Origin: Escherichia coli
GTDB taxonomy: Bacteria; Pseudomonadota; Gammaproteobacteria; Enterobacterales; Enterobacteriaceae
Direction: 5' to 3' (one strand)
Length of the DNA stretch: 64,000 nt
NCBI RefSeq assembly: GCF_013315695.1
Contig: NZ_CP054353.1
Made by a program: the position numbers and the translations under genes
In this document: positions 1-64,000 of the stretch, piece by piece
Numbering within the stretch: the stretch's first letter is position 1
How the letters are laid out: each line of letters begins with the position of its first letter
The notes under the pieces: generated by a model
Told to the model about the DNA's origin: nothing
What the model saw: only the letters and a program-made list of their open reading frames with translations
Databases searched by the model: none

Positions 1-1852
1 GGAAGCCCACGAGGCGCTGGCGGAAGCGATGAACAGCATCGGCGGTAACTCAAACTCCGGCGAAGGCGGTGAAGACCCGGCGCGCTATGGCACTAACAAA
101 GTGTCGCGCATCAAGCAGGTGGCGTCCGGTCGCTTCGGCGTTACTCCGGCGTACCTGGTCAATGCCGACGTCATTCAGATAAAAGTCGCCCAGGGCGCGA
201 AGCCGGGTGAAGGTGGTCAGTTACCGGGTGATAAAGTCACTCCTTACATTGCCAAACTGCGCTATTCGGTGCCGGGCGTGACGCTGATCTCCCCGCCGCC
301 GCACCACGATATCTACTCTATTGAGGATTTAGCGCAGCTGATTTTCGACCTCAAGCAGGTCAATCCAAAAGCGATGATCTCCGTGAAGCTGGTTTCCGAA
401 CCGGGCGTAGGCACCATCGCGACTGGCGTGGCAAAAGCTTATGCCGATTTAATCACCATCGCAGGCTATGACGGCGGCACCGGCGCAAGTCCGCTTTCAT
501 CGGTGAAATACGCAGGCTGTCCGTGGGAGCTGGGGCTTGTTGAAACCCAACAGGCGCTGGTTGCCAACGGCTTGCGTCACAAGATCCGTTTGCAGGTTGA
601 TGGCGGCCTGAAAACCGGCGTTGATATCATCAAAGCGGCGATTCTCGGCGCAGAAAGCTTCGGCTTCGGCACTGGCCCGATGGTGGCGCTCGGCTGTAAA
701 TATCTGCGTATTTGCCATCTGAACAACTGCGCGACGGGTGTTGCAACTCAGGATGACAAACTGCGTAAGAATCACTATCACGGCCTGCCGTTCAAGGTGA
801 CTAATTACTTTGAGTTTATCGCACGTGAAACCCGCGAGCTGATGGCACAGCTGGGGGTAACGCGTCTGGTGGATCTGATTGGTCGCACCGACCTGCTGAA
901 AGAGCTGGACGGTTTCACCGCCAAACAGCAGAAACTGGCGCTGTCGAAGCTGCTGGAAACTGCCGAGCCACATGCAGGTAAGGCACTCTACTGCACCGAA
1001 AACAACCCGCCGTTTGATAACGGCCTACTGAACGCGCAGTTGCTGCAACAGGCAAAACCGTTTGTCGATGAACGCCAGAGCAAAACCTTCTGGTTCGATA
1101 TCCGCAACACCGATCGTTCTGTCGGCGCGTCGCTTTCAGGCTATATCGCCCAGACGCACGGCGATCAGGGGCTGGCTGCCGATCCGATCAAAGCATACTT
1201 CAACGGCACCGCAGGCCAGAGCTTCGGTGTGTGGAACGCGGGCGGCGTGGAACTGTATCTGACCGGCGATGCTAACGACTATGTCGGTAAAGGCATGGCG
1301 GGCGGCTTAATTGCCATTCGTCCTCCGGTTGGCTCAGCCTTCCGCAGCCATGAAGCAAGCATTATCGGCAACACCTGCCTGTATGGCGCGACCGGAGGTC
1401 GTCTGTATGCCGCAGGCCGCGCGGGTGAACGTTTCGGCGTACGTAACTCCGGTGCTATCACCGTGGTAGAAGGCATTGGCGACAACGGCTGTGAATATAT
1501 GACGGGCGGTATTGTCTGTATTCTGGGTAAAACCGGCGTTAACTTCGGCGCGGGCATGACCGGCGGCTTCGCTTACGTTCTCGATGAAAGCGGCGATTTC
1601 CGCAAACGCGTTAACCCGGAACTGGTCGAGGTCTTAAGCGTTGACGATTTGGCGATCCATGAAGAGCATCTGCGTGGTCTTATCACCGAGCATGTGCAGC
1701 ATACCGGTTCCCAGCGCGGTGAAGAGATTCTGGCGAACTGGTCAACCTTCGCCACGAAATTCGCGCTGGTTAAACCGAAGTCCAGTGATGTAAAAGCACT
1801 GCTGGGTCACCGTAGTCGTAGCGCAGCAGAGTTGCGCGTGCAGGCGCAGTAA
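1..1852 (+). CDS. gltB: glutamate synthase large subunit, C-terminal portion (5' end lies outside the window)
   Basis: Open frame runs in from the window start with no stop; translation matches the GOGAT FMN/synthase and C-terminal domains; gltD follows directly. Confidence 0.93.
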
Positions 1853-3283
<1,431 letters not shown>

Positions 3284-3451
3284 GCTCTGCCTCAGCGCCG
3301 CCTTCTCAGAAAAGAGTCGGCGCTGAAATTCTCCTTTCGTTCTGGAAAGCGCCTCGCATAATCTGAAGAAAACCAATGTAATACGCACATCTGGATTGTT
3401 ACCGGCAGATGCCCGGCGTATAGCTGATTCCATTATTCAACACTGCGCCAT

Positions 3452-4566
3452 ATGAAGGGACAGATAATGGAATCGCTCTCAGAAGGAACCACAGCAGGCT
3501 ACCAGCAAATCCACGACGGCATTATTCATCTGGTCGATAGCGCCCGGACGGAAACGGTACGTAGTGTTAACGCGTTAATGACCGCCACATACTGGGAAAT
3601 TGGCCGACGAATTGTCGAATTTGAACAAGGTGGCGAGGCCAGGGCTGCGTATGGTGCGCAGCTAATCAAGCGACTATCAAAGGATTTACGTCTAAGGTAT
3701 AAGCGTGGGTTTTCCACCAGGAATTTATGGCAGTTTAAGAATTTTTATATTTGTTTTCAACGAATTGAAATTGTGCAGACACTGTCTGCACAATTCGCCA
3801 GACACTATCTGGCGAATCTTGCCATTTAGCGCAACTGGCCAAATCCTTCCCCCTGCCCTGGTCCACTTACGTCCGTTTGCTTTCTGTTAAAAACGCTGAC
3901 GCTCGTAGCTTTTATGAGAAAGAGACACTCCGCTGTGGCTGGTCTGCTCGTCAGCTCGAACGGCAAATTGCGACCCAATTTTATGAGCGGACACTACTGT
4001 CACATGACAAATCAGCCATGCTGCAACAACACGCTCCTGCCGAGACGCATATTCTTCCGCAACGGGCGATACGCGATCCCTTTGTGCTCGAATTTCTGGA
4101 ATTGAAAGATGAATATTCAGAATCCGATTTTGAGGAGGCGCTGATCAACCACCTGATGGATTTCATGCTGGAACTTGGGGATGATTTTGCCTTTGTTAGT
4201 CGACAGCGAAGGTTACGCATTGATGACAACTGGTTTCGTGTCGATCTGCTGTTTTTCCACCGCCGTTTACGCTGCCTGCTAATCGTCGATCTAAAAGTGG
4301 GCAAATTCAGCTATAGCGATGCCGGACAGATGAATATGTATCTCAACTACGCCAAAGAGCACTGGACGCTACCGGATGAAAATCCGCCCATCGGTCTGAT
4401 TCTCTGTGCAGAGAAAGGAGTCGGAGAAGCGCATTATGCACTGGCTGGTTTGCCTAACACCGTTCTGGCGAGTGAATATAAGATGCAACTACCTGATGAA
4501 AAACGACTCGCGGATGAACTCGTTCGAACACAGGCGGTGTTAGAGGAAGGCTATAGACGCCGTTAA
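3452..4566 (+). pseudogene. yhcG: yhcG-like DUF1016/PDDEXK-type protein, split into two frames (3452-3829 and about 3769-4566)
   Basis: Two adjacent ORFs in different frames together cover one YhcG-like protein; the conserved LPWSxY...ARSFYE segment lies in the downstream frame; frames overlap at a palindrome-rich segment. Confidence 0.6.
3769..3817. repeat. two overlapping perfect palindromes (P1 3769-3795, P2 3793-3817) with shared core CAGACAC(T)(G/A)TCTG
   Basis: Read directly: AATTGTGCAGACAcTGTCTGCACAATT and ATTCGCCAGAcactaTCTGGCGAAT. Confidence 0.8.
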
Positions 4567-4581
4567 TTTCAGCAGTTTCGA

Positions 4582-4606
4582 ATTCTCCAGACACTGTCTG
4601 GAGAAT
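4582..4606. repeat. third palindrome (P3) of the same family, in the convergent yhcG/yhcH intergenic region
   Basis: ATTCTCCAGACAcTGTCTGGAGAAT, near-identical to P2 including the trailing AATCTT. Confidence 0.8.
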
Positions 4607-4625
4607 CTTTAAAACGAACTAAGTT

Positions 4626-5958
<1,333 letters not shown>

Positions 5959-5962
<4 letters not shown>

Positions 5963-6648
5963 AGCACCGCCTTTTTCATCGCTGTGTTGTACCACTGACA
6001 AATGTGTTCAAGACGCGTAATGGCAGAACCGACCGTCACCGCCCACGCGCCGTGGCGCATCGCATCCGCCGCCTGAGCAGGCGTGTTGTAACGCCCTTCG
6101 GCAATCACTCGACATCCGGCGTCGCTCAACGTTTTCACCAGCGCCAGATCCGGCTCTTCTGGCGTTTCAGGCGTGGTATAGCCAGAAAGCGTAGTGCCAA
6201 TAATTTCGGCTCCCAGCTTTTGGCATGCCAGGCCGTCTTCCGGCGTGGAACAGTCGGTCATCGCCAGTAAACCGTGATGGTGAATACGTGCCAGCAACGT
6301 TTCAACAGGCACCGGACGCGGGCGGTCGGTGCCGTCAATGGCGATAATGTCCGCGCCCGCCTGCGCCAGCGCATCAACATCTTCAATATAGGCCGTGATG
6401 CGTACCGGAGAATCCTCCAGATCTCGTTTCACAATCCCGATAATTGGCACGCTCACTACCGCACGCGTGGCTTGCAGATTTGCCACACCTTCGATGCGAA
6501 TGGCAACCGCGCCCGCCTGCTCTGCCGCTAATGCCATGGCTGCGACGATTTCGGGTTTATCGAGCGGGCTGTCAGGAACCGGCTGGCAGGAGACAATCAG
6601 GCCACCGTTAGCAGCGATTTTTTGATCCAGTTGTGCAAGTAACGACAT
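5959..6648 (-). CDS. nanE: N-acetylmannosamine-6-phosphate 2-epimerase
   Basis: 229-aa product from internal start MSLLAQLD; operon context nanA-nanT-nanE-nanK. Confidence 0.92.
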
Positions 6649-6695
6649 ACATCTTCCCTTAGCGAAAGGCCCGGTACAGAGACCGGGCAACAGGA

Positions 6696-8186
6696 TTAAC
6701 TTTTGGTTTTGACTAAATCGTTTTTGGCGCTGCCAAACGGCACGGCACCGCTAAATGGTTTGCCGTCGATAGCGTCATGAGTACGCAATGCTTCCGGGCG
6801 CAGCCAACGCTGAACGCGAGAAGGCATATCCAGACCAATCAGCAGGATCACCACAAACGTCAAACTGAACGAGAGCGATGCCAGCGCAGTACCCAGATCC
6901 AGACGTTGAGCGATCAACGCGCCGATGATTGGGGCCAGTGCGCCGCCCAATGCGCCAACGTTGTAGGTAAAGCCCAGGCCCGCTGCACGCTGGTCGGTAT
7001 CGAAATAACCGCCAATCAGTTTCGGTAAGATCCCGGCGATCCCTTGTCCAAGCATTTGCTGGAAGAACAGTAACAGACCGAGCACCCAGACGTTTGCGCC
7101 GCCAATCGCAAATACCGGAATAATCAGCAGCTGCGAGGCCAGCAGACTACAAACGTACGCTTTGCGGGTTCCCAGCCAGTCACCGAGGAAGCCACCGACG
7201 CAGCACCCCACCGCCGCGCCAAAGCCACTAAAGAACAGCACATTGGCGACAGTATGCGGGTCATAAGCCAGATCGGTTTTCAGATACGTTGGCAGCAGCG
7301 CCTGAATCGGCCATGAGTAGAGGAAAGCAAACAACACGACCACCATCAGCATTACGCCCGTTGGCCAGCGTTTGCCCGTACTCTGCACCATAAAGCTGAT
7401 AAAGATTGCGGCGCATAACAGCCCAAGAACAGCGACGATCGCGGCATTTTGCAGGTTACCGGCGAAGCAGAACCACAGCGCAGTAGCCGCCGCCAGTGTC
7501 ATTACGATATTGGCAATGCGATGTTCACCACGGTAGAGAATATCCACCATTGTGCGTACCGGTGCTTTACCCCCGTGTTTCTCTTTCCAGTCTTCCGCTT
7601 CCGGGATGTTTTTACGCAGCCAGAGAGCAAAGATGATTGGCAAAATGCCGATAAAGAACAGCGCGCGCCAGCCCCAGACCGGAACCACCAGACTATAGAC
7701 CTGAGCGGCAACGACGGCCCCCACTGAGAAGCCTGAAATCAGAAAACCACTGGCTTTGTTACGCAGATGCTTTGGCCAGCTTTCAATGACATAGGTGGCG
7801 CTGGAACCGTATTCACCCGCCATCCCCATGCCGATGACCAGACGAGCGATAAACATGGTGATGTAGCCTGGCGCAAAGCCGCAGGCCAGCGTCCCGGCCG
7901 AGAAGAGAACGATGCTGGTGACCATTGCCAGACGACGCCCGTAGCGGTCACCCATAGCGCCGAGCATCAGGCCGCCGAACCAGCGAGAGATAAAGGCTGC
8001 GGAGATCAGACTTGCCGCCTGCACCGTCGTGAGCCCGAATTCACCCTGTACTTCGGTGAGTACCAGGGCGATTAAAACGAAATCAAAACCGTCAAGCAGA
8101 TATCCCAACCAGGCAGCGGAAAATGCCCGCCATTGTGCGCGGTTAAGATGGCGATACCACGGGATATTCTGGGTTGTAGTACTCAT
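6696..8186 (-). CDS. nanT: sialic acid (Neu5Ac) MFS transporter
   Basis: 496-aa polytopic membrane protein starting [11 protein letters not shown]; position between nanA and nanE. Confidence 0.93.
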
Positions 8187-8256
8187 TGTGAGTCTCCCGC
8201 GGTGGGCGATGCCCACACGCTTTGGTATGAAAATTGTAGGGTACAGATGCGTTTAT

Positions 8257-8289
8257 TTCCCCTCACCCGGTAGGGGCGAGCGAGGGGAA
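8257..8289. repeat. GC-rich imperfect palindrome (TTCCCCTC...GAGGGGAA), intergenic nanA-nanT
   Basis: 8-bp inverted arms around a 17-nt loop; same family as the copy at 26876-26912. Confidence 0.6.
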
Positions 8290-8294
8290 AAAAC

Positions 8295-9188
8295 TCACCC
8301 GCGCTCTTGCATCAACTGCTGGGCCAGCGCCTTCAGTTCTGGCAGATATTTTTCATCTACCGGACCAAACGGTTTGCGGCACAGCGGCACAGAAACGACA
8401 TCCATATAATGGAGGACAGTTTTCAGGCCGCGGAATACGCCCGTTTTGATCAGTAAATCAATGACTTTATTGCACTCAGTTTGCAGTTTCTGCGCGGTCT
8501 GGATATCGCCTTCTTTCAGCGCCTTAACAATGCCCTGATAACGCCAGCCCATGATGTTGTAGGTACTACCGATACCACCATCAGCGCCCGCCAGAAGACC
8601 AGAGGCGAAGATTTCGTCGTAACCGTTGTAGAGCACCAGATCCGGATGTTCACGACGGATCTGCTCCATCTGATAGAGATCGCCAGAGGTCTGTTTCAGC
8701 GCGCCAACACCTGGCAACGTAACCAGAGTGTTGATCTGATCCAGGCTCAGTTTAACGCCACTTAACGCCGGAATGTTGTACACCACCATCGGCAAACCAT
8801 CCGCTGAATCAATAATTGCCCGATAGTGATCGCAGTGTTCTTCAAAGCTGAAAGGATAGTAGAACGGCGTAACGGCAGAGACGGCATCGAAGCCATAACG
8901 TTTAGCCGATGCCGCAAGTTGTTGGCTTTCAGCAGTGCTGACGCAACCTACGTGAGCGATGAGTTTAATCTTGCCTTTCGCCTCTTCGGCGACGATTTCC
9001 AGTACCTGTTCACGCTCGGAAAGGCTTTGTACAAAGGCTTCGCCGGTAGAACCACCCACGTATAAACCGTCGATGCCCTGCTGAATATTGAACTGAACCA
9101 GGCGACGCAGACTCGCTTTATCCAGTGCTTGTTGTTGATCAAAAGGAGTCAGGAGTGCGGCCATTACGCCACGTAAATTCGTTGCCAT
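8295..9188 (-). CDS. nanA: N-acetylneuraminate lyase
   Basis: 297-aa ORF of the DHDPS/NAL class I aldolase family (GSTGE motif); first gene of the nan operon. Confidence 0.95.
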
Positions 9189-9223
9189 AAATACCTCTGA
9201 AGTGATGCTTGTCTGATAAACGA

Positions 9224-9246
9224 TATACCTTTATACCTGTTATACC
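9224..9246 (-). promoter_or_regulatory. NanR operator: three GGTATA repeats in the nanA promoter region
   Basis: Plus strand reads TATACCtttaTATACCtgtTATACC, i.e. GGTATA x3 on the nanA strand; NanR is known to bind GGTATA repeats. Confidence 0.75.
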
Positions 9247-9309
9247 AGATCAATTAAGCAACACCCCATACAGAAAGCTTATAATGCGATCTGCTTCACT
9301 AAAGTGGCA

Positions 9310-10101
9310 TTATTTCTTTTTGTTGGTGGTCTGACCGAAGGCGTGCCAGGTAGCAGAGACGCTGTTGAGATGCGATTGCAACGCGCGATCGGCTTCATCG
9401 GGATCGTGGCGGCGGATCGCGTCAACGATCGCAATATGCTGTTGATAGCTAACGTTGTTATGCTCGTGCAGAGCCTGATCAGCCACGGTTGGACGTGCGG
9501 CGATCAGCCAGTCGAGCAGGGCAACGTGGATCGCCATGAAGATTGGGTTACCGGGGATCTCCGCCAGCACGCGGTGGAAATCAACGTCTGAACGAATGAA
9601 TGCCGCGTTGTTATCCAGCGACTGACTGTTGATTTCCAGTGCTTTTGCCAGCAAATCGATTTGCTCATCGGTGGCGTGTTCAGCCGCATAGCGCACCAGG
9701 CTGGATTCAAAGAACAGACGTAATTGTTCGAAATGGGCAATCCCGCCAGGATGAGAAAGGAAATCTTTCGCCATGCCGGAAAGCTCGCCGATGATGGTGT
9801 CCGCAGAAGGACGTGAGACGCGAGCGCGTTCGCCGTTGTTTATCTGCACCAGACCTTTGCGTTTTAACGCTGCCAGCGCTTCACGCACCGAAGGACGCCC
9901 GACGTTAAAGAACGCCATCAGTTCGCGTTCAGACGGTAATTGTTCACCTTCGCCAAATTCACGACGGCGGATCATCTGTTCCAGCTCTTCTTCCACCATT
10001 TCGGAGAGTTTTTTACGCGCCAGCGGGCGGCTGCGTAAGTTGCGGCCAATTGCAGGTGAAGAATCTTCGGTTTGCGAATCAAATGCGTTCATAAGGCCCA
10101 T
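9310..10101 (-). CDS. nanR: nan operon repressor (GntR/FadR family)
   Basis: 263-aa ORF with N-terminal wHTH; upstream of nanA on the same strand. Confidence 0.95.
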
Positions 10102-11648
10102 TCTGTAAGGTCAGTGTGATTAACATCATCAGTGACATCCTATCACAGGATTGAAAGTAGGGGGAAATGGCGGGGTTTTCTCTTTGTGCCTCATCATTAC
10201 TATAATTAACTGAATAATTAACTATTGCGAAAAATTAATGTAACGCAGATAAAAACATCCCGACTGAATTATTCATAAGACTATTAACAAGTATTATGAA
10301 TATTATGAATGTGTTCTTACAAAATAATCATAAGCGCATATTTTTTAATGAAAAATCACCTCATCTACAATTAAAAACACGACATCCGCACCATAAATAG
10401 CCTTGCAAAAAATATAACATCATTGTTTTCAATCTGCCGTTTATGGGATTGACCGTTTTCTTTTGACACGGAGTTCAACAATGTTCGGCATAATTATATC
10501 TGTCATCGTATTAATTACGATGGGCTATTTGATCCTGAAAAACTACAAACCTCAGGTGGTGCTGGCTGCCGCAGGTATCTTCCTGATGATGTGCGGTGTC
10601 TGGTTAGGGTTCGGTGGTGTGCTCGATCCCGCCAAAAGCAGCGGCTACTTGATCGTCGATATTTATAATGAAATCCTGCGCATGCTGTCCAACCGCATTG
10701 CCGGATTGGGGCTGTCGATTATGGCAGTGGGTGGTTATGCCCGCTATATGGAGCGCATAGGGGCCAGTCGCGCGATGGTGAGCTTGTTAAGCCGCCCGTT
10801 AAAACTCATTCGCTCGCCGTATATTATTCTGTCGGCAACTTACGTCATCGGCCAAATCATGGCGCAGTTTATTACCAGCGCCTCCGGTCTGGGTATGTTG
10901 CTGATGGTCACCTTATTTCCGACGCTGGTGAGTCTGGGAGTAAGTCGCCTCTCTGCGGTGGCGGTTATCGCAACCACGATGTCCATTGAGTGGGGGATTC
11001 TGGAAACGAACTCCATTTTTGCTGCCCAGGTCGCAGGAATGAAAATTGCCACTTACTTCTTCCACTACCAGCTTCCGGTCGCCTCTTGCGTCATTATCTC
11101 GGTGGCGATCTCCCACTTTTTCGTGCAACGCGCTTTCGACAAAAAAGATAAAAATATCAATCACGAACAGGCAGAGCAAAAAGCTCTCGATAATGTCCCG
11201 CCGCTCTATTACGCCATTTTACCGGTGATGCCGTTAATCCTGATGCTCGGCTCGCTGTTCCTTGCCCACGTCGGGCTGATGCAGTCAGAACTGCATCTGG
11301 TGGTGGTGATGTTACTGAGTTTGACGGTGACGATGTTTGTTGAGTTCTTCCACAAGCATAACTTGCGCGAAACAATGGACGATGTGCAGGCGTTTTTTGA
11401 CGGCATGGGTACGCAGTTTGCCAACGTGGTAACGCTGGTGGTCGCGGGTGAAATATTTGCGAAAGGCTTAACGACGATTGGCACTGTCGATGCGGTTATC
11501 AGGGGGGCGGAGCATTCTGGTCTGGGCGGTATTGGCGTGATGATTATTATGGCGCTGGTCATTGCCATTTGTGCCATTGTGATGGGCTCAGGCGGTGATG
11601 CTGCCAACTTACTGATTTAGTGTATGATGGTGTTTTTGAGGTGCTCCA

Positions 11649-11924
11649 GTGGCTTCTGTTTCTATCAGCTGTCCCTCCTGTTCAGCTACTGACGGGGTGG
11701 TGCGTAACGGCAAAAGCACCGCCGGACATCAGCGCTATCTCTGCTCTCACTGCCGTAAAACATGGCAACTGCAGTTCACTTACACCGCTTCTCAACCCGG
11801 TACGCACCAGAAAATCATTGATATGGCCATGAATGGCGTTGGATGCCGGGCAACAGCCCGCATTATGGGCGTTGGCCTCAACACGATTTTACGTCACTTA
11901 AAAAACTCAGGCCGCAGTCGGTAA
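11649..11924 (+). CDS. insA: IS1 InsA (transposition inhibitor / N-terminal part of transposase)
   Basis: 91-aa ORF with zinc-finger-like CPSC...CSHC motif typical of IS1 InsA. Confidence 0.9.
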
Positions 11925-12346
11925 CCTCGCGCATACAGCCGGGCAGTGACGTCATCGTCTGCGCGGAAATGGACGAACAGTGGGGCTATGTCGGGGCTAA
12001 ATCGCGCCAGCGCTGGCTGTTTTACGCGTATGACAGGCTCCGGAAGACGGTTGTTGCGCACGTATTCGGTGAACGCACTATGGCGACGCTGGGGCGTCTT
12101 ATGAGCCTGCTGTCACCCTTTGACGTGGTGATATGGATGACGGATGGCTGGCCGCTGTATGAATCCCGCCTGAAGGGAAAGCTGCACGTAATCAGCAAGC
12201 GATATACGCAGCGAATTGAGCGGCATAACCTGAATCTGAGGCAGCACCTGGCACGGCTGGGACGGAAGTCGCTGTCGTTCTCAAAATCGGTGGAGCTGCA
12301 TGACAAAGTCATCGGGCATTATCTGAACATAAAACACTATCAATAA
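11843..12346 (+). CDS. insB: IS1 InsB frame (expressed as InsAB' transposase by -1 frameshift)
   Basis: 167-aa ORF overlapping insA in the -1 frame, as in canonical IS1. Confidence 0.85.
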
Positions 12347-12637
12347 GTTGGAGTCATTACCCGCTCAGGCAATGCGCCGTTTATGTCATTTGCCAGTCTT
12401 ATTCCGAATATCGCAGCCGGACTACATGTACCAGCGGTTGTAATGATTATGCCGATGCATTTTGCCACGACGCTAGCGCGCGCTGTTTCGCCGATTACTG
12501 CGGTGGTGGTCGTTACGTCAGGAATTGCAGGCGTTTCGCCTTTTGCGGTAGTGAAGCGGACAGCGATCCCCATGGCAGTCGGTTTCGTGGTGAATATGAT
12601 TGCCACTATCACGCTATTTTATTAAGCGATTAAAAAG

Positions 12638-12666
12638 ACAAAACAGGCCGCCAGGGCCTGTTTTAG
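12638..12666. terminator. bidirectional rho-independent terminator between dcuD and sspB
   Basis: Hairpin AACAGGCC-GCCA-GGCCTGTT flanked by an A-run and a T-run. Confidence 0.7.
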
Positions 12667-12668
12667 TA

Positions 12669-13166
12669 TTACTTCACAACGCGTAATGCTGGTCGACCAC
12701 CGCGTGGTGGCTGCGGTGGTTCATCGTCAGGATGAGTGTCATCATCGTGATCTGGCTTGTCGCCATCAATAACCGACATAACGGTTTCGTTGTCTGCCGA
12801 TGCCTCTTCATCATTCATGATGCTGGCATCTTCATCGTAGGCAGCTTCAGGTTCAAACATCGTGCCTGCGCCATTTTCACGGGCGTAGATAGCCAGCACG
12901 GCAGCCAGCGGCACAGAAACCTGACGCGGAATGCCACCAAAGCGCGCGTTAAAGCGCACCTCATCATTCGCCAGTTCCAGATTGCCGACAGCTCGCGGCG
13001 CAATGTTGAGTACGATTTGCCCGTCACGCGCATATTCCATAGGAACCTGCACGCCAGGGAGCGTCACATCCACCACCAAGTGCGGCGTGAGCTGGTTATC
13101 CAGCAACCACTCATAGAATGCACGCAGCAGATAGGGACGACGTGGTGTTAGCTGTGACAAATCCAT
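12669..13166 (-). CDS. sspB: stringent starvation protein B (ClpXP adaptor)
   Basis: 165-aa ORF with acidic C-terminal tail; directly downstream of sspA. Confidence 0.93.
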   Translation of the reverse strand: MDLSQLTPRRPYLLRAFYEWLLDNQLTPHLVVDVTLPGVQVPMEYARDGQIVLNIAPRAVGNLELANDEVRFNARFGGIPRQVSVPLAAVLAIYARENGAGTMFEPEAAYDEDASIMNDEEASADNETVMSVIDGDKPDHDDDTHPDDEPPQPPRGGRPALRVVK

Positions 13167-13171
13167 ACAGA

Positions 13172-13810
13172 TTAACTCCGGCCCAGACGCATTTCACGTT
13201 CAGCTTCAGTTAAAGAAGCAAGGAAAGAGTCACGCTCAAAGACGCGGGTCATATAGCCTTTCAGCTCTTTCGCACCCGGGCCGCTGAACTCGATGCCCAG
13301 TTGCGGCAAACGCCACAGCAGCGGAGCAAGGTAGCAATCGACCAGGCTGAACTCATCGCTCAGGAAGTACGGCTTCTGACCGAAGACCGGTGCAATCGCC
13401 AGCAGTTCTTCGCGCAGTTGCTTACGTGCGGCATCTGCTTCAGAAGCTGAACCGTTGATGATGGTGTTCATCAGCGTGTACCAGTCTTTTTCGATGCGAT
13501 GCATGTACAGACGGCTTTCACCGCGAGCTACCGGGTAAACAGGCATCAGTGGCGGATGCGGGAAACGCTCATCCAGATATTCCATAATGATGCGAGATTC
13601 CCACAGGGTCAGCTCACGATCCACCAGGGTCGGAACGCTCTGATTCGGGTTGAGGTCAATCAGATCCTGAGGCGGATTGTCCTTTTCCACGTGTTCGATC
13701 TCGAAACTTACACCTTTCTCAGCCAGCACAATGCGGACCTGATGGCTATAGATGTCAGTAGGACCGGAAAACAGCGTCATTACCGAACGTTTGTTGGCAG
13801 CGACAGCCAT
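13172..13810 (-). CDS. sspA: stringent starvation protein A (GST-like)
   Basis: 212-aa GST-fold protein; sspA-sspB operon. Confidence 0.95.
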   Translation of the reverse strand: MAVAANKRSVMTLFSGPTDIYSHQVRIVLAEKGVSFEIEHVEKDNPPQDLIDLNPNQSVPTLVDRELTLWESRIIMEYLDERFPHPPLMPVYPVARGESRLYMHRIEKDWYTLMNTIINGSASEADAARKQLREELLAIAPVFGQKPYFLSDEFSLVDCYLAPLLWRLPQLGIEFSGPGAKELKGYMTRVFERDSFLASLTEAEREMRLGRS

Positions 13811-14143
13811 GAAAACCTCCAGGTATAGTCAGAATTTTTACTGCTACCAGCCACCAGGTGGCCAGTCAGAAGTTGTGTTACCCAGTAAGGAACGACTCTC
13901 TTTGTTCGAAAATCAAACAAAAAATGAGCAATACCCGACATTTGGGCAGAAAATTGGATGATAGTTTACCAGATTTTGCGACCTTTGTGGTGAGTCGATG
14001 CCGGAAATGGGGAAAAAGAGATGCGCTTTAGTCTGAAATAGTTGACTTAGTCCCTTATTGGCGATGTGGTTTTTGTTTTGCCTGTTGTCAGACGGCAGCA
14101 AAAAGCAACTTTCCATTTTTTACGCTGATTCAGAATTTAGCCA

Positions 14144-14172
14144 TAAAAAAACCCGCCGAAGCGGGTTTTTTC
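14144..14172. terminator. rho-independent terminator downstream of rpsI
   Basis: AAAAAAACCCGC-CGAA-GCGGGTTTTTT hairpin with flanking A/T runs. Confidence 0.8.
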
Positions 14173-14203
14173 GCAAATTGTTTTCTGCCGGAGCAGAAGC
14201 CAA

Positions 14204-14599
<396 letters not shown>

Positions 14600-14611
14600 C
14601 TATAATCCCGA

Positions 14612-15127
<516 letters not shown>

Positions 15128-15258
15128 CTACCCCTTCGAATAGCCTATGCCAGCACACAAAAAGTTTTGGGAAAAAAACTTTCTTGTAACGTGGGGTCGC
15201 AGGATTATAGAGAAGTCGGGGTCAAAGATCGACCCCTTTTTGTGATTTGTGGCAGGTT

Positions 15259-16386
15259 TTAACCCGCTAAATGCTCGCGCTTCAGATACTCTTCGCTTTG
15301 CATCTCTTGCAGACGTGACAGGCAACGCTGGAACTCAAATTTCAGCCGCTCGCCCTGATAAATGTCATATAGCGGCACTTCTGCACTCACCACTAATTTG
15401 ACATGGCGCTCGTAAAACTCATCCACCAGCGCAATAAAGCGCCGCGCTTCGCTCTCCATCAACCGCGTCATAACTGGTACATCAAACAACATGACCGTGT
15501 GAAAGAGGCGTGAGAGCGCAATATAGTCATGCTGACTGCGGGCGTCGACGCACAGCGTAGTAAAAGAGACCGCCAGCGTCTGGTTCTCGACGCCCATTGT
15601 CGCCAATGGCCGATGGTTGATTTCTAATGTCGGTGAATTTTCTCGTTTCGCCCCCGCCAGCGCCAACCATAGTTTATCCATTTGCGCCCGAGTTTCATCG
15701 TTGAGGGGCGAAAGCCACAGATGCGCCTGAGTGAGTGTACGCAGTCGATAATCAACACCAGCGTCCACGTTCATTACATCACAATGCTGTTTAATGGCAT
15801 CGATTGCAGGCAAAAAACGCGCACGTTGTAGGCCATTTCGATAAAGTTCGTCCGGCGGAATATTTGACGTCGCTACCAGGGTAATACCGCGGGCGAACAG
15901 GGCTTTCATCAGACCGCCAAGTAGCATGGCATCGGTAATATCAGAAACAAAAAATTCGTCAAAACAGAGCACGTCAGTTTCTGCTTTAAAGCGATCAGCA
16001 ATAATTTCCAGCGGATCGGTCTGCCCCTGTAAGGCAGTTAGCTCTTCATGCACCCGCAGCATAAAACGGTGAAAGTGCAGGCGCTGTTTCCGCTCTCCCG
16101 GCAGGCTTTGATAGAAAAGGTCCATCAGCCAGGTTTTCCCGCGTCCTACACCGCCCCACATATATAAGCCACGCACTGGCGTATGCTTTGTGTCTTCGCG
16201 TTTACCCCACAGCTTACCGACCCGCGCCATTAGCCCACTCGTCGTGGGGGCTGGAGGCGTGCTATTGATGAGTTCCTGATAAATAATTTCCAGGCGGCTG
16301 ACGGCCTCTTTTTGAACGTCGTCGGGTTGATGGCTGCCTTCATTGAGCGCCTTCAGGTATTGCGATGTTGGGGTAACGCTTTGCAT
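15259..16386 (-). CDS. zapE: cell division AAA-ATPase ZapE (YhcM)
   Basis: 375-aa ORF with Walker A GGVGRGKT. Confidence 0.9.
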   Translation of the reverse strand: MQSVTPTSQYLKALNEGSHQPDDVQKEAVSRLEIIYQELINSTPPAPTTSGLMARVGKLWGKREDTKHTPVRGLYMWGGVGRGKTWLMDLFYQSLPGERKQRLHFHRFMLRVHEELTALQGQTDPLEIIADRFKAETDVLCFDEFFVSDITDAMLLGGLMKALFARGITLVATSNIPPDELYRNGLQRARFLPAIDAIKQHCDVMNVDAGVDYRLRTLTQAHLWLSPLNDETRAQMDKLWLALAGAKRENSPTLEINHRPLATMGVENQTLAVSFTTLCVDARSQHDYIALSRLFHTVMLFDVPVMTRLMESEARRFIALVDEFYERHVKLVVSAEVPLYDIYQGERLKFEFQRCLSRLQEMQSEEYLKREHLAG

Positions 16387-16578
16387 GATCTTATTGTTAT
16401 TCCTTGAATAATCGGTGCGCCGTTGTTCACGGTTGACGAAAAAAGGCCGTTCTACACTACGCGATATGCAGTCGGGATTCCACTTCTGTGGAATTAACGG
16501 TTATAGTGGCATAATCAGCCGCAGGCATGGAGCCTGAAGCCAACACCCTACGGAAACAAAAGACAACGGGAGATGTTC

Positions 16579-16977
16579 ATGACCTGGGAATATGCGCTAA
16601 TTGGGTTAGTCGTCGGCATCATTATTGGTGCTGTGGCCATGCGTTTTGGTAATCGTAAACTACGCCAGCAACAGGCGTTGCAGTACGAACTGGAAAAGAA
16701 TAAAGCTGAACTGGACGAGTATCGCGAAGAGCTGGTTAGCCACTTTGCCCGCAGCGCGGAATTACTGGATACCATGGCGCACGACTATCGCCAGCTGTAT
16801 CAGCACATGGCGAAAAGCTCCAGTAGCCTGCTGCCGGAACTGTCTGCGGAAGCAAACCCGTTCCGTAATCGTCTGGCAGAGTCTGAAGCCAGCAACGATC
16901 AGGCACCGGTGCAGATGCCTCGCGACTATTCTGAAGGCGCATCCGGCCTGCTGCGTACTGGCGCGAAGCGCGACTAA
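16579..16977 (+). CDS. yhcB: inner membrane protein YhcB/ZapG (DUF1043)
   Basis: 132-aa protein with one N-terminal TM helix then coiled coil; start at MTWEY. Confidence 0.9.
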   Translation: MTWEYALIGLVVGIIIGAVAMRFGNRKLRQQQALQYELEKNKAELDEYREELVSHFARSAELLDTMAHDYRQLYQHMAKSSSSLLPELSAEANPFRNRLAESEASNDQAPVQMPRDYSEGASGLLRTGAKRD

Positions 16978-17130
16978 TTTATTTTTCGGGCGCAGCCATT
17001 GCGCCCTCCTCTTCTCTCCCTCCCCGACTATCATTTAATCTGGTGTCTCATTGTTAGCCGTCTGAAAATTCAATAACATCAAACTGTTTTGAATCTCTTT
17101 TCTTATCATTCAGGTACGAGAGCAGGAATA

Positions 17131-18498
17131 ATGAAAAAACAAACCCAGCTGTTGAGTGCATTAGCGTTAAGTGTCGGGTTAACTCTCTCGGCGTCATTTC
17201 AGGCCGTCGCGTCGATTCCAGGCCAGGTTGCCGATCAGGCCCCCCTCCCCAGTCTGGCTCCAATGCTGGAAAAAGTGCTTCCGGCAGTGGTGAGCGTACG
17301 GGTGGAAGGAACGGCCAGTCAGGGACAGAAAATCCCGGAAGAATTCAAAAAGTTTTTTGGTGATGATTTACCGGATCAACCTGCACAACCCTTCGAAGGT
17401 TTAGGCTCCGGTGTCATCATCAACGCCAGTAAAGGCTATGTACTGACCAACAACCATGTGATTAATCAGGCACAGAAAATCAGTATTCAGCTCAATGATG
17501 GGCGCGAGTTTGATGCAAAACTGATTGGTAGCGATGACCAGAGCGATATCGCCCTGTTACAAATTCAAAACCCGAGCAAATTAACGCAAATCGCTATTGC
17601 CGACTCCGATAAATTGCGCGTCGGTGATTTTGCCGTGGCGGTCGGTAACCCATTTGGCCTTGGGCAAACCGCCACCTCTGGCATTGTTTCCGCATTAGGC
17701 CGCAGCGGGTTGAATCTTGAAGGTCTGGAAAACTTTATCCAGACAGATGCTTCCATTAACCGCGGTAACTCCGGCGGAGCACTGTTAAACCTTAACGGTG
17801 AGTTAATTGGCATCAACACGGCAATCCTTGCGCCTGGCGGTGGGAGCGTCGGGATTGGATTTGCCATCCCCAGTAATATGGCGCGAACACTGGCGCAGCA
17901 GCTTATCGACTTCGGTGAAATCAAACGCGGTCTGTTAGGCATCAAAGGCACCGAGATGAGTGCCGATATCGCCAAAGCCTTCAACCTTGACGTGCAGCGT
18001 GGCGCGTTTGTCAGCGAAGTGTTGCCAGGTTCTGGCTCGGCAAAAGCGGGCATCAAAGCGGGCGATATTATTACCAGCCTCAACGGCAAACCGCTGAATA
18101 GCTTTGCTGAGTTGCGCTCTCGTATCGCGACCACCGAGCCGGGCACAAAAGTGAAACTTGGCCTGCTGCGTAACGGCAAACCACTGGAAGTAGAAGTGAC
18201 GCTCGATACCAGCACCTCTTCGTCGGCCAGCGCTGAAATGATCACGCCAGCGCTGGAAGGTGCAACGTTGAGCGATGGTCAGCTAAAAGATGGCGGCAAA
18301 GGTATTAAGATCGATGAGGTTGTCAAAGGAAGCCCAGCTGCTCAGGCTGGCTTGCAAAAAGACGATGTGATCATTGGCGTCAACCGCGATCGGGTGAACT
18401 CGATTGCTGAAATGCGTAAAGTGCTGGCGGCAAAACCGGCCATCATCGCCCTGCAAATTGTACGCGGCAATGAAAGCATCTATCTGCTGATGCGTTAA
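17131..18498 (+). CDS. degQ: periplasmic serine endoprotease DegQ
   Basis: Signal peptide, trypsin-like catalytic triad region (GNSGGAL) and two PDZ domains; 455 aa from MKKQTQLL. Confidence 0.95.
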   Translation: MKKQTQLLSALALSVGLTLSASFQAVASIPGQVADQAPLPSLAPMLEKVLPAVVSVRVEGTASQGQKIPEEFKKFFGDDLPDQPAQPFEGLGSGVIINASKGYVLTNNHVINQAQKISIQLNDGREFDAKLIGSDDQSDIALLQIQNPSKLTQIAIADSDKLRVGDFAVAVGNPFGLGQTATSGIVSALGRSGLNLEGLENFIQTDASINRGNSGGALLNLNGELIGINTAILAPGGGSVGIGFAIPSNMARTLAQQLIDFGEIKRGLLGIKGTEMSADIAKAFNLDVQRGAFVSEVLPGSGSAKAGIKAGDIITSLNGKPLNSFAELRSRIATTEPGTKVKLGLLRNGKPLEVEVTLDTSTSSSASAEMITPALEGATLSDGQLKDGGKGIKIDEVVKGSPAAQAGLQKDDVIIGVNRDRVNSIAEMRKVLAAKPAIIALQIVRGNESIYLLMR

Positions 18499-18587
18499 TG
18501 TCGTAAACCGGGCATCAGGCTGACGTGTGATGTCCGGTTAACTCGTGGTATGCTGCTGCCGTTCCCTTTTTTAATGACGCCTCCATC

Positions 18588-19655
18588 ATGTTTGTGAAGC
18601 TCTTACGTTCCGTTGCGATTGGATTAATTGTCGGCGCTATTCTGCTGGTTGCCATGCCTTCGCTGCGCAGCCTTAACCCGCTTTCCACTCCGCAATTTGA
18701 CAGTACCGATGAGACGCCTGCCAGCTATAATCTGGCGGTTCGCCGCGCCGCACCAGCGGTGGTTAACGTTTACAACCGTGGTTTGAACACCAACTCTCAC
18801 AACCAGCTTGAGATCCGCACCCTGGGATCCGGTGTAATCATGGATCAACGCGGTTATATCATCACCAATAAACACGTCATCAACGACGCCGATCAGATCA
18901 TCGTCGCCTTACAAGATGGACGTGTATTTGAAGCATTGCTGGTGGGATCTGACTCTCTAACCGATCTGGCGGTACTTAAAATTAATGCCACTGGCGGTTT
19001 ACCTACCATTCCAATTAATGCACGTCGCGTACCGCACATTGGTGACGTGGTACTGGCGATCGGTAACCCGTACAACCTCGGGCAGACCATTACCCAGGGG
19101 ATTATTAGTGCCACGGGTCGAATTGGTCTGAACCCAACCGGGCGGCAAAACTTCCTGCAAACTGATGCTTCCATTAATCACGGTAACTCTGGCGGCGCGC
19201 TGGTGAACTCGCTGGGCGAACTGATGGGCATTAACACGCTATCGTTTGATAAGAGTAACGATGGCGAAACGCCGGAAGGTATCGGCTTTGCGATTCCTTT
19301 CCAGTTAGCAACCAAAATTATGGATAAACTGATCCGCGATGGTCGCGTGATCCGCGGCTACATTGGCATTGGTGGACGTGAGATCGCACCACTGCACGCG
19401 CAAGGCGGTGGTATAGATCAACTGCAAGGGATCGTGGTTAATGAAGTGTCACCTGACGGCCCGGCGGCGAATGCGGGTATTCAGGTCAATGATTTGATTA
19501 TTTCGGTGGATAACAAACCGGCCATCTCTGCTCTGGAGACGATGGATCAGGTGGCGGAAATTCGCCCTGGCTCGGTGATCCCGGTTGTAGTGATGCGTGA
19601 TGATAAGCAGTTAACGCTGCAGGTCACCATTCAGGAATATCCGGCAACCAATTAA
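18588..19655 (+). CDS. degS: envelope-stress sensor protease DegS
   Basis: 355-aa HtrA-family protease with N-terminal TM anchor and single PDZ domain. Confidence 0.95.
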   Translation: MFVKLLRSVAIGLIVGAILLVAMPSLRSLNPLSTPQFDSTDETPASYNLAVRRAAPAVVNVYNRGLNTNSHNQLEIRTLGSGVIMDQRGYIITNKHVINDADQIIVALQDGRVFEALLVGSDSLTDLAVLKINATGGLPTIPINARRVPHIGDVVLAIGNPYNLGQTITQGIISATGRIGLNPTGRQNFLQTDASINHGNSGGALVNSLGELMGINTLSFDKSNDGETPEGIGFAIPFQLATKIMDKLIRDGRVIRGYIGIGGREIAPLHAQGGGIDQLQGIVVNEVSPDGPAANAGIQVNDLIISVDNKPAISALETMDQVAEIRPGSVIPVVVMRDDKQLTLQVTIQEYPATN

Positions 19656-19671
19656 GTCGTGCGCTCAAAAC

Positions 19672-19701
19672 AAAAAACCGGAGTCTGTGCTCCGGTTTTT
19701 T
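19672..19701. terminator. bidirectional rho-independent terminator between degS and mdh
   Basis: CCGGAG-TCTGTG-CTCCGG hairpin flanked by A6 and T6. Confidence 0.8.
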
Positions 19702-19717
19702 ATTATCCGCTAATCAA

Positions 19718-20731
<1,014 letters not shown>

Positions 20732-21028
20732 TTACAATGACCACATCTCAAGAATGTGTAGTCACGCAAGTTTAGCGTTTATGCATTTAATTGCCGTAAT
20801 CAGGAACCTAACTTACGTAATTAACAGTCGCTTATGCATTAGCGCAACATTCCAACAGGTGGTGACAATATACCCTACCGTTCAGCCAAAACAACATCAA
20901 TTTGATAACAATTAATTTACTTTTAAGCAGAATTTGCATGCCGTGACGCAGGCATGTTTCTCAATAACGAAATTTGATAAAATCCCGCTCTTTCATAACA
21001 TTATTTCAGCCTTCTTCAGGGCTGACTG

Positions 21029-21064
21029 TTTGCATAAAAATTCATCTGTATGCACAATAATGTT
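21029..21064 (+). promoter_or_regulatory. tandem ARG boxes (ArgR autoregulatory operator) upstream of argR
   Basis: TTTGCATAAAAATTCATC followed by TGTATGCACAATAATGTT, matching the ARG-box pattern TGAAT/ATTCA, about 30 bp before the argR start. Confidence 0.6.
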
Positions 21065-21087
21065 GTATCAACCACCATATCGGGTGA

Positions 21088-21561
<474 letters not shown>

Positions 21562-21924
21562 TCTCTGCCCCGTCGCTTCTGGCGGCGGGGAAAATGTTGC
21601 TTATCCCTCTCAAACCCCTGCTTTCCCCTGCGATTAATTTAACGAATAGTGCGTTTTACTGCGACATATCATTCACACAATGAATGCATATAGTAAAAAA
21701 GCACATTATGCAAAATTCATTATCTAATTGAAAACACGATAATTAACAATAAATTATCGTGTTTTTAATTCTTTTTTGTTATTAAAATTCACATTTTTAA
21801 CACTTAGTATCAACTGAAACAGTTAGCGTGGTATTAATTAGTTCAATAATTAGTGTATACTTGATTTTGTGATATGGGTCACGAAACAAAGGCCCAGCTA
21901 AAAGATTATGTCGAGGTAAAAATC

Positions 21925-22188
21925 ATGAAAATCAAAACCACTGTTGCTGCATTAAGCGTACTTTCTGTTCTCTCTTTCGGTGCATTCGCTGCCGACTCCA
22001 TTGATGCTGCACAAGCACAAAATCGTGAAGCAATCGGGACCGTATCCGTAAGTGGTGTGGCGTCTTCGCCAATGGATATGCGTGAAATGCTGAACAAAAA
22101 AGCAGAAGAGAAAGGCGCAACGGCCTACCAGATTACTGAAGCTCGTAGCGGTGACACCTGGCACGCTACGGCTGAACTGTACAAATAA
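21925..22188 (+). CDS. yhcN: periplasmic stress protein YhcN (DUF1471)
   Basis: 87-aa secreted protein with signal peptide; start at MKIKTTVAAL. Confidence 0.85.
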   Translation: MKIKTTVAALSVLSVLSFGAFAADSIDAAQAQNREAIGTVSVSGVASSPMDMREMLNKKAEEKGATAYQITEARSGDTWHATAELYK

Positions 22189-22214
22189 ACCCTCATCATC
22201 TTGTCCGACGATAT

Positions 22215-22240
22215 TGCCCCCGGTTCGGGGGCTTTTTTTT
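22215..22240. terminator. bidirectional rho-independent terminator between yhcN and yhcO
   Basis: GCCCCCGG-TTCG-GGGGC hairpin followed by T8. Confidence 0.8.
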
Positions 22241-22243
22241 GCG

Positions 22244-22516
22244 CTAATGACGAACATTAAAACGCAAATGCCCTTCCAGCTCTTCCTCTGCCTCATCAAA
22301 CAGCAATATTAACGCGCCAAAACGGCGACGCGTTTTCTCTCCCAGATGAACAAATTCAATCTCAAGTGGTAGCGGCAGGACATCGTTCATTAACACATCC
22401 CATAGAGAGTCGAGATCGCGTACTTTATCTTTTGCCAGACCAAAGGTTTGGCTGAAGTCGCGGTAAAAATCCTCCTGACTCTCAATCTCATCAAAATCAA
22501 AGGTATAAATATTCAT
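22244..22516 (-). CDS. yhcO: barstar-like protein YhcO
   Basis: 90-aa acidic ORF; conserved position before aaeB. Confidence 0.8.
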
Positions 22517-22607
22517 CTGTTGCCACCGTCACGTTTCGCGGCGAGTTCTGCCGTTCATTGCTAAGTATAGCCATGAAAAAACCGACGCTTTTGGCGTCGG
22601 TTTTGAC

Positions 22608-24575
22608 TTAACTATCGGTCAACGCATGTTGATACTTATGGAGCATACCCGTAAGCCGATGTACTGGTTCCGTCACCTGCGGTGGCGCTTGCCAGATGCG
22701 TAGCTTTTCCTGGTAGATTTCCAGTTCTTCCAGCAACTGGCCAAAGTACCGACGACGTTTATCATCGCTACGGGCAGATATCACATGGTCTGCTGTGCGG
22801 CGCATTTGCCGGTGAAATGCCGATAAATCCTCGTTAACCGGGATCGGCGCATCACGCAGGCGCTGGTGCGCGATAATCATCGTCAGTGCCAGGCGAAATT
22901 TCGGCAAATCCCCTGGGAACTTATTCATCAGCAAAAACAGCTGCTGATAAAGTGCCGGGAGGTGATTCTCTTTACGACGTGCCACATTGGTAGTCATCGC
23001 GGAAACAGCGGCAGAAACAAACTGATTAAGCAGTACACGTCCAGTCCTGTCGCGCGATTTATCCCGCACCAGCAAAATAACGGTGAACGCGAGCACACAG
23101 CCGACGATTTGCCCTAATGCGCTGTCGAGAAACTGACTGAAATGGAAAGTCATCGGGTTATCCAGCACGATAATATTTATGGTGCTGGCCAGCGCCCCCA
23201 TCGAGCCCAGTCGCCGTTTCTGTACTTCTATACCGAGGAAAAATCCCAGCACTGCCAGGCTAATACACAGCAATAACATGCTTTGTTGGGTATTAGGGAT
23301 AATCACCAAAAAGTAGAGCAGCCCTAACGGCAGCGCCGCCAGCGTCCCATAGATAAAGTCGATCGCCACCATGCGTGGATTCGGCAAACGCATTGCCAGT
23401 GACGTCACGACCGCAATCATCACCATTGCACCACTGCCGGAAGTCCAGCCCGTCCACAGCCAGAAAAGCGTGCCCAGAATGCAAGAAAGTGTGGTTCGCC
23501 AGAAGTTAACCATTGCATGATGACGTTCGGCTGACTCTACTTTTACTTCCGGTTCGCCTTGCAGGATCTCTTCTTCGGTGGCGTTAATTTTTGTGTTACT
23601 GATAACGCCGCGCTTGAGAAGCTGATAACGCGTTGCCGCCGCGACCCAGCTATAAATGGTAACAGGCGTTTCCCGTTCCCCGGTCCAGGCGATCACTCTC
23701 CGCAGGCGTTTGAGCTGCTTGTGGACGTCCTGCGCGGTTTCTACCGGCGTGTCAAAAAATTCGCGGAAAGTATCAGTGATCAATTCCGGGCGCGTATTCT
23801 GAATAAGATAAGTTTCGCAGGATTGTGTAATCAGCGTCAGCGATAGCGTATTGATCGCTTTTAAACGTCGATTGGCCCGCGCCCAGCGGGAAGATTCCAT
23901 ATTCAGGTTGCTGCGCATACCTTGTAACGCCGTAGTACGTCGCACCAGATCGCCCCAGGCTTTATCGACAACTTCACCATCGCCATGCTTGATACAGAGT
24001 TGCATTAATTGATATTGCGCGACCAGCAAACTTTCCAGCTCTCGATCCACTTCTTGTTTGATCGATCGCGGAGAAAAGAGCAAATCCGCCATAATTGCAC
24101 ACACAATACCGATAACGATCTCGCTACAACGTTCGACGGCAAACTGCGGCGTAAGCAATGGTTCCGGCTGAATGGTGATCACAATGATCAGCGCGGTATA
24201 ACCGGCCAGCCCCCACGCATACGAGTTTTCTATTCGTACCAGCGAGGATATCCAGGTACAAAAACCGGCCCAGATACAGCACACCAGAATCATCAATAAT
24301 GGTGCGCGGATCATCGCAATGATGATTACCAGTCCGGCAATACAGCCAATAAATGTGCCGATGATGCGCAAAAAGCCACGATAGCGAATGGCGCCAGAAT
24401 ACGGTTCACCTCCCGCAGCAAAGGCCGGACCGGCGGCAACAATCGCCGCTGTCAGTACCGCCCAGCGTGGCGTTTCCAGCTGGAAGTGAAAGCCAACAAA
24501 CAGCGCCAGTACAATGGCGGTCGCCAGTTTTACCGCAAAGCGAATATGTTGATTAGCAATGGACAAAATACCCAT
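22608..24575 (-). CDS. aaeB: p-hydroxybenzoic acid efflux pump subunit AaeB
   Basis: 655-aa polytopic membrane protein; aaeXAB operon. Confidence 0.92.
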
Positions 24576-24580
24576 CGTGA

Positions 24581-25513
24581 TTAACCAAACTCACGCAGGC
24601 GATGGGCCATTTTACGGAAGAACGAATCCTGGCTTTCGTCGCGATCTTGTTTGCCAGTGACCACCACTGTAGCAGTGGTGCCCGCAGGCCAGATGTTCTC
24701 TTGCTGGTTGTCGAGACGAATGCGTACCGGAACACGTTGCGCCAAACGTACCCATTCAAGGTTAGAGTCGATGGTCGCCATCCCTTTGTCGTCACGCGTG
24801 CTGCTGGCGTTGGTGACCCCTGCGGCAACACTATCAACAGTCCCTTTCAGCACTTTGTTACTGCCAAGCGGCGTGATCTCTGCACGATACCCAGGGCGCA
24901 CTCCTTCCAGCTTGGTTTCTTCCATATAGGCCAGTACATAGAAAGAGTTCTGTTTCACCAGCGCAACCGCCGTTGATCCACGGGTAATAAACTCACCGGT
25001 ATAGACGTTGAGGTTGGTCACCCAGCCATCTGCTGGCGCGCGGATCACCGTGCGTTCAAGATCCAGTTTTGCCAGATCGCGGGTCGCCTGCGCTTTCGCT
25101 AACTGATGCAGAACCGTTTGTAGTACGTTGTTGGCCTGATCGATCTCTTCGCGAGACATCGCCTGCACACCGAGACGGTTACGACGTCCGGCCTCCTGGC
25201 GTTTCTCCTGTGCCAGTACCTGATAATAAGCAACATCGGCTTGCGCTTCCTCAAGCGCCTTTTGATAGCGCGGCTGGTCGATGGTGAACAGTACCTGTCC
25301 TTTTTTCACCAGCTGGTTATCATGAACATTCACCTGGGTAATGAGTCCAGAAACGTCCGGCGCGATCGCAACGACGTCAGCGCTAAAGCGCGCGTCACGC
25401 GTCCACGGGGATTCGGTGTAATAGACCCAGGCATTAAAAATTGCGATGAAGGCCAGAATGACTAATACGACCGTGATGGCCGTACGGGAGAATTTTCTTA
25501 TTAGTGTTTTCAC
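24581..25513 (-). CDS. aaeA: efflux pump membrane fusion subunit AaeA
   Basis: 310-aa HlyD-like protein with N-terminal TM anchor. Confidence 0.92.
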
Positions 25514-25520
25514 TTCAACC

Positions 25521-25724
25521 TCAAACGAACAGTCGCGATATCAAATAAAACAAGCAGCAATAGAGCGCGGTGTTGAACAACGCCGGATGCCAGACAAAGT
25601 CGTAGATACCTGTTGGCACAAGTACCCGGCGCACCAGCCAGAAAATCGCCAGTGATAAAAGCAATTCAAAAAATATCGGTGGAAAGGACAGCCCAAACAC
25701 CACGATAACGGGAAACAGACTCAT
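25521..25724 (-). CDS. aaeX: small membrane protein AaeX
   Basis: 67-aa hydrophobic ORF from internal start [10 protein letters not shown]. Confidence 0.85.
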
Positions 25725-25906
25725 GTTGACCTTGGTTGTATAGAGAGAGCAGGCGTTATTATTTTCAGCATCTGTCGCCGCAGAGAAGGGCATGGAAAGC
25801 CGGGCGAGAGCAACATTGCTGTAGATTGATATTTAATATATTAGCGTAACTGTTATGCTGTTATCTATATTATGTGATCTAAATCACTTTTAAGTCAGAG
25901 TGAATA

Positions 25907-26836
25907 ATGGAACGACTAAAACGCATGTCGGTGTTTGCCAAAGTAGTTGAATTTGGCTCTTTTACCGCCGCCGCCAGACAGCTACAGATGAGCGTTTCGT
26001 CCATCAGTCAGACGGTGTCAAAACTGGAAGATGAGTTACAGGTAAAGCTGTTAAACCGTAGTACACGCAGCATTGGCCTGACCGAAGCCGGTAGAATTTA
26101 CTACCAGGGCTGCCGTCGGATGCTCCATGAAGTGCAGGATGTTCATGAGCAACTGTATGCCTTCAATAACACCCCCATCGGGACGCTGCGCATTGGCTGT
26201 TCTTCAACTATGGCACAAAATGTTCTCGCCGGGCTGACAGCAAAAATGCTGAAAGAATACCCAGGTTTGAGCGTCAATCTGGTTACCGGAATTCCTGCCC
26301 CCGACCTGATTGCCGACGGTCTGGATGTGGTGATCCGCGTCGGCGCGTTGCAGGATTCCAGCCTGTTTTCCCGCCGTCTGGGCGCGATGCCAATGGTGGT
26401 GTGCGCCGCGAAAAGCTATCTCACACAATACGGCATACCGGAAAAACCCGCCGATTTAAGTAGTCATTCATGGCTTGAATACAGCGTGCGACCCGACAAT
26501 GAATTTGAACTGATCGCACCGGAAGGGATCTCGACTCGCCTGATCCCGCAAGGGAGATTTGTGACTAATGATCCGATGACGCTGGTGCGCTGGCTGACTG
26601 CAGGCGCTGGGATCGCCTACGTGCCGCTGATGTGGGTGATCAACGAGATTAATCGCGGGGAGCTGGAGATCCTGCTGCCACGTTACCAGTCAGATCCACG
26701 CCCGGTTTATGCGTTATATACCGAAAAAGATAAGCTGCCGCTGAAGGTACAAGTCGTGATCAACTCGCTAACGGATTATTTTGTTGAGGTCGGTAAATTG
26801 TTTCAGGAGATGCACGGGCGCGGGAAAGAGAAGTAA
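25907..26836 (+). CDS. aaeR: LysR-family activator of aaeXAB
   Basis: 309-aa LysR-type regulator with N-terminal HTH; divergent from aaeX. Confidence 0.92.
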   Translation: MERLKRMSVFAKVVEFGSFTAAARQLQMSVSSISQTVSKLEDELQVKLLNRSTRSIGLTEAGRIYYQGCRRMLHEVQDVHEQLYAFNNTPIGTLRIGCSSTMAQNVLAGLTAKMLKEYPGLSVNLVTGIPAPDLIADGLDVVIRVGALQDSSLFSRRLGAMPMVVCAAKSYLTQYGIPEKPADLSSHSWLEYSVRPDNEFELIAPEGISTRLIPQGRFVTNDPMTLVRWLTAGAGIAYVPLMWVINEINRGELEILLPRYQSDPRPVYALYTEKDKLPLKVQVVINSLTDYFVEVGKLFQEMHGRGKEK

Positions 26837-26875
26837 TTAATATTGTACTGTTACGTTGTACAAACCTGTGCCAAT

Positions 26876-26912
26876 GGGGTCCCCTCACCCTAATCCCAGA
26901 GGGCGAGGGGAC
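26876..26912. repeat. GC-rich palindromic intergenic repeat (GGTCCCCTC...GAGGGGACC)
   Basis: 9-bp perfect inverted arms; shares the CCCCTCACCC...GGCGAGGGG pattern with the 8257-8289 copy. Confidence 0.65.
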
Positions 26913-26962
26913 CGTTCGTGCACGTAAAAGGATTAATTATCCTTCTGAAAATACTGAAATTA

Positions 26963-28423
<1,461 letters not shown>

Positions 28424-28455
28424 TTAGTTACTGCAGTAGAGGATTTTTTACGGCT

Positions 28456-28489
28456 GCCGGATGCGGCGTGAACGCCCTGTCCGGCCTAC
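28456..28489. repeat. REP element
   Basis: GCCGGATGCGGCGTGAACGCCCTGTCCGGCCTAC matches the canonical enterobacterial REP consensus. Confidence 0.85.
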
Positions 28490-28563
28490 GGTTATGTTCC
28501 GGCTCGTTGGCCTTTGGCAACGATTATCATATGAGATTGGGGCAATTACGCGCCCTCGTCAAA

Positions 28564-31500
28564 TCATTGCGCTTTTTCTTTACGCGGTTGGCGCAACACT
28601 TCGTTGATTTGCGGATCGTCCAGCGGACCCGAAATGTGATAGCGCAAAATGGAGACTTTGCTCCACAGCGGCCCCAGCACTTTACTGGCTGCAAACACTG
28701 CCGCGCCAACAATGGGGTTAACCGCAAAAGCCGCAGCCACGCCCACCGTCGCAGAAATCTCTGGTGCGACAACCGCTTCCATATTCAGGTCGCGACGCAC
28801 CAGATTTACCGACCCTTTCATGGCAATGTCCGCTTCCAGGCCATCCACCAGCGTGTCGTCGGTGTGCATAACGCCGTCTTTAATCCACGCGGTGCTGCGA
28901 ATGGAGTCAAAATAGAACCCTTCACCAAAGGTGTCTCTGAAATCAAAACGCAGCTTACGCATCAGGGCATCAACGCTCAATAAGCGCAGCAATTGCCCGG
29001 CATGTCCGGTATTGATTTCGGTAATTTCGCCTTTGCCCAGTTGAGTATGAATGATGCCATTCAACGTCGCCTCATCTGGTTGCCAGGGTGCTTTGCGCCA
29101 GTGTAAATCGTAATCCACATTAAATGACGACTGGCGTATGGGCGTCGTGACACCAAAAAATTCTGCGGCGGCATCAATTTTCTGCCCACGCAGTTTTCCT
29201 TTCAGCGAGGTGCGTTCATTTCCCGGATTGTTAACCCATTCACCATCGGCAGTAAGCCGCGAGAAACCAGTATCAATCAGTCCATTGGTCAGCGTTAATG
29301 TATTGCCAGAAATGGTGATATCACTGTCAATGCGCCCGAATTTTTGCCCCCAGAACCAGCACTCTGCGCATCGTATTTGGGCGTCCGGCCAGCCACGGAA
29401 GTTAATGCGCTCCGTTGTCGGGAAAGATGATGACTGTGTTGAATCACCACGAGTTTTCGCCACGCTCGGGTTGTAATAAAGATATTTGATATTCGCCAGC
29501 CACGGCGCGTTATTACGCATCGCCAGCGTGGCGTTGATTTCACGCCCTTGCGCCTCAACCAGGGTGCCATTTGCCGTCGGTTGCGAAACAATACTCAGGT
29601 TATTCCATTGCTGATTTCCCAGCGACAACATAGGCGTACGTAACGTTATGTGTTGTGGGAAACTCGCTGCACCACCGACACTCTCCGCCGCGCCTTTCTG
29701 GAACAGGGCCAGCCACTCGGCACCATTCATCGGCGGCATATTGAGTTCAACGCCACTTTGTTCCGGCAACGGCGGGAGCGTTTTACTGTCTGCCGCCCAA
29801 ATAGCACGATCGAGCGTCAGCTTTTGACCGAGCAACCAGCGGCTATTGAAATGGTTATCCGCACCTGCCTGTCCGGTTAATTCAAAGCTGTTGAGATTGC
29901 CATCAACCTTAACGTTTACCGGTAGTGGTTCACCCGCAGGTTTGGCTAACGGTGAAGGTAAGTGACTGCTCACATTCTTCAGATCGCCGTTCAGCTCTAC
30001 GTTATAGGTCGCGCCAGCATGATAAGGCAACTCAATGCCCACTTTACCATCCCACGCCACGCTGCCATTTAATGCTTCGTTCACCGCTTCAGGCAGAACG
30101 CCGGTTTTCGCTGGTTGCCAGTTACCGTTGAGATTCACCGCGACCTGGTAGGCTTTTGCCCCTTCTTTGGTGGAAAAATCCACGTTCAACGGCTGATTAA
30201 ACCAGCTTGCTGTCAGTGGTTCACTTTGCAGATCGCCATTAATAAAGCTGAATTTCCCGCTCAAATTTTTCAGGGTGCTGTCGAGTGGTTTGATAAACAG
30301 ACTGTTATTACGCAGCGTCACTTCACCTTTCGCGGTTACCAGTTCGCCGTTCAGCGGGATATCAAGATGTAAGCGAGCATTCACATCGCCGTCGAGCTGG
30401 AGTTCTTGCAGGGTCGCACCCAGAGAATCTTTCAGCGGTGTCTCATCAAAGTAAGGGCCGACGGCTTTACCCGGGCCTTTAATGTCAGCGTCAATCAGCA
30501 GTTTTTCTTTTGAGTAGTCAGGGATCACTGCGGTGAGATTACTCGCACGCACGCCGCCCAGATTAACGCCATCGGTTTTCATCCATAAACCGTCGTTAAT
30601 AAAGTCCAGTTCAATATCAAGGTTAGTTAATGCAGGCCAGTCCGGCTGGAAGGCAAACTTCGCGTTGCGCAGCGGCACCAGCACTTCAAACTGACCTTCA
30701 TTGTGTTTATAGGGGAAGAGTTGCGGATTGCCACCATAAACCAGCGTCGCGTTATCCGCTTCACCGCCCTGAATCGCGCCACTTAAGTAATCAACCAGGT
30801 CTTTACCCATCAAGTTTTCCGGGAAATAGCGCCAGGCTTGTGAACCATCATCGGTACTGATGCCAGCCAGAATACCCAGCCAGGGTTCATCGTTAGCAGG
30901 TTGCAGGTAACGAAAATCGCCGCGCGCATGGACGGCTTTGGCTTTAACGTCAATATTACGTCCATCCAGCTGGAAACCTTTGTCATTGTTCAGCCAGCTT
31001 ATCGTTGCCTGGCCGTCGGCGATTTCCAGTGGCGCGCGGAATACCGTTTCGTAAGGCATCTTTGCCTGCTTCATCGACGCAGTAAGCAAACCATTTTCTA
31101 CGCTGCCGGAAAGCGTCCCGGAGAAGTGTTCCGCACCCGGTAATAATTTCCATTGCTTCCAGGCCAGATCGCTCCACGATGCCTGAAAACGGGTCTTGTC
31201 TGCCGCCTGAAGCGGGATATCCAGCGCCAGAGTGTTAATCTTGCCGCTCGGTTGTGTGGAGCGCCAAACATCACCCAGTGCAGGTGAAAGTTTCGCGACC
31301 AGCGGGCGTACGCCCTCCAGGCCTGCCAGCTCCAGATTACTGGCGCGAATCCGGAGTTCGTCACTGCGTTTATTGTCTTTGCCTCTAACGTCCTGTTCCG
31401 GTATCCAGGCCAGCGTCAATGCTCCGCTCGGCCAGGGTTTGCCGTCCATCGTGATCCGTGTATCGGGAATAGAGAACTGCCATCCCGGATTTTCACGCGT

Positions 31501-32364
31501 AATATGCGCAGTCAGATTATCCACCGACAGCGTATGTGTTTCCTTCTCGCCCAACCAGCTGGCACCGCCCTGTTTCAGCCAGACGTCACCGCCGGTTACA
31601 TCGCCTTTGTCGATCGTCATCCAGCCTTCAAGGGAGAACTGTGCCGTTTCCAGCGCAATATTGTCCTGCATCCATTTACCGAGCCACGGCTTCAGGTCGA
31701 TGTCATCCGCCTGGAGCCAGACGCGACCATTGCTTAACAACCCCTCATCATCGCGCAAATCCATGCGCACCTGCATCACGCCGTGCTGTCCGGTAAGGCT
31801 GGAGAGGCTTACCAGGCCTTCCGCACGGTGTCGACGTGGATCGTTCAGCCAGGTGAGCTGTGGGATCGCCAGCTCGGCGCGCTGACCGGATAGCGTCAGG
31901 AAACTGACTTCACTGTCGCGGAGATCGAAATGGTCAAATTGACGAAGAAAAAGATCGCTGATGTGACTGGCTTCCAGGCTATCATTACCACCACCGCTGG
32001 TGATAGGAGTGTTGGTGCGAAAGCGCAGCTGCCAGAAAGTGAGGTCGCGAAACTGCCAGCGCATATGTAACAAGCTCTGCCAGACATCCAGCGCCAGAGT
32101 AACGCGTTTAACCGAAAATTCGCCGCCATCTTTTAGTTCTGCACGGATGTCGTGCGCTTCAAGCGTCGGACCAAAATTCTGCCAGCTGGCTGAGAGCTGA
32201 CTGGCTTCTACCGGCATGCCAGTCGCGGATTCTATTTTGTTGAGGATTTCCGGACGCCAGGCGTCAAGATGCGGTAAAGCAATACGCAGGCCGCTAACCA
32301 GCAGGGCAGCGATCACAACGAGCGCAGCTCCAGTAAGCAGTAAAATCCCCGGCAATCGCCTCAC
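28564..32364 (-). CDS. yhdP: AsmA-family envelope protein YhdP
   Basis: 1266-aa ORF with N-terminal TM anchor; between tldD and rng. Confidence 0.92.
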   Translation of the reverse strand: MRRLPGILLLTGAALVVIAALLVSGLRIALPHLDAWRPEILNKIESATGMPVEASQLSASWQNFGPTLEAHDIRAELKDGGEFSVKRVTLALDVWQSLLHMRWQFRDLTFWQLRFRTNTPITSGGGNDSLEASHISDLFLRQFDHFDLRDSEVSFLTLSGQRAELAIPQLTWLNDPRRHRAEGLVSLSSLTGQHGVMQVRMDLRDDEGLLSNGRVWLQADDIDLKPWLGKWMQDNIALETAQFSLEGWMTIDKGDVTGGDVWLKQGGASWLGEKETHTLSVDNLTAHITRENPGWQFSIPDTRITMDGKPWPSGALTLAWIPEQDVRGKDNKRSDELRIRASNLELAGLEGVRPLVAKLSPALGDVWRSTQPSGKINTLALDIPLQAADKTRFQASWSDLAWKQWKLLPGAEHFSGTLSGSVENGLLTASMKQAKMPYETVFRAPLEIADGQATISWLNNDKGFQLDGRNIDVKAKAVHARGDFRYLQPANDEPWLGILAGISTDDGSQAWRYFPENLMGKDLVDYLSGAIQGGEADNATLVYGGNPQLFPYKHNEGQFEVLVPLRNAKFAFQPDWPALTNLDIELDFINDGLWMKTDGVNLGGVRASNLTAVIPDYSKEKLLIDADIKGPGKAVGPYFDETPLKDSLGATLQELQLDGDVNARLHLDIPLNGELVTAKGEVTLRNNSLFIKPLDSTLKNLSGKFSFINGDLQSEPLTASWFNQPLNVDFSTKEGAKAYQVAVNLNGNWQPAKTGVLPEAVNEALNGSVAWDGKVGIELPYHAGATYNVELNGDLKNVSSHLPSPLAKPAGEPLPVNVKVDGNLNSFELTGQAGADNHFNSRWLLGQKLTLDRAIWAADSKTLPPLPEQSGVELNMPPMNGAEWLALFQKGAAESVGGAASFPQHITLRTPMLSLGNQQWNNLSIVSQPTANGTLVEAQGREINATLAMRNNAPWLANIKYLYYNPSVAKTRGDSTQSSSFPTTERINFRGWPDAQIRCAECWFWGQKFGRIDSDITISGNTLTLTNGLIDTGFSRLTADGEWVNNPGNERTSLKGKLRGQKIDAAAEFFGVTTPIRQSSFNVDYDLHWRKAPWQPDEATLNGIIHTQLGKGEITEINTGHAGQLLRLLSVDALMRKLRFDFRDTFGEGFYFDSIRSTAWIKDGVMHTDDTLVDGLEADIAMKGSVNLVRRDLNMEAVVAPEISATVGVAAAFAVNPIVGAAVFAASKVLGPLWSKVSILRYHISGPLDDPQINEVLRQPRKEKAQ

Positions 32365-32431
32365 CCGTCACTCCTTGTCTGCTAAAAATGTGACTCAAAA
32401 ACCCTTTGCCGGATGGCGGCCCAGCATCTGT

Positions 32432-33901
32432 TTACATCATTACGACGTCAAACTGCTCCTGGTTATAGAGCGGTTCAATTTGTACTTTAACCTGTTTGCC
32501 AACGAAAATTTCCACTTCCGCCAGCGAGTGTGACTCTTCGCCTTTCAAGGCTTCGGCTACTGCCGGAGAAGCATAGACCAGGAAACGGTCGGAGTCGTAA
32601 GCATGGTGGACACGAACAATCTCGCGCATGATTTCATAGCATACCGTTTCCACGGTTTTCACCGTTCCGCGACCGTGGCAGGTTGGGCATTCGTTACACA
32701 GTACGTGCTCAATGCTTTCGCGGGTGCGTTTACGCGTCATCTCCACCAGCCCCAGCGCCGAAAAACCATTAACGCTGGTTTTCACCCGATCTTTGCTCAA
32801 CGCCTGCTCCAGCGAGTGCAGCACGCGGCGGCGGTGATCTTCATTATTCATATCGATGAAATCAATAATGATAATCCCGCCCAGATTACGCAACCGTAAC
32901 TGGCGAGCGATAGCCTGCGTCGCTTCAATATTGGTATTGAAAATGGTGTCGTCCAGATTGCGATGACCGACAAACGCCCCGGTATTGATGTCCACGGTGG
33001 TCATCGCCTCGGTCTGGTCGATAATCAGATAGCCACCGGATTTCAGTTCTACTTTGCGTTCCAGCGCCCGCTGGATTTCGTTTTCGACATCAAAGAGATC
33101 GAAAATCGGCTGGCGTCCGGTGTAATGCTCCAGCTTGCTGGTCATCTCGGGAATGTACTCCGAGGTAAACTCCAGCAATGCTTCGTAAGTCAGGCGTGAG
33201 TCAACGCGAATGCGGTCGAGTTCGGCGTCGGCGAAATCACGCAGAACACGCTGCGCCAGCGCCAGTTCGCCGTACAGCTGATAACGGGTCTGTGGGCGCT
33301 TTTTACGCTCCATAACTTTGGTCCAGACGCGTTTCAGATAAGCGGCATCGGAGGCCAGTTCAGCCTCGCCAACCCCTTCCGCTGCGGTACGGATGATAAA
33401 CCCGCCCTGCTCGTCGCAATACTCTGCGACCACTTTTTTCAGGCGTTCACGTTCTGATTCGCTTTCAATTCGTTGGGAAACCCCAACGTGAGAAGCCCCT
33501 GGCATAAATACCAGATAGCGAGAAGGCAGCGTGATATCGGTGGTCAGGCGCGCACCCTTAGTGCCAAGCGGATCTTTCACCACCTGCACCATCAGATCTT
33601 GCCCCTGACGGACCAGCTCCGAGATGTCGCGCACCGTGAATTGCTTTTGTTCTTCACCCGCCACACATTCGGTGTGCGGCATGATGTCAGATGCATGAAG
33701 AAACGCGGCTTTATCCAGCCCAATATCTACAAAAGCCGCCTGCATACCCGGAAGTACACGACTTACACGACCCTTGTAGATATTGCCTACTATTCCGCGT
33801 CGCGCCTCACGTTCAATATGAATTTCCTGCAGAATACCGCCATCAATATACGCCACTCGCGTTTCCGAAGGCGTTACGTTTACTAACAATTCAGCCGTCA
33901 T
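32432..33901 (-). CDS. rng: ribonuclease G
   Basis: 489-aa RNase E/G family protein with S1 domain; start at MTAELLVNV. Confidence 0.95.
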
Positions 33902-34484
33902 GTTTATCCCTTTTCTCACGCAGTGCGTTAAAATTACTTAATAATTCATACGTTTCAACCAGCGGTAAGCCGACTACGGCGTGATAGCTGCCATTTATCT
34001 TCCTGACAAAACAGCCACCCAGCCCCTGAATACCGTATGCACCTGCTTTATCTAACGGTTCACCGCTGGCGACATAGCCCGCGATGTCTTCGTCTGTTAA
34101 CGTTCTGAAAGTCACATCGGTGACCACCAGGCAATCGAGAATGTGCTGGCTGTCGGCCAACGCCACTGCCGTCATTACCTGATGGGTCTGACCCGATAAT
34201 TTGCGCAACATCTGCGCCGCATGCTCTGCGTCGCGCGGTTTCTCCAGTACTTCTCCGTTCAGGATAACGATAGTATCCGCACCCAGCACCGGGAGATCCT
34301 GCGCCGTTTGCGCGACACCCGCCTGTGCTTTCTCGCGCGCCAGACGCACAACATACTGCTGCGCGCTCTCCTGCGGCTGACGCTGCTCCTCAATGCCCGT
34401 AACAATACGTTCAAAGGTTACGCCAAGTTGCGCAAGTAACTCCTGACGACGCGGAGAACCGGAAGCTAAATACAGAGAAGTCAT
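33891..34484 (-). CDS. yhdE: Maf-like nucleotide pyrophosphatase YhdE
   Basis: 197-aa Maf-family ORF downstream of mreD. Confidence 0.92.
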
Positions 34485-34492
34485 AGAAACCT

Positions 34493-36084
<1,592 letters not shown>

Positions 36085-36149
36085 AAGTTATGCGTATTCT
36101 CGTATCAGACCAGGCAGGGTAAACAGACGCTTCCCCTGCCTGCATCCGA

Positions 36150-37319
<1,170 letters not shown>

Positions 37320-37497
37320 TTACAAATCTCTGCCTGAGTCCAGAAAGGCTTAATGCATCAGCAGCATTCCTCGCCTGTTTGCAACCGCGTAAGGTCATTC
37401 ATCTGCATATGTGCTGCAACAATCTGGCGAGCAGACAAGCACACTCCCATGAGACGCAGCGCGCGTTATTCTACGTGAAAACGGATTAAACGGCAGG

Positions 37498-39438
37498 TTA
37501 AACCGAGTATCTTTGTGAATATTTTTTCACGTTAGTATCAAGTGGCTGTGAGGACGCGAAAAAATCCCCTTGCCCACCTGTAACACCGCGCTGAATCAGG
37601 GTCTGCCACTCGCTTCGCGAACGCACGCCGGTGGCGTAAACCTGGGTGCTGGTCCCGGAGCAGGCTTCCACCAGGCTTTGAACCAGCAGCTGGTTCTCCG
37701 TTCGCTTCTCAATGTTTCTGACCAGCCCCGGATGGAGCTTGAGTAACTCAACATTAAGTTCTTTGATCCAACTGGTGCTTACCAGCGTCAAACCAGCCTG
37801 GTTGACGGCTACCCGTACCCCTAAAGCATTCACTAAACGAATAACAGGTTGTAAGCGACTGATATGTTGACCTACATCGGCCTCTGCAAGTTCAATAATT
37901 ATGCGTTTTCGTTGCGATCTTTCACATTGCATTAACGTATCGCGCAGCCAACGCTGAAAACGCGGGCGAATCAGCGACTCAACGGTAACCTGAATCGCCA
38001 GATTTTCCTCCGGCCAGTAACGCAATAGTGGAATCAGACGGCTGATTTGCAGGCGGTCATACTCTTCCGATAAGCCAAACTGCAAGACCATCGGCATATA
38101 CTCCGCCGAGCTAACCTCTTCATTACCATCGAAGATGCGGCACATGAGTTCGCGATGATGAACCTGACCTTCGCGAGTAACCGCCGGTTTTTGATAAAGG
38201 CGCGGGCCGCCGCGACTCAGCATTTGCTCGATAAGCGTACGCCAGCGAACATTACCGCGTCCTTTTTCAGGCAACGAGTCATCGTAAATAGCCCAGCTAT
38301 TGCCGCCCTGCAATCCCGCATTACGCGTGGCAGACTCTGCATGTTCCATTACCTGCTCGGTATCCTGACCACTACGCCAGGCACAGATACCAATGTGGAT
38401 CATATCGTCGCGATCGAGCATTTTATTGTTCGGCAAGGTATCGACGGCTTTGATTAACTGACTGGCGATGCTCTCTGCCTCTTTTAACGTCCGGTGCGGT
38501 AACAGCGCAGCAAAATCACTGCGGTGGTAACGCGCCAGCAGTGCGCCAGGGTAGCGCATCATAAATGTCGATAGCAGATTCGTCAGAGAGAAGAACTGTT
38601 CTTCAACCTGGCTGTGCCCCCAGGTATCACTCAACATATTGAAATCCGGCAGACGAATCATCATCACGATCCCGTGGGTACCTACTTTCTCCTGATCTTC
38701 CAGTAACGTTGCTAACTGATTATCGAAGAAGAGTCGGTTATTGAGGCCGGTTTTCATGTCCTGGGCGGCATAAGAGCGGATCAGCGTATCAAGACGGCTG
38801 TGTTGTTCGCGTGCGTTCTGAATTTCACAAAGCAGCGTATCCAGCGCACTGCTGGTTCTGGGCGGCCATTCATAGATGGTTCCCAACACATTAGAGCCAC
38901 GCTCACCGTTTAAGATACGAGTAGCCCGGGTTTCCAGCAATTCTTGCCCGGCAAGTTGCCGTTGTAACCAGCGTACCGCCAGGAAGAGCATAAGAATGAT
39001 AAAGCCAATCGCCCCCGTGAGCGGCGCGGTAGTCATTAAAGAATGGAAATAGTTGCCCATCGGATCCTGATAAACCAGACGCAGCGACATCCCCGGATGC
39101 TTTATCAACGGAACGCTCAGTTCGCGAAACAGATCGCTGGTGCCAACCGGACGATAACTACCATTTCTGGCCAGGGTATATACCTGTTTATCACTATGCA
39201 GCAGGTCTACACGAACGATATCTGCTGACATCATTAATTCGGTAATTTGTGGCCTTAATGCGCTGAAGTCATTCGACACAAGATGGGTATCAATCGCCGT
39301 CGCCACCGCCTGAACGCGATGACTAAACTTATACTGAATGGCGTTGTAGAAACTTAGCGAACAGCCCAGCAAAGTCACAAAAATTGTTAACCCGGTGAGC
39401 AGCGTAACAAAGGCCGAAAATTTCGTCGTTAATCTCAT
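37498..39438 (-). CDS. csrD: CsrB/CsrC sRNA decay factor CsrD (degenerate GGDEF-EAL)
   Basis: 646-aa ORF with two N-terminal TM helices followed by GGDEF-like and EAL-like domains. Confidence 0.93.
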   Translation of the reverse strand: MRLTTKFSAFVTLLTGLTIFVTLLGCSLSFYNAIQYKFSHRVQAVATAIDTHLVSNDFSALRPQITELMMSADIVRVDLLHSDKQVYTLARNGSYRPVGTSDLFRELSVPLIKHPGMSLRLVYQDPMGNYFHSLMTTAPLTGAIGFIILMLFLAVRWLQRQLAGQELLETRATRILNGERGSNVLGTIYEWPPRTSSALDTLLCEIQNAREQHSRLDTLIRSYAAQDMKTGLNNRLFFDNQLATLLEDQEKVGTHGIVMMIRLPDFNMLSDTWGHSQVEEQFFSLTNLLSTFMMRYPGALLARYHRSDFAALLPHRTLKEAESIASQLIKAVDTLPNNKMLDRDDMIHIGICAWRSGQDTEQVMEHAESATRNAGLQGGNSWAIYDDSLPEKGRGNVRWRTLIEQMLSRGGPRLYQKPAVTREGQVHHRELMCRIFDGNEEVSSAEYMPMVLQFGLSEEYDRLQISRLIPLLRYWPEENLAIQVTVESLIRPRFQRWLRDTLMQCERSQRKRIIIELAEADVGQHISRLQPVIRLVNALGVRVAVNQAGLTLVSTSWIKELNVELLKLHPGLVRNIEKRTENQLLVQSLVEACSGTSTQVYATGVRSRSEWQTLIQRGVTGGQGDFFASSQPLDTNVKKYSQRYSV

Positions 39439-39589
39439 CCTTGTGTTAACTCCGATAGTGAGGAAGCGGGCATACTAGCAAATCAGATTTATCTCGCAAT
39501 TTATTGCGCTTCATCGGCTTTGCTTTTCCATTAGCGAGTATAGTCTTCAGAAATTATTTTCCAATCCATCATGCACATGAGGACCACTT

Positions 39590-40564
39590 ATGCAGGCGTT
39601 ACTTTTAGAACAGCAGGACGGCAAAACTCTCGCATCAGTACAGACTCTGGACGAAAGTCGCCTGCCGGAAGGCGATGTCACGGTTGATGTTCACTGGTCG
39701 AGCCTGAACTACAAAGATGCGCTGGCAATTACCGGTAAGGGAAAAATCATCCGTAATTTTCCGATGATTCCTGGGATCGATTTTGCCGGAACTGTACGCA
39801 CCAGCGAAGATCCGCGTTTTCATGCCGGTCAGGAGGTGTTACTCACTGGCTGGGGCGTTGGTGAAAACCACTGGGGTGGGCTGGCGGAGCAGGCGCGAGT
39901 GAAAGGTGACTGGCTGGTTGCCATGCCGCAAGGGCTGGACGCGCGTAAAGCAATGATTATCGGTACTGCCGGTTTTACCGCCATGCTGTGTGTGATGGCG
40001 CTGGAAGATGCCGGTGTTCGCCCGCAGGACGGCGAGATTGTCGTAACGGGTGCCAGTGGTGGCGTCGGCAGTACCGCCGTGGCGCTGCTGCATAAGTTGG
40101 GTTATCAGGTCGTTGCCGTTTCCGGTCGCGAAAGTACCCATGAATATCTGAAAAGTTTAGGAGCCAGCCGTATTCTCCCTCGCGATGAGTTTGCCGAATC
40201 CCGTCCTCTGGAAAAACAAGTCTGGGCTGGGGCAATTGACACCGTTGGCGACAAAGTGCTGGCAAAAGTGCTGGCGCAAATGAATTACGGCGGCTGCGTG
40301 GCGGCCTGTGGTCTGGCGGGTGGTTTTACTCTGCCAACCACGGTCATGCCATTTATTCTGCGTAATGTCCGTTTGCAAGGGGTGGATTCAGTAATGACGC
40401 CACCAGCACGCCGCGCACAAGCCTGGCAGCGACTGGTCGCCGATTTACCGGAATCATTCTATACCCAGGCGGCAAAAGAGATATCTCTGGCAGATGCACC
40501 GAAGTTTGCCGAGGCCATCATTAATAACCAGATCCAGGGTCGCACGCTGGTGAAGGTTAACTAA
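39590..40564 (+). CDS. acuI: acrylyl-CoA reductase / zinc-type oxidoreductase AcuI (YhdH)
   Basis: 324-aa MDR-superfamily quinone oxidoreductase-like protein. Confidence 0.92.
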   Translation: MQALLLEQQDGKTLASVQTLDESRLPEGDVTVDVHWSSLNYKDALAITGKGKIIRNFPMIPGIDFAGTVRTSEDPRFHAGQEVLLTGWGVGENHWGGLAEQARVKGDWLVAMPQGLDARKAMIIGTAGFTAMLCVMALEDAGVRPQDGEIVVTGASGGVGSTAVALLHKLGYQVVAVSGRESTHEYLKSLGASRILPRDEFAESRPLEKQVWAGAIDTVGDKVLAKVLAQMNYGGCVAACGLAGGFTLPTTVMPFILRNVRLQGVDSVMTPPARRAQAWQRLVADLPESFYTQAAKEISLADAPKFAEAIINNQIQGRTLVKVN

Positions 40565-40600
40565 CCATTTAGCAAGGATTAATAAGAGAGGGAACTCATT

Positions 40601-41431
40601 TTGAAATCATTATTCAATCGGTTAACGGGAAAAGCGGTTAGCCGGACAGCTTTCGTCGAACATCTTGGTCATGAAGTTGTACAACATCATCCAAACTGGA
40701 AAGTCATGATTTCGACTGACCATAAATTGATGCGCATTGATACGGGTCACCAAACGGTGGAAATCACTCTTGATGATGCCTACAAACGTTATCAAGCCGC
40801 ACCAGACCCGCTGGAAGAAGTGGCTGCAGATATGCTGAAACAGCTTGCAGAAATGCTGCCGACCGGGCGCTGTATTGTTCCGGTGATTAAAGAAAAAGCC
40901 TGGCTGGATACCGTTCGCCAACAGCTTAGCCAGTATGAATCTGATCCAGAGATCCTCAACGCCTCGCTGGATTTTGCCTGGGAAGACTTTAACGATGAGT
41001 TAATTATCTTGTTTGCTGAAGATGGTAGCGAAACCATGCGCTATCTGATGCGCTACGAAGTGACCATTGACCGCGAACAAGCCATCAATAATTTGAAGCA
41101 AATATTGCCGGAAGTTTCGGCTGAAATCGTTGATACAGGCGCAAACGCTGGAAAAGTTGCCGTTATCTCCGCAGGGGGTACTTATGAGCCCAGTCTGATG
41201 CTCATTGACGATCTTTGGGTGCAATCACCCGATCCTGAATGCGGCGACCTGTTAGTGACTGTTCCCTCCAGAGGAAAACTGTTTTTCACCTACAATGATC
41301 AGCCAGCAAATCTCAGCGCATTACGACAGTTAACAGAACAATGCTTCCGTGAGGATGACCATCCTCTGACAACACAGATATTCATCCGCCGTAACGGTCA
41401 CTTTTATCCCTGGGTAGAAACCTTGCATTAA
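40601..41431 (+). CDS. hypothetical protein, 276 aa (TTG start)
   Basis: Uninterrupted ORF with a plausible Shine-Dalgarno (AGAGAGGGAA) about 10 bp upstream; protein-like composition; no confident family assignment. Confidence 0.55.
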   Translation: MKSLFNRLTGKAVSRTAFVEHLGHEVVQHHPNWKVMISTDHKLMRIDTGHQTVEITLDDAYKRYQAAPDPLEEVAADMLKQLAEMLPTGRCIVPVIKEKAWLDTVRQQLSQYESDPEILNASLDFAWEDFNDELIILFAEDGSETMRYLMRYEVTIDREQAINNLKQILPEVSAEIVDTGANAGKVAVISAGGTYEPSLMLIDDLWVQSPDPECGDLLVTVPSRGKLFFTYNDQPANLSALRQLTEQCFREDDHPLTTQIFIRRNGHFYPWVETLH

Positions 41432-42296
41432 CGCAACCTCCGTCATGCTTGAAAAAGCTTGTCGGAGTATGTGATGAATGCTGCAAACTCACCGAAGCCG
41501 ATTTTGCCACCAAATCGGCTTTTTTATTGTCACGCGGCAAATTCTGAATGCATCACATAGCCGCACTGCCGCCTGACAAAACAGTTTACCTTCTGCAAAA
41601 TGGGGGGAATAATCTGATTTTATTTGATTACAAATTAACCACTTAAACCTATTTAATGCTGAGCATTGTCAGTCGGTTGATTTTGCGTGCTTTAGCATTC
41701 ACATCTATCCAGACGATGCAGTGAAAATTGGGTAATCCCCAGCAACCGCTGCGTAATGTCGTCTATCTTGTCGCGATCCTGGCATCCCTACATTATTTGT
41801 GGTCTGTGAAGATTATCTCATTGCAGCCCCTCATCTTCGCAGGGCTGGCTTTACAGCTTTTCACCTTACGTTATAAGAAGTTCCGTCGATGATGGCGCTA
41901 ATTTCGTGAATTGTGCGGCTTGTTGCAAATTACACGGTGTTGAAGGTTATTTACATGTTAGCTGTTGATTATCTTCCCTGATAAGACCAGTATTTAGCTG
42001 CCAATTGCTACGAAATCGTTATAATGTGCGACCTCGTCCTCCCTGACGCAGTTTTTGCGCTGCGGAAAAGGTGACATTGGCGCAACGAAGGTATATTTTG
42101 TTTTTTGCCGGAGGATAGCAGCAGATCGCTGCACAATGTCCGTCAAGTCTAACATTGACACTCTGGGGCAAAATAGACCGGCGTCCCGGCCTGCTGGAAT
42201 TTATCGCTATGCATACAGCTGTCGGGGCATACGCTTTACAGACGGCGGTGAAACGCCTGTCACAATCACACTAAACAAAGAGTACGGAACCCACTC

Positions 42297-42767
42297 ATGG
42301 ATATTCGTAAGATTAAAAAACTGATCGAGCTGGTTGAAGAATCAGGCATCTCCGAACTGGAAATTTCTGAAGGCGAAGAGTCAGTACGCATTAGCCGTGC
42401 AGCTCCTGCCGCAAGTTTCCCTGTGATGCAACAAGCTTACGCTGCACCAATGATGCAGCAGCCAGCTCAATCTAACGCAGCCGCTCCGGCGACCGTTCCT
42501 TCCATGGAAGCGCCAGCAGCAGCGGAAATCAGTGGTCACATCGTACGTTCCCCGATGGTTGGTACTTTCTACCGCACCCCAAGCCCGGACGCAAAAGCGT
42601 TCATCGAAGTGGGTCAGAAAGTCAACGTGGGCGATACCCTGTGCATCGTTGAAGCCATGAAAATGATGAACCAGATCGAAGCGGACAAATCCGGTACCGT
42701 GAAAGCAATTCTGGTCGAAAGTGGACAACCGGTAGAATTTGACGAGCCGCTGGTCGTCATCGAGTAA
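42297..42767 (+). CDS. accB: biotin carboxyl carrier protein of acetyl-CoA carboxylase
   Basis: 156-aa ORF with Ala/Pro-rich linker and biotinylation motif EAMKMMN. Confidence 0.97.
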
Positions 42768-42777
42768 CGAGGCGAAC

Positions 42778-44127
42778 ATGCTGGATAAAATTGTTATTGC
42801 CAACCGCGGCGAGATTGCATTGCGTATTCTTCGTGCCTGTAAAGAACTGGGCATCAAGACTGTCGCTGTGCACTCCAGCGCGGATCGCGATCTAAAACAC
42901 GTATTACTGGCAGATGAAACGGTCTGTATCGGCCCTGCTCCGTCAGTAAAAAGTTATCTGAACATCCCGGCAATCATCAGCGCCGCTGAAATCACCGGCG
43001 CAGTAGCAATCCATCCGGGCTACGGCTTCCTCTCCGAGAACGCCAACTTTGCCGAGCAGGTTGAACGCTCCGGCTTTATCTTCATCGGCCCGAAAGCAGA
43101 AACCATTCGCCTGATGGGCGACAAAGTATCCGCAATCGCGGCGATGAAAAAAGCGGGCGTTCCTTGCGTACCGGGTTCTGACGGCCCGCTGGGCGACGAT
43201 ATGGATAAAAACCGCGCCATTGCTAAACGCATTGGTTATCCGGTAATTATCAAAGCCTCCGGCGGCGGCGGCGGTCGCGGTATGCGCGTAGTGCGCGGCG
43301 ACGCTGAACTGGCACAATCCATCTCCATGACCCGTGCGGAAGCGAAAGCTGCTTTCAGCAACGATATGGTTTACATGGAGAAATACCTGGAAAATCCTCG
43401 CCACGTCGAGATTCAGGTACTGGCTGACGGTCAGGGCAACGCTATCTATCTGGCGGAACGTGACTGCTCCATGCAGCGCCGCCACCAGAAAGTGGTCGAA
43501 GAAGCACCAGCACCGGGCATTACCCCGGAACTGCGTCGCTACATCGGCGAACGTTGCGCTAAAGCATGTGTTGATATCGGCTATCGCGGTGCAGGTACTT
43601 TCGAGTTCCTGTTCGAAAATGGCGAGTTCTATTTCATCGAAATGAACACCCGTATTCAGGTAGAACACCCGGTTACTGAAATGATCACCGGCGTTGACCT
43701 GATCAAAGAACAGCTGCGTATCGCTGCCGGTCAACCGCTGTCGATCAAGCAAGAAGAAGTTCACGTTCGCGGCCATGCGGTAGAGTGCCGTATCAACGCC
43801 GAAGATCCGAACACCTTCCTGCCAAGCCCGGGCAAAATCACCCGTTTCCATGCACCTGGCGGTTTTGGCGTGCGTTGGGAGTCTCATATCTACGCGGGCT
43901 ACACTGTGCCGCCGTACTATGACTCAATGATCGGCAAACTGATTTGCTACGGTGAAAACCGTGACGTGGCGATTGCCCGCATGAAGAATGCGCTGCAGGA
44001 GCTGATCATCGACGGTATCAAAACCAACGTTGATCTGCAGATCCGCATCATGAATGACGAGAACTTCCAGCATGGTGGCACTAACATCCACTATCTGGAG
44101 AAAAAACTCGGTCTTCAGGAAAAATAA
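42778..44127 (+). CDS. accC: biotin carboxylase
   Basis: 449-aa ATP-grasp enzyme starting [16 protein letters not shown]; the track ORF extension overlaps accB and was rejected. Confidence 0.97.
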
Positions 44128-44174
44128 TTTGTGATGCGCGGTGTTTTCATCGCGCTTAGCAAAGAACGTAATCA

Positions 44175-44208
44175 ACGCCGGGCCTGTTAACGCTGCCCGG
44201 CGTTTTTA
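44175..44208. terminator. rho-independent terminator after accC (also downstream of the convergent islet operon)
   Basis: CGCCGGGC-loop-GCCCGGCG hairpin followed by T5. Confidence 0.7.
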
Positions 44209-44218
44209 TTGCCGTTAG

Positions 44219-45265
44219 CTAACGGTAGCTTGCAATTTCCGCTTTCAACGCGCTAATTTCAGCATCGCCATCAACAATTCCCAGCTCAAAGCAGTATGTC
44301 TTTGTTTCCCCTGGCTCTATAAAGGGCAGACGCCCCTGCGCTCGTTCTTTATCACGACCGTCAGGAAAACTATTGCTGACCTCCAGCCCCATAACATATT
44401 CACCCGCGCCTAAATTTTTCCAGTGGATAAAGTTGGGTAGCTGCATGGTGTCGAATTTCTCGTAAATTCCCCACCCCAGTTCGGCGTTCACCAGCGCAAC
44501 TTTACTCATCCCCTGACTGTCGCTATTCAACGTGAGATAGTAAACCTGCTCGTCAAAACCGGGCTGTGGGGTACAAATCTCCAGATGACTGGTTAACCCT
44601 TCCGCCGCATGCGGGGTTCGTGGCGTTACGCTTTTAGCCGACAGCAAGATTTCTGCCTGTGGCGATAATAAAGGCCAGCCGTAATTAAAGTGATAAAGAA
44701 TTTGCAGCGGCTGGCGGGTGAAACCATGATTAGTCACCTTGTCTTCAATGCGCAGCACATTTTCGCCATAACGGCAGCGAATGGTCCTTTCCAGCGTCAG
44801 ATTTTCACCGAACAATCGTGTTTCCCGTACTTTGCCATTGATGACAAATTCAATGCCGTCGTCGGTCCGTTCTGTGCGATACCCCACCTCTTCTGCTGGA
44901 GTCGCAGCCAAACGCCCGTGTAACCCCAGCGTTTCTCCGTTATCCTCACAGGGCGTGCCAATGTAGCTAAGTCCGCAGGTAGTCAGTAACCCCGCGTAGA
45001 AGCTACGTAAAAACCCGTTGCCCTGAGACTCAAAAAAAGCGGGGGCGACAATGCCGTTGGGGGTGATAAAAGAGAGCGCAGTATCCTTGTAGCTGGCCCA
45101 TGCAATATCCAGCGCGCGATCTTTTACCACCGTAAATGCCAGTCCCGCACCAGTACGGACATCAAACGCTTCTGTCCCCTTTGCTCTGCCACTACGTAAC
45201 TCATAGTGTTTAATTCCGGCAACCTGCGAGAGATCGCCAATCCACGACCAAATTTCGTTTTTCAT
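44219..45265 (-). CDS. mutarotase-like / DUF4432-like protein (islet)
   Basis: 348-aa ORF overlapping the upstream kinase stop by 4 bp; family assignment from memory only. Confidence 0.6.
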   Translation of the reverse strand: MKNEIWSWIGDLSQVAGIKHYELRSGRAKGTEAFDVRTGAGLAFTVVKDRALDIAWASYKDTALSFITPNGIVAPAFFESQGNGFLRSFYAGLLTTCGLSYIGTPCEDNGETLGLHGRLAATPAEEVGYRTERTDDGIEFVINGKVRETRLFGENLTLERTIRCRYGENVLRIEDKVTNHGFTRQPLQILYHFNYGWPLLSPQAEILLSAKSVTPRTPHAAEGLTSHLEICTPQPGFDEQVYYLTLNSDSQGMSKVALVNAELGWGIYEKFDTMQLPNFIHWKNLGAGEYVMGLEVSNSFPDGRDKERAQGRLPFIEPGETKTYCFELGIVDGDAEISALKAEIASYR

Positions 45266-46224
45266 TGTGCTGCTTCCCGAATGGACATGTCATGGCGCTG
45301 GATGAACGCTTCGATTTCCGCAAGGCGAGACGTTCCCTCCATTGGGCCACGTCGGGTTACCGCCAGTGCACCGCAGGCGTTGGCATATTGTAATGCCCGA
45401 TGGGCGTCAAACCCTAGCTGGCGGCAGGCAATCCACGCGCCACCAAAACAGTCTCCCGCACCGGTCGGGTCAACTTCTTCCACCGGATAGCTCTCAACAT
45501 GAAACTGCTCATTCGCGGAGTAGTAACTGGCACCTTGATTGCCGCGCTTCACAATCACCTCTTTAACACCTTCTTCAAGAAAACCAGCGATTGCACGCTC
45601 CGGTGTCGAGTGTGGCGACAAGAGCAACACTTCTCCCTCGCTGGGCATATAGATATCTGTTAACTCAAGAACAAAGTGGAGGGCGTCACGCATTTCTGGA
45701 ATATCGAGCATCTCTTTCCGAATATTAGGGTCAAAAGAAATAACGCCACCATTCTCTTTTACAATGGTTACCGCTTTCTTTACTGCGTCTACCATATGGA
45801 ATGAAAACAGGGATGAACCCATAATATGAAAATGGGTACAGTCCTTCAGAATATTTTCATCAACATGCTGCGCCGATAATTTACCGCAAGCGGCATTCTT
45901 GATATTAAAAATAAAATCGCGATCGCCAGAGTTATGATAAGTAACAAAGGCACTCCCGGTAGCTTCCAGAGGTAAGACTGAAATCCCCCTGATATCCACA
46001 CCGTCAGCAGCCAGACGATGTATATTAATATCACCAAAGCCATCATTCCCCACACAGCTAATGATGCCGCACGGAACGCCAAGACGTGTCACCTGGTCGA
46101 TAAAAATAGCGGGTGCGCCACTGGGATAAGGGCCGTTCCAGATACCTGGTTGATCAAATGGCTGGCCGATTTTACTCGCCATAATTTCAACCAGAATTTC
46201 TCCAATTGTGAAGACCTTACTCAT
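45262..46224 (-). CDS. PfkB-family sugar kinase (islet kinase 1)
   Basis: 320-aa ORF with ribokinase-superfamily motifs (GG..N.A, DPTGAGDCF anion-hole). Confidence 0.85.
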   Translation of the reverse strand: MSKVFTIGEILVEIMASKIGQPFDQPGIWNGPYPSGAPAIFIDQVTRLGVPCGIISCVGNDGFGDINIHRLAADGVDIRGISVLPLEATGSAFVTYHNSGDRDFIFNIKNAACGKLSAQHVDENILKDCTHFHIMGSSLFSFHMVDAVKKAVTIVKENGGVISFDPNIRKEMLDIPEMRDALHFVLELTDIYMPSEGEVLLLSPHSTPERAIAGFLEEGVKEVIVKRGNQGASYYSANEQFHVESYPVEEVDPTGAGDCFGGAWIACRQLGFDAHRALQYANACGALAVTRRGPMEGTSRLAEIEAFIQRHDMSIREAAQ

Positions 46225-46245
46225 ATGATTAATTCCTTGAAATGA

Positions 46246-47235
46246 TTAGCTGCGTTTTCTTTTATTTCTTACGTCAAAATAAACGGCTACAAGAATGACT
46301 AATCCTTTAACCACCATCTGATAGAAATAGGGAACGTTCATTAAGTTCATGCCATTATTAATAACGCCGATGGTTAATGCCCCGATTACCGTCCCCACCA
46401 CGGTTCCATAGCCGCCGTTCAGGCTGGTGCCTCCCAGTACAGCCGCAGCAATAGCATCCAGTTCGTAGCTCAACGCGGAATTCGGTTGCCCGGAATAGAG
46501 GCGTGAGGCGAGGATCATCCCGCTGATACCTGCCAGCACAGCTGTAATCATAAAGACTTTTATTTTCAAGCGGGTGACATTTATCCCTGAATAAACTGCC
46601 GCTTCTTTATTACCACCAGTGATATAAATCTTTCGTCCAAAGGTTGTTTTAGTAAGAATGAAATGGTTAATCAGCAATAAGATAATTAATATCCAGATTG
46701 GAATAGGTATATAGAGAAATTCTCCATTCCCCAGCGCCAGAAAGGCATCATCTTTAATCATGATGGGCATACCATCGGTCACTATATAAGCGATACCACG
46801 GAAGATCCCCATAGTAGCAACGGTGACAATAAACGACGGGATCCCCGCTATAGCCGTCAAGCCACCATTTATCATCCCCAGAGCCAGGGCTGCAATAATG
46901 GATAATGGGACCAATAAAATAAATGGAATTCCCCATGAAGCCCCAAGCGCAGCAAATGTGCCAATCAATGCAATGGTTGAACCAACCGATAAATCAATAT
47001 CGCCAAGCAAAAGTACGTAAGTCATTCCATAGGCGGTAATTGCAATTATCGAAACCTGAAGAATAATATTAGTAATGTTATTGGCGGTAAAAAAACTGTC
47101 ATTAATAAAACTGAACAGAATGATTAACACCACCATTCCACTGAGGATACCGCCATATTGCCTGAAGACTTTTTTAAAATTATTTGCAATGGGAATTTCC
47201 GAAGGTTTCGGACTGGCAAGAGTTTTCTCTGTCAT
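46246..47235 (-). CDS. sugar ABC transporter permease (RbsC/AraH-like)
   Basis: 329-aa polytopic membrane protein abutting the ATPase gene. Confidence 0.85.
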   Translation of the reverse strand: MTEKTLASPKPSEIPIANNFKKVFRQYGGILSGMVVLIILFSFINDSFFTANNITNIILQVSIIAITAYGMTYVLLLGDIDLSVGSTIALIGTFAALGASWGIPFILLVPLSIIAALALGMINGGLTAIAGIPSFIVTVATMGIFRGIAYIVTDGMPIMIKDDAFLALGNGEFLYIPIPIWILIILLLINHFILTKTTFGRKIYITGGNKEAAVYSGINVTRLKIKVFMITAVLAGISGMILASRLYSGQPNSALSYELDAIAAAVLGGTSLNGGYGTVVGTVIGALTIGVINNGMNLMNVPYFYQMVVKGLVILVAVYFDVRNKRKRS

Positions 47236-48735
47236 TTAACGTACTCCTGTTGCAGCGGTCATTACCTGTGTCTGCGTTAAATTTTCACATGAATAAATAT
47301 CGGCAATCGTTTTATTACGCATTACCACCAGACGATCGCTAAGTGCCATGACTTCTGGCAGTTCAGAGGACACCAGAATAATTGCTGTCCCTGCCGCAGC
47401 CAGTTGACGTATCACGTTATAGATTTCAAATTTTGCGCCGACATCCACTCCGCGCGTTGGCTCATCGAGCAATAAAATACGCGGAGTTTTCTCCAGCCAC
47501 TTCGATAACACGATTTTCTGTTGATTACCGCCGCTCAGTGCTCCCACTGCCTGATGTACAGAACTCACTTTAGTGTTCATTCTGGCAATTGATTGCAGCG
47601 TCTTCGCCTCTTCTTGTCGGTGATTGATAAGTCCTATCCGCGAAGCGTTATATTGAAACGCCACATGGTGCGTGTTCATATTGACGTCGTGCATCAGCAC
47701 TAACCCTTCTTCCTTGCGGTTTTCGGTCACAAAAGCAATGCCATGATCAATAGCCTGTTTGGGATTAGCGATCCTGACTTCCTTACCATCAATCAACACA
47801 GTCCCGTGATACGAAACGAGGCCAAATAGCGCCTTCATCACATCGGAACGCCCGGCCCCCACCAGGCCAAAAAATCCGAGGACTTCCCCCGGACGCACAG
47901 CGAAACTGACCTCTTTAAAAAGCGAAGGATGGGAAAGGTTTTTTACTTCCAGTTTTGCAGGAACATTTTCATCCGGCTTTTCCCCAAGACGTGCTGGCCA
48001 AATATTTTTCATTTCCCGACCAACCATTTGGGCAATCAAATGCTGGATATCACTGTTTTTCTTTTCATGCGTAGCGATATACTCACCGTCGCGGATCACC
48101 GAAATATCATCTGAAATCCGCATAATTTCATCCATGCGATGAGAGATATAAATAACCGCACAACCTCGCTGCTTTAATTTCTCAATAATGTTAAACAGAA
48201 TCTCTGCTTCATTATCACTTAGCGAAGATGTCGGTTCATCCATAATCACGACATCTGCTGCATAGCTTAAGGCTTTGGCAATTTCTACCAGTTGCCTATG
48301 TGCCATCGACATATTGCCGACCATTTCCAGCGGATCCAGTGGGATGCCCAGTTCCGCGAGGAGATTCTGGCAATCTGCGAGCATTTTTTTATCGTTAATA
48401 ATGCCAAAACGTCGCGGTTCATTATTGGCATAAATATTTTCCGCCACGGTCATATTATTACTCAGGCTCAGTTCCTGAAAAATAATCGCAATCCCTAACT
48501 GGCGAGAATGCTGCGGATTATTAATGGTGATGGTTTCACCACGTAGTGTTATCGTTCCCTGGGTTGGCGGATAAACACCGGCGAGTATTTTCATTAATGT
48601 CGATTTACCGGCACCATTCTCGCCTAATAAAGTATGCACCCGCCCTTTACGTAAAGAGAGGGTAATATCTTTTAATGCCTGAACATGACCAAATGTCTTC
48701 GCAATATGCGAAACATCAAGAATAACATCCGTCAT
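47236..48735 (-). CDS. sugar ABC transporter ATP-binding protein, duplicated-domain type (RbsA-like)
   Basis: 499-aa ORF with two ABC cassettes (Walker A GENGAGKST, signature LSGGNQQK). Confidence 0.88.
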   Translation of the reverse strand: MTDVILDVSHIAKTFGHVQALKDITLSLRKGRVHTLLGENGAGKSTLMKILAGVYPPTQGTITLRGETITINNPQHSRQLGIAIIFQELSLSNNMTVAENIYANNEPRRFGIINDKKMLADCQNLLAELGIPLDPLEMVGNMSMAHRQLVEIAKALSYAADVVIMDEPTSSLSDNEAEILFNIIEKLKQRGCAVIYISHRMDEIMRISDDISVIRDGEYIATHEKKNSDIQHLIAQMVGREMKNIWPARLGEKPDENVPAKLEVKNLSHPSLFKEVSFAVRPGEVLGFFGLVGAGRSDVMKALFGLVSYHGTVLIDGKEVRIANPKQAIDHGIAFVTENRKEEGLVLMHDVNMNTHHVAFQYNASRIGLINHRQEEAKTLQSIARMNTKVSSVHQAVGALSGGNQQKIVLSKWLEKTPRILLLDEPTRGVDVGAKFEIYNVIRQLAAAGTAIILVSSELPEVMALSDRLVVMRNKTIADIYSCENLTQTQVMTAATGVR

Positions 48736-48795
48736 AATGACCTCGGTGTCACAACAAAACGTCGATAACGTTTTGTTGTGAAATGAAGATGTTTA

Positions 48796-49686
48796 TCATT
48801 TACCTGTATAAACGCCGGGTTGTACCGGGATCATTTTTTCTACCGGTTTACCATTGAGGTGATCAACAGCGGCATCAATGGCTTTAGCACCCATTTGATC
48901 GGGATATTGCCGAATCACGGCCGCAAACGTTTTTTCACTGTCAACGGCATCACGCGCTTCTTTCATGCCGTCAAAACCAATGATTTTGATGTTGTCGTTA
49001 TGCGCAGATTTCGCTGCGATAACCGCTGCCAGCGCCGCATCATCACCAAAGCCAAACAGACCATTCAGGTTGGCATTTGCCTGCATAATGTTTTGCGCAG
49101 TCGTTAACGCTTCAGCCCGCGTAATACCAGGCTGTTCAGCAACAATTTTAATATCCGGTGTATCGCTTAACCCTTTCTTAAAACCATCAACGCGCGCAAC
49201 CACCGATTGTAATGCCGGATAAGAAATAATGGCTACAGTACCTTTACCATTCAAAAGTTTGCCCATTAACTTGCCTGCTTCAACGCCTCCCGCGTAGTTA
49301 TCGGTCGCAACATGCGATACGACCGGAACGCCTTCCGCAGCGACGTCGACGGTGATAACGGGAATACCGGCCTTATCGGCTTTAATTATCGCCGCCTGGA
49401 CGCCTTTCGAATCGACCGGAGAGATAATAATGGCATCCACTTTTTTAGTAATAAAATCCTCAACATCAGAAAGTTGTTTGTTTAAATCCTGATTGGCAAT
49501 AGAGACACTTAAATTGACATTGTCTTTTTTTGCCTCTTCTTTCATGGCATTCGCAAGATCAATATAGAAAGGATGTTGCTGTGTTAATAATGACGCACCA
49601 ATTTTATACTCTTTTGCCAACGAGCTTTGCGAGAACAATGCCAGGCTCACCAACATAGCTGAACCAAGTAATTTAATATTTTTCAT
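48796..49686 (-). CDS. periplasmic sugar-binding protein (RbsB-like)
   Basis: 296-aa ORF with signal peptide MKNIKLLGSAMLVSLALFSQSSLA. Confidence 0.85.
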   Translation of the reverse strand: MKNIKLLGSAMLVSLALFSQSSLAKEYKIGASLLTQQHPFYIDLANAMKEEAKKDNVNLSVSIANQDLNKQLSDVEDFITKKVDAIIISPVDSKGVQAAIIKADKAGIPVITVDVAAEGVPVVSHVATDNYAGGVEAGKLMGKLLNGKGTVAIISYPALQSVVARVDGFKKGLSDTPDIKIVAEQPGITRAEALTTAQNIMQANANLNGLFGFGDDAALAAVIAAKSAHNDNIKIIGFDGMKEARDAVDSEKTFAAVIRQYPDQMGAKAIDAAVDHLNGKPVEKMIPVQPGVYTGK

Positions 49687-49721
49687 AAATAATCCTCATT
49701 GTTTTTGTAGGGTACAACATC

Positions 49722-50603
<882 letters not shown>

Positions 50604-50917
50604 TTACAAAATGAAGAAAGAGAATCTTCACTTTCATTTTGAAAGCAAACTAGCACAGCAAAAGCGGCAAAAAGCGTGATGCATGTCGAATATCATCAAA
50701 ATAACTTACAAAAAATAACTTAATTTGTTTTTTACTTTGTAAGTGAAACCAATGACACCTCTGCATAAATATGAATATATTCATTTATTTTTCAATGTAT
50801 TAAGCTATTTTCGTTGCGATTTTTGACCCATGATTTTCTTTTCGAATTGTCGATATTATTGAAGGGTAACTTTCAAAGAAAAATACAAGGGGCTATAGTG
50901 TTACGCATTAAAGGCCA

Positions 50918-51748
50918 ATGAAGAGTGTTAACGTGCCGAGAAAATCGTCTAACCTACTGAAACGCAGATTAAAAATTGCAGAAATTGTTGCCGCCCAGGG
51001 TGAAATCAAAGTTGATGACTTATCTGCGCAACTTGGTGTCTCTAGCGTGACGATCCGCGGCGATCTCAGTTATCTGGAGCAACAGGGATATTTAAAGCGA
51101 TCATTTGGCGGTGCTATTGCGACACCACTCTCCTCTGAACCAGAAGCGATACAACCGATCGCGCCGTTGTCTCTGGCACAACAAATGGAAATAGCACGAC
51201 ATTGCGCACGGTTAATTCGGGATCGTGACACGCTATTTCTTGGACATGGGACAATCTGCCGTAAGATCATTCCCTTGCTCAGCGAAGTGAAAAAACTGCG
51301 TCTGATCACCAACGATCCCGAACATGCGCTGCTGGCAAATCAGTTTATTGATGGCGAAATAATACTGGCTGGCAGTGAAATGCTGCGCCCCGATACCGCA
51401 CTGGCCGGAAAACCTCTCGAACAGGCACTTCAGCATTTCACCATTACACATAGCATTCTGGAAATCAGCCATCTGGATGCTGATGGTACTTTAAATATCA
51501 ACGTTCCCAGACTTGCCGCTGCCTGGCAGCTCTGTTTCGATAATGCCCAGAATAAGACGGTTATCGTTGCCGCCGATCCTGCGCCATCAACGGCTGCTAT
51601 CGGGCATTTGCATCAAGCAGAAAATGTGATCGTCAGCCGCAGCATTAACGAACAATATCAGCAACAATTGCAGTCGGCTGATTTCGTTATCCTTTATACC
51701 AGTAATGAGTGCTTTACCTGGTCCAATCGCGAAAGGCTTCAGGAATGA
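50918..51748 (+). CDS. DeoR-family transcriptional regulator
   Basis: 276-aa ORF with N-terminal DeoR HTH (LSAQLGVSSVTIRGDL) and sugar-phosphate-binding C-domain; divergent from the aldolase-ABC operon. Confidence 0.8.
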   Translation: MKSVNVPRKSSNLLKRRLKIAEIVAAQGEIKVDDLSAQLGVSSVTIRGDLSYLEQQGYLKRSFGGAIATPLSSEPEAIQPIAPLSLAQQMEIARHCARLIRDRDTLFLGHGTICRKIIPLLSEVKKLRLITNDPEHALLANQFIDGEIILAGSEMLRPDTALAGKPLEQALQHFTITHSILEISHLDADGTLNINVPRLAAAWQLCFDNAQNKTVIVAADPAPSTAAIGHLHQAENVIVSRSINEQYQQQLQSADFVILYTSNECFTWSNRERLQE

Positions 51749-51758
51749 GAGGGGTTTT

Positions 51759-52715
51759 GTGACAATAACTATCTGCGCTATGGGCGAATTGCTGGCCGAG
51801 TTTTTGTCCCGCAACCCACATCAAAAATTCACTCAGCCTGGGGAGTTTATCGGGCCATTTCCCAGCGGTGCACCAGCAATTTTTGCTGCTCAGGTGGCAA
51901 AACTGTCCCATCGGGCCATCTTCTTCGGATGTGTTGGTAATGATGATTTTGGCCGACTCATTATAGAGCGTCTCCGTCATGAAGGTGTCATTACCGATGG
52001 GATTCACGTTATGAACAATGCCGTCACAGGTACGGCGTTCGTGAGTTATCAAAATCCCCAGCAGCGGGATTTCGTCTTTAATATCCCTAACAGCGCCTGC
52101 GGTTTGTTTACTGCCGAGCACATTGATAAGGATCTGCTTAAACAGTGTAACCATCTGCATATTGTGGGCTCATCGTTGTTCTCATTTCGCATGATCGATG
52201 TCATGCGTAAAGCAATAACGACGATCAAATCGGCTGGCGGAACCGTTTCTTTCGATCCCAATATTCGCAAAGAGATGCTGAGCATTCCTGAAATGGCGCA
52301 GGCCCTCGATTATTTGATTGAATATACGGATATTTTTATCCCCAGCGAAAGCGAACTCCCTTTCTTCGCGCGTCACAAAAATCTGTCAGAAGAACAGATT
52401 GTTAGCGATCTTCTCCACGGCGGCGTAAAACATGTGGCGATAAAACGCGCCCAGCGTGGGGCCAGCTATTACAAGCTTAAAAACGGTACATTACACGCCC
52501 AGCATGTTACAGGCCACGATATCGAAATTATCGATCCAACGGGTGCAGGCGACTGCTTTGGCGCAACGTTTATCACTCTTTTCTTATCCGGTTTCCCGGC
52601 ACACAAGGCGCTGCAATATGCAAATGCCAGCGGCGCGCTCGCCGTAATGCAGCAAGGTCCGATGGAAGGGATATCCTCACTGACTGACATTGAAGACTTT
52701 TTGCAGCAGCACTGA
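51759..52715 (+). CDS. PfkB-family sugar kinase (islet kinase 2, paralog of kinase 1)
   Basis: About 50% identical to kinase 1 over its full length; GTG start chosen after RBS GAGAGGGG and by alignment with the kinase 1 N-terminus. Confidence 0.8.
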   Translation: MTITICAMGELLAEFLSRNPHQKFTQPGEFIGPFPSGAPAIFAAQVAKLSHRAIFFGCVGNDDFGRLIIERLRHEGVITDGIHVMNNAVTGTAFVSYQNPQQRDFVFNIPNSACGLFTAEHIDKDLLKQCNHLHIVGSSLFSFRMIDVMRKAITTIKSAGGTVSFDPNIRKEMLSIPEMAQALDYLIEYTDIFIPSESELPFFARHKNLSEEQIVSDLLHGGVKHVAIKRAQRGASYYKLKNGTLHAQHVTGHDIEIIDPTGAGDCFGATFITLFLSGFPAHKALQYANASGALAVMQQGPMEGISSLTDIEDFLQQH

Positions 52716-52807
52716 ACGGCAATTTTCTGTCAGATTATTTTCCCTGCCTGAAGAGTTGCCGTAGAATTGCCCGTTTCTCGTATCCCCCCATGAGGAGGAC
52801 CCCTTCC

Positions 52808-53050
52808 GTGGACACTCGTTTTGTTCAGGCCCATAAAGAGGCGCGCTGGGCGCTGGGGCTGACCCTTTTGTATCTGGCGGTATGGTTAGTAGCCGCTTAC
52901 TTACCTGGCGTTACCCCCGGTTTTACCGGCTTTCCACGCTGGTTTGAGATGGCTTGCATCCTGACGCCGCTGCTGTTTATTGGACTGTGCTGGGCGATGG
53001 TGAAATTTATCTATCGCGATATCCCACTGGAGGATGACGATGCAGCTTGA
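52808..53050 (+). CDS. yhdT: small membrane protein YhdT (DUF997)
   Basis: 80-aa two-helix ORF with GTG start (VDTRFVQAH), overlapping the panF start. Confidence 0.85.
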   Translation: MDTRFVQAHKEARWALGLTLLYLAVWLVAAYLPGVTPGFTGFPRWFEMACILTPLLFIGLCWAMVKFIYRDIPLEDDDAA

Positions 53051-54491
53051 AGTAATTCTACCGCTGGTCGCCTATCTGGTGGTGGTGTTCGGTATCTCTG
53101 TTTATGCGATGCGTAAACGAAGCACTGGCACCTTCCTTAATGAGTATTTCCTCGGCAGCCGCTCTATGGGCGGTATTGTGCTGGCGATGACACTCACCGC
53201 GACCTATATCAGTGCCAGTTCGTTTATCGGCGGGCCTGGAGCTGCTTATAAATACGGCCTGGGCTGGGTATTGCTGGCGATGATTCAGCTTCCTGCAGTC
53301 TGGCTTTCGCTCGGTATTCTCGGCAAGAAGTTCGCAATTCTTGCGCGCCGCTACAATGCGGTGACGCTGAACGATATGCTGTTTGCCCGCTACCAGAGTC
53401 GTCTGCTGGTGTGGCTGGCGAGTTTAAGTTTGCTGGTTGCGTTCGTTGGTGCGATGACCGTGCAGTTTATCGGCGGTGCGCGCCTGCTGGAAACCGCGGC
53501 GGGTATCCCTTATGAAACAGGTTTGCTGATTTTTGGCATCAGCATTGCGCTCTACACCGCCTTTGGCGGCTTTCGCGCCAGCGTGCTGAACGACACCATG
53601 CAAGGGCTGGTGATGCTGATTGGCACCATTGTGCTGCTTATTGGCGTGGTCCATGCTGCTGGCGGCTTAAGCAATGCAGTAGAGACGCTGCAAACCATCG
53701 ATCCGCAACTGGTTACGCCACAAGGCGCTGACGATATTCTGTCACCTGCGTTTATGACGTCGTTCTGGGTGCTGGTGTGCTTTGGCGTTATAGGCCTGCC
53801 GCATACTGCGGTGCGCTGTATCTCTTATAAAGACAGCAAAGCAGTACATCGGGGGATCATCATCGGTACGATTGTAGTCGCAATCCTGATGTTCGGTATG
53901 CATCTGGCCGGAGCGTTAGGTCGGGCGGTGATCCCCGATCTCACCGTACCGGACCTGGTGATCCCGACGTTGATGGTAAAAGTACTGCCACCGTTTGCTG
54001 CCGGGATCTTCCTTGCAGCTCCTATGGCTGCGATCATGTCGACGATCAACGCCCAATTGCTGCAAAGTTCCGCTACGATCATTAAAGATCTCTATCTGAA
54101 TATCCGTCCGGATCAAATGCAAAACGAGACGCGCCTGAAGCGGATGTCGGCGGTGATTACGTTGATTCTCGGCGCGTTGCTGCTGCTTGCTGCATGGAAG
54201 CCGCCTGAAATGATCATCTGGCTGAATTTGCTGGCCTTCGGCGGGCTGGAAGCTGTCTTCCTGTGGCCGCTGGTACTGGGTCTTTACTGGGAACGCGCTA
54301 ACGCCAAAGGCGCGCTAAGTGCGATGATCGTTGGCGGCGTGCTGTATGCCGTACTTGCGACACTGAATATTCAGTACCTGGGCTTCCACCCTATCGTGCC
54401 CTCGTTGCTGCTAAGTTTGCTGGCTTTCCTGGTCGGAAACCGTTTCGGTACGTCCGTCCCGCAAGCTACCGTTTTGACTACTGATAAATAA
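53040..54491 (+). CDS. panF: sodium/pantothenate symporter
   Basis: 483-aa SSS-family transporter from MQLEVILPL. Confidence 0.95.
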
Positions 54492-54502
54492 AGAGTTTTG
54501 CC

Positions 54503-55384
54503 ATGCCTTGGATCCAACTGAAACTGAACACTACCGGCGCGAACGCGGAAGATCTTAGCGATGCGCTGATGGAAGCGGGTGCCGTTTCTATCACTTTTCA
54601 GGATACCCACGATACGCCAGTATTTGAGCCGCTGCCGGGCGAAACGCGCCTGTGGGGCGACACCGATGTGATTGGTCTGTTCGACGCTGAAACCGATATG
54701 AACGACGTGGTGGCGATTCTGGAAAACCATCCGCTGCTCGGCGCGGGCTTCGCGCATAAAATCGAACAACTGGAAGATAAAGACTGGGAGCGCGAATGGA
54801 TGGATAATTTCCACCCGATGCGCTTTGGTGAACGACTGTGGATCTGCCCAAGCTGGCGTGATGTGCCGGACGAAAACGCCGTCAACGTGATGTTAGACCC
54901 AGGGCTGGCGTTTGGTACGGGTACCCATCCAACTACCTCTCTGTGCCTGCAATGGCTCGACAGCCTCGATTTAACCGGTAAAACGGTCATCGACTTTGGC
55001 TGTGGTTCCGGCATTCTGGCTATCGCGGCGCTGAAGCTGGGTGCAGCAAAAGCCATTGGTATTGATATAGACCCGCAGGCGATTCAGGCCAGCCGCGACA
55101 ACGCCGAACGTAATGGCGTTTCTGACCGTCTGGAACTCTACCTACCTAAAGATCAGCCAGAAGAAATGAAAGCCGACGTGGTGGTCGCTAACATCCTTGC
55201 AGGCCCATTACGTGAACTGGCACCGTTAATCAGCGTCCTGCCGGTTTCAGGTGGCTTGCTGGGCCTTTCCGGTATTCTGGCAAGCCAGGCAGAGAGCGTT
55301 TGTGAAGCTTATGCCGACAGCTTCGCTCTGGACCCGGTCGTGGAAAAAGAAGAGTGGTGCCGCATTACCGGTCGTAAGAATTAA
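54503..55384 (+). CDS. prmA: ribosomal protein L11 methyltransferase
   Basis: 293-aa SAM-dependent methyltransferase ([13 protein letters not shown] motif). Confidence 0.95.
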
Positions 55385-55643
55385 CCTTCGCATCGCCGTA
55401 GGGTGACGCAAGGCGAAGTGCGAGCAAGGTCACAAAAGGCACGTTAATTTGCCCATTATTTACGCAAATTTGCGTGCCAAAATTTTCATTCATAAAGAAA
55501 AATTGAGAACTTACTCAAATTTCTTGGAGTGTAAATTTTAGTCACTATTTTCTAATATAATGATTTTTATGAGTAATTATCGCGCCAAGCTCATTTTAAA
55601 TGCAATTCTTTGATCCATCTCAGATGATTGGTCAAAGTTTGGC

Positions 55644-55690
55644 CTTTCATCTCGTGCAAAAAATGCGTAATATACGCCGCCTTGCAGTCA
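55644..55690 (+). promoter_or_regulatory. candidate dusB-fis promoter (-35 TTCATC, -10 TAATAT, GC-rich discriminator)
   Basis: Hexamers with 16-bp spacing and a GC-rich discriminator (ACGCCGCC) before dusB; consistent with the growth-rate-regulated fis promoter. Confidence 0.5.
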
Positions 55691-55712
55691 CAGTATGGTC
55701 ATTTCTTAACTC

Positions 55713-56678
55713 ATGCGCATCGGACAATATCAGCTCAGAAATCGCCTGATCGCAGCGCCCATGGCTGGCATTACAGACAGACCTTTTCGGACGTTGTGCT
55801 ACGAGATGGGAGCCGGATTGACAGTATCCGAGATGATGTCTTCTAACCCACAGGTTTGGGAAAGCGACAAATCTCGTTTACGGATGGTGCACATTGATGA
55901 ACCCGGTATTCGCACCGTGCAAATTGCTGGTAGCGATCCGAAAGAAATGGCAGATGCAGCACGTATTAACGTGGAAAGCGGTGCCCAGATTATTGATATC
56001 AATATGGGTTGCCCGGCTAAAAAAGTGAATCGCAAGCTCGCAGGTTCAGCCCTTTTGCAGTACCCGGATGTCGTTAAATCGATCCTAACCGAGGTCGTCA
56101 ATGCAGTGGACGTTCCTGTTACCCTGAAGATTCGCACTGGCTGGGCACCGGAACACCGTAACTGCGAAGAGATTGCCCAACTGGCTGAAGACTGTGGCAT
56201 TCAGGCTCTGACCATTCATGGCCGTACACGCGCCTGTTTGTTCAATGGAGAAGCTGAGTACGACAGTATTCGGGCAGTTAAGCAGAAAGTTTCCATTCCG
56301 GTTATCGCGAATGGCGACATTACTGACCCGCTTAAAGCCAGAGCTGTGCTCGACTATACAGGGGCCGATGCCCTGATGATAGGCCGCGCAGCTCAGGGAA
56401 GACCCTGGATCTTTCGGGAAATCCAGCATTATCTGGACACTGGGGAGTTGCTGCCCCCGCTGCCTTTGGCAGAGGTTAAGCGCTTGCTTTGCGCGCACGT
56501 TCGGGAACTGCATGACTTTTATGGTCCGGCAAAAGGGTACCGAATTGCACGTAAACACGTTTCCTGGTATCTCCAGGAACACGCTCCAAATGACCAGTTT
56601 CGGCGCACATTCAACGCCATTGAGGATGCCAGCGAACAGCTGGAGGCGTTGGAGGCATACTTCGAAAATTTTGCGTAA
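55713..56678 (+). CDS. dusB: tRNA-dihydrouridine synthase B
   Basis: 321-aa TIM-barrel flavoenzyme; co-operonic with fis. Confidence 0.95.
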
Positions 56679-56703
56679 ACAGAAATAAAGAGCTGACAGA
56701 ACT

Positions 56704-57000
56704 ATGTTCGAACAACGCGTAAATTCTGACGTACTGACCGTTTCTACCGTTAACTCTCAGGATCAGGTAACCCAAAAACCCCTGCGTGACTCGGTTAAAC
56801 AGGCACTGAAGAACTATTTTGCTCAACTGAACGGTCAGGATGTGAATGACCTCTATGAGCTGGTACTGGCTGAAGTAGAACAGCCCCTGTTGGACATGGT
56901 GATGCAATACACCCGTGGTAACCAGACCCGTGCTGCGCTGATGATGGGCATCAACCGTGGTACGCTGCGTAAAAAATTGAAAAAATACGGCATGAACTAA
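56704..57000 (+). CDS. fis: nucleoid-associated protein Fis
   Basis: 98-aa ORF with C-terminal HTH ([27 protein letters not shown]). Confidence 0.98.
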
Positions 57001-57024
57001 TTCAGGTTAGCTAAATGCTTGATT

Positions 57025-57061
57025 AAAAAGGCGCTACTCGGCATGGGGAAGCGCCTTTTTT
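57025..57061 (+). terminator. rho-independent terminator after fis
   Basis: AAAAAGGCGC-loop-GCGCCTTTTTT hairpin. Confidence 0.8.
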
Positions 57062-57085
57062 ATAGGTGTCACAAAGGGAGTGACC

Positions 57086-57970
57086 ATGAGAACAGGATGT
57101 GAACCGACCCGATTTGGTAATGAAGCAAAGACCATCATCCAAGGTGATGCATTAACCGAACTTAAAAAGATCCCCGCCGAAAGTGTAGATCTGATCTTTG
57201 CCGACCCACCGTATAACATCGGTAAAAATTTTGATGGTCTGATCGAAGCCTGGAAAGAAGATCTGTTTATCGACTGGCTGTTTGAAGTGATTGCAGAGTG
57301 CCACCGCGTTCTGAAAAAGCAGGGCAGCATGTACATCATGAACAGCACGGAAAACATGCCCTTTATCGATCTCCAGTGCCGCAAGCTTTTTACCATCAAA
57401 AGTCGCATCGTCTGGTCATATGACAGTTCTGGAGTGCAGGCGAAAAAACACTACGGCTCCATGTACGAACCCATCCTGATGATGGTGAAAGACGCAAAGA
57501 ACTACACGTTCAACGGTGATGCTATTCTGGTAGAAGCCAAAACCGGATCGCAGCGCGCGTTGATCGATTATCGCAAAAATCCTCCACAGCCTTACAATCA
57601 TCAAAAAGTACCGGGTAACGTCTGGGATTTTCCGCGCGTGCGTTATTTGATGGATGAATATGAGAATCACCCGACGCAAAAACCGGAAGCCTTACTGAAA
57701 CGCATTATTCTCGCCTCTTCCAACCCAGGCGATATCGTTCTCGACCCGTTTGCCGGTAGCTTTACTACCGGTGCCGTAGCCGCCGCCAGCGGGCGAAAAT
57801 TCATTGGTATTGAGATCAACAGCGAGTACATCAAAATGGGGCTTCGACGGCTGGATGTCGCGTCGCATTACTCTGCGGAAGAACTGGCGAAAGTGAAAAA
57901 AAGAAAGACCGGCAACCTGTCAAAACGAAGCCGGTTAAGCGAAGTTGACCCCGATCTCATTGCAAAGTAA
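57086..57970 (+). CDS. yhdJ: DNA adenine methyltransferase YhdJ
   Basis: 294-aa N6-MTase with DPPY motif and SAM-binding motif near the C-terminus. Confidence 0.92.
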   Translation: MRTGCEPTRFGNEAKTIIQGDALTELKKIPAESVDLIFADPPYNIGKNFDGLIEAWKEDLFIDWLFEVIAECHRVLKKQGSMYIMNSTENMPFIDLQCRKLFTIKSRIVWSYDSSGVQAKKHYGSMYEPILMMVKDAKNYTFNGDAILVEAKTGSQRALIDYRKNPPQPYNHQKVPGNVWDFPRVRYLMDEYENHPTQKPEALLKRIILASSNPGDIVLDPFAGSFTTGAVAAASGRKFIGIEINSEYIKMGLRRLDVASHYSAEELAKVKKRKTGNLSKRSRLSEVDPDLIAK

Positions 57971-58053
57971 AGGAAGTGTAAGCCTGGTTTTCAGATTATT
58001 CATTTCGTGTATATTTCCTGCCAGACTTGGTTAAACATGCACAGGCTCAGGTA

Positions 58054-58233
58054 ATGATTCGCAAGTATTGGTGGCTCGTCGTTTTCGCTGTCTTCGTTTT
58101 TCTGTTTGATACTTTACTGATGCAGTGGATTGAACTGCTGGCAACAGAAACAGACAAATGCCGCAATATGAACTCAGTTAATCCACTAAAACTGGTTAAC
58201 TGTGACGAACTGAATTTTCAGGACAGAATGTGA
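58054..58233 (+). CDS. yhdU: small membrane protein YhdU
   Basis: 59-aa ORF with one TM helix (MIRKYWWLVVFAVFVFLF). Confidence 0.7.
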   Translation: MIRKYWWLVVFAVFVFLFDTLLMQWIELLATETDKCRNMNSVNPLKLVNCDELNFQDRM

Positions 58234-58235
58234 AT

Positions 58236-58898
58236 TTATATGACACTTAATTCATTCGTTTGATGAATTAATTTCGTTATGTTTTCATCTGGCATGAACA
58301 TTCTTAATACGTTATCGACCAGTGCGGGTGCTTGTTTATAAAGATCATAACCCGCCATATTCATTAACCAGTTTTGAACAATTCCGCTGAAGGCACCATC
58401 AATAATAATCATCACAACATCTAAATCGAGATTATTTGCTATACAACCTTGTTGCTGACATGCCTGCAATACTTCGCGGAGAGTCTGCGGATTAAAGCCC
58501 ATCTTTTCGCGTATCACTCCCTCTGCCAGCATCTCATCATTAAATTCACATTTGTGATATAAGATTTTCAGCAACGCCTGCTGGCGGGGAATTTTGGCAA
58601 TATATTGCAAGCCAACAATCAATTTTTCACGCAATTGCTGAAACGGGTCATGCTCTAACCCAGCAGTCAAGTGATCCTGGATTAACTCCCGCAATGAAGG
58701 CTGTTGCAACCACATCTCATTAAACAGTTGGGTCTTGTTCTCGAAGTGCCAGTAGATAGCGCCACGCGTAACGTTAGCGGCGTCGGCAATGTCGTTGAGC
58801 GTCGTCTTGCTTACGCCATGCTGCGCAAACTGGGCGATGGCAGTTTCAATCAGTTCTTGCCGGGTCTTCAGAGCTTCGGCTTTGGTTCTTTTTGCCAT
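58236..58898 (-). CDS. acrS: TetR-family repressor AcrS (EnvR)
   Basis: 220-aa TetR-type regulator; divergent from acrE. Confidence 0.93.
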   Translation of the reverse strand: MAKRTKAEALKTRQELIETAIAQFAQHGVSKTTLNDIADAANVTRGAIYWHFENKTQLFNEMWLQQPSLRELIQDHLTAGLEHDPFQQLREKLIVGLQYIAKIPRQQALLKILYHKCEFNDEMLAEGVIREKMGFNPQTLREVLQACQQQGCIANNLDLDVVMIIIDGAFSGIVQNWLMNMAGYDLYKQAPALVDNVLRMFMPDENITKLIHQTNELSVI

Positions 58899-59296
58899 GA
58901 TTAATTATTCAGGAAATAAATATATTCGACACAGAGTGAGAAAATAGCGAAGGTTAATCTATCACCTAATGTGTATTTATACGAGAGGCTAATATTGAGT
59001 TGCTATAAATCGTTAAATAAATAATATATATTATTTACCTAAGATACATTCACTACATCAATATATATTTCAATTTACGAGGATTTGATTCTACCTCTTT
59101 CAACCCGCGTCAAAATAAAACAGTAGAATATTAATCTTTTTTTGTGTTTATGTGCCTTGAGACGCCAGTATTCATAACTATTCCTTACATCGACGAATGA
59201 TAATTTGTAGGATAGCGAACTGTATTTTTCTTTCTGCGAGTTAACGCGTTGCCTTTTTGGGTAAATAACGCGCTTTTGGTTTTTTGAGGAATAGTA

Positions 59297-60454
59297 ATGA
59301 CGAAACATGCCAGGTTTTTCCTCCTGCCCTCCTTTATTCTGATCTCCGCGGCTTTAATCGCCGGTTGTAACGATAAGGGAGAAGAGAAAGCTCACGTCGG
59401 TGAACCGCAGGTTACCGTTCATATTGTGAAAACGGCCCCGTTAGAAGTTAAGACTGAATTACCAGGCCGCACCAATGCTTACCGTATAGCCGAAGTTCGC
59501 CCACAGGTTAGCGGGATCGTACTGAGTCGCAATTTCACTGAAGGCAGCGATGTGCAAGCAGGCCAGTCTCTGTACCAGATCGATCCCGCGACCTATCAGG
59601 CAAGTTATGACAGCGCGAAAGGCGAACTGGCGAAAAGTGAAGCCGCCGCCGCCATCGCGCATTTGACGGTAAAACGTTACGTTCCGCTCGTGGGTACGAA
59701 ATACATCAGTCAGCAGGAGTACGACCAGGCCATTGCTGATGCTCGCCAGGCCGATGCCGCCGTGATTGCCGCAAAAGCCACAGTCGAAAGCGCTCGCATC
59801 AATCTCGCTTATACCAAAGTGACTGCGCCAATTAGCGGACGTATCGGCAAATCGACTGTGACCGAAGGCGCTCTTGTCACTAATGGGCAAACGACTGAAC
59901 TGGCGACTGTCCAGCAGCTCGATCCTATCTACGTTGATGTGACCCAATCCAGCAACGATTTTATGAGGCTGAAGCAATCCGTAGAGCAAGGAAATTTGCA
60001 TAAGGAAAACGCCACCAGCAACGTAGAGTTGGTCATGGAGAACGGTCAAACCTATCCCCTGAAAGGTACGCTGCAATTCTCCGATGTGACCGTTGATGAA
60101 AGCACCGGCTCCATAACCCTACGTGCTGTCTTCCCTAACCCGCAACATACGCTTTTGCCGGGTATGTTTGTGCGCGCACGGATTGATGAAGGCGTCCAAC
60201 CTGACGCCATTCTTATCCCGCAACAAGGCGTTAGCCGCACACCACGTGGTGCTGCAACCGTGCTGATTGTTAACAATAAAAGTCAGGTTGAAGCGCGCCC
60301 TGTCGTTGCCAGTCAGGCGATTGGCGATAAGTGGTTGATTAGCGAAGGTCTGAAATCTGGCGATCAAGTCATTGTCAGCGGCCTGCAAAAAGCGCGTCCG
60401 GGAGAGCAGGTTAAAGCCACTACCGATACCCCCGCAGATACTGCATCGAAGTAA
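59297..60454 (+). CDS. acrE: RND efflux membrane fusion protein AcrE
   Basis: 385-aa lipoprotein with a Cys in the signal peptide (LIAGC). Confidence 0.95.
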   Translation: MTKHARFFLLPSFILISAALIAGCNDKGEEKAHVGEPQVTVHIVKTAPLEVKTELPGRTNAYRIAEVRPQVSGIVLSRNFTEGSDVQAGQSLYQIDPATYQASYDSAKGELAKSEAAAAIAHLTVKRYVPLVGTKYISQQEYDQAIADARQADAAVIAAKATVESARINLAYTKVTAPISGRIGKSTVTEGALVTNGQTTELATVQQLDPIYVDVTQSSNDFMRLKQSVEQGNLHKENATSNVELVMENGQTYPLKGTLQFSDVTVDESTGSITLRAVFPNPQHTLLPGMFVRARIDEGVQPDAILIPQQGVSRTPRGAATVLIVNNKSQVEARPVVASQAIGDKWLISEGLKSGDQVIVSGLQKARPGEQVKATTDTPADTASK

Positions 60455-60465
60455 GGTAATCTGAC

Positions 60466-63246
60466 ATGGCAAACTTTTTTATTCGACGACCGATATTTGC
60501 ATGGGTGCTGGCCATTATTCTGATGATGGCGGGCGCACTGGCGATCCTACAATTGCCCGTCGCTCAGTATCCAACCATTGCACCGCCTGCGGTTTCTGTT
60601 TCAGCAAACTATCCGGGCGCTGATGCGCAGACTGTGCAGGATACGGTGACGCAGGTTATCGAACAGAATATGAACGGTATCGATAACCTGATGTATATGT
60701 CCTCCACCAGCGATTCCGCCGGTAGCGTGACAATTACCCTTACCTTCCAGTCCGGGACCGATCCTGATATCGCGCAAGTGCAGGTGCAGAACAAACACCA
60801 GCTCGCCACGCCGTTGCTGCCGCAGGAGGTTCAGCAGCAGGGGATCAGTGTTGAAAAGTCCAGTAGCAGCTATTTGATGGTGGCGGGCTTTGTCTCTGAT
60901 AACCCAGGCACCACACAGGACGATATCTCGGACTATGTGGCCTCTAACGTTAAAGATACGCTTAGCCGTCTGAATGGCGTCGGTGACGTACAGCTTTTCG
61001 GCGCACAGTATGCGATGCGTATCTGGCTGGACGCCGATCTGCTAAACAAATATAAACTGACACCGGTTGATGTGATTAACCAGTTGAAGGTACAGAACGA
61101 TCAGATCGCTGCCGGACAGTTGGGCGGAACGCCAGCGTTACCAGGGCAACAGTTGAACGCCTCGATTATTGCTCAGACGCGGTTAAAAAATCCGGAAGAA
61201 TTCGGCAAAGTGACCTTGCGCGTAAACAGTGACGGCTCGGTGGTACGCCTGAAAGATGTCGCACGGGTTGAACTTGGCGGTGAAAACTATAACGTTATCG
61301 CTCGCATCAACGATAAACCGGCGGCGGGCCTGGGTATTAAGCTGGCAACCGGCGCGAATGCTCTCGATACCGCGAAAGCCATTAAGGCAAAACTGGCGGA
61401 ATTACAGCCATTCTTCCCGCAGGGAATGAAGGTTCTCTACCCTTATGACACCACACCATTCGTCCAGCTTTCTATTCACGAAGTGGTAAAAACGCTGTTC
61501 GAAGCCATTATGCTGGTGTTCCTGGTGATGTATCTGTTCTTGCAGAATATGCGAGCAACGCTGATCCCCACCATTGCGGTACCCGTGGTGTTGTTAGGGA
61601 CGTTTGCCATCCTCGCCGCTTTTGGTTACTCCATCAACACACTAACGATGTTCGGGATGGTGCTTGCCATCGGGCTGCTCGTCGATGATGCGATAGTGGT
61701 GGTGGAGAACGTCGAGCGCGTGATGATGGAGGATAAGCTCCCGCCAAAAGAAGCGACGGAAAAATCGATGTCGCAAATTCAGGGCGCACTGGTGGGTATC
61801 GCGATGGTGCTGTCAGCGGTATTTATTCCAATGGCATTCTTCGGCGGTTCTACTGGGGCAATTTACCGCCAGTTCTCTATCACCATCGTTTCGGCAATGG
61901 CGCTTTCTGTTCTGGTGGCATTGATTCTTACCCCAGCGTTATGTGCAACACTGCTCAAACCCGTCTCTGCTGAGCATCACGAAAATAAGGGCGGTTTCTT
62001 CGGCTGGTTTAATACCACCTTCGATCATAGCGTTAACCACTACACCAACAGCGTCGGCAAAATCCTCGGTTCCACAGGACGATATTTACTGATCTATGCA
62101 CTAATTGTTGCTGGAATGGTGGTGTTGTTTTTACGTCTTCCGTCTTCCTTCTTACCTGAAGAGGATCAGGGAGTCTTTCTGACTATGATTCAGTTACCCG
62201 CTGGCGCGACGCAAGAGCGGACGCAAAAAGTGTTGGATCAAGTGACGGATTACTATCTGAAGAACGAGAAAGCGAACGTAGAAAGTGTCTTTACGGTTAA
62301 CGGCTTTAGCTTCAGCGGCCAGGCACAAAACGCCGGTATGGCCTTCGTCAGTCTGAAACCGTGGGAAGAGCGTAGTGGTGACGAAAACAGTGCGGAAGCG
62401 GTAATCCATCGTGCCAAAATGGAATTGGGCAAGATCCGCGACGGTTTTGTCATTCCATTCAATATGCCAGCCATTGTTGAACTGGGCACGGCAACGGGTT
62501 TCGACTTTGAGTTAATTGATCAGGCTGGGCTGGGTCACGATGCCCTGACCCAGGCCCGTAACCAGTTGCTTGGCATGGCGGCGCAACATCCTGCCAGCTT
62601 AGTCAGCGTGCGTCCTAATGGTCTGGAAGACACCGCGCAGTTTAAACTGGAAGTTGACCAGGAAAAGGCGCAGGCATTAGGTGTTTCACTTTCTGACATC
62701 AATCAGACCATTTCAACGGCGTTGGGTGGGACTTACGTTAACGACTTCATTGACCGTGGTCGCGTGAAAAAGGTGTATGTTCAGGCGGATGCCAAATTCC
62801 GTATGCTGCCAGAAGATGTCGATAAACTTTATGTCCGCAGCGCCAACGGCGAAATGGTGCCATTCTCTGCCTTTACCACTGCACATTGGGTGTATGGCTC
62901 TCCGCGACTGGAGCGCTACAACGGTCTGCCGTCAATGGAGATTCAGGGGGAAGCCGCGCCAGGAACCAGTTCCGGCGATGCCATGGCGTTGATGGAAAAC
63001 ATTGCGTCAAAATTACCGGCGGGCATTGGTTATGACTGGACGGGTATGTCATATCAGGAACGTTTATCGGGAAACCAGGCTCCCGCTCTGGTAGCAATTT
63101 CCTTTGAGGTTGTTTTCCTGTGCCTTGCTGCACTCTATGAAAGCTGGTCAATTCCTGTCTCGGTTATGTTGGTCGTGCCGTTAGGGATTGTCGGCGTGCT
63201 ACTGGCGGCAACACTCTTTAATCAAAAAAATGACGTCTACTTTATG
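60466..63246 (+). pseudogene. acrF: RND efflux transporter AcrF, truncated at codon ~927 by IS1
   Basis: AcrB-family ORF ([20 protein letters not shown]...) runs into the IS1 left inverted repeat at 63247 and stops inside it; full length expected about 1034 aa. Confidence 0.88.
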
Positions 63247-63301
63247 GGTGATGCTGCCAACTTACTGATTTAGTGTATGATGGTGTTTTTGAGGTGCTCC
63301 A

Positions 63302-63577
63302 GTGGCTTCTGTTTCTATCAGCTGTCCCTCCTGTTCAGCTACTGACGGGGTGGTGCGTAACGGCAAAAGCACCGCCGGACATCAGCGCTATCTCTGCTCT
63401 CACTGCCGTAAAACATGGCAACTGCAGTTCACTTACACCGCTTCTCAACCCGGTACGCACCAGAAAATCATTGATATGGCCATGAATGGCGTTGGATGCC
63501 GGGCAACAGCCCGCATTATGGGCGTTGGCCTCAACACGATTTTACGTCACTTAAAAAACTCAGGCCGCAGTCGGTAA
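63302..63577 (+). CDS. insA: IS1 InsA
   Basis: Protein identical to the insA of the first copy. Confidence 0.9.
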
Positions 63578-63999
63578 CCTCGCGCATACAGCCGGGCAGT
63601 GACGTCATCGTCTGCGCGGAAATGGACGAACAGTGGGGCTATGTCGGGGCTAAATCGCGCCAGCGCTGGCTGTTTTACGCGTATGACAGGCTCCGGAAGA
63701 CGGTTGTTGCGCACGTATTCGGTGAACGCACTATGGCGACGCTGGGGCGTCTTATGAGCCTGCTGTCACCCTTTGACGTGGTGATATGGATGACGGATGG
63801 CTGGCCGCTGTATGAATCCCGCCTGAAGGGAAAGCTGCACGTAATCAGCAAGCGATATACGCAGCGAATTGAGCGGCATAACCTGAATCTGAGGCAGCAC
63901 CTGGCACGGCTGGGACGGAAGTCGCTGTCGTTCTCAAAATCGGTGGAGCTGCATGACAAAGTCATCGGGCATTATCTGAACATAAAACACTATCAATAA
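63496..63999 (+). CDS. insB: IS1 InsB frame
   Basis: Protein identical to the insB of the first copy. Confidence 0.85.
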
Positions 64000-64000
64000 G

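Follow-up and report, generated by a model that had tools for sequence, protein, structure and literature searches.

The gltD-yhcG spacer of an Escherichia coli genome as one haplotype of a multi-allelic site between gltD and nanQ

In 2009, Touchon et al. reportedly described hot spots of integration and replacement between conserved core genes in Escherichia coli genomes. The yhc locus, a beta-class chaperone-usher fimbrial cluster that follows gltD in K-12, has been reported only from phylogroup A strains (PMC5216030) and was elsewhere classed as sporadic and highly under-represented, with the choice between ancient remnant and recent acquisition left open (PMC3559732). Length variation of the adjoining gene, yhcG, is used in LSPA-6 typing of E. 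coli O157:H7 (PMC3514354, PMC8733641). Here, we report the structure, distribution, and probable history of the gltD-yhcG spacer in a 64,000-nucleotide stretch of E. coli contig NZ_CP054353.1 (assembly GCF_013315695.1), referred to below as the window.

Structure of the gltD-nanQ interval compared with K-12

A sequence-only reading of the window had held that gltF and yhcA-F are missing between gltD and yhcG, and tblastn with the K-12 proteins indeed gave 0 matches in the 64 kb. The K-12 gene order had been given rightly (the MG1655 annotation has gltF, yhcA, yhcD, yhcE, and yhcF between gltD and yhcG); K-12 does not share the gltD-yhcG adjacency, and the contrast with it is real. In the window, the left conserved flank of the variable site is gltD, the product of which has 99% amino acid identity to K-12 GltD; the right conserved flank is nanQ, convergent with gltD, and a yhcG-like gene lies between them. 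The features are as follows.

1865-3283, plus strand: gltD, glutamate synthase small subunit (472-aa open reading frame; RefSeq annotation of a 100%-identical genome).
3286-3339, plus strand: haplotype-specific 54 bp without a K-12 counterpart (blastn breakpoints against K-12).
3292-3326, plus strand: stem-loop W, conserved, just 3' of the gltD stop (fold and covariation).
3340-3466, plus strand: yhcG upstream region, U1 (alignment of 11 sequences).
3467-4566, plus strand: yhcG pseudogene, frameshifted (Pfam domains on two open reading frames; RefSeq note "frameshifted").
3769-3820, plus strand: two in-frame palindromic repeat units inside yhcG (repeat search).
3789-3796, plus strand: site of a 13-bp deletion in yhcG, with one CACAATTC copy left (comparison with IAI39).
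4581-4609, plus strand: palindrome H' (AATTCTCCAGACACTGTCTGGAGAAT), between the yhcG stop and the nanQ stop (repeat families D1/D2, inverted repeat I5).
4626-5090, minus strand: nanQ (yhcH) (open reading frame list, RefSeq annotation, tblastn).

The end of gltD at 3283 stands as first read, but the 168 bp given for the spacer had been measured to an ATG at 3452 that occurs only in the window and in IAI39 (the other aligned sequences do not have it, and most read ATATAAAGG). RefSeq and K-12 annotations start yhcG at ATG 3467 (MESLSEG...), and this conserved start makes the spacer 183 bp long. AAGGGA ahead of it is the likely ribosome-binding site. Two blocks of U1 are invariant in the 11-sequence alignment, ATTGTT (TTGTTA, 3396-3401) and GTATAGCT (TATAGC, 3419-3424), and lie 17 nt apart; we regard them as a candidate yhcG promoter. 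A consensus promoter scan flagged none in U1.

Homology to K-12 (blastn) stops at window position 3285, two bases past the gltD TAA, and restarts at 3340, which sets the breakpoints at 3285/3286 and 3339/3340. Between them, K-12 carries 7,080 bp (5,881 bp without IS5), made up of a palindrome (H), an AT-rich spacer, gltF-yhcADEF, and the IS5 copy that splits yhcE in MG1655. GC content is 43% over this island and 32% in the spacer ahead of gltF, against 56% in gltBD. Conversely, blastn found no K-12 counterpart to window positions 3286-3339, hairpin included; the K-12 left junction instead reads GAGGTAACAATG, followed by the perfect palindrome AATTCGCCAGACTGTGTCTGGCGAAT. The short direct repeats that had been suggested for the junction did not appear: there was no target-site duplication or useful microhomology at the breakpoints, where the left (GTTTAAGC) and right (GGTTAATGT) ends resemble each other only loosely, and no flanking direct repeats surround the K-12 island except yhcG-type palindromes. 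Apart from IS5, the annotated genes of the K-12 segment are all fimbrial, with no integrase among them, and the matching window site is free of tRNA genes, so that the segment lacks the marks of a site-specific island (integrase, tRNA/att site, flanking direct repeats).

The yhcG upstream region is 74% identical between K-12 and the window, against 95.5% for gltD and 96.3% for nanQ. A clean indel model is ruled out by the 54 window-specific bases together with this 26%-diverged upstream region. Given those bases, and no duplications, integrase, or tRNA, the two states are therefore replacement haplotypes and not a clean insertion or deletion. The original choice between a deletion here and an insertion in K-12 holds only in part; the window junction is that of the E. 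coli majority, and K-12 carries a replacement haplotype rather than a simple insertion. A phylogroup A and a B1 genome showed the usual 1-3% difference in both flanks compared, one running from gltB as far as the gltD stop and the other beginning at the nanQ stop (phylogroups here were taken from PMC5216030 and strain names). An import visible as raised flank divergence was thus rejected, and any recombination ends therefore fall within the gltD-stop-to-nanQ interval.

The hairpin had been placed correctly, with arms CAGCGCCG (3293-3300) and CGGCGCTG (3318-3325), and was rightly described as having no T-tract (no T run occurs 3' of the stem, which continues AAATTCTCCTTTCG). Stem-loop W is GC-rich, with an outer stem of 8-9 bp (3293-3300/3318-3325) plus inner pairs, and folds at -20 kcal/mol (z = -1.2, ordinary for sequence of this composition). 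In the 11 aligned window-type sequences (8 distinct), its 14 proposed pairs were formed in 93.5% of cells, compared with 31-51% in slid controls, and two changes were compensatory (C-G to U-A in E. whittamii; U-A to C-G in Pseudocitrobacter). A terminator scan called nothing at 3293-3325 on either strand, and no Rfam family matched; as an intrinsic (Rho-independent) terminator, the hairpin was rejected, having the GC-rich stem-loop without the T/U run. One exact and one 3-mismatch match to stem-loop W were found in the 64 kb (0.46 expected; 10/100 shuffles reach 2). A dispersed repeat of the REP/BIME type was ruled out, as the hairpin is single-copy in the window and without an Rfam match. Stem-loop W is probably the 3'-end hairpin of the gltBD mRNA, where it may act in stabilization or in factor-dependent termination. 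Other haplotypes carry different hairpins at the same position after gltD, which fits a generic need for structure there.

Further differences from K-12 were noted elsewhere in the window. At 11594-12363, a 770-bp IS1 copy (starting GGTGATGCTGCCAACTTACTGAT), flanked by a GCTCAGGC duplication, interrupts dcuD, a gene annotated as dcuC in other strains. An 8.7-kb island between accC and yhdT (44128-52808; 110 bp in K-12) encodes two sugar kinases and an aldose 1-epimerase besides a sugar ABC transporter and a substrate-binding protein and is present in 1,419/5,426 genomes. At 40743-41600, about 860 bp stand against 102 bp in K-12; a 276-aa open reading frame in the window spans the region annotated in K-12 as yrdF/yrdE pseudogene fragments, so K-12 probably carries a deletion. 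The tldD-yhdP spacer (28450-28513) is about 211 bases longer in K-12, and the two alignment blocks share 64 bp of window sequence, a pattern suggestive of different copy numbers of a repeat element.

Locus states in E. coli and other species

We surveyed 5,426 complete E. coli genomes. The window-type junction (gltD, hairpin, yhcG), called at >=80% coverage of a 411-bp junction probe, was found in 3,141 (58%), including O157:H7, O26, O145, IAI39, CE10, and strain 536. The K-12 fimbrial cluster was found in 1,148 genomes (21%), all with at least 99% identity, by a megablast search that would overlook genomes with a strongly diverged yhc allele. In a third state, represented by 947 genomes (17%), gltD is followed by one palindrome and nanQ, without yhcG; the gltD-nanQ gap of E. 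coli 81009 (L004, 12135-12201), whose lineage we take to be ST131, is only 67 bp long and holds one palindrome. About 190 genomes fell outside these three main classes. In a fourth state, seen among these in O158:H23 strain CFIAFB20140388 (L026, 3293-12001), yhcG is replaced by an 8.7-kb SWIM zinc finger/DUF5691/ATPase/DUF5682/VWA cluster with 56% GC and entirely different junction sequences. Absence of gltF-yhcADEF is thus the usual E. coli state, and it was already documented. IS5 is missing from most yhc copies outside K-12, both in our comparison and in the literature (PMC5216030).

The ST131-type junction (gltD-GAGGTAACAATG-palindrome-nanQ) shares features with both main haplotypes. The 40 bp on its left are those of the K-12 left junction; the palindrome is the same as internal repeat 1 in the yhcG of strain 536, and the end of gltD resembles that of B2 strains. 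These features point both ways, and neither a K-12-type nor a window-type origin was established. We also considered GAGGTAACAATG plus palindrome as a small open reading frame, since a Shine-Dalgarno sequence and a start codon can be made out, heading a frame of 19 codons in ST131-type genomes or 24 codons in K-12; no supporting evidence was found.

For other species, one genome per species was scanned with a gltD 3'-end pattern, which yielded 19 loci (E. fergusonii was not retrieved). The window arrangement of hairpin, spacer, and yhcG behind gltD recurs in E. albertii, E. whittamii, Escherichia sp. E1V33, two further Escherichia representatives, and Pseudocitrobacter vendiensis, and the junction aligns with that of the window base for base and in register. 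Escherichia sp. MOD1-EC7003 (L018) has the ST131-type junction. In Kluyvera, Citrobacter, Enterobacter, and others, gltD adjoins nanQ with other hairpins between them, and none of the 19 scanned loci had gltF or yhcA-F after gltD. Identity to the window was 96.7% for the spacer, 94.2% for gltD, and 90.8% for nanQ in E. albertii, 93-94% for the spacer in the two further Escherichia species representatives, and 77.6% for the spacer and 84.8% for gltD in Pseudocitrobacter. Because spacer identity tracks that of the flanking genes, the window haplotype is therefore taken as vertically inherited.

Clusters related to yhc do occur beside gltD in other species. Some E. albertii genomes and E. marmotae have a whole gltF-yhcADEF-like cluster directly after gltD in the K-12 orientation; in Citrobacter (L035, 7465-12619) and a Kluyvera sp. 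(L037, 5486-12601), yhc-like beta-fimbrial clusters abut gltD in inverted (convergent) orientation. In the Kluyvera cluster, three DUF1120 subunit genes stand in tandem. The clusters have only 69-76% nucleotide identity to K-12. Amino acid identity of YhcD homologues to K-12 is 82% for some E. albertii and 67% for E. marmotae and lies at 56-58% for Citrobacter, Kluyvera, and Klebsiella. E. marmotae is nearer to E. coli than E. albertii is, and the cluster identities are out of step with these relationships. E. marmotae also shares the K-12-type terminator (89%) and upstream region (83%), followed by a decayed yhcG. With diverged yhc clusters and shared junctions across species, both haplotypes are therefore older than E. 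coli, and the gltD-nanQ site is an old multi-allelic hot spot.

Decay of yhcG and its palindromic repeats

The yhcG gene of the window is split into open reading frames at 3452-3829 (3467-3829 from the conserved start) and 3877-4566; in the RefSeq genome with 100% identity, it is listed as a pseudogene with a frameshift. The frameshift comes from a 13-bp loss (ACCCCCACAATTC) between two CACAATTC direct repeats flanking the palindromic units described below, where IAI39 reads CACAATTC-ACCCC-CACAATTC; this deletion allele occurs in 6 of the 5,426 complete genomes. Both Pfam domains of the family, PF17761 (DUF1016_N; E = 1e-28) and PF06250 (YhcG_C; E = 3e-56), were found, on the two separate open reading frames; the window thus retains the domains of a YhcG-family PD-(D/E)XK nuclease without an uninterrupted reading frame. 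The intact IAI39 YhcG (L002, 2168-3277) matches PADLOC class PDC-S02 (E = 1.6e-133), which is a candidate defense class only, and the best matches of a literature search included no report of tested YhcG function.

The middle of yhcG is built of two or three in-frame 36-39-bp units around CAGACNNNGTCTG, encoding a repeated "I.QT.S" peptide; in the window, the cores are CAGACACTGTCTG (3776-3788) and CAGACACTATCTG (3799-3811), encoding repeated QTLS. Palindromes of this family (about 28 bp, core CAGACNNNGTCTG) occur three times in the window (chance expectation, 0.16) and lie at 2632-2660, 10130-10236, and 10970-10998 of the K-12 locus (L003). Single copies follow yhcG, and copies of the same family follow gltD in K-12 and ST131-type genomes. 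The downstream palindrome with its left flank (4567-4606) is 75% identical to internal positions 3755-3794; with this likeness and the common family, the extragenic palindromes resemble copies or remnants of the repeat within yhcG. In E. albertii NBRC 107761, the 3' two-thirds of yhcG are lost, the deletion joining an internal palindrome to the downstream one; other, independently decayed copies were found in O26 RM8426, E. marmotae, and C. amalonaticus.

It is possible, and we put it forward tentatively, that at this ancient trans-species hot spot the palindromic repeats of yhcG (CAGACNNNGTCTG, QTxS) repeatedly cause frameshifts and deletions that leave single palindromes in the spacers. Such repeat-driven events would include the 13-bp loss in the window, the E. 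albertii truncation, and perhaps the loss of yhcG in ST131-type B2 strains, and one leftover palindrome would form the left border of the K-12 yhc haplotype.

Origin of the haplotypes and comparison with known systems

We conclude with high confidence that window positions 3284-3466 hold the usual gltD-yhcG spacer, passed on vertically as part of the commonest haplotype at a multi-allelic hot spot, and that nothing was lost here. The hot spot sits between two convergent core genes, gltD and nanQ, and the spacer has two parts: a conserved stem-loop, most likely the 3'-end hairpin of the gltBD transcript, and the presumed promoter and leader region of yhcG. In the alternative K-12 haplotype, the 54 bp with the hairpin are swapped for the chaperone-usher operon gltF-yhcADEF (beta class), preceded by another palindromic hairpin and an AT-rich spacer, and the adjoining yhcG upstream region is likewise of a deeply diverged type. 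The yhc haplotype, found in about 21% of E. coli, most likely arrived by homologous recombination through the conserved flanks (allelic replacement) and not by site-specific insertion.

The yhc cluster might alternatively be the ancestral Enterobacteriaceae resident after gltD; the window haplotype would then go back to a single very old loss that preceded the divergence of Escherichia and Pseudocitrobacter, with vertical inheritance since. In its favor, yhc-like clusters are found next to gltD in Citrobacter, Kluyvera, E. albertii, E. marmotae, and phylogroup A of E. coli, and an ancient origin is one possibility named by Wurpel et al. (PMC3559732). We nonetheless consider this unlikely: YhcD identities (82/67/56-57%) do not follow the species relationships and fall far below the nucleotide identity of flanking gltD (about 92-94%), cluster orientation differs between genera, and most sampled genera have gltD beside nanQ with neither yhc nor yhcG. 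Such an ancestry is compatible with our verdict for this strain. An ancient cluster with many separate losses would likewise account for the yhc-like clusters found next to gltD in several genera, and the window haplotype would then descend from a very old deletion.

Much less probable is the simple view that a foreign fimbrial island recently entered a window-type spacer of the K-12/phylogroup A lineage, whether by transposing or by integrating in a site-specific manner. The low GC content of the island (43%; leader, 32%), its restricted distribution with >=99% identity across 1,148 genomes, and the IS5 inside K-12 yhcE speak for it. An insertion of this kind, however, should have split the ancestral 54 bp, which are missing instead; there is no target-site duplication, the only flanking direct repeats are yhcG-type palindromes, and there is no annotated integrase and no tRNA at the matching window site. 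The neighboring upstream region is, moreover, deeply diverged and of a type shared with E. marmotae, counterpart clusters occupy the same site in other species, and most copies outside K-12 lack IS5 (PMC5216030). That this strain or a close lineage recently deleted gltF-yhcADEF is scarcely credible, even though K-12 has the genes that the window strain is without and palindromes at the locus mediate deletions elsewhere (E. albertii yhcG truncation), as the junction is common to 3,141 genomes and to other species with species-level divergence, the 54 junction bp with the conserved hairpin are absent from K-12 and so are no deletion scar, the upstream region is 26% different from K-12, and no yhc remnants lie in the window.

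With the window spacer read as the common inherited haplotype, K-12 is the atypical strain at this locus, a point of small significance. The gene gltF, formerly counted in a gltBDF operon, is part of an optional fimbrial cluster missing from about four-fifths of complete E. coli genomes. Only mildly new are the exact haplotype structure, the age of the haplotype, and the repeat-driven decay of yhcG. By-products are the exact breakpoints, a four-state census covering 5,426 genomes, and evidence that the two main haplotypes are both older than E. coli. On a small scale, the locus could illustrate how alleles are replaced at a hot spot flanked by core genes and how repeats drive the decay of a candidate defense gene.

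Among described systems, the K-12 yhc beta-class locus occupies the same site downstream of gltD, and its presence or absence is the polymorphism concerned here; K-12 and related loci have an usher gene (PapC_N/Usher/PapC_C; yhcD), whereas tblastn with the K-12 proteins found no usher gene in the 64-kb window, nor any PapD-type chaperone (yhcA) or DUF1120 subunit gene (gltF, yhcF). Rho-independent terminators and 3'-end stabilizing stem-loops resemble the window hairpin in that it is a GC-rich stem-loop 9 nt past an operon-end stop with conserved pairing, but it has no U tract and so falls outside the definition of an intrinsic terminator. As in the core-gene hot spots of E. coli, several unrelated cargoes occupy the gltD-nanQ site (yhcG alone, yhc with yhcG, nothing, or an 8.7-kb cluster); the site differs in having no tRNA, integrase, or prophage, and exchange would have proceeded through its flanks. 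The yhcG polymorphism of LSPA-6 typing concerns the same indel-variable gene, to which the window contributes a 13-bp deletion allele; the typing papers score amplicon length only, whereas the present comparison places the source of the variation in palindromic in-frame repeats of 36-39 bp and in short direct repeats.

Follow-up and report, generated by a model that had tools for sequence, protein, structure and literature searches.

A 13-bp deletion between hairpin units of Escherichia coli yhcG and a palindromic unit found throughout the sampled DUF1016/YhcG family

Genes of the DUF1016/YhcG family occur frequently in restriction-modification loci, defence islands, plasmids and phages. Synthetic lethality of yhcG with dnaB, dnaN and parE hypomorphs has been reported (PMC2672614). 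In type III toxin-antitoxin systems, a defence-island nuclease gene is linked to structured repeats of about 36 nt in tandem; their repeat element ToxI lies upstream of the endoRNase gene, is non-coding, and comprises 5.5 repeats with pseudoknots; the repeat period in yhcG is 36-39 nt. Template switching at quasi-palindromic hotspots and slipped-strand deletion between short direct repeats are generic mutational processes in E. coli which act on arbitrary sequences.

Palindromic DNA within coding sequences has been described in several other settings. Rickettsia palindromic elements (RPEs; Ogata et al. 2000, 2002, cited in PMC4316617) behave as selfish insertions of 100-150 nt that are spread over numerous unrelated genes and intergenic sites within a single genus. 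The coding palindromes of hairworm mitochondria reach 284 bp, occur genome-wide in a few mitochondrial genomes, and encode conserved protein with both arms (PMC6649704). Related palindrome biology is treated in PMC4245961 and PMC3315005. The length polymorphism of yhcG itself serves in LSPA-6 lineage typing of E. coli O157:H7 (PMC3514354). In the literature searched, no earlier description of DUF1016, YhcG or COG4804 together with a palindrome or hairpin was found.

The yhcG locus analysed here resembles these systems in different ways. With RPEs it shares palindromic DNA that lies in frame within a coding gene and is translated without destroying the protein. With PARCELs it has in common tandem intragenic repeats of coding DNA with dyad symmetry, variable in copy number and in peptide, and with the hairworm palindromes it shares perfect inverted repeats in functional coding sequence and a compromise between protein and nucleic-acid structure (PMC6649704).

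The frameshift and the palindromes of yhcG

The window, i.e., the whole stretch of DNA that was analysed, comprises 64,000 nucleotides of an E. coli genome. Its yhcG gene sits between gltD and nanQ, and a RefSeq record identical to the window annotates it as 'PDDEXK nuclease domain-containing protein, frameshifted'. The relevant features are as follows.

3467-4566, plus strand: yhcG (DUF1016_N plus YhcG_C PD-(D/E)XK nuclease), pseudogene; frameshifted CDS in the identical RefSeq record.
3769-3795, no strand assigned: hairpin unit U1 (palindrome P1), AATTGTGCAGACACTGTCTGCACAATT, encoding (E)IVQTLSAQ(F); a perfect 13+1+13 palindrome.
3789-3796, no strand assigned: deletion junction with one remaining copy of the 8-bp direct repeat CACAATTC and 13 bp (CACAATTCACCCC) absent, from the alignment to the intact allele L002.
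3793-3817, no strand assigned: hairpin unit U2 (palindrome P2), ATTCGCCAGACACTATCTGGCGAAT, out of frame here; a 10+5+10 palindrome, or 12 pairs with one C·A mismatch.
3827-3829, plus strand: premature TAG resulting from the frameshift, from the ORF at 3452-3829 and the sequence.
3835-4566, plus strand: out-of-frame rest of yhcG (LAKSFPLPWSTYVRLLSV... to the native stop) with the whole nuclease domain inside, from the ORF list, the translation and the alignment to intact proteins.
4567-4611, no strand assigned: P3, a non-coding relic copy of the linker unit; its palindrome (4582-4606, ATTCTCCAGACACTGTCTGGAGAAT, 16 nt past the stop) is a perfect 12+1+12.

A previous reading of the sequence alone (hereafter the sequence-only reading) had called the gene yhcG-like. 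This agrees with the RefSeq annotation and with the Pfam domains of the intact 370-aa allele, namely DUF1016_N (PF17761, E 1.6e-42) and the YhcG_C PD-(D/E)XK domain (PF06250, E 3.8e-56); the domain tests were done with the intact allele, from which that of the window differs by 13 bp. The intact allele also matches the PADLOC candidate defence family PDC-S02. The reading frame of the window gene is interrupted as had been stated: the N-terminal ORF (3452/3467 to 3829) ends with the residues ...IVQTLSAQFARHYLANLAI before the TAG at 3827-3829, and the C-terminal part is read in a different frame as far as 4566. The 41 nt quoted for 3794-3834 are correct as well, with GCACAA before them and GCGCAA at their end.

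The sequence-only reading attributed the frameshift to an insertion of these 41 bp. In the closest intact allele (strain 1517k, L002, 370 aa), however, the alignment places the same 41 bp in frame, where they read IRQTLSGESCHLAQ, and the sole difference from the window consists of 13 extra bases (CACAATTCACCCC) between P1 and P2. The gene was therefore disrupted by the loss of 13 bp between two CACAATTC repeats. In the alignment to yhcG orthologs, which had been proposed as a check, the 41 bp are not extra but belong to an intact frame, the very outcome that the sequence-only reading had named as refuting it. Removal of 3794-3834 does open the frame, and the palindrome of this segment does resemble one outside the gene. 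Yet the resulting junction of SAQ with LAKSF is present in no homologue, one-unit orthologues having ES..L.QLAK instead, and the frame reopens by coincidence, as 41 is the sum of 23 (the remnant of one 36-bp unit) and 18 (six codons). Since the intact allele has the 41 bp in frame, and since the unit is not dispersed and occupies one and the same codon register in homologues of many phyla, it is rejected with near certainty that a miniature palindromic element of 41 bp, similar to a MITE or an RPE, was inserted into an intact yhcG.

The deleted form, represented by a 121-nt junction, was found in 6 of 5,426 complete E. coli genomes, and the corresponding 134-nt intact form of the same allele class in about 470 of them. 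As the six genomes were assembled independently and carry an identical junction, an assembly error was discarded. These data settle that yhcG of the window became a pseudogene recently, when slippage deleted 13 bp in a small E. coli lineage. The parental allele has two units, and the end of U1 (…GTCTGCACAATTC) together with the start of the unit after it (CACAATTCGCC…) forms 8-bp direct repeats 13 bp apart. One CACAATTC repeat was lost along with the spacer, a textbook mark of slipped-strand mispairing, in this case between two stable hairpins that adjoin each other, and the loss of 13 bp moves the yhcG frame into a stop 12 codons on. The sequence-only reading was also right to suspect a short repeated sequence at the junction.

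The three palindromes had been regarded as related, and this view held: they share a core, and P3 is similar to U2 (90% identity over 29 nt) and, over 40 nt, to the region around U1. Together with its 5' flank, P3 would read FQQFRILQTLSGES. When up to two mismatches were allowed, the core CAGACACTGTCTG occurred in the 64 kb at P1, P2 and P3 only, giving six strand-matches (0.92 expected), a number attained in none of 100 shuffles. When the window was searched with a covariance model of the unit, P1 (45.3 bits, E 3e-11) and P3 (41 bits, E 5e-10) were the only matches apart from a partial one for P2, which overlaps P1. Predicted folding energies were -16.3 kcal/mol (RNA) and -12.1 kcal/mol (DNA) for U1, with z about -5, and -14.7 kcal/mol (RNA) for U2, which encodes IRQTLSGE in the intact allele. 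The stem of P3 differs in a compensatory manner between E. coli allele classes and equals the U2 stem of its class. The palindromes are copies of a hairpin unit, not foreign DNA. Among the natures that had been suggested for them, a templated duplication comes nearest, since P2 repeats the P1 unit in tandem; the miniature insertion falls away, and clustered protein-binding sites are conceivable, although covariation at positions that are not conserved speaks against a simple dimer operator.

Further copies were few. With P3 as query, E. coli genomes had a median of one and a maximum of four matching places, all explicable as yhcG units, so that the genome-wide search proposed earlier revealed no dispersed family. 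In view of these counts, and of copies at yhcG only in the 64 kb, identification as a dispersed palindromic repeat (REP/BIME, ERIC, MITE or RPE) was discarded. In 333 kb of homologous loci, all matches of the unit model with E <1e-3 were linker units or gene-adjacent relics. P1 to P3 were also considered as intrinsic terminators; they are stable hairpins, but the terminator scan called none of them, and P3, followed by CTTTAAAACG, was not called because it lacks a T-tract. Rfam 15 gave no meaningful match in the window region (E <=10) or in 12 homologous loci (E <=1); the matches seen were chance snoRNA and miRNA models far under their gathering scores.

The unit in the DUF1016/YhcG family

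The unit has the form ATT-NNN-CAGAC-NNN-GTCTG-NNN-AAT, is 25-27 nt long and frame-locked, and is always centred on the first base of a codon. It was found in the same loop of DUF1016_N in 78 homologues from about ten phyla (125 units in 78 loci), the sample of 80 loci being drawn from Enterobacteriaceae, Burkholderiaceae, Coxiellaceae, Actinomycetota, Acidobacteriota, Planctomycetota, Verrucomicrobiota, Chloroflexota, Cyanobacteria and Bacteroidota. Of the 79 loci in which the region is included, 78 carry the unit, as do 13 of 13 distant homologues; the family-wide claim refers to 94 loci, not to all DUF1016 genes. Of 49 perfect 12/12 odd palindromes in 309 kb of these loci, 46 lie in the linker. 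The distant plasmid homologues (28-40% identity), whose test was anchored solely on the protein motif L[SP]W.H, all showed Watson-Crick pairing at 8-11 of 11 positions in the register that had been predicted. They carry different cores at the unit position, and the Leu/Ile codon of their motif always has a pairing-compatible first base (TTR for Leu or ATY for Ile, never CTN). Core swaps with retained pairing comprised CCGAC/GTCGG, GGAATC/GATTCC, CGCAA/TTGCG and CGAGAC/GTCTCG.

Among 93 distinct units, 90.8% of cells were paired (76.3±0.7 after shuffling), and changes on both sides were found at 11 of 12 pairs (161 cells versus 59.8±6.6 shuffled). The covariation score was 0.365 versus 0.118, with 24-43% pairing in slid controls; the sequences are related and the shuffle controls ignore phylogeny. 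The units of the family sample were partly picked by palindrome score, a bias mitigated by the smaller core-only and motif-anchored tests: when units were selected by their core only, 76.5% of the outer pairs were Watson-Crick (56.4±1.25% permuted). Compensatory changes of the kind that distinguishes a selected stem-loop are thus seen across homologues, and both of these tests agree with the full sample. Codon choice within the units deviated from that elsewhere in the same genes: Ser was encoded by TCT in 114 of 117 cases (97%, versus 10% elsewhere) and Gln by CAG in 109 of 111 (versus 70%), while ACC was never used for Thr (versus 35%).

The encoded peptides vary (IVQTLSAQ, IFQTVSGK, IWQTLSAK, PIVVTLSRQ, FVQQLAAQ, FVHQLGGQ, ILVSLIRE and others). 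In an AlphaFold model based on 56 sequences (one with 26 close sequences was too poor), the unit peptide forms a low-confidence loop with pLDDT <50 at residues 103-119, compared with 79 for the whole model. A PDB sequence search detected no relative, and a structural search with the N-domain gave no informative match. The unit is predicted to lie in a flexible loop of the DUF1016_N domain.

Selection on the protein only, with the palindromes as a by-product of a repeated peptide motif I-x-Q-T-x-S-A/G-K/Q/E, would agree with the frame-locked position of this motif, the frequent QT.S in the subfamily and the location of the unit inside a Pfam domain. However, synonymous positions are set by pairing, as illustrated by the Ser and Thr codons, and the variable residue x2 shows covariation with the wobble position of codon 7 and the first position of codon 8, exactly as complementarity demands. 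Other subfamilies (VVTLSRQ, VQQLAAQ, LVSLIRE, NAVRSE) retain the pairing with a wholly different peptide, non-coding P3 is still a perfect palindrome with a compensatory change, and the peptide itself probably forms the flexible loop mentioned above. This by-product explanation is regarded as highly improbable. The conserved feature is nucleic-acid self-complementarity and not the peptide, which follows from it, and we infer that the unit is a cis-acting stem-loop under selection.

Copy number of the unit is variable. E. coli alleles of yhcG carry one to three tandem units with a period of 36-39 nt, and close homologues with one, two or three units encode 358, 370 or 382 aa (K-12, 375; O157, 349). 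Deletions of 78 and 80 bp are present in yhcG of O157 and O111, and the BL21 truncation has its breakpoint precisely at the 3' boundary of unit 3. Alleles are distinguished by entire in-frame units or by deletions, not by the empty sites and target duplications of an insertion. Relic units adjoin genes in Gemmataceae and Arthrobacter loci. Units are duplicated in tandem, mostly with a 39-nt period, and relics are left beside genes, P3 among them. The loop would represent a local hotspot for slippage, gain and loss of units and rearrangement breakpoints, with the frameshift of the window as one case. Since the loop is made of tandem hairpin units, yhcG is length-polymorphic as a typing marker. 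The LSPA-6 scheme uses alleles of the same gene with small indels, and the O157 length variants among the examined genomes differ by the 78-bp loss of units 2-3. In the typing literature (PMC3514354) yhcG figures as a marker only; that the marker indel corresponds to the unit region is suggested by the sequences compared here.

Several other identities were considered and discarded. Extragenic copies are not independent functional sites; they are relics of DUF1016 linkers or, in Rufibacter, belong to a neighbouring paralogue. A scan of viral contigs with ATTNNNCAGACNNNGTCTGNNNAAT yielded 40 matches, 24 of them in YhcG-like genes and 3-4 in gene remnants; about 12 stand-alone perfect palindromes resemble unrelated hairpins or terminators and are unusable as evidence for free-living units. 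A Tth111I-like restriction site (GACNNNGTC) is present in many cores but is not general, as it is missing from the ATC/GAT, GCA/TGC and ACA/TGT cores. Matches to a LexA box (CTG-N10-CAG over P1/P2) and a γδ/Tn3 resolvase half-site (TGTCYNNTA) were weak or in the wrong orientation. An integron attC-like site, an imperfect palindrome of 57-141 nt with extrahelical bases, does not fit near-perfect units of 25-27 nt; no integron integrase is located at the window locus, and integrases adjoin only some plasmid homologues. A ToxI-like antitoxin was also discarded, since the units are part of the reading frame of a PD-(D/E)XK protein and the 36-39-nt period is the only similarity.

Possible roles of the hairpin unit

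Taken as a whole, the observations are probably best explained by a 13-bp slippage deletion in the window together with a family-wide hairpin unit that is a cis-acting element under selection. The stem comprises 11-12 bp with a 3-nt loop and ends at k=12-13, and position k=1 is without covariation (0.57 versus 0.50 expected). An mRNA hairpin acting in cis, be it a site for RNase III or another dsRNA nuclease, a point between sub-domains at which ribosomes pause, or an element that confers stability, with P3 as a 3'-UTR stabiliser, would benefit from the high stability of the predicted RNA folds (-15 to -16 kcal/mol per unit, compared with -10 to -12 for DNA, and -59 kcal/mol for the triple unit of K-12). 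The 3-nt loop and the free k=1 suit a hairpin rather than a duplex site, and P3 is located in the 3' UTR. Selected RNA stems normally tolerate wobble, but among 101 non-Watson-Crick cells G·T was not favoured over A·C on the transcribed strand (16 versus 18), a small sample of 34 events. In addition, neither a U-tract nor an Rfam family was associated with the unit, and relics upstream of genes in other taxa are palindromic as well. As mismatches are strand-symmetric and relics outside the reading frame are still palindromic, we lean towards a DNA-level hairpin, cruciform or perfect duplex over an ordinary wobble-tolerant mRNA structure, even though arms of 11-12 bp are close to the lower limit for cruciform extrusion. 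Because the mismatches are few (34) and coding constraints could distort the G·T to A·C ratio, some room is left for the mRNA hairpin, which we consider rather unlikely.

Equally unlikely in our estimation is a neutral, self-perpetuating palindrome, maintained without function in a permissive loop, and allowed to duplicate, by intrastrand template switching and conversion between arms or units. Quasi-palindrome correction is, reportedly from work of the Lovett laboratory, an established mutational pathway in E. coli. Arms change in concert, the stems of U2 and P3 are shared within each E. coli allele class in a way that resembles conversion and could mimic compensatory evolution, some stems reach 15-18 bp, and tandem duplications and indels are numerous. 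Such a process would nevertheless have to maintain one codon register through about ten phyla and several subfamilies at 28-40% protein identity, a near-universal presence, and a uniform stem of 11-12 bp without general extension past k=13, while few other comparably strong palindromes occur in the 309 kb of loci. A recombination joint, at which DUF1016 genes exchange or replace their halves by hairpin- or cruciform-stimulated breakage or a site-specific enzyme, is given still less weight. Relics beside intact genes in Escherichia, Gemmataceae and Arthrobacter (the latter with two relics of different subfamilies), the BL21 breakpoint at a unit edge, the bracketing of the C-terminal module by the units and P3 in E. 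coli, and integrase or recombinase genes directly upstream of several plasmid homologues are in line with it, as is a chimera in Caballeronia (L027), of which the N part is about 65% and the C part 95-98% identical to Paraburkholderia genes. But the left breakpoint of this sole clear chimera is at the end of the variable linker, where the conserved PLPWS starts, and not at the unit, so that a swap exactly at the hairpin was discarded and ordinary homologous recombination suffices. Most loci lack a flanking copy, chromosomal yhcG has no adjacent recombinase, and a centre of 1-3 nt is too short for the core site of a tyrosine recombinase. A double-stranded operator for a symmetric dimeric regulator would account for the perfect dyad with conserved blocks (ATT, CAGAC) and for several copies in and beside the gene. 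It is judged very improbable, given that the non-conserved positions k=7-9 covary between the arms (CG 53, GC 48; TA/CG/GC/AT), that units of one gene differ there and cores differ among subfamilies, and that the site is situated about 300 nt into the coding region.

Returning to a selected cis-acting hairpin, the unit might be a self-recognition or autoregulatory site of the encoded nuclease, which would be of a structure-specific type with a putative NucS/Hjc-like fold. Strict co-occurrence with the family and this fold provide circumstantial support, and we propose such a role tentatively. A more specific candidate, put forward with somewhat greater reserve, is an ancient in-frame hairpin or cruciform recognised by its own nuclease, leading either to autoregulation or self-inhibition or to breakage and recombination that diversify the gene.

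Comparison with known systems

The hairpin has retained its complementarity through changes that rewrite the peptide, and so offers a clear natural example in which the structure of a nucleic acid takes precedence over protein sequence within a domain. The 'conserved peptide motifs' of family alignments (QT.S, VQQ.V.Q, VVTLSRQ) would then be shadows of a DNA element. The hairpin would also offer a first concrete handle, as possible substrate or regulator, on an uncharacterised nuclease family. If a self-recognising module applied, part of the sequence of a Pfam domain would be dictated by DNA self-complementarity and not by protein function, and nuclease plus cis-site would form a self-contained module, an intragenic analogue of an antitoxin or operator.

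Each of the described systems differs from this arrangement. In contrast to RPEs, the yhcG unit is only 25-27 nt long, confined to one gene family and to one codon register across phyla, and not dispersed. PARCELs are 25-residue amphipathic domains that form long arrays in membrane or surface proteins and spread horizontally, whereas yhcG has one to three units of 12-13 codons in a nuclease loop, inherited with the family and with explicit compensation between the arms. The yhcG hairpin is short, lies in a permissive loop and belongs to one bacterial family, and its peptide follows the DNA, unlike in the hairworm palindromes. ToxI differs in that the yhcG units, usually one or two simple hairpins, are located inside the ORF of a PD-(D/E)XK DNA-nuclease-like protein. 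Finally, template switching and slippage can produce the loss of 13 bp between 8-bp repeats beside hairpins as well as concerted changes of the arms, but they leave unexplained why the palindrome holds one position of one family across phyla.

The yhcG locus and its frameshift

The sequence-only reading had described a frameshifted yhcG accompanied by three related palindromes (P1, P2 and P3), and every one of these elements was found in place.

Features of the yhcG locus
1865-3283: gltD, E. coli chromosome
3467-4566: yhcG, frameshifted
3769-3795: P1 (unit 1), perfect 13+1+13 palindrome
3793-3817: P2 (unit 2), 12 pairs, one mismatch
3827-3829: premature TAG of yhcG, the frame ending in …IVQTLSAQFARHYLANLAI
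to 4566: remainder of yhcG in another frame, starting with LAKSFPLPWSTYVRLLSV…
4582-4606: P3, perfect 12+1+12 palindrome
3' of yhcG: nanQ/yhcH, nanK and nanE, minus strand

P2 and P3 share 90% identity over 29 nt, and the core common to P1-P3 occurs at no other place in the 64 kb (6 strand-matches vs 0.92 expected). The RefSeq record identical to the window labels yhcG 'frameshifted'. The gene follows gltD directly after a 183-nt spacer (3284-3466); at least yhcF (DUF1120), its upstream neighbour in K-12, is missing at that position in the window and in the O157 and 1517k loci. In K-12 an antisense ncRNA, G0-10703, which overlaps the yhcG 5' UTR by 128 bp, is reported to be switched on in stationary phase (PMC7967276); its region would correspond to approximately 3300-3470 of the window, where the upstream neighbour differs from that of K-12.

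The frameshift had been attributed to a 41-bp insertion (3794-3834). However, the closest intact allele, that of strain 1517k (370 aa), differs from the window through the region only in having 13 extra bases, CACAATTCACCCC, located between P1 and P2, and it carries the same 41 bp in frame, translated as IRQTLSGESCHLAQ. The window is therefore not longer by 41 bp but shorter by 13 bp, having lost one copy of the 8-bp direct repeat CACAATTC plus a 5-bp spacer, a loss that bears the footprint of slipped-strand mispairing. The deletion junction was present in 6 of 5,426 complete E. coli genomes, and about 470 had the version of this allele class that is longer by 13 bp. These data show a 13-bp deletion that is real, recent and derived. 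The junction created by excising the 41 bp was absent from every homologue compared, and this excision restores the frame only because 41 = 23 + 18; an insertion has next to no probability left. In itself, the yhcG pseudogene is ordinary.

Intact YhcG comprises the domains DUF1016_N and YhcG_C; its match in PADLOC is PDC-S02, a candidate defence family. In an AlphaFold model based on a 56-sequence alignment (pLDDT 79), the unit-encoded residues 103-119 scored below 50 between confident helices, pointing to a permissive loop. Hu et al. reported synthetic lethality of a yhcG deletion with hypomorphs of dnaB, dnaN and parE (PMC2672614).

Paired units across the DUF1016 family

A scan of species-representative genomes yielded 80 loci from Enterobacteriaceae, Burkholderiaceae, Coxiellaceae, Propioni- and Bifidobacteriaceae, Acidobacteriota, Planctomycetota, Verrucomicrobiota, Chloroflexota, Cyanobacteria and Bacteroidota. 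Nearly all had long, almost perfect palindromes, one to three in number, at a common gene position, and this position accounted for 46 of the perfect 12/12 odd palindromes in the 309 kb of loci (49 in total). The unit consensus is ATT-NNN-CAGAC-NNN-GTCTG-NNN-AAT, its centre being the first base of a codon. Among 93 distinct units, 90.8% of cells paired, compared to 76.3±0.7% after shuffling and 24-43% in slid controls; changes on both sides affected 11 of 12 pairs (161 cells vs 59.8±6.6 shuffled), and the covariation score was 0.365 (shuffled, 0.118). As a guard against circularity, sites were also picked by the core alone and the outer pairs scored: 76.5% were Watson-Crick, compared to 56.4±1.25% when permuted, with CG 53 and GC 48 times at k=7 (pair position counted from the centre) and four pair types at k=8. 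The hairpin is thus shown to be family-wide, frame-locked and covarying.

Codon usage within the units follows the same rule. Serine was encoded by TCT in 114 of 117 units, compared to 10% in the remainder of these genes, and glutamine by CAG in 109 of 111 (70% in the remainder), while ACC for threonine was used in no unit (35% in the remainder); synonymous sites obey pairing. Residue x2 covaries with residues 7-8 as nucleotide pairing dictates (V…AQ, F…GK, L…GE, W…AK, P…AE, A…AQ, S…AK), and whole cores are swapped in a compensatory manner (CCGAC/GTCGG, GGAATC/GATTCC, CGCAA/TTGCG, CGAGAC/GTCTCG). What is conserved is complementarity and not the peptide; selection on the protein only is hardly credible.

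Fourteen plasmid genes, whose products are 28-40% identical to YhcG, were anchored solely on the protein motif L[SP]W.H, with no palindrome search. All 13 motif-bearing genes had 8-11 of 11 Watson-Crick pairs at the predicted register (about 2.75 by chance) despite other cores and peptides.

Cores and peptides of distant plasmid homologues
CGTGAC/GTCACG: VVTLSRQ
CGTATC/GATACG: LVSLIRE
GCAGCA/TGCTGC: VQQLAAQ
CCACCA/TGGTGG: VHQLGGQ
CCAACA/TGTTGG: VQQAVGQ

Hence the element is as old as the DUF1016 family and has evolved via compensatory changes that rewrite the peptide. Several of the 14 homologues have hsdM and hsdS on either side or come right after an integrase; in L133, L136, L135, L128, L132 and L134 the DUF1016 gene directly follows and overlaps the end of a site-specific integrase/recombinase gene, or is placed between the hsdM and hsdS genes of a type I R-M system. 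Such neighbours fit a published report that DUF1016 is enriched beside inversion-targeted genes (PMC9881135).

Copy number, relics and stray palindromes

In protein alignments of close homologues, the 12-13-codon unit I-x-Q-T-x-S-A/G-E/K/Q occurs once in Salmonella, Citrobacter, Kluyvera and some E. coli (~357 aa), twice in the allele class of the window (370 aa), and three times in alleles of 382 aa; K-12 (375 aa) also has three, of a different version. Successive units have a pitch of 39 nt in 33 of 47 cases and of 36 nt in six, showing a tandem architecture. O157:H7 F7386 (349 aa) lacks 78 bp corresponding to units 2-3, an O111 strain has a frameshifting 80-bp loss, and in BL21-type strains yhcG breaks off precisely where unit 3 has its 3' edge (BL21/Rosetta, L006 2927-3400, junction …GTCTGCCAAAT/TGAGAGG…), the C-terminal half and P3 being swapped for about 470 bp with a 101-aa ORF annotated 'transposase'. 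Further strains carry IS insertions or replacements: in the TUM2805 and 23CRST013 loci (L007, L009) an IS3-family insertion splits yhcG, or DUF5682/VWA genes and two small hypothetical genes take the place of most of the gene and its upstream region. Together with the relics described below, these cases show that indels, truncations and relics cluster at units. The LSPA-6 length markers for O157:H7 include yhcG (PMC3514354), presumably its unit region. E. coli alleles are about 96% identical outside a patch of approximately 125 nt (window 3712-3838 vs L003 535-800), which starts 60 nt before unit 1, takes in the units and diverges strongly between the two classes (STRNLWQFKNFYICFQRIE in the window class vs SAKNLRQMRLFYLFFQHVE in the K-12 class); the window version resembles Pseudocitrobacter, pointing to a mosaic segment acquired by import.

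Within the 64-kb window, P1 and P3 were the sole matches to a covariance model built from the unit, and in 333 kb of homologous loci all matches with E < 1e-3 were linker units or copies directly beside the gene. P3 as query hit a median of one and a maximum of four places per E. coli genome. Sequence comparison thus shows a unit restricted to the DUF1016 family, and a dispersed repeat of the REP, MITE or RPE type was rejected. No Rfam family matched the unit, and full-text literature searches returned no description pairing DUF1016, YhcG or COG4804 with a palindrome or hairpin.

P3 and its 5' flank are homologous to the linker and would read FQQFRILQTLSGES. Both E. coli allele classes keep it fully palindromic through a compensatory change (CTCC…GGAG vs CTGC…GCAG), and its stem equals that of unit 2 within each class, a case of concerted evolution in a non-coding copy. 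P3 and other flanking copies are relics. Such units also follow two Gemmataceae paralogues and precede an intact Arthrobacter plasmid gene, where two of different subfamily types (L140 108-136 and 232-256, in a 235-nt upstream region) would read RVQHPVALL and AIVQTPSGQW; a further unit-like palindrome lies inside that gene (779-801). An extra copy in Rufibacter belongs to an adjoining second DUF1016 gene, and 3-4 matches in viral contigs are gene remnants still holding the unit. Unit-like perfect palindromes outside a recognisable DUF1016 gene on viral contigs L111 (~3740-3810; a tandem pair reading FQTPSGKLVARPIGQTVSG upstream of a portal-like ORF) and L098 (7563-7587) could be relics or unrelated hairpins. 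On the Moraxella osloensis plasmid L141, three copies of another palindrome, AAACTGTGGCAAATTGCCACACTTT (141-169, 188-214, 1218-1242), surround a truncated DUF1016 gene and adjoin a ParB gene; they seem to have no connection with the unit and might serve as partition or iteron sites.

Nature and possible role of the hairpin

Position k=1 does not covary (0.57 vs 0.50 expected) and pairing ends at k=12-13, consistent with an 11-12-bp stem and a 3-nt loop. We infer that selection acts on the stem-loop, as a cis element. A single unit has a predicted folding energy of -15 to -16 kcal/mol when RNA and of -10 to -12 when DNA; for all three K-12 units combined the figure is -59 kcal/mol. A control hairpin in the mRNA is rather unlikely. 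Non-Watson-Crick cells were equally rare for G·T (16) and A·C (18), albeit in a small sample; such equality is not the usual pattern of a wobble-tolerant RNA stem, and is compatible with a constraint that treats both strands alike (DNA) or with a need for perfect duplex. We thus lean towards DNA as the relevant form, with RNA clearly less probable and a neutral, self-correcting palindrome less probable again; a purely mutational origin is about as unlikely as the mRNA hairpin. That the unit is a recombination joint is improbable: module exchange does occur, as in the chimeric Caballeronia humi gene L027 (1501-2613). Compared with the Paraburkholderia genes L029/L030, it shows ~65% identity over the N-terminal part and linker and 95-98% from PLPWS to the stop, similarity stopping at the gene end, but its breakpoint lies at the linker end and not at a unit. 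A dimer operator is more improbable still.

As a tentative guess, the hairpin might be a self-recognition or autoregulatory site for a structure-specific-type nuclease that it partly encodes, and instability at the units would then be a side effect. A nuclease carrying its own site in this way is doubtful; if true, it would be categorically new. Our literature search found no prior description of the hairpin unit. It resembles the known 'coding palindromes' (RPE, PARCEL, hairworm mitochondria) but differs from them in being short, confined to one family and fixed in register across phyla, and in being kept by compensatory evolution that drags the peptide along.

Follow-up and report, generated by a model that had tools for sequence, protein, structure and literature searches.

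The gene dcuD encodes the fourth of the Dcu C4-dicarboxylate carriers, a silent member that belongs to the DcuC family. In Escherichia coli K-12, the gene (yhcL, b3227) lies between nanR and sspB, encodes 455 amino acids, and is intact. A passage in PMC6414658, citing Janausch and Unden 1999, describes dcuD as silent, as does a more recent preprint (bioRxiv 10.1101/2025.03.13.642450). IS1 is defined by features that include insA, insB, and the A6C frameshift; its promoter, PIS1, overlaps the left terminal inverted repeat (IRL), and the element makes target duplications of 8 or 9 bp (PMC12428005). The DNA analyzed here is a stretch of 64,000 nucleotides from E. coli, referred to as the window. 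Its dcuD likewise lies between nanR and sspB but is split after codon 371 by an IS1 element, and the last 84 residues are missing from the predicted product. The coordinates of the features are listed in Table 1.

Table 1. Features of the interrupted dcuD gene and IS1 insertion sites found at this locus in other strains, numbered by window position
Feature	Position	Strand	Basis or remark
IS1 site in 042 and K-12 C3026	10173-10180	+ in 042, - in K-12 C3026	Same 8 bp
IS1 sites in EC31, UTAK-5, 258E	10208-10216, 10310-10317, 10464-10473		
dcuD (yhcL) 5' fragment, codons 1-371	10481-11593	+	ORF list; partial pseudogene in AF3 and MSB1_4I; identical to intact dcuD of relatives
Recurrent IS1 site CTGTCATCG, dcuD codons 7-10	10500-10508	Both orientations	Evo1, FDAARGOS_1282, S1-CAM-01-C, GmM062, PRO_A-1443 (with adjacent deletion)
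Intragenic dcuD IS1 site in TUM1586	11177-11184		
Left duplication copy GGCTCAGGC, codons 369-371 (Gly-Ser-Gly)	11585-11593	+	Ancestral sequence
Complete IS1, IS1A type, 768 bp	11594-12361	+	Co-oriented with dcuD; PGAP 'IS1-like element IS1A family transposase' in AF3 and MSB1_4I
IRL, left terminal inverted repeat, GGTGATGCTGCCAACTTACTGAT	11594-11616	+	
Promoter-like match	11601-11628	+	Overlaps IRL, where the IS1 promoter is described
TAG stop of truncated DcuD	11618-11620	+	ORF list, translation
insA, 91 aa, repressor with zinc-ribbon and HTH domains	11649-11924	+	PF03811, PF12759
A6C slippery heptamer AAAAAAC, -1 programmed frameshift	11900-11906	+	Sequence; PGAP 'programmed frameshift'; PMC12428005
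insB frame	11903-12346	+	Fused to insA by the -1 frameshift, giving the 232-aa transposase InsAB'
IRR, right terminal inverted repeat, ...ATCAATAAGTTGGAGTCATTACC	12339-12361	-	
Right duplication copy CGCTCAGGC	12362-12370	+	C at 12362 derived (ancestral G); 12363-12370 is the exact 8-bp repeat
dcuD 3' fragment, codons 372-455 and stop codon	12371-12625	+	Partial pseudogene, note 'YhcL'
Terminator-like hairpin between convergent dcuD and sspB	12639-12665		Matched on both strands

The split gene starts with the ATG at 10481. Removing IS1 together with the right-hand 9 bp gave an ORF of 1368 nt and 455 amino acids with no internal stop, which agrees with the single in-frame ORF of about 455 amino acids proposed in an earlier reading of the sequence alone (the sequence-only reading). 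That reading also suggested a comparison with strains lacking the insertion. In the three close relatives MS 21-1, AF14, and AF10, dcuD is intact and matches the restored gene at 1368/1368 positions. The interrupted gene was identified as dcuD because the restored protein matched the NCBIfam equivalog NF007317 with 1027 bits (cut-off 623), scored 368 bits against the model for true DcuC (NF007937), which is under the cut-off of 513, is encoded between nanR and sspB, and carries the PGAP note 'YhcL'. The restored protein also matched TIGR00771 with 674.6 bits and, across residues 2-454, PF03606 with 471.5 bits. A K-12 strain shows the gene order nanR-dcuD-sspB-sspA as well. DcuD had no match when solved structures were searched by sequence, and no Rfam RNA families were found in positions 9000-14500. 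The sole paper containing both 'dcuD' and 'IS1' (PMC4591121) was set aside as irrelevant, since 'IS' is a peak label there and dcuD is merely the gene nearest to a sigma-54 site.

The gene order of the window runs from gltBD through the nan operon, nanR, dcuD, sspBA, and rpsI-rplM and, further on, to acrEF. Other features were seen along the way. The gene for a PDDEXK nuclease-domain protein at 3467-4566 is a frameshifted pseudogene in the annotation of AF3, which is base-for-base identical to the window there. A cytochrome b family fragment at about 41590-41890 is partial with an internal stop in AF3 (a pseudogene remnant). From accC to yhdT (about 44200-52700), the window encodes an aldose 1-epimerase, two sugar kinases, an ABC transporter, a class II tagatose-bisphosphate-family aldolase, and a DeoR regulator. 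As accC and yhdT adjoin in K-12, this sugar-utilization cluster would presumably be an accessory island.

The sequence-only reading described a complete 768-bp IS1 within dcuD, and the anatomy of the element confirms this. The 768 bp are identical to IS1A of K-12 MG1655 at 767 positions and contain insA, the A6C site, and a 232-aa InsAB' fusion frame without stops. All InsAB' profile scores were above their cut-offs (PF03811, 73.9 bits; PF12759, 98.4 bits; PF03400, 260.7 bits; NF033558, 245 bits), and the InsA zinc-ribbon, HTH, and IS1 DDE domains are all present. The length of about 768 bp and the imperfect ends of about 23 bp (GGT.../...ACC) are those of the IS1 family. IRL and IRR match at 18 of 23 positions, the inverted repeat was also found by an independent repeat search, and the right end of the element at 12361 reads ...GGAGTCATTACC. 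The coding and terminal features are all intact, and identical copies are present at two sites in the window. One correction concerns the interval 11585-12370, which was given for IS1 but holds only for IS1 plus both copies of the duplication, as the element alone is shorter at each end.

The predicted product of the interrupted gene consists of 371 native residues followed by eight foreign ones encoded by IRL (GDAANLLI) and then a stop, so 84 of 455 residues are lost. In the hydropathy profile, the break lies inside the most hydrophobic segment of DcuD (residues 343-378), and about three more hydrophobic segments are deleted. Because of the position of this break, the loss of these segments, and the single continuous transporter domain of the protein, dcuD is very likely non-functional. 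The earlier claim that IS1 inactivates dcuD stands as far as disruption is concerned; the inactivation we infer from the hydropathy profile and the extent of the domain. Transcription of dcuD and sspB is convergent, with the terminator-like hairpin between the two genes, and a polar effect would not be expected.

The flanks of the element had been described as a 9-bp duplication with one mismatch, and this was borne out by the relatives. MS 21-1, AF14, and AF10 carry the empty site (...ATG GGC TCA GGC AAT...), which proves the duplication. Since the empty site reads G at the position corresponding to 12362, the C found there in the window is derived. The flanks can be read as 9 bases with one mismatch or equally as 8 exact bases and an extra C, and either length is one that IS1 is described to produce. 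An independent repeat search reported the exact 8-bp direct repeat GCTCAGGC alone, at 11586-11593 and 12363-12370 with a spacing of 777. By our own arithmetic, at least eight of nine bases would match by chance with a probability of about 1e-4, given a single fixed pair of positions.

The mismatch is more likely to date from the insertion than from later drift, and we lean moderately toward the odd C at the IRR junction being a scar of the insertion event itself. One form of such a scar would be an exact 8-bp duplication and a carried-in C, either a nucleotide from the donor flank or an error in gap repair or processing. The other would be a gap-filling error at the last position. A later substitution is unlikely because the nearest empty-site relative is so close (2 SNPs in about 7.5 kb). 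With this distance and no substitutions in the other 1359 bases of dcuD, only about 0.002 substitutions would be expected in 9 bp by our own arithmetic. The odd base also lies directly at the end of the IS, and the result of the repeat search favors a scar. The exact 8-bp form is consistent with the 8-bp duplications that are common among the natural IS1 insertions examined (042, K-12 C3026, UTAK-5, ATCC 8739, and TUM1586). However, 12 of the other IS1 duplications examined are perfect, at 8 or 9 bp, and an extra base is absent from all other IS1 junctions examined. Both forms lengthen dcuD by 777 bp, and the sequence alone does not distinguish them. If true, a carried-over donor base would inform on the processing of the 5' strand by IS1.

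The sequence-only reading also proposed a survey of related strains for the same insertion as a lineage marker. Among 5426 complete E. coli genomes, the insertion was found as one uninterrupted match in two: AF3, from blood in the UK (NZ_OZ547117.1), and MSB1_4I, from a rectal swab in Australia. Both have junctions identical to those of the window, including the odd C, and in both the insertion is already annotated in RefSeq. Two SNPs and one indel (about 2 bp) separate the window from AF3, and a single SNP within the dcuD IS1 (11725, G to A) separates it from MSB1_4I. The sites of the differences from these sisters are at about 16445 (the zapE-zapG intergenic region), 13391, 14663, and 11725. 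Because a few SNPs separate each of them from the window, AF3 and MSB1_4I are independent isolates and assemblies, and the small differences from both make the window strain a third isolate of the sub-lineage. Nothing useful emerged from the literature on MSB1_4I, CP101915, and CP137705.

These genomes bear on the possibility of an assembly artefact, which the sequence-only reading named as the finding that would overturn it. A collapsed or misplaced IS1 repeat could have been put into dcuD, and the many IS1 copies of this lineage create the situation in which short-read assemblies fail. We give this explanation next to no chance because the same junctions are present in two independently assembled complete genomes from different countries, each with SNPs relative to the window. 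Moreover, a proper target duplication borders the element, and the empty site is reconstructed perfectly.

The insertion is recent and, by these comparisons, marks one sub-lineage. The next closest genomes, MS 21-1, AF14, and AF10, are 99.9% identical over 11.6 kb, and in MS 21-1 only 2 of 7524 flanking bases differ from the window. The site is empty in these relatives and dcuD has no substitutions, so the insertion was judged to be recent, in line with the earlier reading's "fairly recent". Import of an IS1-bearing dcuD allele from another lineage by homologous recombination was considered as well, since recombination is frequent in E. coli and plasmids widely carry IS1 copies of identical sequence. 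It is extremely unlikely: the flanks match those of the closest empty-site relatives (0 differences in dcuD, 2 in 7.5 kb), and the junction occurs in no other lineage among the 5426 genomes. Insertion in place remains the preferred reading.

A second IS1 copy also points to a recent event. It begins at 63247 on the plus strand, runs past the end of the window at 64000, and is identical to the dcuD copy at 754/754 positions. This copy truncates the efflux pump gene acrF (start 60466), and its junction is common to AF3 and MSB1_4I only. In AF3, where its duplication could be seen, this is a perfect 9 bp, TACTTTATG. At least 40 pieces matching IS1 were found in each of AF3 and MSB1_4I, compared to 19 places in MS 21-1, and this higher copy number suggests an expansion of IS1 in the sub-lineage. 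The corresponding region of AF3 (26974-32793, equivalent to window 58963-63246) has an extra IS1 in the acrS-acrE intergenic region that is absent from the window. The acrE-acrF' segment of AF3 is inverted between oppositely oriented IS1 copies, with CACCTAATG in inverted orientation at the new junctions. This arrangement is the signature of intramolecular replicative IS1 transposition.

IS1 elements at the dcuD locus were also found in other strains. In the 5426 genomes, IS1 lies within reach of dcuD in the same orientation in 31 and in the opposite orientation in 26, the latter detected with a synthetic query containing a reversed IS1. A first search had placed every IS1 co-oriented with dcuD. 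This apparent orientation bias was rejected since that search joined same-strand pieces only and the reversed query found the 26 further genomes. Regional enrichment of IS1 at dcuD was rejected as well because the 57 genomes are close to the prediction from uniform density, a rough estimate that assumes about 11 chromosomal IS1 copies per 5 Mb and covers about 4.8 kb. Recurrence at individual sites stands. The CTGTCATCG site was used independently at least four or five times, by IS1 variants about 91-99.7% identical to the window element, and the tables suggest about 17 genomes with this junction. It overlaps the left arm of a small hairpin-forming inverted repeat at 10503-10523 (TCATCGTA-TTAAT-TACGATGG). 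In some strains (2017-02-1CC, F95, and PRO_A-1443), the nan operon or a portion of the intergenic region has been lost through deletions adjacent to IS1.

IS1 is known to prefer AT-rich DNA. The recurrent sites, some of them in the nanR-dcuD intergenic region, are in AT-rich DNA (22-41% GC). The insertion site of the window is about 48% GC and was found in one lineage only. These observations help to weigh whether disruption of dcuD was positively selected, through adaptive loss or altered expression. Many strains have an independent IS1 in dcuD or upstream (at least five junctions at 10500-10508, with others at 11177-11184 and 10173-10180), and a passage in PMC6414658, citing Valle et al., describes a dcuD mutant with altered fermentation yields, both of which would fit selection. 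Selection is nevertheless very unlikely, as the 31 and 26 genomes approximate the uniform-density expectation, the recurrent sites have the base composition that IS1 prefers, dcuD is reported to be silent, and the window's site was used by one sub-lineage only. At bgl, IS insertions act as on-off switches. A broader proposal is that the dcuD locus is hit for a reason beyond passive target preference, with insertions selected for switching dcuD on or off, the window insertion an adaptive inactivation, and, separately, the odd base perhaps a donor nucleotide. We see a slim chance that this is correct. The recurrent site at the 5' end of dcuD and the junction mismatch may be of interest for the target choice and mechanism of IS1.

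The independent IS1 disruptions in other strains, together with the published silence of the gene, make dcuD look dispensable, which agrees with the suggestion of the sequence-only reading that the gene is dispensable or cryptic. Neutral loss of dcuD would be the simplest reading of these data. Overall, we are highly confident that an IS1A-type element transposed in place into dcuD in the ancestor of this sub-lineage, probably with neutral loss of the gene. On this reading, the element entered codons 369-371 of chromosomal dcuD in a recent common ancestor of the window strain, AF3, and MSB1_4I. The transposase presumably made staggered cuts in the target and gap repair duplicated GGCTCAGGC, with one base by IRR now C and not G. 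Translation of dcuD would then enter IRL for eight codons and stop, and this single-domain membrane carrier would lose its C-terminal 84 residues. For a monocistronic gene that is silent in laboratory conditions, a polar or phenotypic cost would not be expected. The insertion would be a neutral by-product, so far as we can infer, of the IS1 expansion in the lineage.

Such an outcome is unsurprising given the known behavior of IS1; the element is an ordinary one, and the gene it entered is silent. It represents one more natural knockout consistent with the dispensability of dcuD. The dcuD and acrF insertions form a clean and stable pair of markers with a possible use in typing this IS1-rich sub-lineage, which includes human blood and gut isolates.

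The element shares its length, IRL and IRR, insA, A6C site, 232-aa InsAB', and 8- or 9-bp duplication with IS1A and IS1E of K-12 and plasmid IS1. IS1 copies 100% identical to the dcuD element are present on enterobacterial plasmids, with at least ten plasmids among the matches listed. The single base that separates it from K-12 IS1A is at position 444, where it has G instead of T. This substitution would presumably change Ser to Arg in InsB. Relative to K-12 IS1A and IS1E, the dcuD copy has a new location and one mismatched duplication base at the IRR junction. The other natural insertions at the dcuD locus involve the same element family and are likewise simple insertions with 8- or 9-bp duplications. 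They differ in that they occupy different sites in both orientations, often with divergent IS1 elements (91-97% identity), and their duplications are perfect.

Follow-up and report, generated by a model that had tools for sequence, protein, structure and literature searches.

Between nanR and dcuD in Escherichia coli lies a spacer of 380 bp in which one short sequence recurs—twice in tandem, and again, inverted, a little upstream. What is this repeat for? It might be a site through which dcuD is controlled, it might be a by-product of slippage in AT-rich DNA, or it might belong to something else altogether, such as a promoter for nanR or a small open reading frame. The window—by which we mean the whole 64-kb stretch of DNA that was analyzed—carries nanR as a 263-codon ORF on the minus strand (9310–10101), and dcuD on the plus strand with its ATG at 10481. 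Here dcuD is a pseudogene, disrupted by an IS1 element (Table 1), and so the role of any element upstream of it is moot for this particular strain. PMC6414658 and PMC12886548, citing Janausch & Unden 1999, in any case describe the gene as silent, or not expressed. In the literature that we searched, no site or regulator is described for dcuD/yhcL or for the repeat sequence, and among transcription-start and H-NS data the supplementary material of Kim 2012 and of Cho 2014 lists neither dcuD nor nanR.

The repeat was noticed in a sequence-only reading of the window, and its description there was accurate. Two exact copies of ATTATGAAT stand in tandem on the plus strand, and upstream of them, where that reading placed it, is ATTCATAA, the reverse complement of TTATGAAT. 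The distance that it gave from the gene is also right: the three copies are 171–210 bp upstream of the dcuD ATG (10481–10483). The setting is AT-rich, as was said, and extremely so; GC content is 23–27% throughout 10200–10400, the lowest in the neighborhood, and the repeats themselves (local sequence …CTGAATTATTCATAAGACTATTAACAAGTATTATGAATATTATGAATGTGTTC…) sit at the minimum of 0.23. What escaped notice was a fourth member of the family, AATCATAA, the complement of TTATGATT, on the downstream side of the tandem.

Table 1. Coordinates of features in and around the nanR–dcuD spacer
Feature	Position	Strand	Observations
Zone A, conserved nanR-proximal block	10137–10170	−	From the spacer alignment
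Extended −10-like TGTGATAGGAT	10137–10147	−	In 16 of 20 sequences, both genera; probable nanR promoter
Zone B, AT-rich mid-spacer	10180–10293		Neutral-rate divergence, many indels; holds the upstream inverted copy
12-bp tandem, ATAATTAACT × 2	10202–10223		In zone B, 70 bp from the ATTATGAAT tandem; neutral
Upstream inverted copy ATTCATAA	10271–10278	−	Lineage-specific; ATTTATAA in K-12 and O157; unconserved in Citrobacter
Tandem copy 1 ATTATGAAT	10293–10301	+	T10294, T10297, G10298, A10299 and A10300 (near-)invariant in 20 Escherichia/Citrobacter sequences
Tandem copy 2 ATTATGAAT	10302–10310	+	G10307, A10308 and A10309 invariant; T10312 and G10313 also conserved
Conserved inverted partner AATCATAA	10326–10333	−	ATCATAA (near-)invariant across the two genera; distance to the tandem fixed
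Zone C, conserved dcuD-proximal region, putative control region	10294–10480	+	Ungapped through the repeat block
Longest invariant run AAAAATATAACAT	10408–10420	+	Contains −10-like TATAAC; candidate dcuD core promoter
dcuD, 5′ part (annotated dcuC-type transporter)	10481–11593	+	Broken after about codon 371
IS1 inside dcuD	11594–12362	+	insA and insB ORFs; target duplication of 8–9 bp

Might such a pattern arise simply from base composition? The sequence TTATGAAT occurs eight times in the window versus 2.0 expected, a number that none of 100 shuffles reaches; three of the eight are clustered at the repeat, and the other five are in coding or unrelated sequence. When the local DNA is shuffled with its dinucleotides preserved, a perfect tandem with a unit of at least 9 nt appears in 25 of 5000 shuffles at the GC content of the intergenic region (0.33) and in 30 of 5000 at that of the core (0.26), i.e. 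in 0.5–0.6%; any 8-mer present three times within 50 bp appears in 9 and 18 of 5000, respectively. Because both the tandem and the triple 8-mer are this rare in shuffles, the pattern exceeds what base composition would produce. The arrangement TTATGA-N19/N28-TCATAA is unique in the window, where 0.07 are expected, and the conserved tandem/TCATAA pattern described below has no further occurrence within these 64 kb. The four family members do form a mirror-like figure, (−)N15(+)(+)N15(−) over 10271–10333, but this we regard as coincidence: there is no true dyad, and the left arm is unconserved.

Strains of E. coli differ in whether they have this DNA at all. Almost every complete genome encodes nanR (5418 of 5426), but the spacer and dcuD are present in only about 4340; in some 1080 others nanR lies directly beside sspB, without either. 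Strains such as SF-088 and A13, which have no dcuD, lose homology at the nanR start codon, and the 107 bp that separate nanR from sspB in them is unrelated filler. The spacer and dcuD are one accessory cassette, missing from about 20% of E. coli, and since the 380-bp spacer and the gene are gained or missing together, the region belongs to dcuD. Strain AR_0077 has the same spacer as the window (100% identity), and most E. coli match it at about 96.6%. When seven E. coli alleles are aligned, the 18 nt of the tandem do not vary; the upstream inverted copy, in contrast, reads ATTTATAA in K-12, O157 and F690, a C/T polymorphism, and six spacer polymorphisms fall in the 30 bp around it. Twenty-two of 40 records in an evenly spaced sample carry the K-12-like haplotype, with its six mismatches, from which it follows that roughly half of E. 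coli are without the exact inverted copy.

The number of tandem units varies as well. Two copies are found in about 4299 E. coli genomes, one copy in about 35 that match a one-copy query without gaps and are mainly of the O145:H28 lineage, and three copies in five that match a synthetic query over its full length (G5, MEW, BS15R-A, FDAARGOS_448 and Z1002); in strain C325 a deletion of exactly 9 bp has reduced the pair to a single ATTATGAAT. The tandem behaves in this respect like a VNTR, changing among strains by whole units, and the existence of one-, two- and three-copy alleles implies that slippage, though rare, both adds and removes whole units. Insertion sequences find their way here, too. 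In strain ET734 an IS1 is inserted right beside the tandem, flanked by the target duplication CACGAGCAT, and in a laboratory evolution experiment an IS5 inserted in the nanR/dcuD spacer and was selected for altered regulation of nan (bioRxiv 10.64898/2026.02.02.703383).

Beyond E. coli, when each species was represented by one genome, the order nanA–nanR–dcuD–sspB–sspA, with a dcuD orthologue, turned up only in other Escherichia—sp. MOD1-EC7003, sp. E1V33 and E. whittamii among them—and in 15 species of Citrobacter, whose DcuD proteins are 87–89% identical. The next relatives of DcuD, at 76% identity or less, belong to non-enteric anaerobes (Negativicutes, Desulfovibrio); the one upstream region read from these, in a Negativicutes metagenome-assembled genome (locus L024), is unrelated to the spacer. 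Our comparison set, 20 sequences in all, covers two genera only: besides E. coli it takes in four further lineages of Escherichia and 15 species of Citrobacter. Four-fold degenerate sites in dcuD show how far neutral positions have drifted. Between E. coli and Citrobacter their identity is 0.35–0.46, near saturation, and between E. coli and E1V33 or E. whittamii it is 0.71–0.72.

Identity of the spacer to the 15 Citrobacter species is 0.26–0.44 over 10222–10293, rises to 0.56–0.78 in the tandem and 0.57–0.83 over 10311–10333, and reaches 0.87–0.93 over 10408–10422. In the full spacer alignment, conservation sets in at the first tandem copy. The upstream inverted copy has an identity of 0.25–0.50, and the gap between it and the tandem, 0.14–0.43. 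Zone B is as AT-rich as the repeat block of zone C, yet it is unconserved. The positions that are invariant, or nearly so, in the repeat block comprise T10294, TGAA at 10297–10300, T10304, GAA at 10307–10309, TG at 10312–10313, C10316, T10318 and ATCATAA at 10327–10333, and they include five conserved G or C: G10298, G10307, G10313, C10316 and C10329. None of the 20 sequences has an insertion or deletion between the TG at 10297 and the ATCATAA at 10327, so spacing, too, is conserved. The Citrobacter consensus of this block is TTTATGAAATyTrnGAAyATGAnCnTGAAAAATwATCATAAC, in which the counterpart of the tandem is TGAAAT-N4-GAAYATG. Nearer home, E1V33 and E. whittamii have the 18-nt tandem unchanged; given a local identity of about 0.76, the chance that all 18 positions would be kept is about 0.007.

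Seen against these relatives, the repeat takes on a somewhat different shape. The sequence-only reading had proposed the tandem and the upstream copy together as a regulator-binding site, and half of that proposal stands. The tandem lies within the conserved block upstream of dcuD, and its cores are kept among strains, in other Escherichia and in Citrobacter; the copy at 10271, by contrast, lies in neutrally diverged DNA. As this copy is polymorphic, and no more alike among orthologues than neutral sequence, the layout of tandem plus upstream copy is not a conserved unit, and judging from the alignment the copy falls outside the element. The true conserved partner is instead the inverted TCATAA on the other side of the tandem. 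The older feature is thus a pair of (T)GAA cores, repeated directly but imperfectly at 9 bp, to which an inverted TCATAA keeps a constant distance. The perfect identity of the two 9-nt copies is specific to Escherichia and would be a sharpening of this older, imperfect repeat.

Among the binding motifs with which the sequence was compared, none fits the tandem. ARG boxes, the sites of ArgR, are 18-bp palindromes of the form TGAAT-N4-ATTCA, usually in pairs with 3 bp between the boxes. Both pentamers, TGAAT and ATTCA, are present in the repeat region, but those at 10265–10275 (TGAAT-T-ATTCA) are spaced by 1 nt, the TGAAT units of the tandem are direct rather than inverted, and paired 18-bp boxes are lacking. 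The argR gene itself lies in the window, about 10 kb distant. The operator consensus of NikR is GTATGA-N16-TCATAC; the spacer has TTATGA with N19 or N28 before TCATAA, and its inner spacing is lost in Citrobacter. The CRP form, TGTGA-N6-TCACA, is not present, and for Fur, Zur, ModE, EvgA, TorR, RcsAB, IHF, Lrp, ArcA, KdgR/IclR and NagC nothing was seen that agrees in both sequence and spacing and is conserved as well. All of these, from ArgR to NagC, were judged by reading the sequence against their consensus sequences. For FNR (TTGAT-N4-ATCAA) a search of 10130–10528 allowing two mismatches found no match, the nearest being at 10116–10129, beside nanR, and the closest form among relatives, TTGAT-N5-ATCAT, has the wrong spacing.

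A regulator close at hand is NanR, the product of the divergent neighbor. There is a likeness: the Nan box, too, repeats a short unit directly, about every 9 bp, and belongs to a promoter of this locus. The one upstream of nanA, however, consists of three tandem GGTATA hexamers with a period of 8–9 bp, and the dcuD repeat is made of ATTATGAAT, without GGTATA. A real Nan box exists in the window, at 9224–9246 on the minus strand; searched for as GGTATANNNGGTATA with up to two mismatches, the motif is absent from 10102–10480 and matches only the nanA operator (9232–9246). Genomic SELEX with NanR found sites only at nanC/fimB and nanA, and none in the nanR–dcuD spacer (PMC4797297, PMC5934670), and this, although the window's allele is outside those data, counts against binding of NanR here.

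A sigma-54 promoter predicted for dcuD is listed in RegulonDB (PMC3118216), but TGGCAC-N5-TTGCW has no match on the plus strand of 10102–10480, even with three mismatches, and the ChIP-seq sigma-54 site that has been assigned to dcuD, TGGTATGAAAATTGTA (PMC4591121), is found at 8223–8238, between nanT and nanA and 2.25 kb upstream. Candidates for sigma-70 include TCCATA-17-TATAAC at 10413, present in 12 of the 20 sequences, a -17-WATCAT pair at 10326 in 11, and TTGTAA-18-CATAAT on the minus strand in five; sigma-70-like pairs are no more numerous than in shuffles. Nor is the conserved block a structured RNA. A search of Rfam returned only a snoRNA model, with a meaningless E-value of 0.5, and RNAalifold, applied to 17 sequences, gave −0.93 kcal/mol, no compensatory pairs and no conserved structure. 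With neither a conserved RNA structure nor an Rfam match, the constraint is on the DNA. The only open frame leads to the same place: its pS is 0.24 and its pN 0.25, both far below neutral divergence, and the equality of the two again points to constraint on nucleotides.

Constraint on nucleotides, with specific G and C positions held and their spacing kept, suggests contacts with a DNA-binding protein. The repeat, its conservation, its fixed spacing and its varying copy number are matters of observation; protein binding and any effect on transcription are what we infer from the constraint, and we are evenly balanced on the more definite proposal that the tandem is a distal cis-regulatory part of dcuD, providing contacts either for a regulator or for RNA polymerase. 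More loosely put, the tandem is probably ordinary regulatory DNA, because the control region whose outer limit it forms is one that E. coli has in common with Citrobacter. The TGAA/GAA cores, 9 bp apart, together with the inverted TCATAA 19–28 bp downstream, would be the points of contact. In one version, a regulator would bind the direct TGAA/GAA and the inverted TCATAA, some 95–130 bp upstream of the core-promoter candidate AAAAATATAACAT, and would control the normally silent promoter of dcuD. In the other, the protein would be RNA polymerase itself: TTATGA within copy 2 (10303–10308) and, 17 bp further on, WATCAT (10326–10331; AATCAT in the window) would serve as a weak −35/−10 pair. All 20 sequences keep the second and sixth positions of the latter hexamer (A2 and T6), and the spacing of the pair does not change, much as for a sigma-70 promoter; unlike one, the −35-like hexamer matches at only three or four of six positions, its invariant G is non-consensus, and several alternative pairs exist in the same DNA.

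Some observations sit awkwardly with a cis-regulatory tandem. It is no better conserved than the remainder of zone C, and Citrobacter keeps only 8–10 of its 18 positions. The natural one- and three-copy alleles shift the spacing and are evidently tolerated, and promoter-like hexamer pairs occur at the chance level in DNA this rich in AT (two found versus 2.7 expected).

The bgl operon is a known case to set beside dcuD. It is cryptic, with an AT-rich H-NS silencer upstream of its promoter, and insertion of IS1 or IS5 activates it. Like bgl, dcuD is silent, and insertion sequences naturally target the very AT-rich DNA upstream of it (the IS1 of ET734, the IS5 of the laboratory evolution experiment); with an AT-rich tract (GC 0.23–0.27) ahead of a silent, apparently acquired gene in an accessory cassette, the locus is a putative H-NS target. 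It differs in that binding by H-NS and activation by insertion are features of bgl and only putative at dcuD, and in that the IS5 event was read by its authors as a matter of nan regulation (bioRxiv 10.64898/2026.02.02.703383). Perhaps the tandem was born of slippage in silenced DNA of this type and has no sequence-specific role, its conservation reflecting a generic constraint on AT-richness or curvature—the main rival explanation, though we think it less likely than not. The low GC content across 10200–10400, the reported silence of dcuD, the absence of the cassette from a fifth of E. coli with its nearest outside relatives in Negativicutes and Desulfovibrio, the variation from one to three copies, and the arrival of both IS1 and IS5 in the spacer all agree with it. 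So does the 12-bp tandem of neutral zone B: it has lost one unit in Escherichia sp. MOD1-EC7003, and hence slippage repeats do arise neutrally in this spacer. Slippage alone, however, leaves it a puzzle why both genera hold on to particular G and C positions and to exact distances when equally AT-rich zone B is not conserved. The ungapped alignment shows, moreover, that the two-copy state of Escherichia involved no insertion relative to Citrobacter, and this state has outlasted a divergence in which some 28% of neutral sites changed. Sheer coincidence in low-complexity DNA is hardly credible. The region is 75% AT, a composition in which short repeats and hexamers resembling promoters come up often, but shuffles yield a 9-nt tandem in just 0.5% of cases and a triple 8-mer in 0.2–0.4%, and the cores are conserved across genera.

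Two further readings give the repeat a function of another kind. On the minus strand, ATTCATAATATTCATAAT contains two CATAAT hexamers that resemble −10 elements, with TTGTAA 18 bp upstream, and the tandem might thus be part of a promoter for nanR. A consensus scan does pick out TTGTAA-18-CATAAT, running from 10322 to 10293 and matching at 9 of 12 positions, and the selection of the spacer IS5 for altered nan regulation also speaks for it. Transcription from there would, however, leave nanR with some 185 nt of 5′ leader crossing a non-conserved zone; the last T of the hexamer is lost in Citrobacter (CATAAA, CATCAA, CATTAA), and the site scores in only five of the 20 sequences; promoter-like matches do not exceed chance; a much better conserved extended −10, TGnTAGGAT, is available in zone A, some 35 bp away from the start of nanR; and strains of E. 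coli that lack the spacer still have nanR. We think this reading very unlikely. Only a shade less improbable is a small upstream ORF or leader peptide, MNIMNVFLQNNHKRIFFNEKSPHLQLKTRHPHHK, running from an ATG at 10296, inside copy 1, to a TAG at 10400 and beginning MNIMNVFLQNNHK…, in which the repeat units would encode MN-I-MN. At the aligned start codon all 20 sequences have ATG, GTG or TTG, and in none of them does the frame close before 16 codons; each of the other five frames is broken by stops in 14–20 of the sequences. There are synonymous changes within Escherichia (TTA>TTG, CAT>CAC, AAG>AAA), and a few E. coli annotations list a hypothetical protein. Yet in a six-frame test its pN/pS, 1.02, is no lower than that of other frames or of control blocks; its length ranges from 16 to 34 codons and its C-terminus is unconserved; it has no consistent Shine–Dalgarno sequence and no conserved promoter upstream; and two independent 48-nt frames free of stops in all species, found among some 600 tests of position and strand, are about what chance provides. 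Neither the peptide nor the repeat sequence appears in the literature that we searched.

What does the repeat mean for dcuD, then? On the cis-regulatory reading, which we prefer, it would mark the upstream boundary of a control region of about 190 bp (10294–10480), one that Escherichia and Citrobacter have kept even though neutral sites between them are saturated. If that is all, the tandem is a rather ordinary thing, a promoter-distal repeat in AT-rich DNA, and a member of a very familiar class. A bolder conjecture, and an unlikely one, is that TGAA-N6-GAA…TCATAA is an operator for DcuD at which an activator, or an anti-silencer opposing H-NS, binds, or else that the leader ORF at 10296–10400 couples expression of dcuD to its own translation. 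Were the second true, dcuD would be expressed in step with translation of that ORF; were the first true, the operator would turn on a cryptic C4-dicarboxylate carrier, DcuD, under a condition that has never been tried in the laboratory. Either way, for a gene that has been seen as silent since 1999, the repeat may provide a small but concrete handle on its control.

Two stretches of the nanR-dcuD spacer stand out when the 20 Escherichia and Citrobacter sequences are compared. Judged by conservation, the strongest footprint in the spacer is the invariant run AAAAATATAACAT, close to dcuD; it contains a -10-like hexamer, TATAAC, and includes half of a Zur/ModE-like word, TATAACAT, the partner half of which is missing. 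The other is the block that adjoins nanR. Here, in 16 of the 20 sequences, the nanR strand carries TGTGATAGGAT (TGn plus TAGGAT, resembling an extended -10 element), which probably serves as the promoter of nanR and would give a leader some 30 nt long. One of the two palindromic words nearby, TGTGATTAACATCATC, is a near-match to the FNR/CRP pattern; neither word (10114-10147 together) is kept in Citrobacter.

Features of the nanR-dcuD spacer and its surroundings
Feature	Position	Strand	Remarks
TGGTATGAAAATTGTA	8223-8238	+	between nanT and nanA
TGTGATTAACATCATC	10114-10129		CRP-like or palindromic word just upstream of nanR start
GTGA-N7-TCAC	10132-10146		CRP-like or palindromic word just upstream of nanR start
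nanR-adjoining block	10137-10170	-	kept across Escherichia and Citrobacter
ATAATTAACTGA / ATAATTAACTAT tandem	10202-10225		12-bp period; non-conserved portion of spacer
ORF MNIMNVFLQNNHKRIFFNEKSPHLQLKTRHPHHK	10296-10400	+	34 codons; starts within first 9-nt repeat
AAAAATATAACAT	10408-10420		13 nt; unchanged in 20/20 Escherichia and Citrobacter sequences
IS1 copy	11594-12362		~769 bp; 8-9 bp target duplication; within dcuD
insA (IS1)	11649-11924		
insB (IS1)	11843-12346		

Escherichia sp. MOD1-EC7003 lacks one unit of the 12-bp tandem. The small ORF that begins in the first 9-nt repeat is recorded as a hypothetical protein in a few E. coli entries, in some of them as a 56-aa form; purifying selection was looked for in this ORF, and none was seen. 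Within the nan operon, and antisense to it, TGGTATGAAAATTGTA corresponds to OA06, one of the sigma-54 sites that Bonocora et al. mapped by ChIP-seq; they assigned this site to dcuD, 2253 bp away (PMC4591121).

IS1 breaks dcuD of the window near codon 371; in strain AR_0077 and in K-12 the gene is uninterrupted and encodes 455 aa. The spacer itself has been struck by natural IS1 insertions in other E. coli. In ET734 (locus L007, 733-1500) the element lies directly 5' of the 9-nt tandem, with target duplication CACGAGCAT. In WEM25 (L008, 2247-3000) it adjoins GTTGTTTTCAATC, at about window position 10422; gltD now lies upstream of IS1, and the nan operon and entire upstream region have been lost.

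Beyond Escherichia and Citrobacter, the nearest relatives of DcuD (42-76% identity; loci L024, from a Negativicutes MAG, and L028-L042; proteins P0050-P0120) come from Negativicutes (Succiniclasticum, Acidaminococcaceae, Anaerospora) and from Desulfovibrio rather than from other enterobacteria, and because of this the sequences suggest that enteric dcuD was acquired horizontally. Among 5426 complete genomes of E. coli, about 1080 lack the entire spacer and dcuD (~1.8 kb; window 10102-12640 compared with loci L043 and L044). In these genomes only 107 bp separate nanR from sspB, approximately 75 bp of which is unrelated sequence, and in such strains, therefore, nanR must rely on a different upstream region.

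Follow-up and report, generated by a model that had tools for sequence, protein, structure and literature searches.

The first description of the palindromic BoxC repeat of Escherichia coli reportedly goes back to Bergler and Bachellier. The repeat is known from work of the 1990s; the same motif was described again in 2000 by Maher and co-workers under the name PIT (potential intrastrand triplex) elements, and is catalogued as TMECO by Holder et al. 2015 (PMC4666352, NAR 43:10126). Its consensus, CCCTCNCCC N3-6 GGGNGAGGG N3 GGGNGAGGG, consists of three 9-nt blocks, and 23 elements are listed for MG1655 (Table 1 of PMC4666352). Intact TMECO forms a stable purine-motif intrastrand DNA triplex in vitro that has gone undetected in vivo, the loci vary more than the intergenic regions used as controls, and the published copy numbers run from 29 in strain 55989 down to one in IHE3034 (PMC4666352). 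In the same paper, PIT elements are reported to have neither promoter nor terminator activity and no effect on polymerases in vivo. An independent survey places BoxC among the known stem-loop families of E. coli, together with PU-BIME and ERIC (PMC2267715).

A second group of described systems concerns the 3' ends of transcripts. Rho-terminated mRNAs are trimmed until PNPase and RNase II meet a stable stem-loop without a U-tract, which blocks them, and only some of these protective stem-loops are REP sequences (Dar and Sorek 2018, PMC6061677). As cited in that paper, REP acts as a stabiliser in the intra-operon case malE-malF (Newbury et al. 1987) and has been linked genome-wide to Rho-terminated transcripts (Peters et al. 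2012).

Two palindromes in the nan-to-yhdP region

The window, a stretch of 64,000 nt, is a segment of the E. coli chromosome matching the nan-to-yhdP region of K-12, with the same gene order on the K-12 map. The initial annotation had pointed out two GC-rich palindromes in it, at 26876-26912 and 8257-8289, the first between aaeR and tldD and the second between nanA and nanT. Both are present and are far commoner than chance would have it: the pattern CCCCTC-N8-30-GAGGGG occurs twice in the window, compared with 0.04 expected, and none of 100 shuffles reached two. The gene coordinates agree with the intergenic placement (copies listed with their flanks or full extent):

6696 to 8186, minus strand: nanT coding sequence, ATG at 8186, downstream of copy 2
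8251 to 8294, minus strand: copy 2, probable two-block, type-B-like BoxC derivative with its GC core at 8259-8287, in the nanA-nanT spacer
8295 to 9188, minus strand: nanA coding sequence of the nan operon, stop codon UGA at 8297-8295, directly upstream of copy 2
25907 to 26836, plus strand: aaeR coding sequence, 3' end toward copy 1
26866 to 26925, no strand assigned: copy 1, almost certainly a decayed type-A BoxC/PIT/TMECO including flanks, judged by its hairpin, its K-12 orthology and its retained blocks
26963 to 28408, minus strand: tldD coding sequence, stop at 26963, convergent with aaeR

Copy 1 is thus bounded by the stop of aaeR (plus strand, 26836) and the stop of tldD (minus strand, 26963), and a tldD transcript on the minus strand would pass through it. 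Copy 2 sits within the 108-nt nanA-nanT spacer, and on the nan mRNA strand its hairpin begins at the first base past the nanA UGA stop. The aaeR/tldD site is widespread: a 1-kb query matched 5,425 of 5,426 complete E. coli genomes, annotated with aaeR and tldD.

The inverted arms, previously put at 8-9 bp, are longer. In copy 1, GGTCCCCTCACCCT-aatcccag-AGGGCGAGGGGACC, they measure 14 nt (26878-26891 and 26900-26913; 93% complementary) around an 8-nt loop, and in copy 2, TTATTTCCCCTCACCCG-gtagggg-CGAGCGAGGGGAAAAAA, 17 nt (8253-8269 and 8277-8293; 82% complementary). A right-hand string that both copies were said to share is contiguous in copy 1 (GGCGAGGGG); copy 2 has GGGGCGAGCGAGGGG instead, with an extra CGAG. 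RNA folding, one of the checks proposed with the annotation, gave both copies energies far better than those of shuffled sequences (z to -5.9): -34.8 kcal/mol on the plus strand (z -5.1) and -37.5 kcal/mol on the minus strand (z -5.9) for copy 1, and -31.0 kcal/mol on the nan mRNA strand (z -5.1) and -20.8 kcal/mol on the other strand (z -2.1) for copy 2. The much better folding of copy 2 on the mRNA strand is due to two stem positions that are G.U pairs there and A.C on the other strand.

An Rfam scan of the whole window at the gathering threshold gave no match. The sequence at 28456-28489 (GCCGGATGCGGCGTGAACGCCCTGTCCGGCCTAC), in the tldD-yhdP spacer, is a REP-like sequence that matches the canonical REP consensus (GCCGGATG...CCGGCCTAC). 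Neither palindrome carries that consensus, and the annotation was right both to separate them from REP and to suggest a dispersed family. The palindromes are of the BoxC (PIT, TMECO) family, which is not new but has been known since the 1990s, and the locus of copy 1 stands in the published table; that the window copies are decayed two-block forms had not been seen. The other two proposed checks point the same way, the comparison with catalogued families identifying copy 1 as the ortholog of K-12 TMECO no. 14 and the genome-wide search finding the full K-12 element at a median of 18 places per E. coli genome (93,632 places in 5,425 genomes, range 2-35). This range agrees with the published spread of 29 to one. 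Several ExPEC-type genomes, such as ST131 JJ1887 and an O6:K2:H1 strain, have only 2-5 BoxC places, and MS 21-1, the nearest relative of the window, has five with a degenerate query.

The three-block motif CCCTCNCCC N3-6 GGGNGAGGG N3 GGGNGAGGG has no match on either strand of the window. With only two of the three blocks, the window copies are derivatives and not intact members, and because the published motif needs the third block, a triplex is not expected in them. They share with BoxC the block sequences CCCTCGCCC and GGGTGAGGG, the TTA or CCG linker, the flanks and the intergenic site, but lie outside the published consensus and belong with the elements that Holder et al. call 'TMECO mutated' or degenerated. 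A G-quadruplex was considered and set aside: on inspection the G-rich strand of each window copy has only three runs of at least three G, and NMR excluded a quadruplex even for intact TMECO (PMC4666352). All this matters little beyond annotation, in which two unannotated hairpins receive their correct name, BoxC/PIT/TMECO.

Copy 1 and its alleles between aaeR and tldD

On the minus strand, copy 1 reads GCACGAACGGT-CCCCTCGCCC-TCT-GGGA-TTA-GGGTGAGGGG. It retains blocks 1 and 3 together with the TTA loop and the family's ACGGTC flank on the left, while GGGA is all that is left of the middle block. As the middle block is mostly deleted, block 1 pairs directly with block 3 and a simple 14-bp hairpin results. 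The orthologous position in K-12 holds CCCCTCACCCTAACCCTCACCCCAAAGGGGCGAGGGG, that is CCCCTCACCC-TAA-CCCTCACCCC-AAA-GGGGCGAGGGG, which conforms to the three-block motif and is about 6-7 nt longer than copy 1. Its other strand, CCCTCGCCCCTTTGGGGTGAGGGTTAGGGTGAGGGG, exactly matches the entry for TMECO no. 14 (3,390,494-3,390,529, type A mm, antisense; Table 1, Holder et al. 2015, PMC4666352). Judged by sequence and position, copy 1 is almost certainly a decayed BoxC derivative and the positional ortholog of this catalogued element.

The window allele also differs from its nearest relative, MS 21-1, in the run GAGGGGCGAGGGG at 26900-26904, which is one G short. Of the 5,426 complete E. coli genomes, not one matches the window exactly at the aaeR/tldD locus, the best matches being 99.5% and 98.4% identical with one indel. 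The missing G is due to a private mutation or to a sequencing error in the homopolymer.

An alignment of the aaeR-tldD spacer from eight E. coli alleles showed the full three-block element in K-12 and ERL03-1416, a 6-nt deletion inside the middle block in SMN152SH1, GTEN_23, MS 21-1 and the window, and a 12-nt deletion in C7. In some E. coli strains, such as MFDS1019527 (107-188, orthologous to window 26837-26962), the whole spacer, BoxC included, is swapped for a REP-like sequence (GCCGGATAAGGCGTTTATGCCGCATCCGGCA...). In a ranked sample of 40 rows from the 4,681 genomes that matched by megablast, the lengths fell into classes of 221/222 (25 rows, ~62%), 228 (10 rows, ~25%) and 216 (5 rows, ~12%). 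The window spacer had no megablast match in about 745 genomes, and the full K-12 allele as query was found at 95% identity or more in 2,039 genomes. The aaeR/tldD locus is hypervariable across E. coli. That copy 1 varies so much and can be replaced altogether argues against a sequence-specific function at this site. The allelic series leads from a three-block triplex motif by decay to a plain hairpin, or by replacement to REP-like sequence, and supports the published view of BoxC loci as unstable.

Another pair of convergent K-12 genes, zntA and tusA, likewise has a BoxC between them (no. 16, 3,608,684-3,608,719), in this case an intact one.

Copy 2 in the nanA-nanT spacer

Like the K-12 type-B copies no. 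3 and no. 18, copy 2 has a T-run as its left flank, block 1 and, at its end, CCG-GGGTGAGGGG. Second loop and flank thus tie both window copies to the family, by TTA and ACGGTC in copy 1 and by CC-G before GGGTGAGGGG and the T-run in copy 2. Local alignment of copy 2 with the type-B copies scored 34-35, and none of 1000 shuffles was as high (shuffle maximum 24). Two alignments were obtained, in which the lost block is block 2 or block 3. The copy is absent from the K-12 TMECO list, and K-12 carries the same two-block sequence. Its BoxC origin is indicated by this similarity and by a site shared with another genus rather than by an intact ortholog within Escherichia. We consider copy 2 a likely two-block BoxC derivative of a type-B variant, fixed in the genus Escherichia. 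Collapse of an inverted BoxC pair (the 'palindrome effect' of Holder et al.) was also considered and passed over for the simpler loss of one block from a single type-B element; the data fit both routes alike.

Spacers between nanA and nanT were collected with a degenerate pattern for the conserved N-terminus of nanT, one genome per species, giving 23 loci. The same reduced hairpin was found in Escherichia albertii, E. whittamii and other Escherichia. Pseudocitrobacter spacers contain 2 to 5 BoxC copies (1, 1 and 5 exact consensus matches), and the flanks of these elements align with the flanks of the E. coli nan hairpin. P. faecalis and a Pseudocitrobacter metagenome-assembled genome (MAG) each have an inverted BoxC pair with one exact match. 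Of the five exact matches in P. vendiensis, four are type-A BoxC copies in tandem units of ~73-75 bp, and next to nanA lies a type-B copy in inverted orientation; the tandem array implies that BoxC can expand locally by tandem duplication. The spacer of Kluyvera intermedia has a degenerate BoxC, those of Salmonella arizonae, S. diarizonae and Citrobacter amalonaticus have REP elements, and those of Raoultella and Enterobacter have other hairpins. At the orthologous position, then, copy 1 has a catalogued member in K-12, and copy 2 is connected to the family indirectly, by way of the BoxC at the same site in Pseudocitrobacter.

These observations bear on whether the window copies are unrelated hairpins that look alike, and look like BoxC, by chance from their runs of C and G. 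The two copies do share only ~20 nt, and BLAST with copy 2 returned mostly its own locus (median of one place per genome). For copy 1, orthology to a catalogued BoxC already largely refutes a chance likeness. As for copy 2, its flank and blocks are shared with type-B copies well above shuffles, and BoxC copies occupy the very same site in Pseudocitrobacter, as does a degenerate one in Kluyvera intermedia. We therefore rate coincidence as most improbable and treat both copies as BoxC remnants.

Within E. coli, the nan copy was present in 5,408 of 5,426 genomes at 95-100% identity over 65 nt, and its length classes differ by at most 1 nt. At -26 to -35 kcal/mol, E. albertii, E. whittamii and a divergent genome labelled E. 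coli, E69, have retained the hairpin, and the changes seen in other Escherichia preserve pairing. A rival reading has the elements act at the DNA level, as has been proposed for intact BoxC, either through non-B structures (intrastrand triplex, cruciform) that would stall replication and favour local instability or recombination, or as a protein-binding site. Intact TMECO forms a triplex in vitro and its loci are variable (PMC4666352), and the aaeR/tldD site is strikingly polymorphic, with its 216, 221/222 and 228 classes and its REP-like replacement. Both window copies, however, lack the third block, and a triplex has no in vivo evidence even for intact copies (PMC4666352). The near-invariance of the nan copy in 5,408 genomes speaks against a hot spot, and its substitutions pair only on the mRNA strand, which points to RNA and not DNA. 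Action at the DNA level is accordingly improbable in our view, and at this level the window copies would be remnants of a repeat without demonstrated function.

A further BoxC of K-12, the intact no. 19 (3,908,495-3,908,530), lies just downstream of the pstA stop. As pstB presumably follows pstA in K-12, this element would be intra-operon, like the nan copy. We found nothing relevant in the literature on a nanA-nanT stem-loop.

The transcribed hairpins and RNA 3' ends

Both palindromes are very likely decayed BoxC elements that, as RNA, form stem-loops without U-tracts and are candidate barriers to 3'-exonucleases. GC-rich stem-loops right after stop codons, with copy 1 between convergent genes, also call to mind intrinsic (Rho-independent) terminators, which would be bidirectional at aaeR/tldD and would form an intra-operon attenuator after nanA. 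An intrinsic terminator, however, has a U-tract after its stem, and none follows the stem of either copy on either strand: copy 1 continues with ACCGUUCGUG (plus) and CCCAUUGGCA (minus), and copy 2 with AAAUAAACGC on the mRNA strand. Terminator and promoter scans around both copies called neither hairpin, and the BoxC family is reported to be without terminator activity (PMC4666352). In K-12, moreover, termination on the tldD strand is Rho-dependent and takes place ~350 nt past the element. Intrinsic termination thus appears very improbable. The initial annotation had offered attenuator or stabiliser as the role of the nan copy; the missing U-tract and the reported inactivity of PIT elements make an intrinsic-terminator attenuator unlikely there, while a stabiliser would fit the anatomy and the conservation in Escherichia.

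The most likely role of the BoxC remnants would be that of passive RNA stem-loops that block 3'-exonucleases, as REP does. When transcribed, the copies would form very stable stem-loops that do not terminate transcription by themselves but stop 3'-to-5' exonucleases. The parallel with REP/BIME lies in a stable stem-loop without U-tract at an extragenic or intra-operon site and in the same proposed barrier action, and both spacers hold REP or REP-like sequences in other strains or genera. The differences are the REP consensus, which the window copies lack, and RNA stabilisation, which is known for REP and is a proposal for BoxC.

A partial parallel to copy 1 is offered by the stem-loops that protect Rho-dependent transcripts (Dar and Sorek 2018, PMC6061677), since copy 1 is a U-tract-free hairpin with Rho termination downstream on the tldD strand in K-12. 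The region in question, centred at 3,390,148 on the minus strand and antisense to aaeR (Rho score 5.99, p 5.5e-18; PMC7815308 supplementary file 2), lies ~350 nt beyond BoxC no. 14 on the tldD strand, and a second K-12 Rho region lies ~80 nt beyond BoxC no. 15 (Adams et al. supplements). After Rho-dependent termination downstream, copy 1 may set and protect the 3' end of the tldD mRNA, and possibly that of aaeR. It differs from the protective stem-loops in that no steady-state 3' end is mapped to its hairpin in the Term-seq table. The Term-seq data (Adams et al., PMC7815308) assign no 3' end to tldD, to aaeR or within the nanA-nanT spacer, and by coordinate none falls at the K-12 BoxC no. 3, 15, 16 or 19 (Adams et al. 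supplements). This is weak evidence, since the list is confined to ~1,000 dominant ends and the media used would probably have left the nan operon uninduced.

In the nan operon, copy 2 may shield the nanA portion of the polycistronic mRNA relative to nanT-nanE-nanK, as REP does between malE and malF. The hairpin starts directly after the nanA stop, and a terminating ribosome would therefore transiently open its base. One could go further and regard the nan hairpin as a domesticated BoxC remnant under selection at the RNA level that tunes NanA against NanT-NanE-NanK, and certain intergenic spacers, such as nanA/nanT and aaeR/tldD, as 'slots' refilled by any hairpin repeat family. Near-invariance in ~5,400 genomes, changes that preserve pairing and pairing on the mRNA strand only speak for domestication, and the two ideas together strike us as rather doubtful. 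If slots were indeed refilled by BoxC, REP and others, this would imply that selection favours a hairpin of whatever family, or that these families prefer the same insertion sites. It is mildly interesting in this respect that, across strains and genera, the hairpins found in these two spacers come from different repeat families. The hypervariable copy 1 set against the nearly frozen nan copy offers a testable case for co-option of a BoxC remnant as an intra-operon mRNA stabiliser.

Two further signals were noticed in the nan operon. A hairpin in the nanT leader, GTGGGC-AUC-GCCCAC (window 8202-8216, minus strand), lies just upstream of the nanT Shine-Dalgarno GGGAGA. It is conserved in Escherichia, Kluyvera, Pseudocitrobacter, a Klebsiella MAG, Raoultella, Enterobacter sp., Tenebrionibacter, Siccibacter and Phytobacter, but the Salmonella, C. 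amalonaticus and Edwardsiella versions lack it; it has no Rfam match. Across 16 distinct sequences pairing is 100% and the loop varies, with compensatory changes in two pairs (G-C to A-U and C-G to U-A). The hairpin may serve nanT as a 5' stabiliser or in translation. The other signal is a strong Term-seq 3' end at K-12 3,373,531 on the minus strand (PMC7815308 supplementary files 1 and 3), ~45 nt into nanA and near window position 9140 (minus strand), an indication that the RNA is terminated prematurely or processed in the 5' region of nanA.

What the first reader, a model, noticed from the sequence alone, without database searches (positions are those of the whole stretch)
40601..41431. Uncharacterised 276-aa ORF between acuI and accB
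The ORF is well formed, with a TTG start preceded by a good Shine-Dalgarno. It is acidic and non-membrane, with no motif I can assign. It is followed by about 860 bp of non-coding sequence before accB. I cannot place it confidently in the K-12 backbone from memory, so it may be strain-variable.
Basis: inference. Interest (0 to 1): 0.35.

Follow-up and report, generated by a model that had tools for sequence, protein, structure and literature searches.

The report
Strain-variable DUF1444 gene beside acuI
The ORF is a real gene under purifying selection for a divergent, cytoplasmic member of the poorly understood DUF1444 (YtpQ/CgoN) family; about 12% of E. coli strains keep it, K-12 and most others have deleted all but its first 48 codons, and its biochemical function is still unknown.

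Summary
A 276-codon ORF lies at 40601-41431 (+). It has a TTG start, a GAGAGGG Shine-Dalgarno and an intrinsic terminator, and the product is acidic (pI 4.8) and soluble.

The "strain-variable" guess is right. The ORF-specific DNA occurs in 669 of 5,426 complete E. coli genomes. K-12 and 536 keep only the SD, the TTG and 48 codons.

The gene is real: dN/dS is 0.13-0.14 against E. albertii and a 78%-identical ortholog, and 0.08-0.36 among E. coli alleles.

RefSeq already names it "DUF1444 domain-containing protein". Its own Pfam score is below threshold, but profile searches place it in DUF1444 (65 of 70 relatives hit; hhalign to YtpQ 98.4%). It is not an ortholog of the one characterised member, CgoN: 20.7 bits against a 221-bit cut-off, and no N-terminal domain match.

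The ~865 bp before accB is not empty. It holds the terminator, decayed msrP and msrQ paralog remnants, and the accB promoter region. A related contig still reads acuI-ORF-msrP. The window-type and K-12-type alleles are independent deletions of that ancestral cluster, and E. albertii shares the window-type junction.

Function is unresolved. My best guess is a cofactor-binding redox or stress accessory protein co-transcribed with acuI. This is an ordinary finding of modest interest.

The parts
39590..40564 (+). acuI (acrylyl-CoA reductase), the upstream gene and probable operon partner. Its stop codon is 36 nt before the ORF start.
   Evidence: No terminator-like or promoter-like site lies between acuI and the ORF.
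40587..40596 (+). Shine-Dalgarno region (AGAGAGGGAA). The GGG ends 7 nt before the TTG.
   Evidence: Read directly from the sequence. It is also kept in K-12 and 536.
40601..41431 (+). 276-aa ORF encoding a divergent, leaderless DUF1444-family protein (RefSeq WP_000838294.1).
40601..40743 (+). The first 143 nt (48 codons) of the ORF, the only part kept in K-12-type genomes. There it reads on into a 54-codon remnant ORF.
40744..41599 (+). Allele-specific segment of 856 bp, absent from K-12 and 536. Found in 669 of 5,426 E. coli genomes and in E. albertii.
41437..41468 (+). Hairpin just after the stop codon (CCTCCG...CGGAG). One stem pair shows a compensatory change in L004.
   Evidence: Read from the alignment. 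Not tested further.
41494..41530 (+). Intrinsic terminator: 11-bp stem, 7-nt loop, then a T-run.
   Evidence: predicted fold energy -12.9 kcal/mol; conserved in the O26 and D7 alleles.
41527..41599 (+). Decayed 5' end of an msrP paralog. The start codon is lost and there are indels.
   Evidence: This stretch aligns to the L004 ORF-msrP spacer and the first ~70 nt of the L004 gene. That L004 fragment matches annotated E. coli msrP at about 80% identity.
41600..41892 (+). Decayed 3' part of an msrQ paralog, with internal stops.
   Evidence: RefSeq annotates a pseudogene at 41590-41892. The translation has two internal stops. Window 41728-41889 matches NCBIfam MsrQ positions 142-193 of 212, E=2e-10.
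41998..42025 (+). Best sigma-70-like site in the spacer (10 of 12 matches). It is a candidate accBC promoter and is not part of the ORF.
   Evidence: a consensus match only.

Best explanation
Shown: the ORF is a genuine protein-coding gene for a soluble, cytoplasmic, about 31-kDa protein with three predicted alpha/beta domains. It is a divergent, leaderless branch of the DUF1444 (YtpQ/CgoN, UPF0354) family. It is an old Escherichia gene, not a recent insertion. In a related enterobacterial contig the order is acuI, ORF, msrP. In the window strain and in E. albertii, one deletion fused msrP' to msrQ' but left the ORF intact. In K-12-type E. coli (about 88% of genomes), a different deletion runs from ORF codon 48 into msrQ' and destroys the gene. 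Inferred from sequence signals: the ORF is transcribed with acuI, because the gap is 36 nt with no promoter-like or terminator-like site, and it ends at its own intrinsic terminator, so it is separate from the former msrPQ unit. Inferred function (about 0.3 probability): like its distant relative CgoN, it binds a cofactor or ligand (flavin or tetrapyrrole-like) in the cleft between the N-terminal domain and the rest of the protein. It would then act as a dispensable redox or electrophile-stress accessory protein. It is not a coproporphyrinogen oxidase ortholog.
For: Coding and under selection: dN/dS is 0.144 against E. albertii and 0.127 against L004, and 0.08-0.36 among four intact E. coli alleles. 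Family: 4 of 5 clade members hit Pfam DUF1444 over the full length, best E=5.5e-5. The exhaustive profile search found 1,536 representatives. 65 of 70 aligned relatives hit PF07285, best 5.8e-20. hhalign of the family profile against a validated YtpQ gives 98.4% probability, E=4.4e-15. The window protein keeps every invariant and nearly invariant family residue. The AF2 model has pLDDT 90, and its secondary-structure elements group into three blocks close to the three domains described for CgoN (my grouping; PMC10965808). Ancestry and deletions: breakpoints are at 40743/40744 and 41599/41600. The L004 layout is acuI-ORF-msrP. The msrQ remnants are confirmed, and the K-12-only piece matches MsrQ positions 73-98, which the window allele lacks. 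E. albertii has an identical junction, with normal between-species divergence across the locus. Distribution: 669 of 5,426 genomes, single chromosomal copy. Cytoplasmic: no hydrophobic N-terminus, whereas 52 of 70 relatives have one. Transcription signals. The functional theme rests on literature: CgoN uses FAD (PMC10965808), and the B. subtilis ytpQ mutant is methylglyoxal-sensitive with oxidative protein damage and derepressed Fur and PerR regulons (PMC3176815).
Against: The window protein's own Pfam score is below the gathering threshold (16 against 23.8 bits). The N-terminal domain, which the CgoN paper proposes helps form the ligand site, does not align to YtpQ. Most close relatives look exported or lipoprotein-like, which fits poorly with a family-wide cytoplasmic flavoenzyme role. 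The S. aureus DUF1444 protein contributed at most minimally to haem synthesis and its function was left unknown (PMC6620371). No gene neighbour is conserved across nine sampled homolog neighbourhoods (L005, L007, L010 and six more). Loss of the gene in about 88% of E. coli shows it is dispensable. There are no expression data, and co-transcription with acuI rests only on consensus scans.
Confidence: 0.8

Rival explanations
1. It is a true CgoN-type enzyme: an FAD-dependent, oxygen-independent coproporphyrinogen III oxidase that passes electrons to quinones.
For: It is homologous to YtpQ/CgoN at profile level. CgoN activity has been shown in vitro for the P. megaterium protein (PMC10965808).
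Against: It scores 20.7 bits on the NCBIfam YtpQ equivalog model, whose cut-off is 221, while a genuine YtpQ scores 431.9. Identity is only 21% over 170 columns and the N-terminal domain is not aligned. E. coli makes haem by the protoporphyrin-dependent route, so coproporphyrin III would be a dead end (established knowledge; the paper places the coproporphyrin pathway mainly in Bacillaceae). The nearest relatives are mostly exported PVC-group proteins. The S. aureus homolog contributed at most minimally to haem synthesis (PMC6620371).
Confidence: 0.05
2. It is a decaying relic with no current function, still intact only because too little time has passed, like the msrP' and msrQ' remnants next to it.
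For: It sits in a gene graveyard. About 88% of E. coli genomes have lost it. Some truncated protein clusters exist (181 aa, 38 members; 156 aa, 41 members). In E. albertii the last residues change and the ORF is 5 codons shorter.
Against: dN/dS is well below 1 both between and within species. The adjacent dead remnants are at 84-86% identity to E. albertii, against 91% for the ORF. The ORF has stayed open in lineages as diverged as E. albertii and L004.
Confidence: 0.1
3. It is a cytoplasmic accessory of the MsrPQ methionine-sulfoxide repair system, for example donating electrons to MsrQ or handling its haem or flavin. It would be inherited from the ancestral ORF-msrP-msrQ cluster and would now serve the msrPQ copy elsewhere in the genome.
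For: It is immediately upstream of msrP in L004 and, ancestrally, in Escherichia. The family has links to flavin, tetrapyrroles and oxidative damage (PMC10965808, PMC3176815).
Against: An intrinsic terminator separates the ORF from the msrP remnant. None of the nine sampled homolog neighbourhoods outside the acuI locus contains msrPQ. Most E. coli strains keep msrPQ but lack this gene.
Confidence: 0.07
4. It is cargo of a mobile element or part of a defence or anti-defence system.
For: The 61-63% homologs lie in a plasmid-like context with KfrA_N and Aca2 genes. The Haloferula homolog sits next to a TIR-domain protein. The gene's presence varies between strains.
Against: There are no PADLOC or PHROGs hits. 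There are no phage hits, and the only 'plasmid' hits are chromosome-sized records (4.8-4.9 Mb) or one 354-kb record matching only the 48-codon remnant. In E. coli it is always a single chromosomal copy at one syntenic site. The variation is explained by deletion of an ancestral gene, not by insertion. No repeats or integrase genes flank it.
Confidence: 0.03

Closest known systems
YtpQ / CgoN (UPF0354, Pfam PF07285 DUF1444; NCBIfam NF010189) of Bacillaceae
   Same: Same superfamily by profile-profile comparison (98.4% probability). Similar length of about 270 aa. Both lack a signal peptide. The model's secondary-structure elements group into three blocks close to the three-domain layout described for CgoN (PMC10965808). 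Shared motifs in the central and C-terminal domains include R-I-x-P-V-I-[KR], Y-[ED]-A-S and [IV]-P-x-x-[DG]-x-L.
   Different: Only about 21% identity. The N-terminal domain is not detectably conserved. It is far below the equivalog cut-off (20.7 against 221 bits). The host has no coproporphyrin-dependent haem pathway. It lies beside acuI and msrPQ remnants, not in a ytpPQR-type operon or near haem genes.
'DUF1444 family protein' of Verrucomicrobiota, Planctomycetota, Lentisphaeria and Acidobacteriota (uncharacterised)
   Same: These are the closest relatives outside Escherichia: about 30% identity over more than 90% of the length, all carrying PF07285. All invariant and nearly invariant residues are shared.
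   Different: Most of them have a signal-peptide or lipoprotein-like N-terminus (52 of 70; 17 with a lipobox), while the Escherichia clade has a short polar N-terminus instead. Their gene neighbourhoods are unrelated.
MsrP/MsrQ (YedY/YedZ), which explains the downstream spacer but not the ORF
   Same: The spacer fragments match the MsrQ model, and the K-12-only piece matches the true msrQ gene at about 80% nucleotide identity. The relative's downstream gene matches msrP at about 80%.
   Different: In the window these are non-functional fragments with internal stops, no start codon, and the middle deleted. The working msrPQ copy lies elsewhere in E. coli genomes.

Membership tests
Pfam PF07285 DUF1444 (UPF0354) | The protein's own score against the family HMM reaches the gathering threshold (23.8 bits). 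| tested here: not met
   16.0 bits, E=0.009, although the match spans residues 29-270 against profile positions 15-254 of 264. The best clade member reaches E=5.5e-5.
Pfam PF07285 DUF1444 (UPF0354) | Homology to bona fide members when profiles are used (transitive or profile-profile). | tested here: met
   A profile of the clade finds 1,536 representatives, 691 of them at E<=1e-10. 65 of 70 of these hit PF07285, best 5.8e-20. hhalign against a validated YtpQ gives 98.4% probability, E=4.4e-15. RefSeq names the protein 'DUF1444 domain-containing protein'.
Pfam PF07285 DUF1444 (UPF0354) | A three-domain fold of about 270 aa with no solved structural counterpart. | tested here: inconclusive
CgoN / YtpQ equivalog (NCBIfam NF010189) | Score at or above the curated equivalog cut-off (221 bits). 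| tested here: not met
   20.7 bits, while B. subtilis-type YtpQ scores 431.9 bits.
CgoN / YtpQ equivalog (NCBIfam NF010189) | Conserved N-terminal domain, proposed to close over the FAD and substrate site. | tested here: not met
   hhalign aligns only YtpQ residues 87-258, the central and C-terminal domains.
CgoN / YtpQ equivalog (NCBIfam NF010189) | FAD cofactor and coproporphyrinogen III oxidase activity. | not testable with these tools
   This needs purified protein. No FAD-binding residues are defined in the paper (PMC10965808, section 19).
CgoN / YtpQ equivalog (NCBIfam NF010189) | The host uses the coproporphyrin-dependent haem pathway, or the gene lies near cgoX, cpfC or chdC. | not tested
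   The local neighbours are csrD, acuI, msrP' and msrQ' remnants, and accBC, with no haem genes. That E. coli uses the protoporphyrin-dependent pathway is established knowledge and was not tested here.
MsrPQ-system accessory (hypothetical) | Conserved co-occurrence or co-transcription with msrPQ. | tested here: not met
   Adjacency is seen only in L004 and ancestrally in Escherichia. A terminator lies between the ORF and msrP'. msrPQ is absent from the nine other sampled homolog neighbourhoods.
Known anti-phage defence or phage protein families | A match to PADLOC or PHROGs models. | tested here: not met
   No hits at E<=0.01, and no tblastn hit in 50,697 phage records.

The most novel reading that the evidence does not exclude
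The leaderless Escherichia DUF1444 protein could be a functional cytoplasmic partner of the MsrPQ and AcuI stress-repair machinery, for example a flavin or haem-handling protein or an electron donor for the haem-b protein MsrQ. On this reading the two ancient deletion alleles, one shared with E. albertii, have been kept as a long-lived polymorphism because the gene helps only in some niches. That would give the first physiological role for the large non-Bacillus branch of DUF1444.
Probability: 0.06. Interest if true: 0.5.

Novelty: new member of a known kind. Interest (0 to 1): 0.25.

Why it matters
The practical importance is modest. The work explains a presence/absence polymorphism in the E. 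coli core-genome interval acuI-accB as two independent deletions of an ancestral cluster (DUF1444 gene, msrP, msrQ), not as an insertion. It also shows that K-12's long, 'empty' acuI-accB spacer is a gene graveyard that still carries a ribosome-binding site and 48 codons of this gene. DUF1444 turns out to be far broader than the 'almost exclusively Bacillaceae' range described for CgoN. It includes a large branch in PVC-group bacteria whose members mostly look exported, plus a leaderless enterobacterial offshoot. For that reason CgoN chemistry should not be transferred automatically to proteins annotated as DUF1444. Because E. coli carrier strains are easy to manipulate genetically, this gene offers a convenient way to test what non-Bacillus DUF1444 proteins do.

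Tried and rejected
1. A direct Pfam or NCBIfam assignment of the window protein alone gave only sub-threshold hits. The weak DUF1269 and CUE hits were dismissed as noise.

3. The afdb50 fold library was unavailable, so no superposition on CgoN AlphaFold models was possible.

4. The mobile-element and defence ideas were rejected. There were no phage hits. The 'plasmid' hits were chromosome-sized records or, in one 354-kb record, only the 48-codon remnant. PADLOC and PHROGs gave no hits.

5. Nine homolog neighbourhoods outside the acuI locus were sampled for a conserved neighbour and none recurs. The acyl-CoA genes beside P0025 and the TIR gene beside the Haloferula homolog are single cases.

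6. An Rfam scan of 39300-42400 found nothing near gathering scores.

7. The ORF's highly conserved first 143 nt (98.6% identical to E. albertii) do not hide an RNA-level element. Against L004 that block has as many synonymous changes (14) as other blocks, so an old recombination mosaic is the more likely cause.

8. A literature search for the locus (yhdH + accB + yedZ) returned no papers.

Full report
**1. Observation**

The window has a 276-codon ORF at 40601..41431 on the + strand, starting with TTG. An in-frame TAA lies five codons upstream. The next ATG is codon 36, so only the TTG start includes the first 35 residues. Those residues are conserved in all orthologs: L8, G10, K11, A12 and F18 are invariant. 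GAGAGGG ends 7 nt before the TTG.

The product is 31.5 kDa with pI 4.82 and no hydrophobic segment. The neighbours are csrD (-), acuI (+, ending 36 nt upstream) and accB/accC (+, starting 865 bp downstream).

**2. Is it a gene?**

Yes.

- Against the E. albertii ortholog (92% aa identity), dN/dS is 0.144.
- Against a 78%-identical ortholog on a Logan contig (L004), dN/dS is 0.127.
- The control gene acuI gives 0.03-0.07.
- Four E. coli alleles that differ by 2-3.6% in nucleotide sequence are all intact at 831 bp, with pairwise dN/dS of 0.08-0.36.
- The neighbouring pseudogene fragments are only 84-86% identical to E. albertii, against 91% for the ORF.

A good intrinsic terminator follows the ORF at 41494-41522 plus a T-run. 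No promoter-like or terminator-like site separates it from acuI. Co-transcription with acuI is therefore the simplest reading, but it is an inference and has not been shown.

**3. Strain variability**

A megablast of 39400-42900 finds the locus in 5,425 of 5,426 complete E. coli genomes, but only 668 cover it fully. The allele-specific segment 40744-41599 is present in 669 genomes (12%), always as a single chromosomal copy. It falls into two main classes:

- a class at >=99% identity (115 genomes, including SMS-3-5)
- a class at about 98% identity (553 genomes, including O26:H11 11368 and O111 strains)

K-12-type and 536-type genomes match the window up to 40743 and again from 41600, with 101 bp of different sequence in between. 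They keep the SD, the TTG and 48 codons, which read on into a 54-codon remnant.

**4. What the 'non-coding' 865 bp is**

- RefSeq annotates a 'cytochrome b family' / MsrQ / YedZ pseudogene here.
- Window 41728-41889 matches NCBIfam MsrQ positions 142-193 of 212 (E=2e-10).
- The K-12-only 101 bp matches MsrQ positions 73-98 (E=1e-4). It also hits the true msrQ gene elsewhere in each genome at about 80% identity.
- On contig L004, the gene after the ORF starts MQRRQILKALGISAAALSLP.... Its DNA matches annotated E. coli msrP at about 80%.
- Window 41432-41599 aligns to L004's ORF-msrP spacer plus the first ~70 nt of msrP, with the ATG lost.

The ancestral order was therefore acuI, ORF, msrP, msrQ, accB. 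The window allele lost the stretch from msrP codon ~25 to msrQ codon ~98. The K-12 allele lost the stretch from ORF codon 48 to msrQ codon ~66-70. Each allele keeps sequence that the other lacks, so the two deletions are independent.

E. albertii NBRC 107761 is collinear with the window across 6.7 kb at 91.5% identity and has the identical msrP'::msrQ' junction. Divergence is at ordinary between-species levels, so the window-type allele is old.

**5. Family**

Alone, the protein scores below threshold on Pfam DUF1444 (16 against 23.8 bits, though over the full length) and on the NCBIfam YtpQ equivalog (20.7 against 221 bits).

Close homologs are very few: 12 clusters among 5.8 billion proteins, essentially all Escherichia, plus 61-63% homologs in a plasmid-like context and one 38% homolog. 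Among 100,044 species-representative genomes, only E. albertii and a Haloferula species were found, and that pattern-based scan is tuned to the narrow clade.

A profile of the clade, searched exhaustively, finds 1,536 representatives, most about 280 aa and matching over the full length.

- 65 of 70 of them hit PF07285, best 5.8e-20.
- Source names are 'DUF1444 family protein' or 'YtpQ (UPF0354 family)', from Verrucomicrobiota, Lentisphaeria, Pirellulales and Thermoanaerobaculia.
- The window protein keeps all invariant and nearly invariant residues.

I recalled a B. subtilis YtpQ sequence from memory and validated it at 431.9 bits on the equivalog model. The family profile aligns to it with 98.4% probability, at 21% identity, and only over the central and C-terminal domains.

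The AF2 model is confident (pLDDT 90, pTM 0.77). Its secondary-structure elements group into three blocks (my grouping). It has no solved structural counterpart, as was also reported for CgoN (PMC10965808).

Verdict: this is a divergent DUF1444 member and not a CgoN ortholog.

**6. Function**

The only biochemistry for the family comes from P. megaterium YtpQ/CgoN. It is an FAD-containing, oxygen-independent coproporphyrinogen III oxidase with a low turnover of 0.63 per min (PMC10965808). The S. aureus homolog contributed at most minimally to haem synthesis, and its function was left unknown (PMC6620371). The B. subtilis ytpQ mutant shows methylglyoxal hypersensitivity, oxidative protein damage and derepressed Fur and PerR regulons (PMC3176815).

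E. coli uses the protoporphyrin-dependent haem pathway (established knowledge), so CgoN chemistry would have no use there.

About three quarters of the nearest relatives (52 of 70) have signal-like or lipoprotein-like N-termini, and the Escherichia clade does not. A uniform cytoplasmic flavoenzyme role for the whole family is therefore unlikely.

Nine sampled homolog neighbourhoods outside the acuI locus share no neighbour. Defence, phage and plasmid explanations were tested and rejected.

My best guess, at about 0.3 probability, is a dispensable cytoplasmic protein that binds a cofactor or ligand and acts in redox or electrophile stress, expressed together with acuI. The msrPQ-accessory idea is weakened by the intervening terminator and by the lack of conserved linkage.

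**7. Verdict**

The gene is already catalogued in RefSeq as WP_000838294.1, 'DUF1444 domain-containing protein'. It is a new, divergent member of a known family whose function is poorly understood. The locus history, two independent deletions of an ancestral DUF1444-msrP-msrQ cluster, is tidy but ordinary genome decay. Interest is modest at 0.25.

Noticed in passing
window 44219-52715: An 8.5-kb sugar-utilisation island lies between accC and yhdT. It encodes an aldose 1-epimerase-family protein, two sugar kinases, a three-component ABC sugar transporter, a tagatose-bisphosphate-family class II aldolase and a DeoR regulator. K-12 lacks it. Strain 536 has at least its first gene.
   Followed up: partly
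K-12-type genomes, locus L002 2702-2866 (corresponds to window 40601-40743 plus the junction): K-12 keeps the Shine-Dalgarno, the TTG and 48 codons of the deleted gene. These read into 6 new codons, giving a 54-codon remnant ORF (LKSLFNRLTGKAV...RIDTPLNSYY*) directly after acuI. Whether it is translated is unknown.
   Followed up: partly
window 40601-40743 compared with 40744-41431, against L009 (E. albertii): Divergence is mosaic. The first 143 nt of the ORF are 98.6% identical to E. albertii, against 91.4% for the rest of the ORF and 89.7% for acuI. The more distant L004 shows no matching drop in synonymous changes, so an old recombination tract is more likely than a hidden RNA element.
   Followed up: yes
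L002 2845-2945 (the K-12-only msrQ' fragment): This 101-bp pseudogene piece is unusually polymorphic within E. coli. 1,856 genome records are >=99% identical to K-12, but 2,514 are only 90-95% identical. K-12 and 536 differ at about 9 of 101 positions by my count from the printed sequences.
   Followed up: no
window 41437-41468: A second hairpin lies just after the ORF stop (CCTCCG...CGGAG around an AAGCTT palindrome). In L004 one stem pair shows a compensatory change (CCTCCA...TGGAGG), which hints that the hairpin is conserved.
   Followed up: no
L005 3898-4731 (Logan ERR11172932 contig): A 63%-identical homolog of the ORF sits in a plasmid-like region next to KfrA_N, Aca2/YdiL, DUF7352 and ResIII-fragment genes. 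This copy is therefore outside the acuI-accB chromosomal context. It has no counterpart in the PLSDB or phage collections.
   Followed up: partly
E. coli genomes generally (msrPQ at its usual locus compared with the acuI-accB remnants): E. coli has working msrPQ at another locus, while the acuI-accB interval holds a decayed paralogous pair that is about 80% identical to it. In the related L004 organism, msrP lies at the acuI locus. This suggests the msrPQ pair was relocated or replaced in the Escherichia lineage.
   Followed up: partly

Follow-up and report, generated by a model that had tools for sequence, protein, structure and literature searches.

The tag locus of Escherichia coli Nissle 1917, the closest described counterpart of the locus analysed here, is both required for growth on D-tagatose and sufficient for it (Ha et al. 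2022, iScience 25:105655, PMC9720028). Tagatose, given as the only source of carbon, supports growth of carriers of the locus, and the six-gene operon alone confers this growth on K-12, B, and W strains (PMC9720028). Induction by the sugar exceeds 1000-fold for the first three genes of the operon, tagY, tagA, and tagB, and 40-fold for all six, an in-frame deletion of tagD abolishes both growth on tagatose and its consumption, and the host pfkA is required for growth through the locus (PMC9720028); the published deletions within the locus are those of tagD and of the whole operon. TagR repression, the transcription start sites, the promoters, the operators, and the CRP site have been determined (Park et al. 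2025, Microb Cell Fact 24:158, PMC12226905), with the control elements defined from dRNA-seq and alignment; over-expressed TagR switches off the promoter Ptag and blocks growth on tagatose, and the binding of free tagatose to TagR is the working hypothesis (PMC12226905). The position between accC and yhdT, the low GC content, and the phylogroup distribution (93% of B2 and 73% of F) have likewise been published.

Tagatose or its phosphates are also handled by other systems. In the galactitol (gat) and N-acetylgalactosamine (aga/kba) systems of E. coli, as well as in the tagatose pathway of Klebsiella oxytoca, which is PTS-dependent, the sugar is taken up by a PTS in phosphorylated form, the final step is catalysed by a class II tagatose-1,6-bisphosphate aldolase, and a DeoR-family repressor and GatZ/KbaZ are present; GatY and KbaY depend on a GatZ/KbaZ-like partner to be fully active. 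The Gram-positive LacABCD pathway runs through tagatose-6-phosphate and tagatose-1,6-bisphosphate with a dedicated tagatose-6-phosphate kinase (LacC, 1-PFK subfamily), a class I aldolase (LacD), and a DeoR-family regulator; LacR senses tagatose-6-phosphate. In the rhizobia Sinorhizobium meliloti and Agrobacterium tumefaciens C58, a CUT2-type ABC importer and a PfkB tagatose kinase, with a DeoR-type regulator nearby, precede a tagatose-6-phosphate 4-epimerase that yields fructose-6-phosphate (PMC9720028).

The window, a stretch of 64,000 nucleotides of E. coli DNA (NZ_CP054353.1), contains between accC and yhdT an 8.7-kb block that we identify with high confidence as the E. coli tag locus, an accessory D-tagatose catabolic islet. 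ORF calling and the RefSeq annotation of a near-identical genome gave eight intact ORFs between the two flanking genes, six on the minus strand and two on the plus strand, and the ORFs and family assignments agree with an earlier sequence-only reading of this DNA, which had described eight intervening genes in the form of a minus-strand operon and a divergent DeoR regulator with a second PfkB kinase. The features are as follows.

42778–44127, plus strand: accC, left core flank outside the islet (835 bits with the NCBIfam accC equivalog model; the near-identical genome has the same annotation)
44128–44218: left spacer of the occupied allele, with a G+C-rich hairpin plus T-run at 44176–44207
44219–45265, minus strand: tagE, 348-aa DUF4432 protein, galactose-mutarotase-like, annotated 'aldose 1-epimerase family'
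45262–46224, minus strand: tagD, D-tagatose kinase of the PfkB family (tagatose to tagatose-6-phosphate)
46246–47235, minus strand: tagC, ABC transporter permease, RbsC/AraH-like (NCBIfam matches below cut-offs)
47236–48735, minus strand: tagB, ABC ATPase with two ATP-binding domains (NCBIfam XylG/AraG/RbsA-like, below cut-offs)
48796–49686, minus strand: tagA, periplasmic sugar-binding protein (NCBIfam RbsB-like, 160 bits, below cut-off)
49722–50576, minus strand: tagY, class II tagatose-1,6-bisphosphate aldolase, GatY-like, first gene of the tagYABCDE operon
50918–51748, plus strand: tagR, DeoR/GlpR-family repressor of Ptag (NCBIfam AgaR/GlpR/SrlR-like, below cut-offs)
51759–52715 (RefSeq start 51780), plus strand: tagK, second PfkB kinase with a putative role, co-transcribed with tagR
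52716–52807, plus strand: right spacer of the occupied allele, containing GTAGAATTGCCCGTTTCT
52808–53050, plus strand: yhdT, right core flank outside the islet (NCBIfam PRK10633, 165 bits)

From 41600 to 63247, the window is collinear with the genome of E. coli Nissle 1917 (NZ_CP058217) without gaps. The islet and the Nissle tag locus share the site, the genes, their order (tagE-D-C-B-A-Y, then tagR-K) and orientation, the accC/yhdT flanks, the promoters, the operators, and the CRP site, at 97.7% nucleotide identity (2.3% of bases differ). The window islet is only an allelic variant of the Nissle locus, from a lineage other than Nissle/B2; because its gene content is that of the published and experimentally tested locus, the observation is correct but already known, and the novelty implied by the sequence-only reading does not stand. 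Proteins of the two copies differ by 1–10 residues (TagA 1, TagC 2, TagB 3, TagD 3, TagR 4, TagY 5, and TagE 10), and all eight ORFs are under purifying selection, with dN/dS of 0.02–0.36 against Nissle (tagK, 0.125; tagE, 0.36, the islet maximum). The ten changes in TagE and one mismatch in the operator tagO1 set the window islet apart, and copies at least 99% identical to it were found in only 5 of 1,422 genomes, the closest being that of strain MSB1_4I. The eight intact genes and the conserved control elements suggest that the window copy works like the Nissle copy.

Substrate and pathway, which the sequence-only reading had held not to be deducible, can in fact be assigned: the kinase and aldolase models point to tagatose, and the Nissle experiments establish D-tagatose (PMC9720028, PMC12226905). 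The best NCBIfam model for both TagD and TagK is tagatose kinase (TagKinase), although both score under its curated cut-off of 420 (414 and 346 bits, respectively); the two proteins are 51% identical, and TagD also matches PDB 3iq0/3k9e ('putative ribokinase II', 724 bits). TagY exceeds the cut-offs of the tagatose-bisphosphate aldolase models, with 529 bits against 383 for the NCBIfam GatY subfamily and 476 bits against 444 for TIGR01858, and is 64% and 56% identical to GatY and KbaY, respectively (PMC9720028). The transporter TagABC was assigned to the CUT2-type sugar ABC systems by family, and no substrate-specific NCBIfam model matched TagA. TagE, whose gene name is from PMC12226905, is a DUF4432 protein (Pfam, E = 3e-104) similar to PDB 3ty1 ('hypothetical aldose 1-epimerase', E = 3e-32), with no match in the NCBIfam profile search. 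With the individual roles of tagA, tagB, tagC, tagY, and tagE taken from annotation, the binding protein TagA, the ATPase TagB, and the permease TagC would bring in free D-tagatose, which TagD would phosphorylate to tagatose-6-phosphate; the housekeeping PfkA, encoded outside the islet, would convert this to tagatose-1,6-bisphosphate, and TagY would split the latter into dihydroxyacetone phosphate and glyceraldehyde-3-phosphate, both entering glycolysis.

Like the rhizobial pathway, the islet has a CUT2-type importer, a PfkB kinase, and a DeoR-type regulator, but a DUF4432 protein occupies the position of the 4-epimerase, and a pathway of that type was rejected, in line with PMC9720028; since a class II aldolase is present in place of the epimerase, the route would pass via tagatose-1,6-bisphosphate, using the host PfkA. 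The class II aldolase and the DeoR-family repressor are shared with the gat, aga/kba, and K. oxytoca systems, and the CRP site plus operators are laid out like those of aga (PMC12226905). The islet differs in having an ABC importer and a separate kinase, and none of its eight genes matched PTS or GatZ/KbaZ families, which argues against a PTS/GatYZ-type pathway. TagY has no GatZ/KbaZ-like partner within the islet; the host may make a contribution. With the LacABCD pathway, the islet has both phosphorylated intermediates and a DeoR-family regulator in common, whereas its aldolase is of class II. On TIGR03168, which covers hexose-phosphate kinases of the LacC/FruK type (cut-off, 216), TagD and TagK reach only 46 and 51 bits, as against 414 and 346 bits on the tagatose-kinase model. 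A pathway of this type was therefore also discarded. D-Tagatose is scarce in nature, and given this rarity the ecologically relevant substrate could be a sugar related to it. The scarcity is also raised in the discussion of PMC9720028.

With this scarcity as one argument, D-tagatose might be a side substrate of an islet that evolved for a different ketose or sugar alcohol product, for instance D-psicose, D-sorbose, or a host- or diet-derived compound yielding tagatose, with TagK and TagE serving the other substrate. Both genes lack an assigned role in the tagatose route, tagK is conserved (see its dN/dS above) and present in Trabulsiella and Superficieibacter, both kinases score under the curated cut-off of the tagatose-kinase model, and TagA has no match among substrate-specific models. 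We nevertheless consider this explanation improbable, because the strength of induction by tagatose in all six operon genes, and the growth on tagatose as sole carbon source that the operon alone transfers to K-12, B, and W strains, imply a tagatose-responsive regulator and transporter that would be unlikely to arise by accident.

Control elements of the tag locus were placed in the window by exact search with the Nissle sequences, and Ptag, Preg, tagO1, tagO2, and the CRP site are spaced as expected.

50577–50917: divergent control region, the 341-bp tagY–tagR spacer, 32% GC
50603–50621, plus strand: tagO2, exact match to the Nissle element
50627–50645, minus strand: tagO1, one mismatch to the Nissle element
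50647–50652, minus strand: Ptag -10, exact match to the Nissle element
50668–50673, minus strand: Ptag -35, exact match to the Nissle element
50675–50690, minus strand: CRP site, exact match to the Nissle element
50872–50877, plus strand: Preg -35, exact match to the Nissle element; Preg also found in the consensus scan
50894–50899, plus strand: Preg -10, exact match to the Nissle element; Preg also found in the consensus scan

In the proposed mechanism, Ptag would drive the minus-strand operon tagYABCDE, and the divergent Preg would give a roughly constant level of TagR, which would repress Ptag through the two operators overlapping the transcription start. Tagatose would relieve this repression more than 1000-fold, and the CRP site would subject the operon to catabolite repression by glucose. 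Direct binding of the operators by TagR and the nature of the true inducer are points that we infer.

The annotated start of tagK (ATG at 51780) probably lies 21 nt too far downstream. The likelier start is the GTG at 51759, which is located 11 nt past the tagR stop, is preceded by GAGAGGGG, and gives back the N-terminal strand of TagK; the residue that is Met at the RefSeq start is Ile in Trabulsiella. Versions of the islet in Trabulsiella and Enterobacter sp. BIGb0383 are missing tagE, which is dispensable in some lineages. The roles in the islet that we propose for the two proteins are putative. TagK, whose gene shares the near-constitutive promoter Preg with that of the repressor, may act as a sentinel kinase, which would turn the first tagatose in an uninduced cell into tagatose-6-phosphate, and this phosphosugar rather than free tagatose may be the true inducer of TagR; to our knowledge, nearly all DeoR-family regulators studied sense phosphosugars. 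TagE, with its mutarotase fold, may be a ring-form converter of ketoses, providing the furanose or open form of tagatose usable by a 6-kinase, O6 being locked in the ring of the pyranose form. Such a function would account for TagE being helpful yet dispensable.

At least 80% of the block is present in 1,419 of 5,426 complete E. coli genomes (26%) and part of it in only three more, the remainder having the empty site, so that its occurrence is essentially all-or-none. As the sequence-only reading had stated, genome comparison showed the genes to be absent from K-12, and the block is also lacking in ~74% of the genomes examined, contrary to what that reading would have expected of ordinary backbone. 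The impression by eye that the transporter genes are AT-richer than the flanking core was confirmed: GC is 46.3% in the islet and 44.0% in tagABC as against 51.5% in the rest of the window, where the lowest value among 190 other 8.68-kb segments is 48.9%. Codon usage, the check it had proposed, points the same way, with a mean GC3 of 0.462 for the eight islet genes and 0.549 for the 42 other genes of the window (Mann–Whitney p = 1.5e-4). Trabulsiella and Superficieibacter have the same islet at this site too, again with low GC and GC3.

Among 118 species representatives of Enterobacterales, accC is followed by yhdT after about 70–111 bp in nearly all, the empty-site set including E. albertii, E. 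whittamii, two other Escherichia species, and Salmonella, and the sequence of the spacer is kept from E. coli to Klebsiella. The conservation of the empty spacer across Enterobacteriaceae indicates that it is the ancestral state, and that the islet was gained, not lost. The contrary explanation, in which the block is ordinary ancestral backbone deleted in K-12 and its relatives, gains some support from divergence: the islet differs between the window and B2 (97.7% identity; gene dS, 0.04–0.14) to a degree similar to the flanking core (dS, 0.02–0.18), which makes it an old element of E. coli that has diverged together with the backbone, and its proteins are 75–94% identical to their counterparts in Trabulsiella and Superficieibacter, much as flanking core proteins are. 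However, many independent precise deletions would not remake the conserved spacer, which is kept with its accC terminator and yhdT upstream box in other Escherichia species, Salmonella, Citrobacter, and Klebsiella; together with the minority of E. coli genomes carrying the islet and a base composition significantly below its neighbourhood, and low in two other genera, this makes the explanation very unlikely, and the present data largely refute it.

For the gained islet, no tRNA was found anywhere in the window, the Rfam search gave no match, no direct or inverted repeats bracket the block, and no recombinase ORF (integrase or transposase) lies in or adjoins it; the nearest IS is an IS1 ~10.4 kb to its right, in agreement with the earlier claim of borders free of integrase, tRNA, and IS. 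Since the islet has no mobility machinery, its most likely means of spread is homologous recombination within the conserved flanks, accC and yhdT–panF. Least probable of all is a classical mobile genomic island, brought in through site-specific recombination or transposition by an integrase, a tRNA-targeting element, or an IS, because the sharp presence/absence pattern, the atypical composition, and the two IS1 copies in the window are outweighed by the lack of any such element or flanking repeat at the block and by the IS1 copies themselves, which lie 32 kb and 10.4 kb off, interrupt other genes, and are both absent from the Nissle region with the same islet. No sequence feature contradicts the tag-locus explanation.

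The right border had been placed exactly (end at 52807, yhdT starting at 52808), but the start should lie ~80 nt to the left of 44209: sequence homologous to the empty site of K-12 reaches as far as the accC stop codon, and DNA unlike K-12 starts directly 3' of it, at 44128. A hairpin is indeed present where the left edge was said to abut the accC terminator; it belongs, however, to the islet allele. This hairpin (44176–44207; terminator-like match at 44189–44204; RNAfold, -17.6 kcal/mol) would be able to terminate accC on the plus strand and lies just after the tagE stop on the minus strand. It differs from the K-12 accC terminator, which the islet allele replaces; a homologous hairpin is found in the Superficieibacter carrier, and a different terminator is kept in all empty sites. 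The right spacer is homologous to that of the Trabulsiella carrier and can be aligned with the box of empty sites; its GTAGAATTGCCCGTTTCT corresponds, in diverged form, to the ancestral box GTACAATCCCCGCTTTCT upstream of yhdT, and the consensus scan of this spacer gave no promoter- or terminator-like match, including none after tagK. Carriers start yhdT with GTG, empty-site genomes with ATG.

The islet appears to move among Escherichia, Trabulsiella, Superficieibacter, and an Enterobacter sp. by replacement of the spacer. A joint reading, in which TagK and TagE form a sensing and substrate-preparation layer, absent from the published model, of an islet that moves between genera by flank-homology replacement, is tentative and less likely than not. 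If it is true, the moving islet would bring its diverged promoter and GTG start for yhdT, and may put yhdT–panF–prmA under read-through from tagRK.

Eight ORFs lie between accC and yhdT within the block at 44128-52807, as the sequence-only reading had recognised and as is borne out by the RefSeq annotation of E. coli MSB1_4I, a genome that differs from the window by 4 mismatches and 1 indel over 43.7 kb. The features are as follows, with descriptions of the islet genes from the MSB1_4I RefSeq annotation and gene names from Park et al. 2025 (PMC12226905).

42778-44127, plus strand, accC (left flank)
44219-45265, minus strand, aldose-1-epimerase-family protein (tagE)
45262-46224, minus strand, sugar kinase (tagD)
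46246-47235, minus strand, ABC permease (tagC)
47236-48735, minus strand, ABC ATPase (tagB)
48796-49686, minus strand, substrate-binding protein (tagA)
49722-50576, minus strand, aldolase (tagY)
50918-51748, plus strand, DeoR/GlpR regulator (tagR)
51780-52715, plus strand, second sugar kinase (tagK)
52808-53050, plus strand, yhdT (right flank)

Profile searches gave results consistent with, and more specific than, the RefSeq names. The aldolase scored above the curated cut-offs of both a GatY-type model (529 bits) and a tagatose-bisphosphate aldolase model (476 bits), and no GatZ/KbaZ-type partner of TagY is present in the islet. The NCBIfam tagatose-kinase model gave the top score for both kinases (414 and 346 bits; cut-off, 420), which reached only 46-51 bits against the LacC/FruK-type hexose-phosphate kinase subfamily. 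Crystal structures of TagD are available under 3iq0 and 3k9e, with the title 'putative ribokinase II'. The protein described earlier as mutarotase-like (TagE) consists of a full-length Pfam DUF4432 domain with a single relative of solved structure (3ty1, entered in the PDB as a hypothetical aldose 1-epimerase); a literature search turned up no function for DUF4432.

The locus has been described before and studied by experiment: it is the D-tagatose locus of E. coli Nissle 1917, and the earlier view that the substrate could not be deduced was wrong. Ha et al. 2022 (PMC9720028) described an 8.5-kb eight-gene region between accC and yhdT of Nissle, not found in K-12, with GC content lower by 4.9%, in which the six-gene reverse-strand operon is both required and sufficient for cells to grow on D-tagatose. 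Deletion of the operon, or of the kinase gene alone, put an end to both growth and consumption of tagatose, K-12, B, and W strains became tagatose-positive with the cloned operon, and the host had to supply pfkA but not pfkB (PMC9720028). These results lead to the route from tagatose through tagatose-6-P and tagatose-1,6-bisphosphate to DHAP and glyceraldehyde-3-P. On tagatose, tagY, tagA, and tagB were induced >1000-fold and all six operon genes >40-fold, with an about twofold rise only in the regulator–kinase pair (PMC9720028). One transcription start per operon was located by dRNA-seq, and Ptag was silenced by excess TagR, while Ptag, Preg, the CRP site, and the two operators are predictions (PMC12226905).

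The window aligns collinearly with Nissle, with zero gaps, from 41600 to 63247, and the two islets are 97.7% identical. All eight islet ORFs are intact in the window, with 1 amino acid difference from Nissle in TagA, 2 in TagC, 3 each in TagB and TagD, 4 each in TagR and TagK, 5 in TagY, and 10 in TagE; dN/dS is 0.02-0.13 in seven genes and 0.36 in tagE, the least constrained gene of the islet. Among the published control elements, tagO2, the CRP site, and four promoter hexamers are exact in the window, and tagO1 has one mismatch. Experiments with the orthologous locus support transport, phosphorylation by the kinase, a second phosphorylation by PfkA, and aldol cleavage, under TagR/CRP control, and from the near-identity to that locus we infer that the window copy would follow the same route and control. 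Synonymous divergence from Nissle in the islet genes (0.04-0.14) falls inside the span seen for the flanking core genes (0.02-0.18), and the islet is therefore co-diverging with the backbone rather than a recent arrival in the lineage.

The block is an islet. A 10-kb query across the region matched 5,425 of the 5,426 complete E. coli genomes, with full coverage in 1,419 only; in the remaining genomes, including the K-12 derivatives, the flanks alone match, side by side, and the K-12 gap between accC and yhdT is 108 bp. With an islet-only query, 1,422 genomes gave any match and 1,419 of them hold at least 80% of the islet, so the site is essentially biallelic. The phylogroup survey that had been proposed is already published: the locus occurs in 93% of B2, 73% of F, and 7% of B1 strains, and is rare elsewhere (PMC9720028). 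The AT-richness noticed by eye was upheld by windowed GC and codon analysis: GC is 46.3% in the islet versus 51.5% in the remainder of the window (transporter genes, 44.0%), 190 other 8.68-kb windows all have at least 48.9%, and mean GC3 is 0.462 in the eight islet genes versus 0.549 in the 42 other window genes (p = 1.5e-4).

The absence of mobility genes at the borders likewise held. No tRNA or tmRNA was found over the whole window, no element in a search of Rfam families, and no recombinase among the ORFs and annotations of the block; direct or inverted repeats bracketing it were short pairs at chance level only. At the left edge a hairpin terminator is present as described, but non-K-12 DNA starts at 44128, not 44209, and the supposed accC terminator (44176-44207), part of the islet allele, differs from that of K-12 accC. 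Overall, the observation of the sequence-only reading is confirmed, and its interpretation, apart from the undeducible substrate, is supported. Comparison in 150-bp bins of carriers of the islet (the window, Nissle, and O18:H1) with genomes having the empty site (K-12 and four other Escherichia species) revealed no step near the junctions that would mark a foreign recombination tract reaching into accC or yhdT-panF; panF diversity exceeded that of its neighbours in every comparison, so breakpoints cannot be placed. Between the window and Nissle, panF (53040-54491) shows 95.4% nucleotide identity (dS, 0.18), and its neighbours yhdT, prmA, and dusB 98.4-99.5%; high panF diversity is seen among E. 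coli strains with or without the islet.

With a degenerate accC 3'-end pattern, 118 Enterobacterales loci from species representatives were recovered; in nearly all of them yhdT follows accC at 70-111 bp, including E. albertii, E. whittamii, two unnamed Escherichia species, Salmonella, Citrobacter, Klebsiella, Kluyvera, and Kosakonia. The spacer keeps a GGCCGG...CCGGCC terminator followed by GTACAATCCCCGCTTTCTTCA...GGGACAAAAAATG in genomes ranging from E. coli to Klebsiella. Because this short spacer is conserved across Enterobacteriaceae, the empty site is the ancestral state and the islet was gained. The same site holds a tag islet in three or more other genera of Enterobacteriaceae: tag genes come directly after accC in Superficieibacter electus, Trabulsiella odontotermitis, and Enterobacter sp. 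BIGb0383. Full Trabulsiella and Superficieibacter loci, obtained by exact-protein look-up, share the layout accC, (tagE) tagD-C-B-A-Y, tagR-tagK, yhdT-panF-prmA; tagE is absent from the former and present in the latter. In the two other-genus islets without tagE, tagD ends 42-85 bp from accC. Islet proteins of Trabulsiella and Superficieibacter are 75-94% identical to those of the window, akin to the flanking AcuI, YhdT, and PanF, and islet GC is below that of the flanks, as in E. coli. Since the islet contains no mobility genes, homologous recombination in the conserved flanks would be the simplest route of transfer. Separately, one E. coli assembly carries a lone tagY-like aldolase gene on a 66-kb record (NZ_JBTZOT010000002.1, 57221-58154), 87% identical to the window tagY and not in an accC-yhdT context.

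Between tagK and yhdT lies a 92-nt spacer (within 52716-52810) that is homologous in E. coli and Trabulsiella carriers. Complete replacement of the 108-bp K-12 spacer, leaving no trace, was dropped as a reading after the Trabulsiella comparison, in which the final ~50 nt before yhdT resemble a diverged ancestral box: the carrier spacer has GTAGAATTGCCCGTTTCT, alignable with the ancestral yhdT upstream box GTACAATCCCCGCTTTCT. The yhdT start codon is GTG in carriers versus ATG in genomes with the empty site. A scan detected no terminator-like site after tagK, and the 2025 dRNA-seq located no additional transcription start inside the region (PMC12226905), so that read-through from tagRK into yhdT-panF-prmA is possible.

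The RefSeq start of tagK (ATG 51780; 311 aa) is probably wrong and too far downstream. An alternative GTG at 51759 (318 aa) lies 11 nt past the tagR stop, is preceded by Shine-Dalgarno-like GAGAGGGG, and gives back an N-terminal strand that aligns with TagD; Trabulsiella TagK has Ile in place of the RefSeq Met. TagK, closely paralogous to the tagatose kinase and conserved in three genera, is expressed alongside the repressor at a steady level. Our preferred hypothesis is that TagK generates the inducer from the earliest tagatose molecules to be imported; alternatively, it may act on a second substrate. Characterised DeoR-family sensors generally bind phosphosugars, and by this analogy tagatose-6-P would be at least as likely an inducer of TagR as free tagatose. 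The latter is an assumption in the tag papers (PMC12226905). A role of TagK as the 'missing' tagatose-6-P kinase was rejected as the leading idea, given its 51% identity to TagD, its placement in the sugar/keto-acid kinase branch and not the LacC/FruK/PfkB-2 branch, its near lack of induction by tagatose, and the need for PfkA without tagK, an experiment that does not bear on tagK itself (PMC9720028).

The mutarotase fold class of TagE is established by the solved homolog 3ty1. The pyranose ring of tagatose locks up O6, and the substrate of a 6-kinase must be in the furanose or open form; on this ground it would be chemically sensible for TagE to act as a ring-form converter like RbsD or FucU. 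An accessory role would fit tagE, because it is missing from two other-genus islets and is the islet's least constrained gene.

Between acuI and accB, a second small presence/absence polymorphism comprises an 856-bp segment (40744-41599) that stands in place of 101 bp of Nissle sequence and occurs in full in 666 of the 5,426 complete E. coli genomes. An ORF here (40601-41431, plus strand; 276 aa; RefSeq 'hypothetical protein') has a weak DUF1444 match (E = 0.025). The acuI-accB interval holds msrP-msrQ in Trabulsiella and Superficieibacter, with aroQ in addition in Trabulsiella, and B2 strains retain no more than a YedZ/MsrQ pseudogene fragment. Two IS1A copies in the same orientation (11594-12347 and 63247-64000), both missing from the corresponding Nissle region, bracket ~51 kb including the tag islet, away from its borders; a dcuC-family transporter gene (yhcL-like) is disrupted by one, and acrF, near its 3' end, by the other, which is cut by the window end. 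A PDDEXK-nuclease-domain gene between nanQ and gltD (~3466-4565) is a frameshifted pseudogene in the MSB1_4I annotation.

As the result of a genome scan, this is a correct identification of an accessory locus that was already known. Not yet in print are only five incremental points (polarity of the change, occurrence in other genera, the right border, tagE, and the tagK start) and the roles of TagK and TagE. A modest residual interest attaches to TagK and TagE function, the TagR ligand, and spacer replacement in relation to expression of the pantothenate permease operon. As already published, D-tagatose is now in use as a food sweetener, the locus has been developed into a tagatose-inducible expression switch, and tag provides a private carbon source for E. 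coli of phylogroups B2 and F, which include most extraintestinal pathogenic and adherent-invasive strains as well as the probiotic Nissle.
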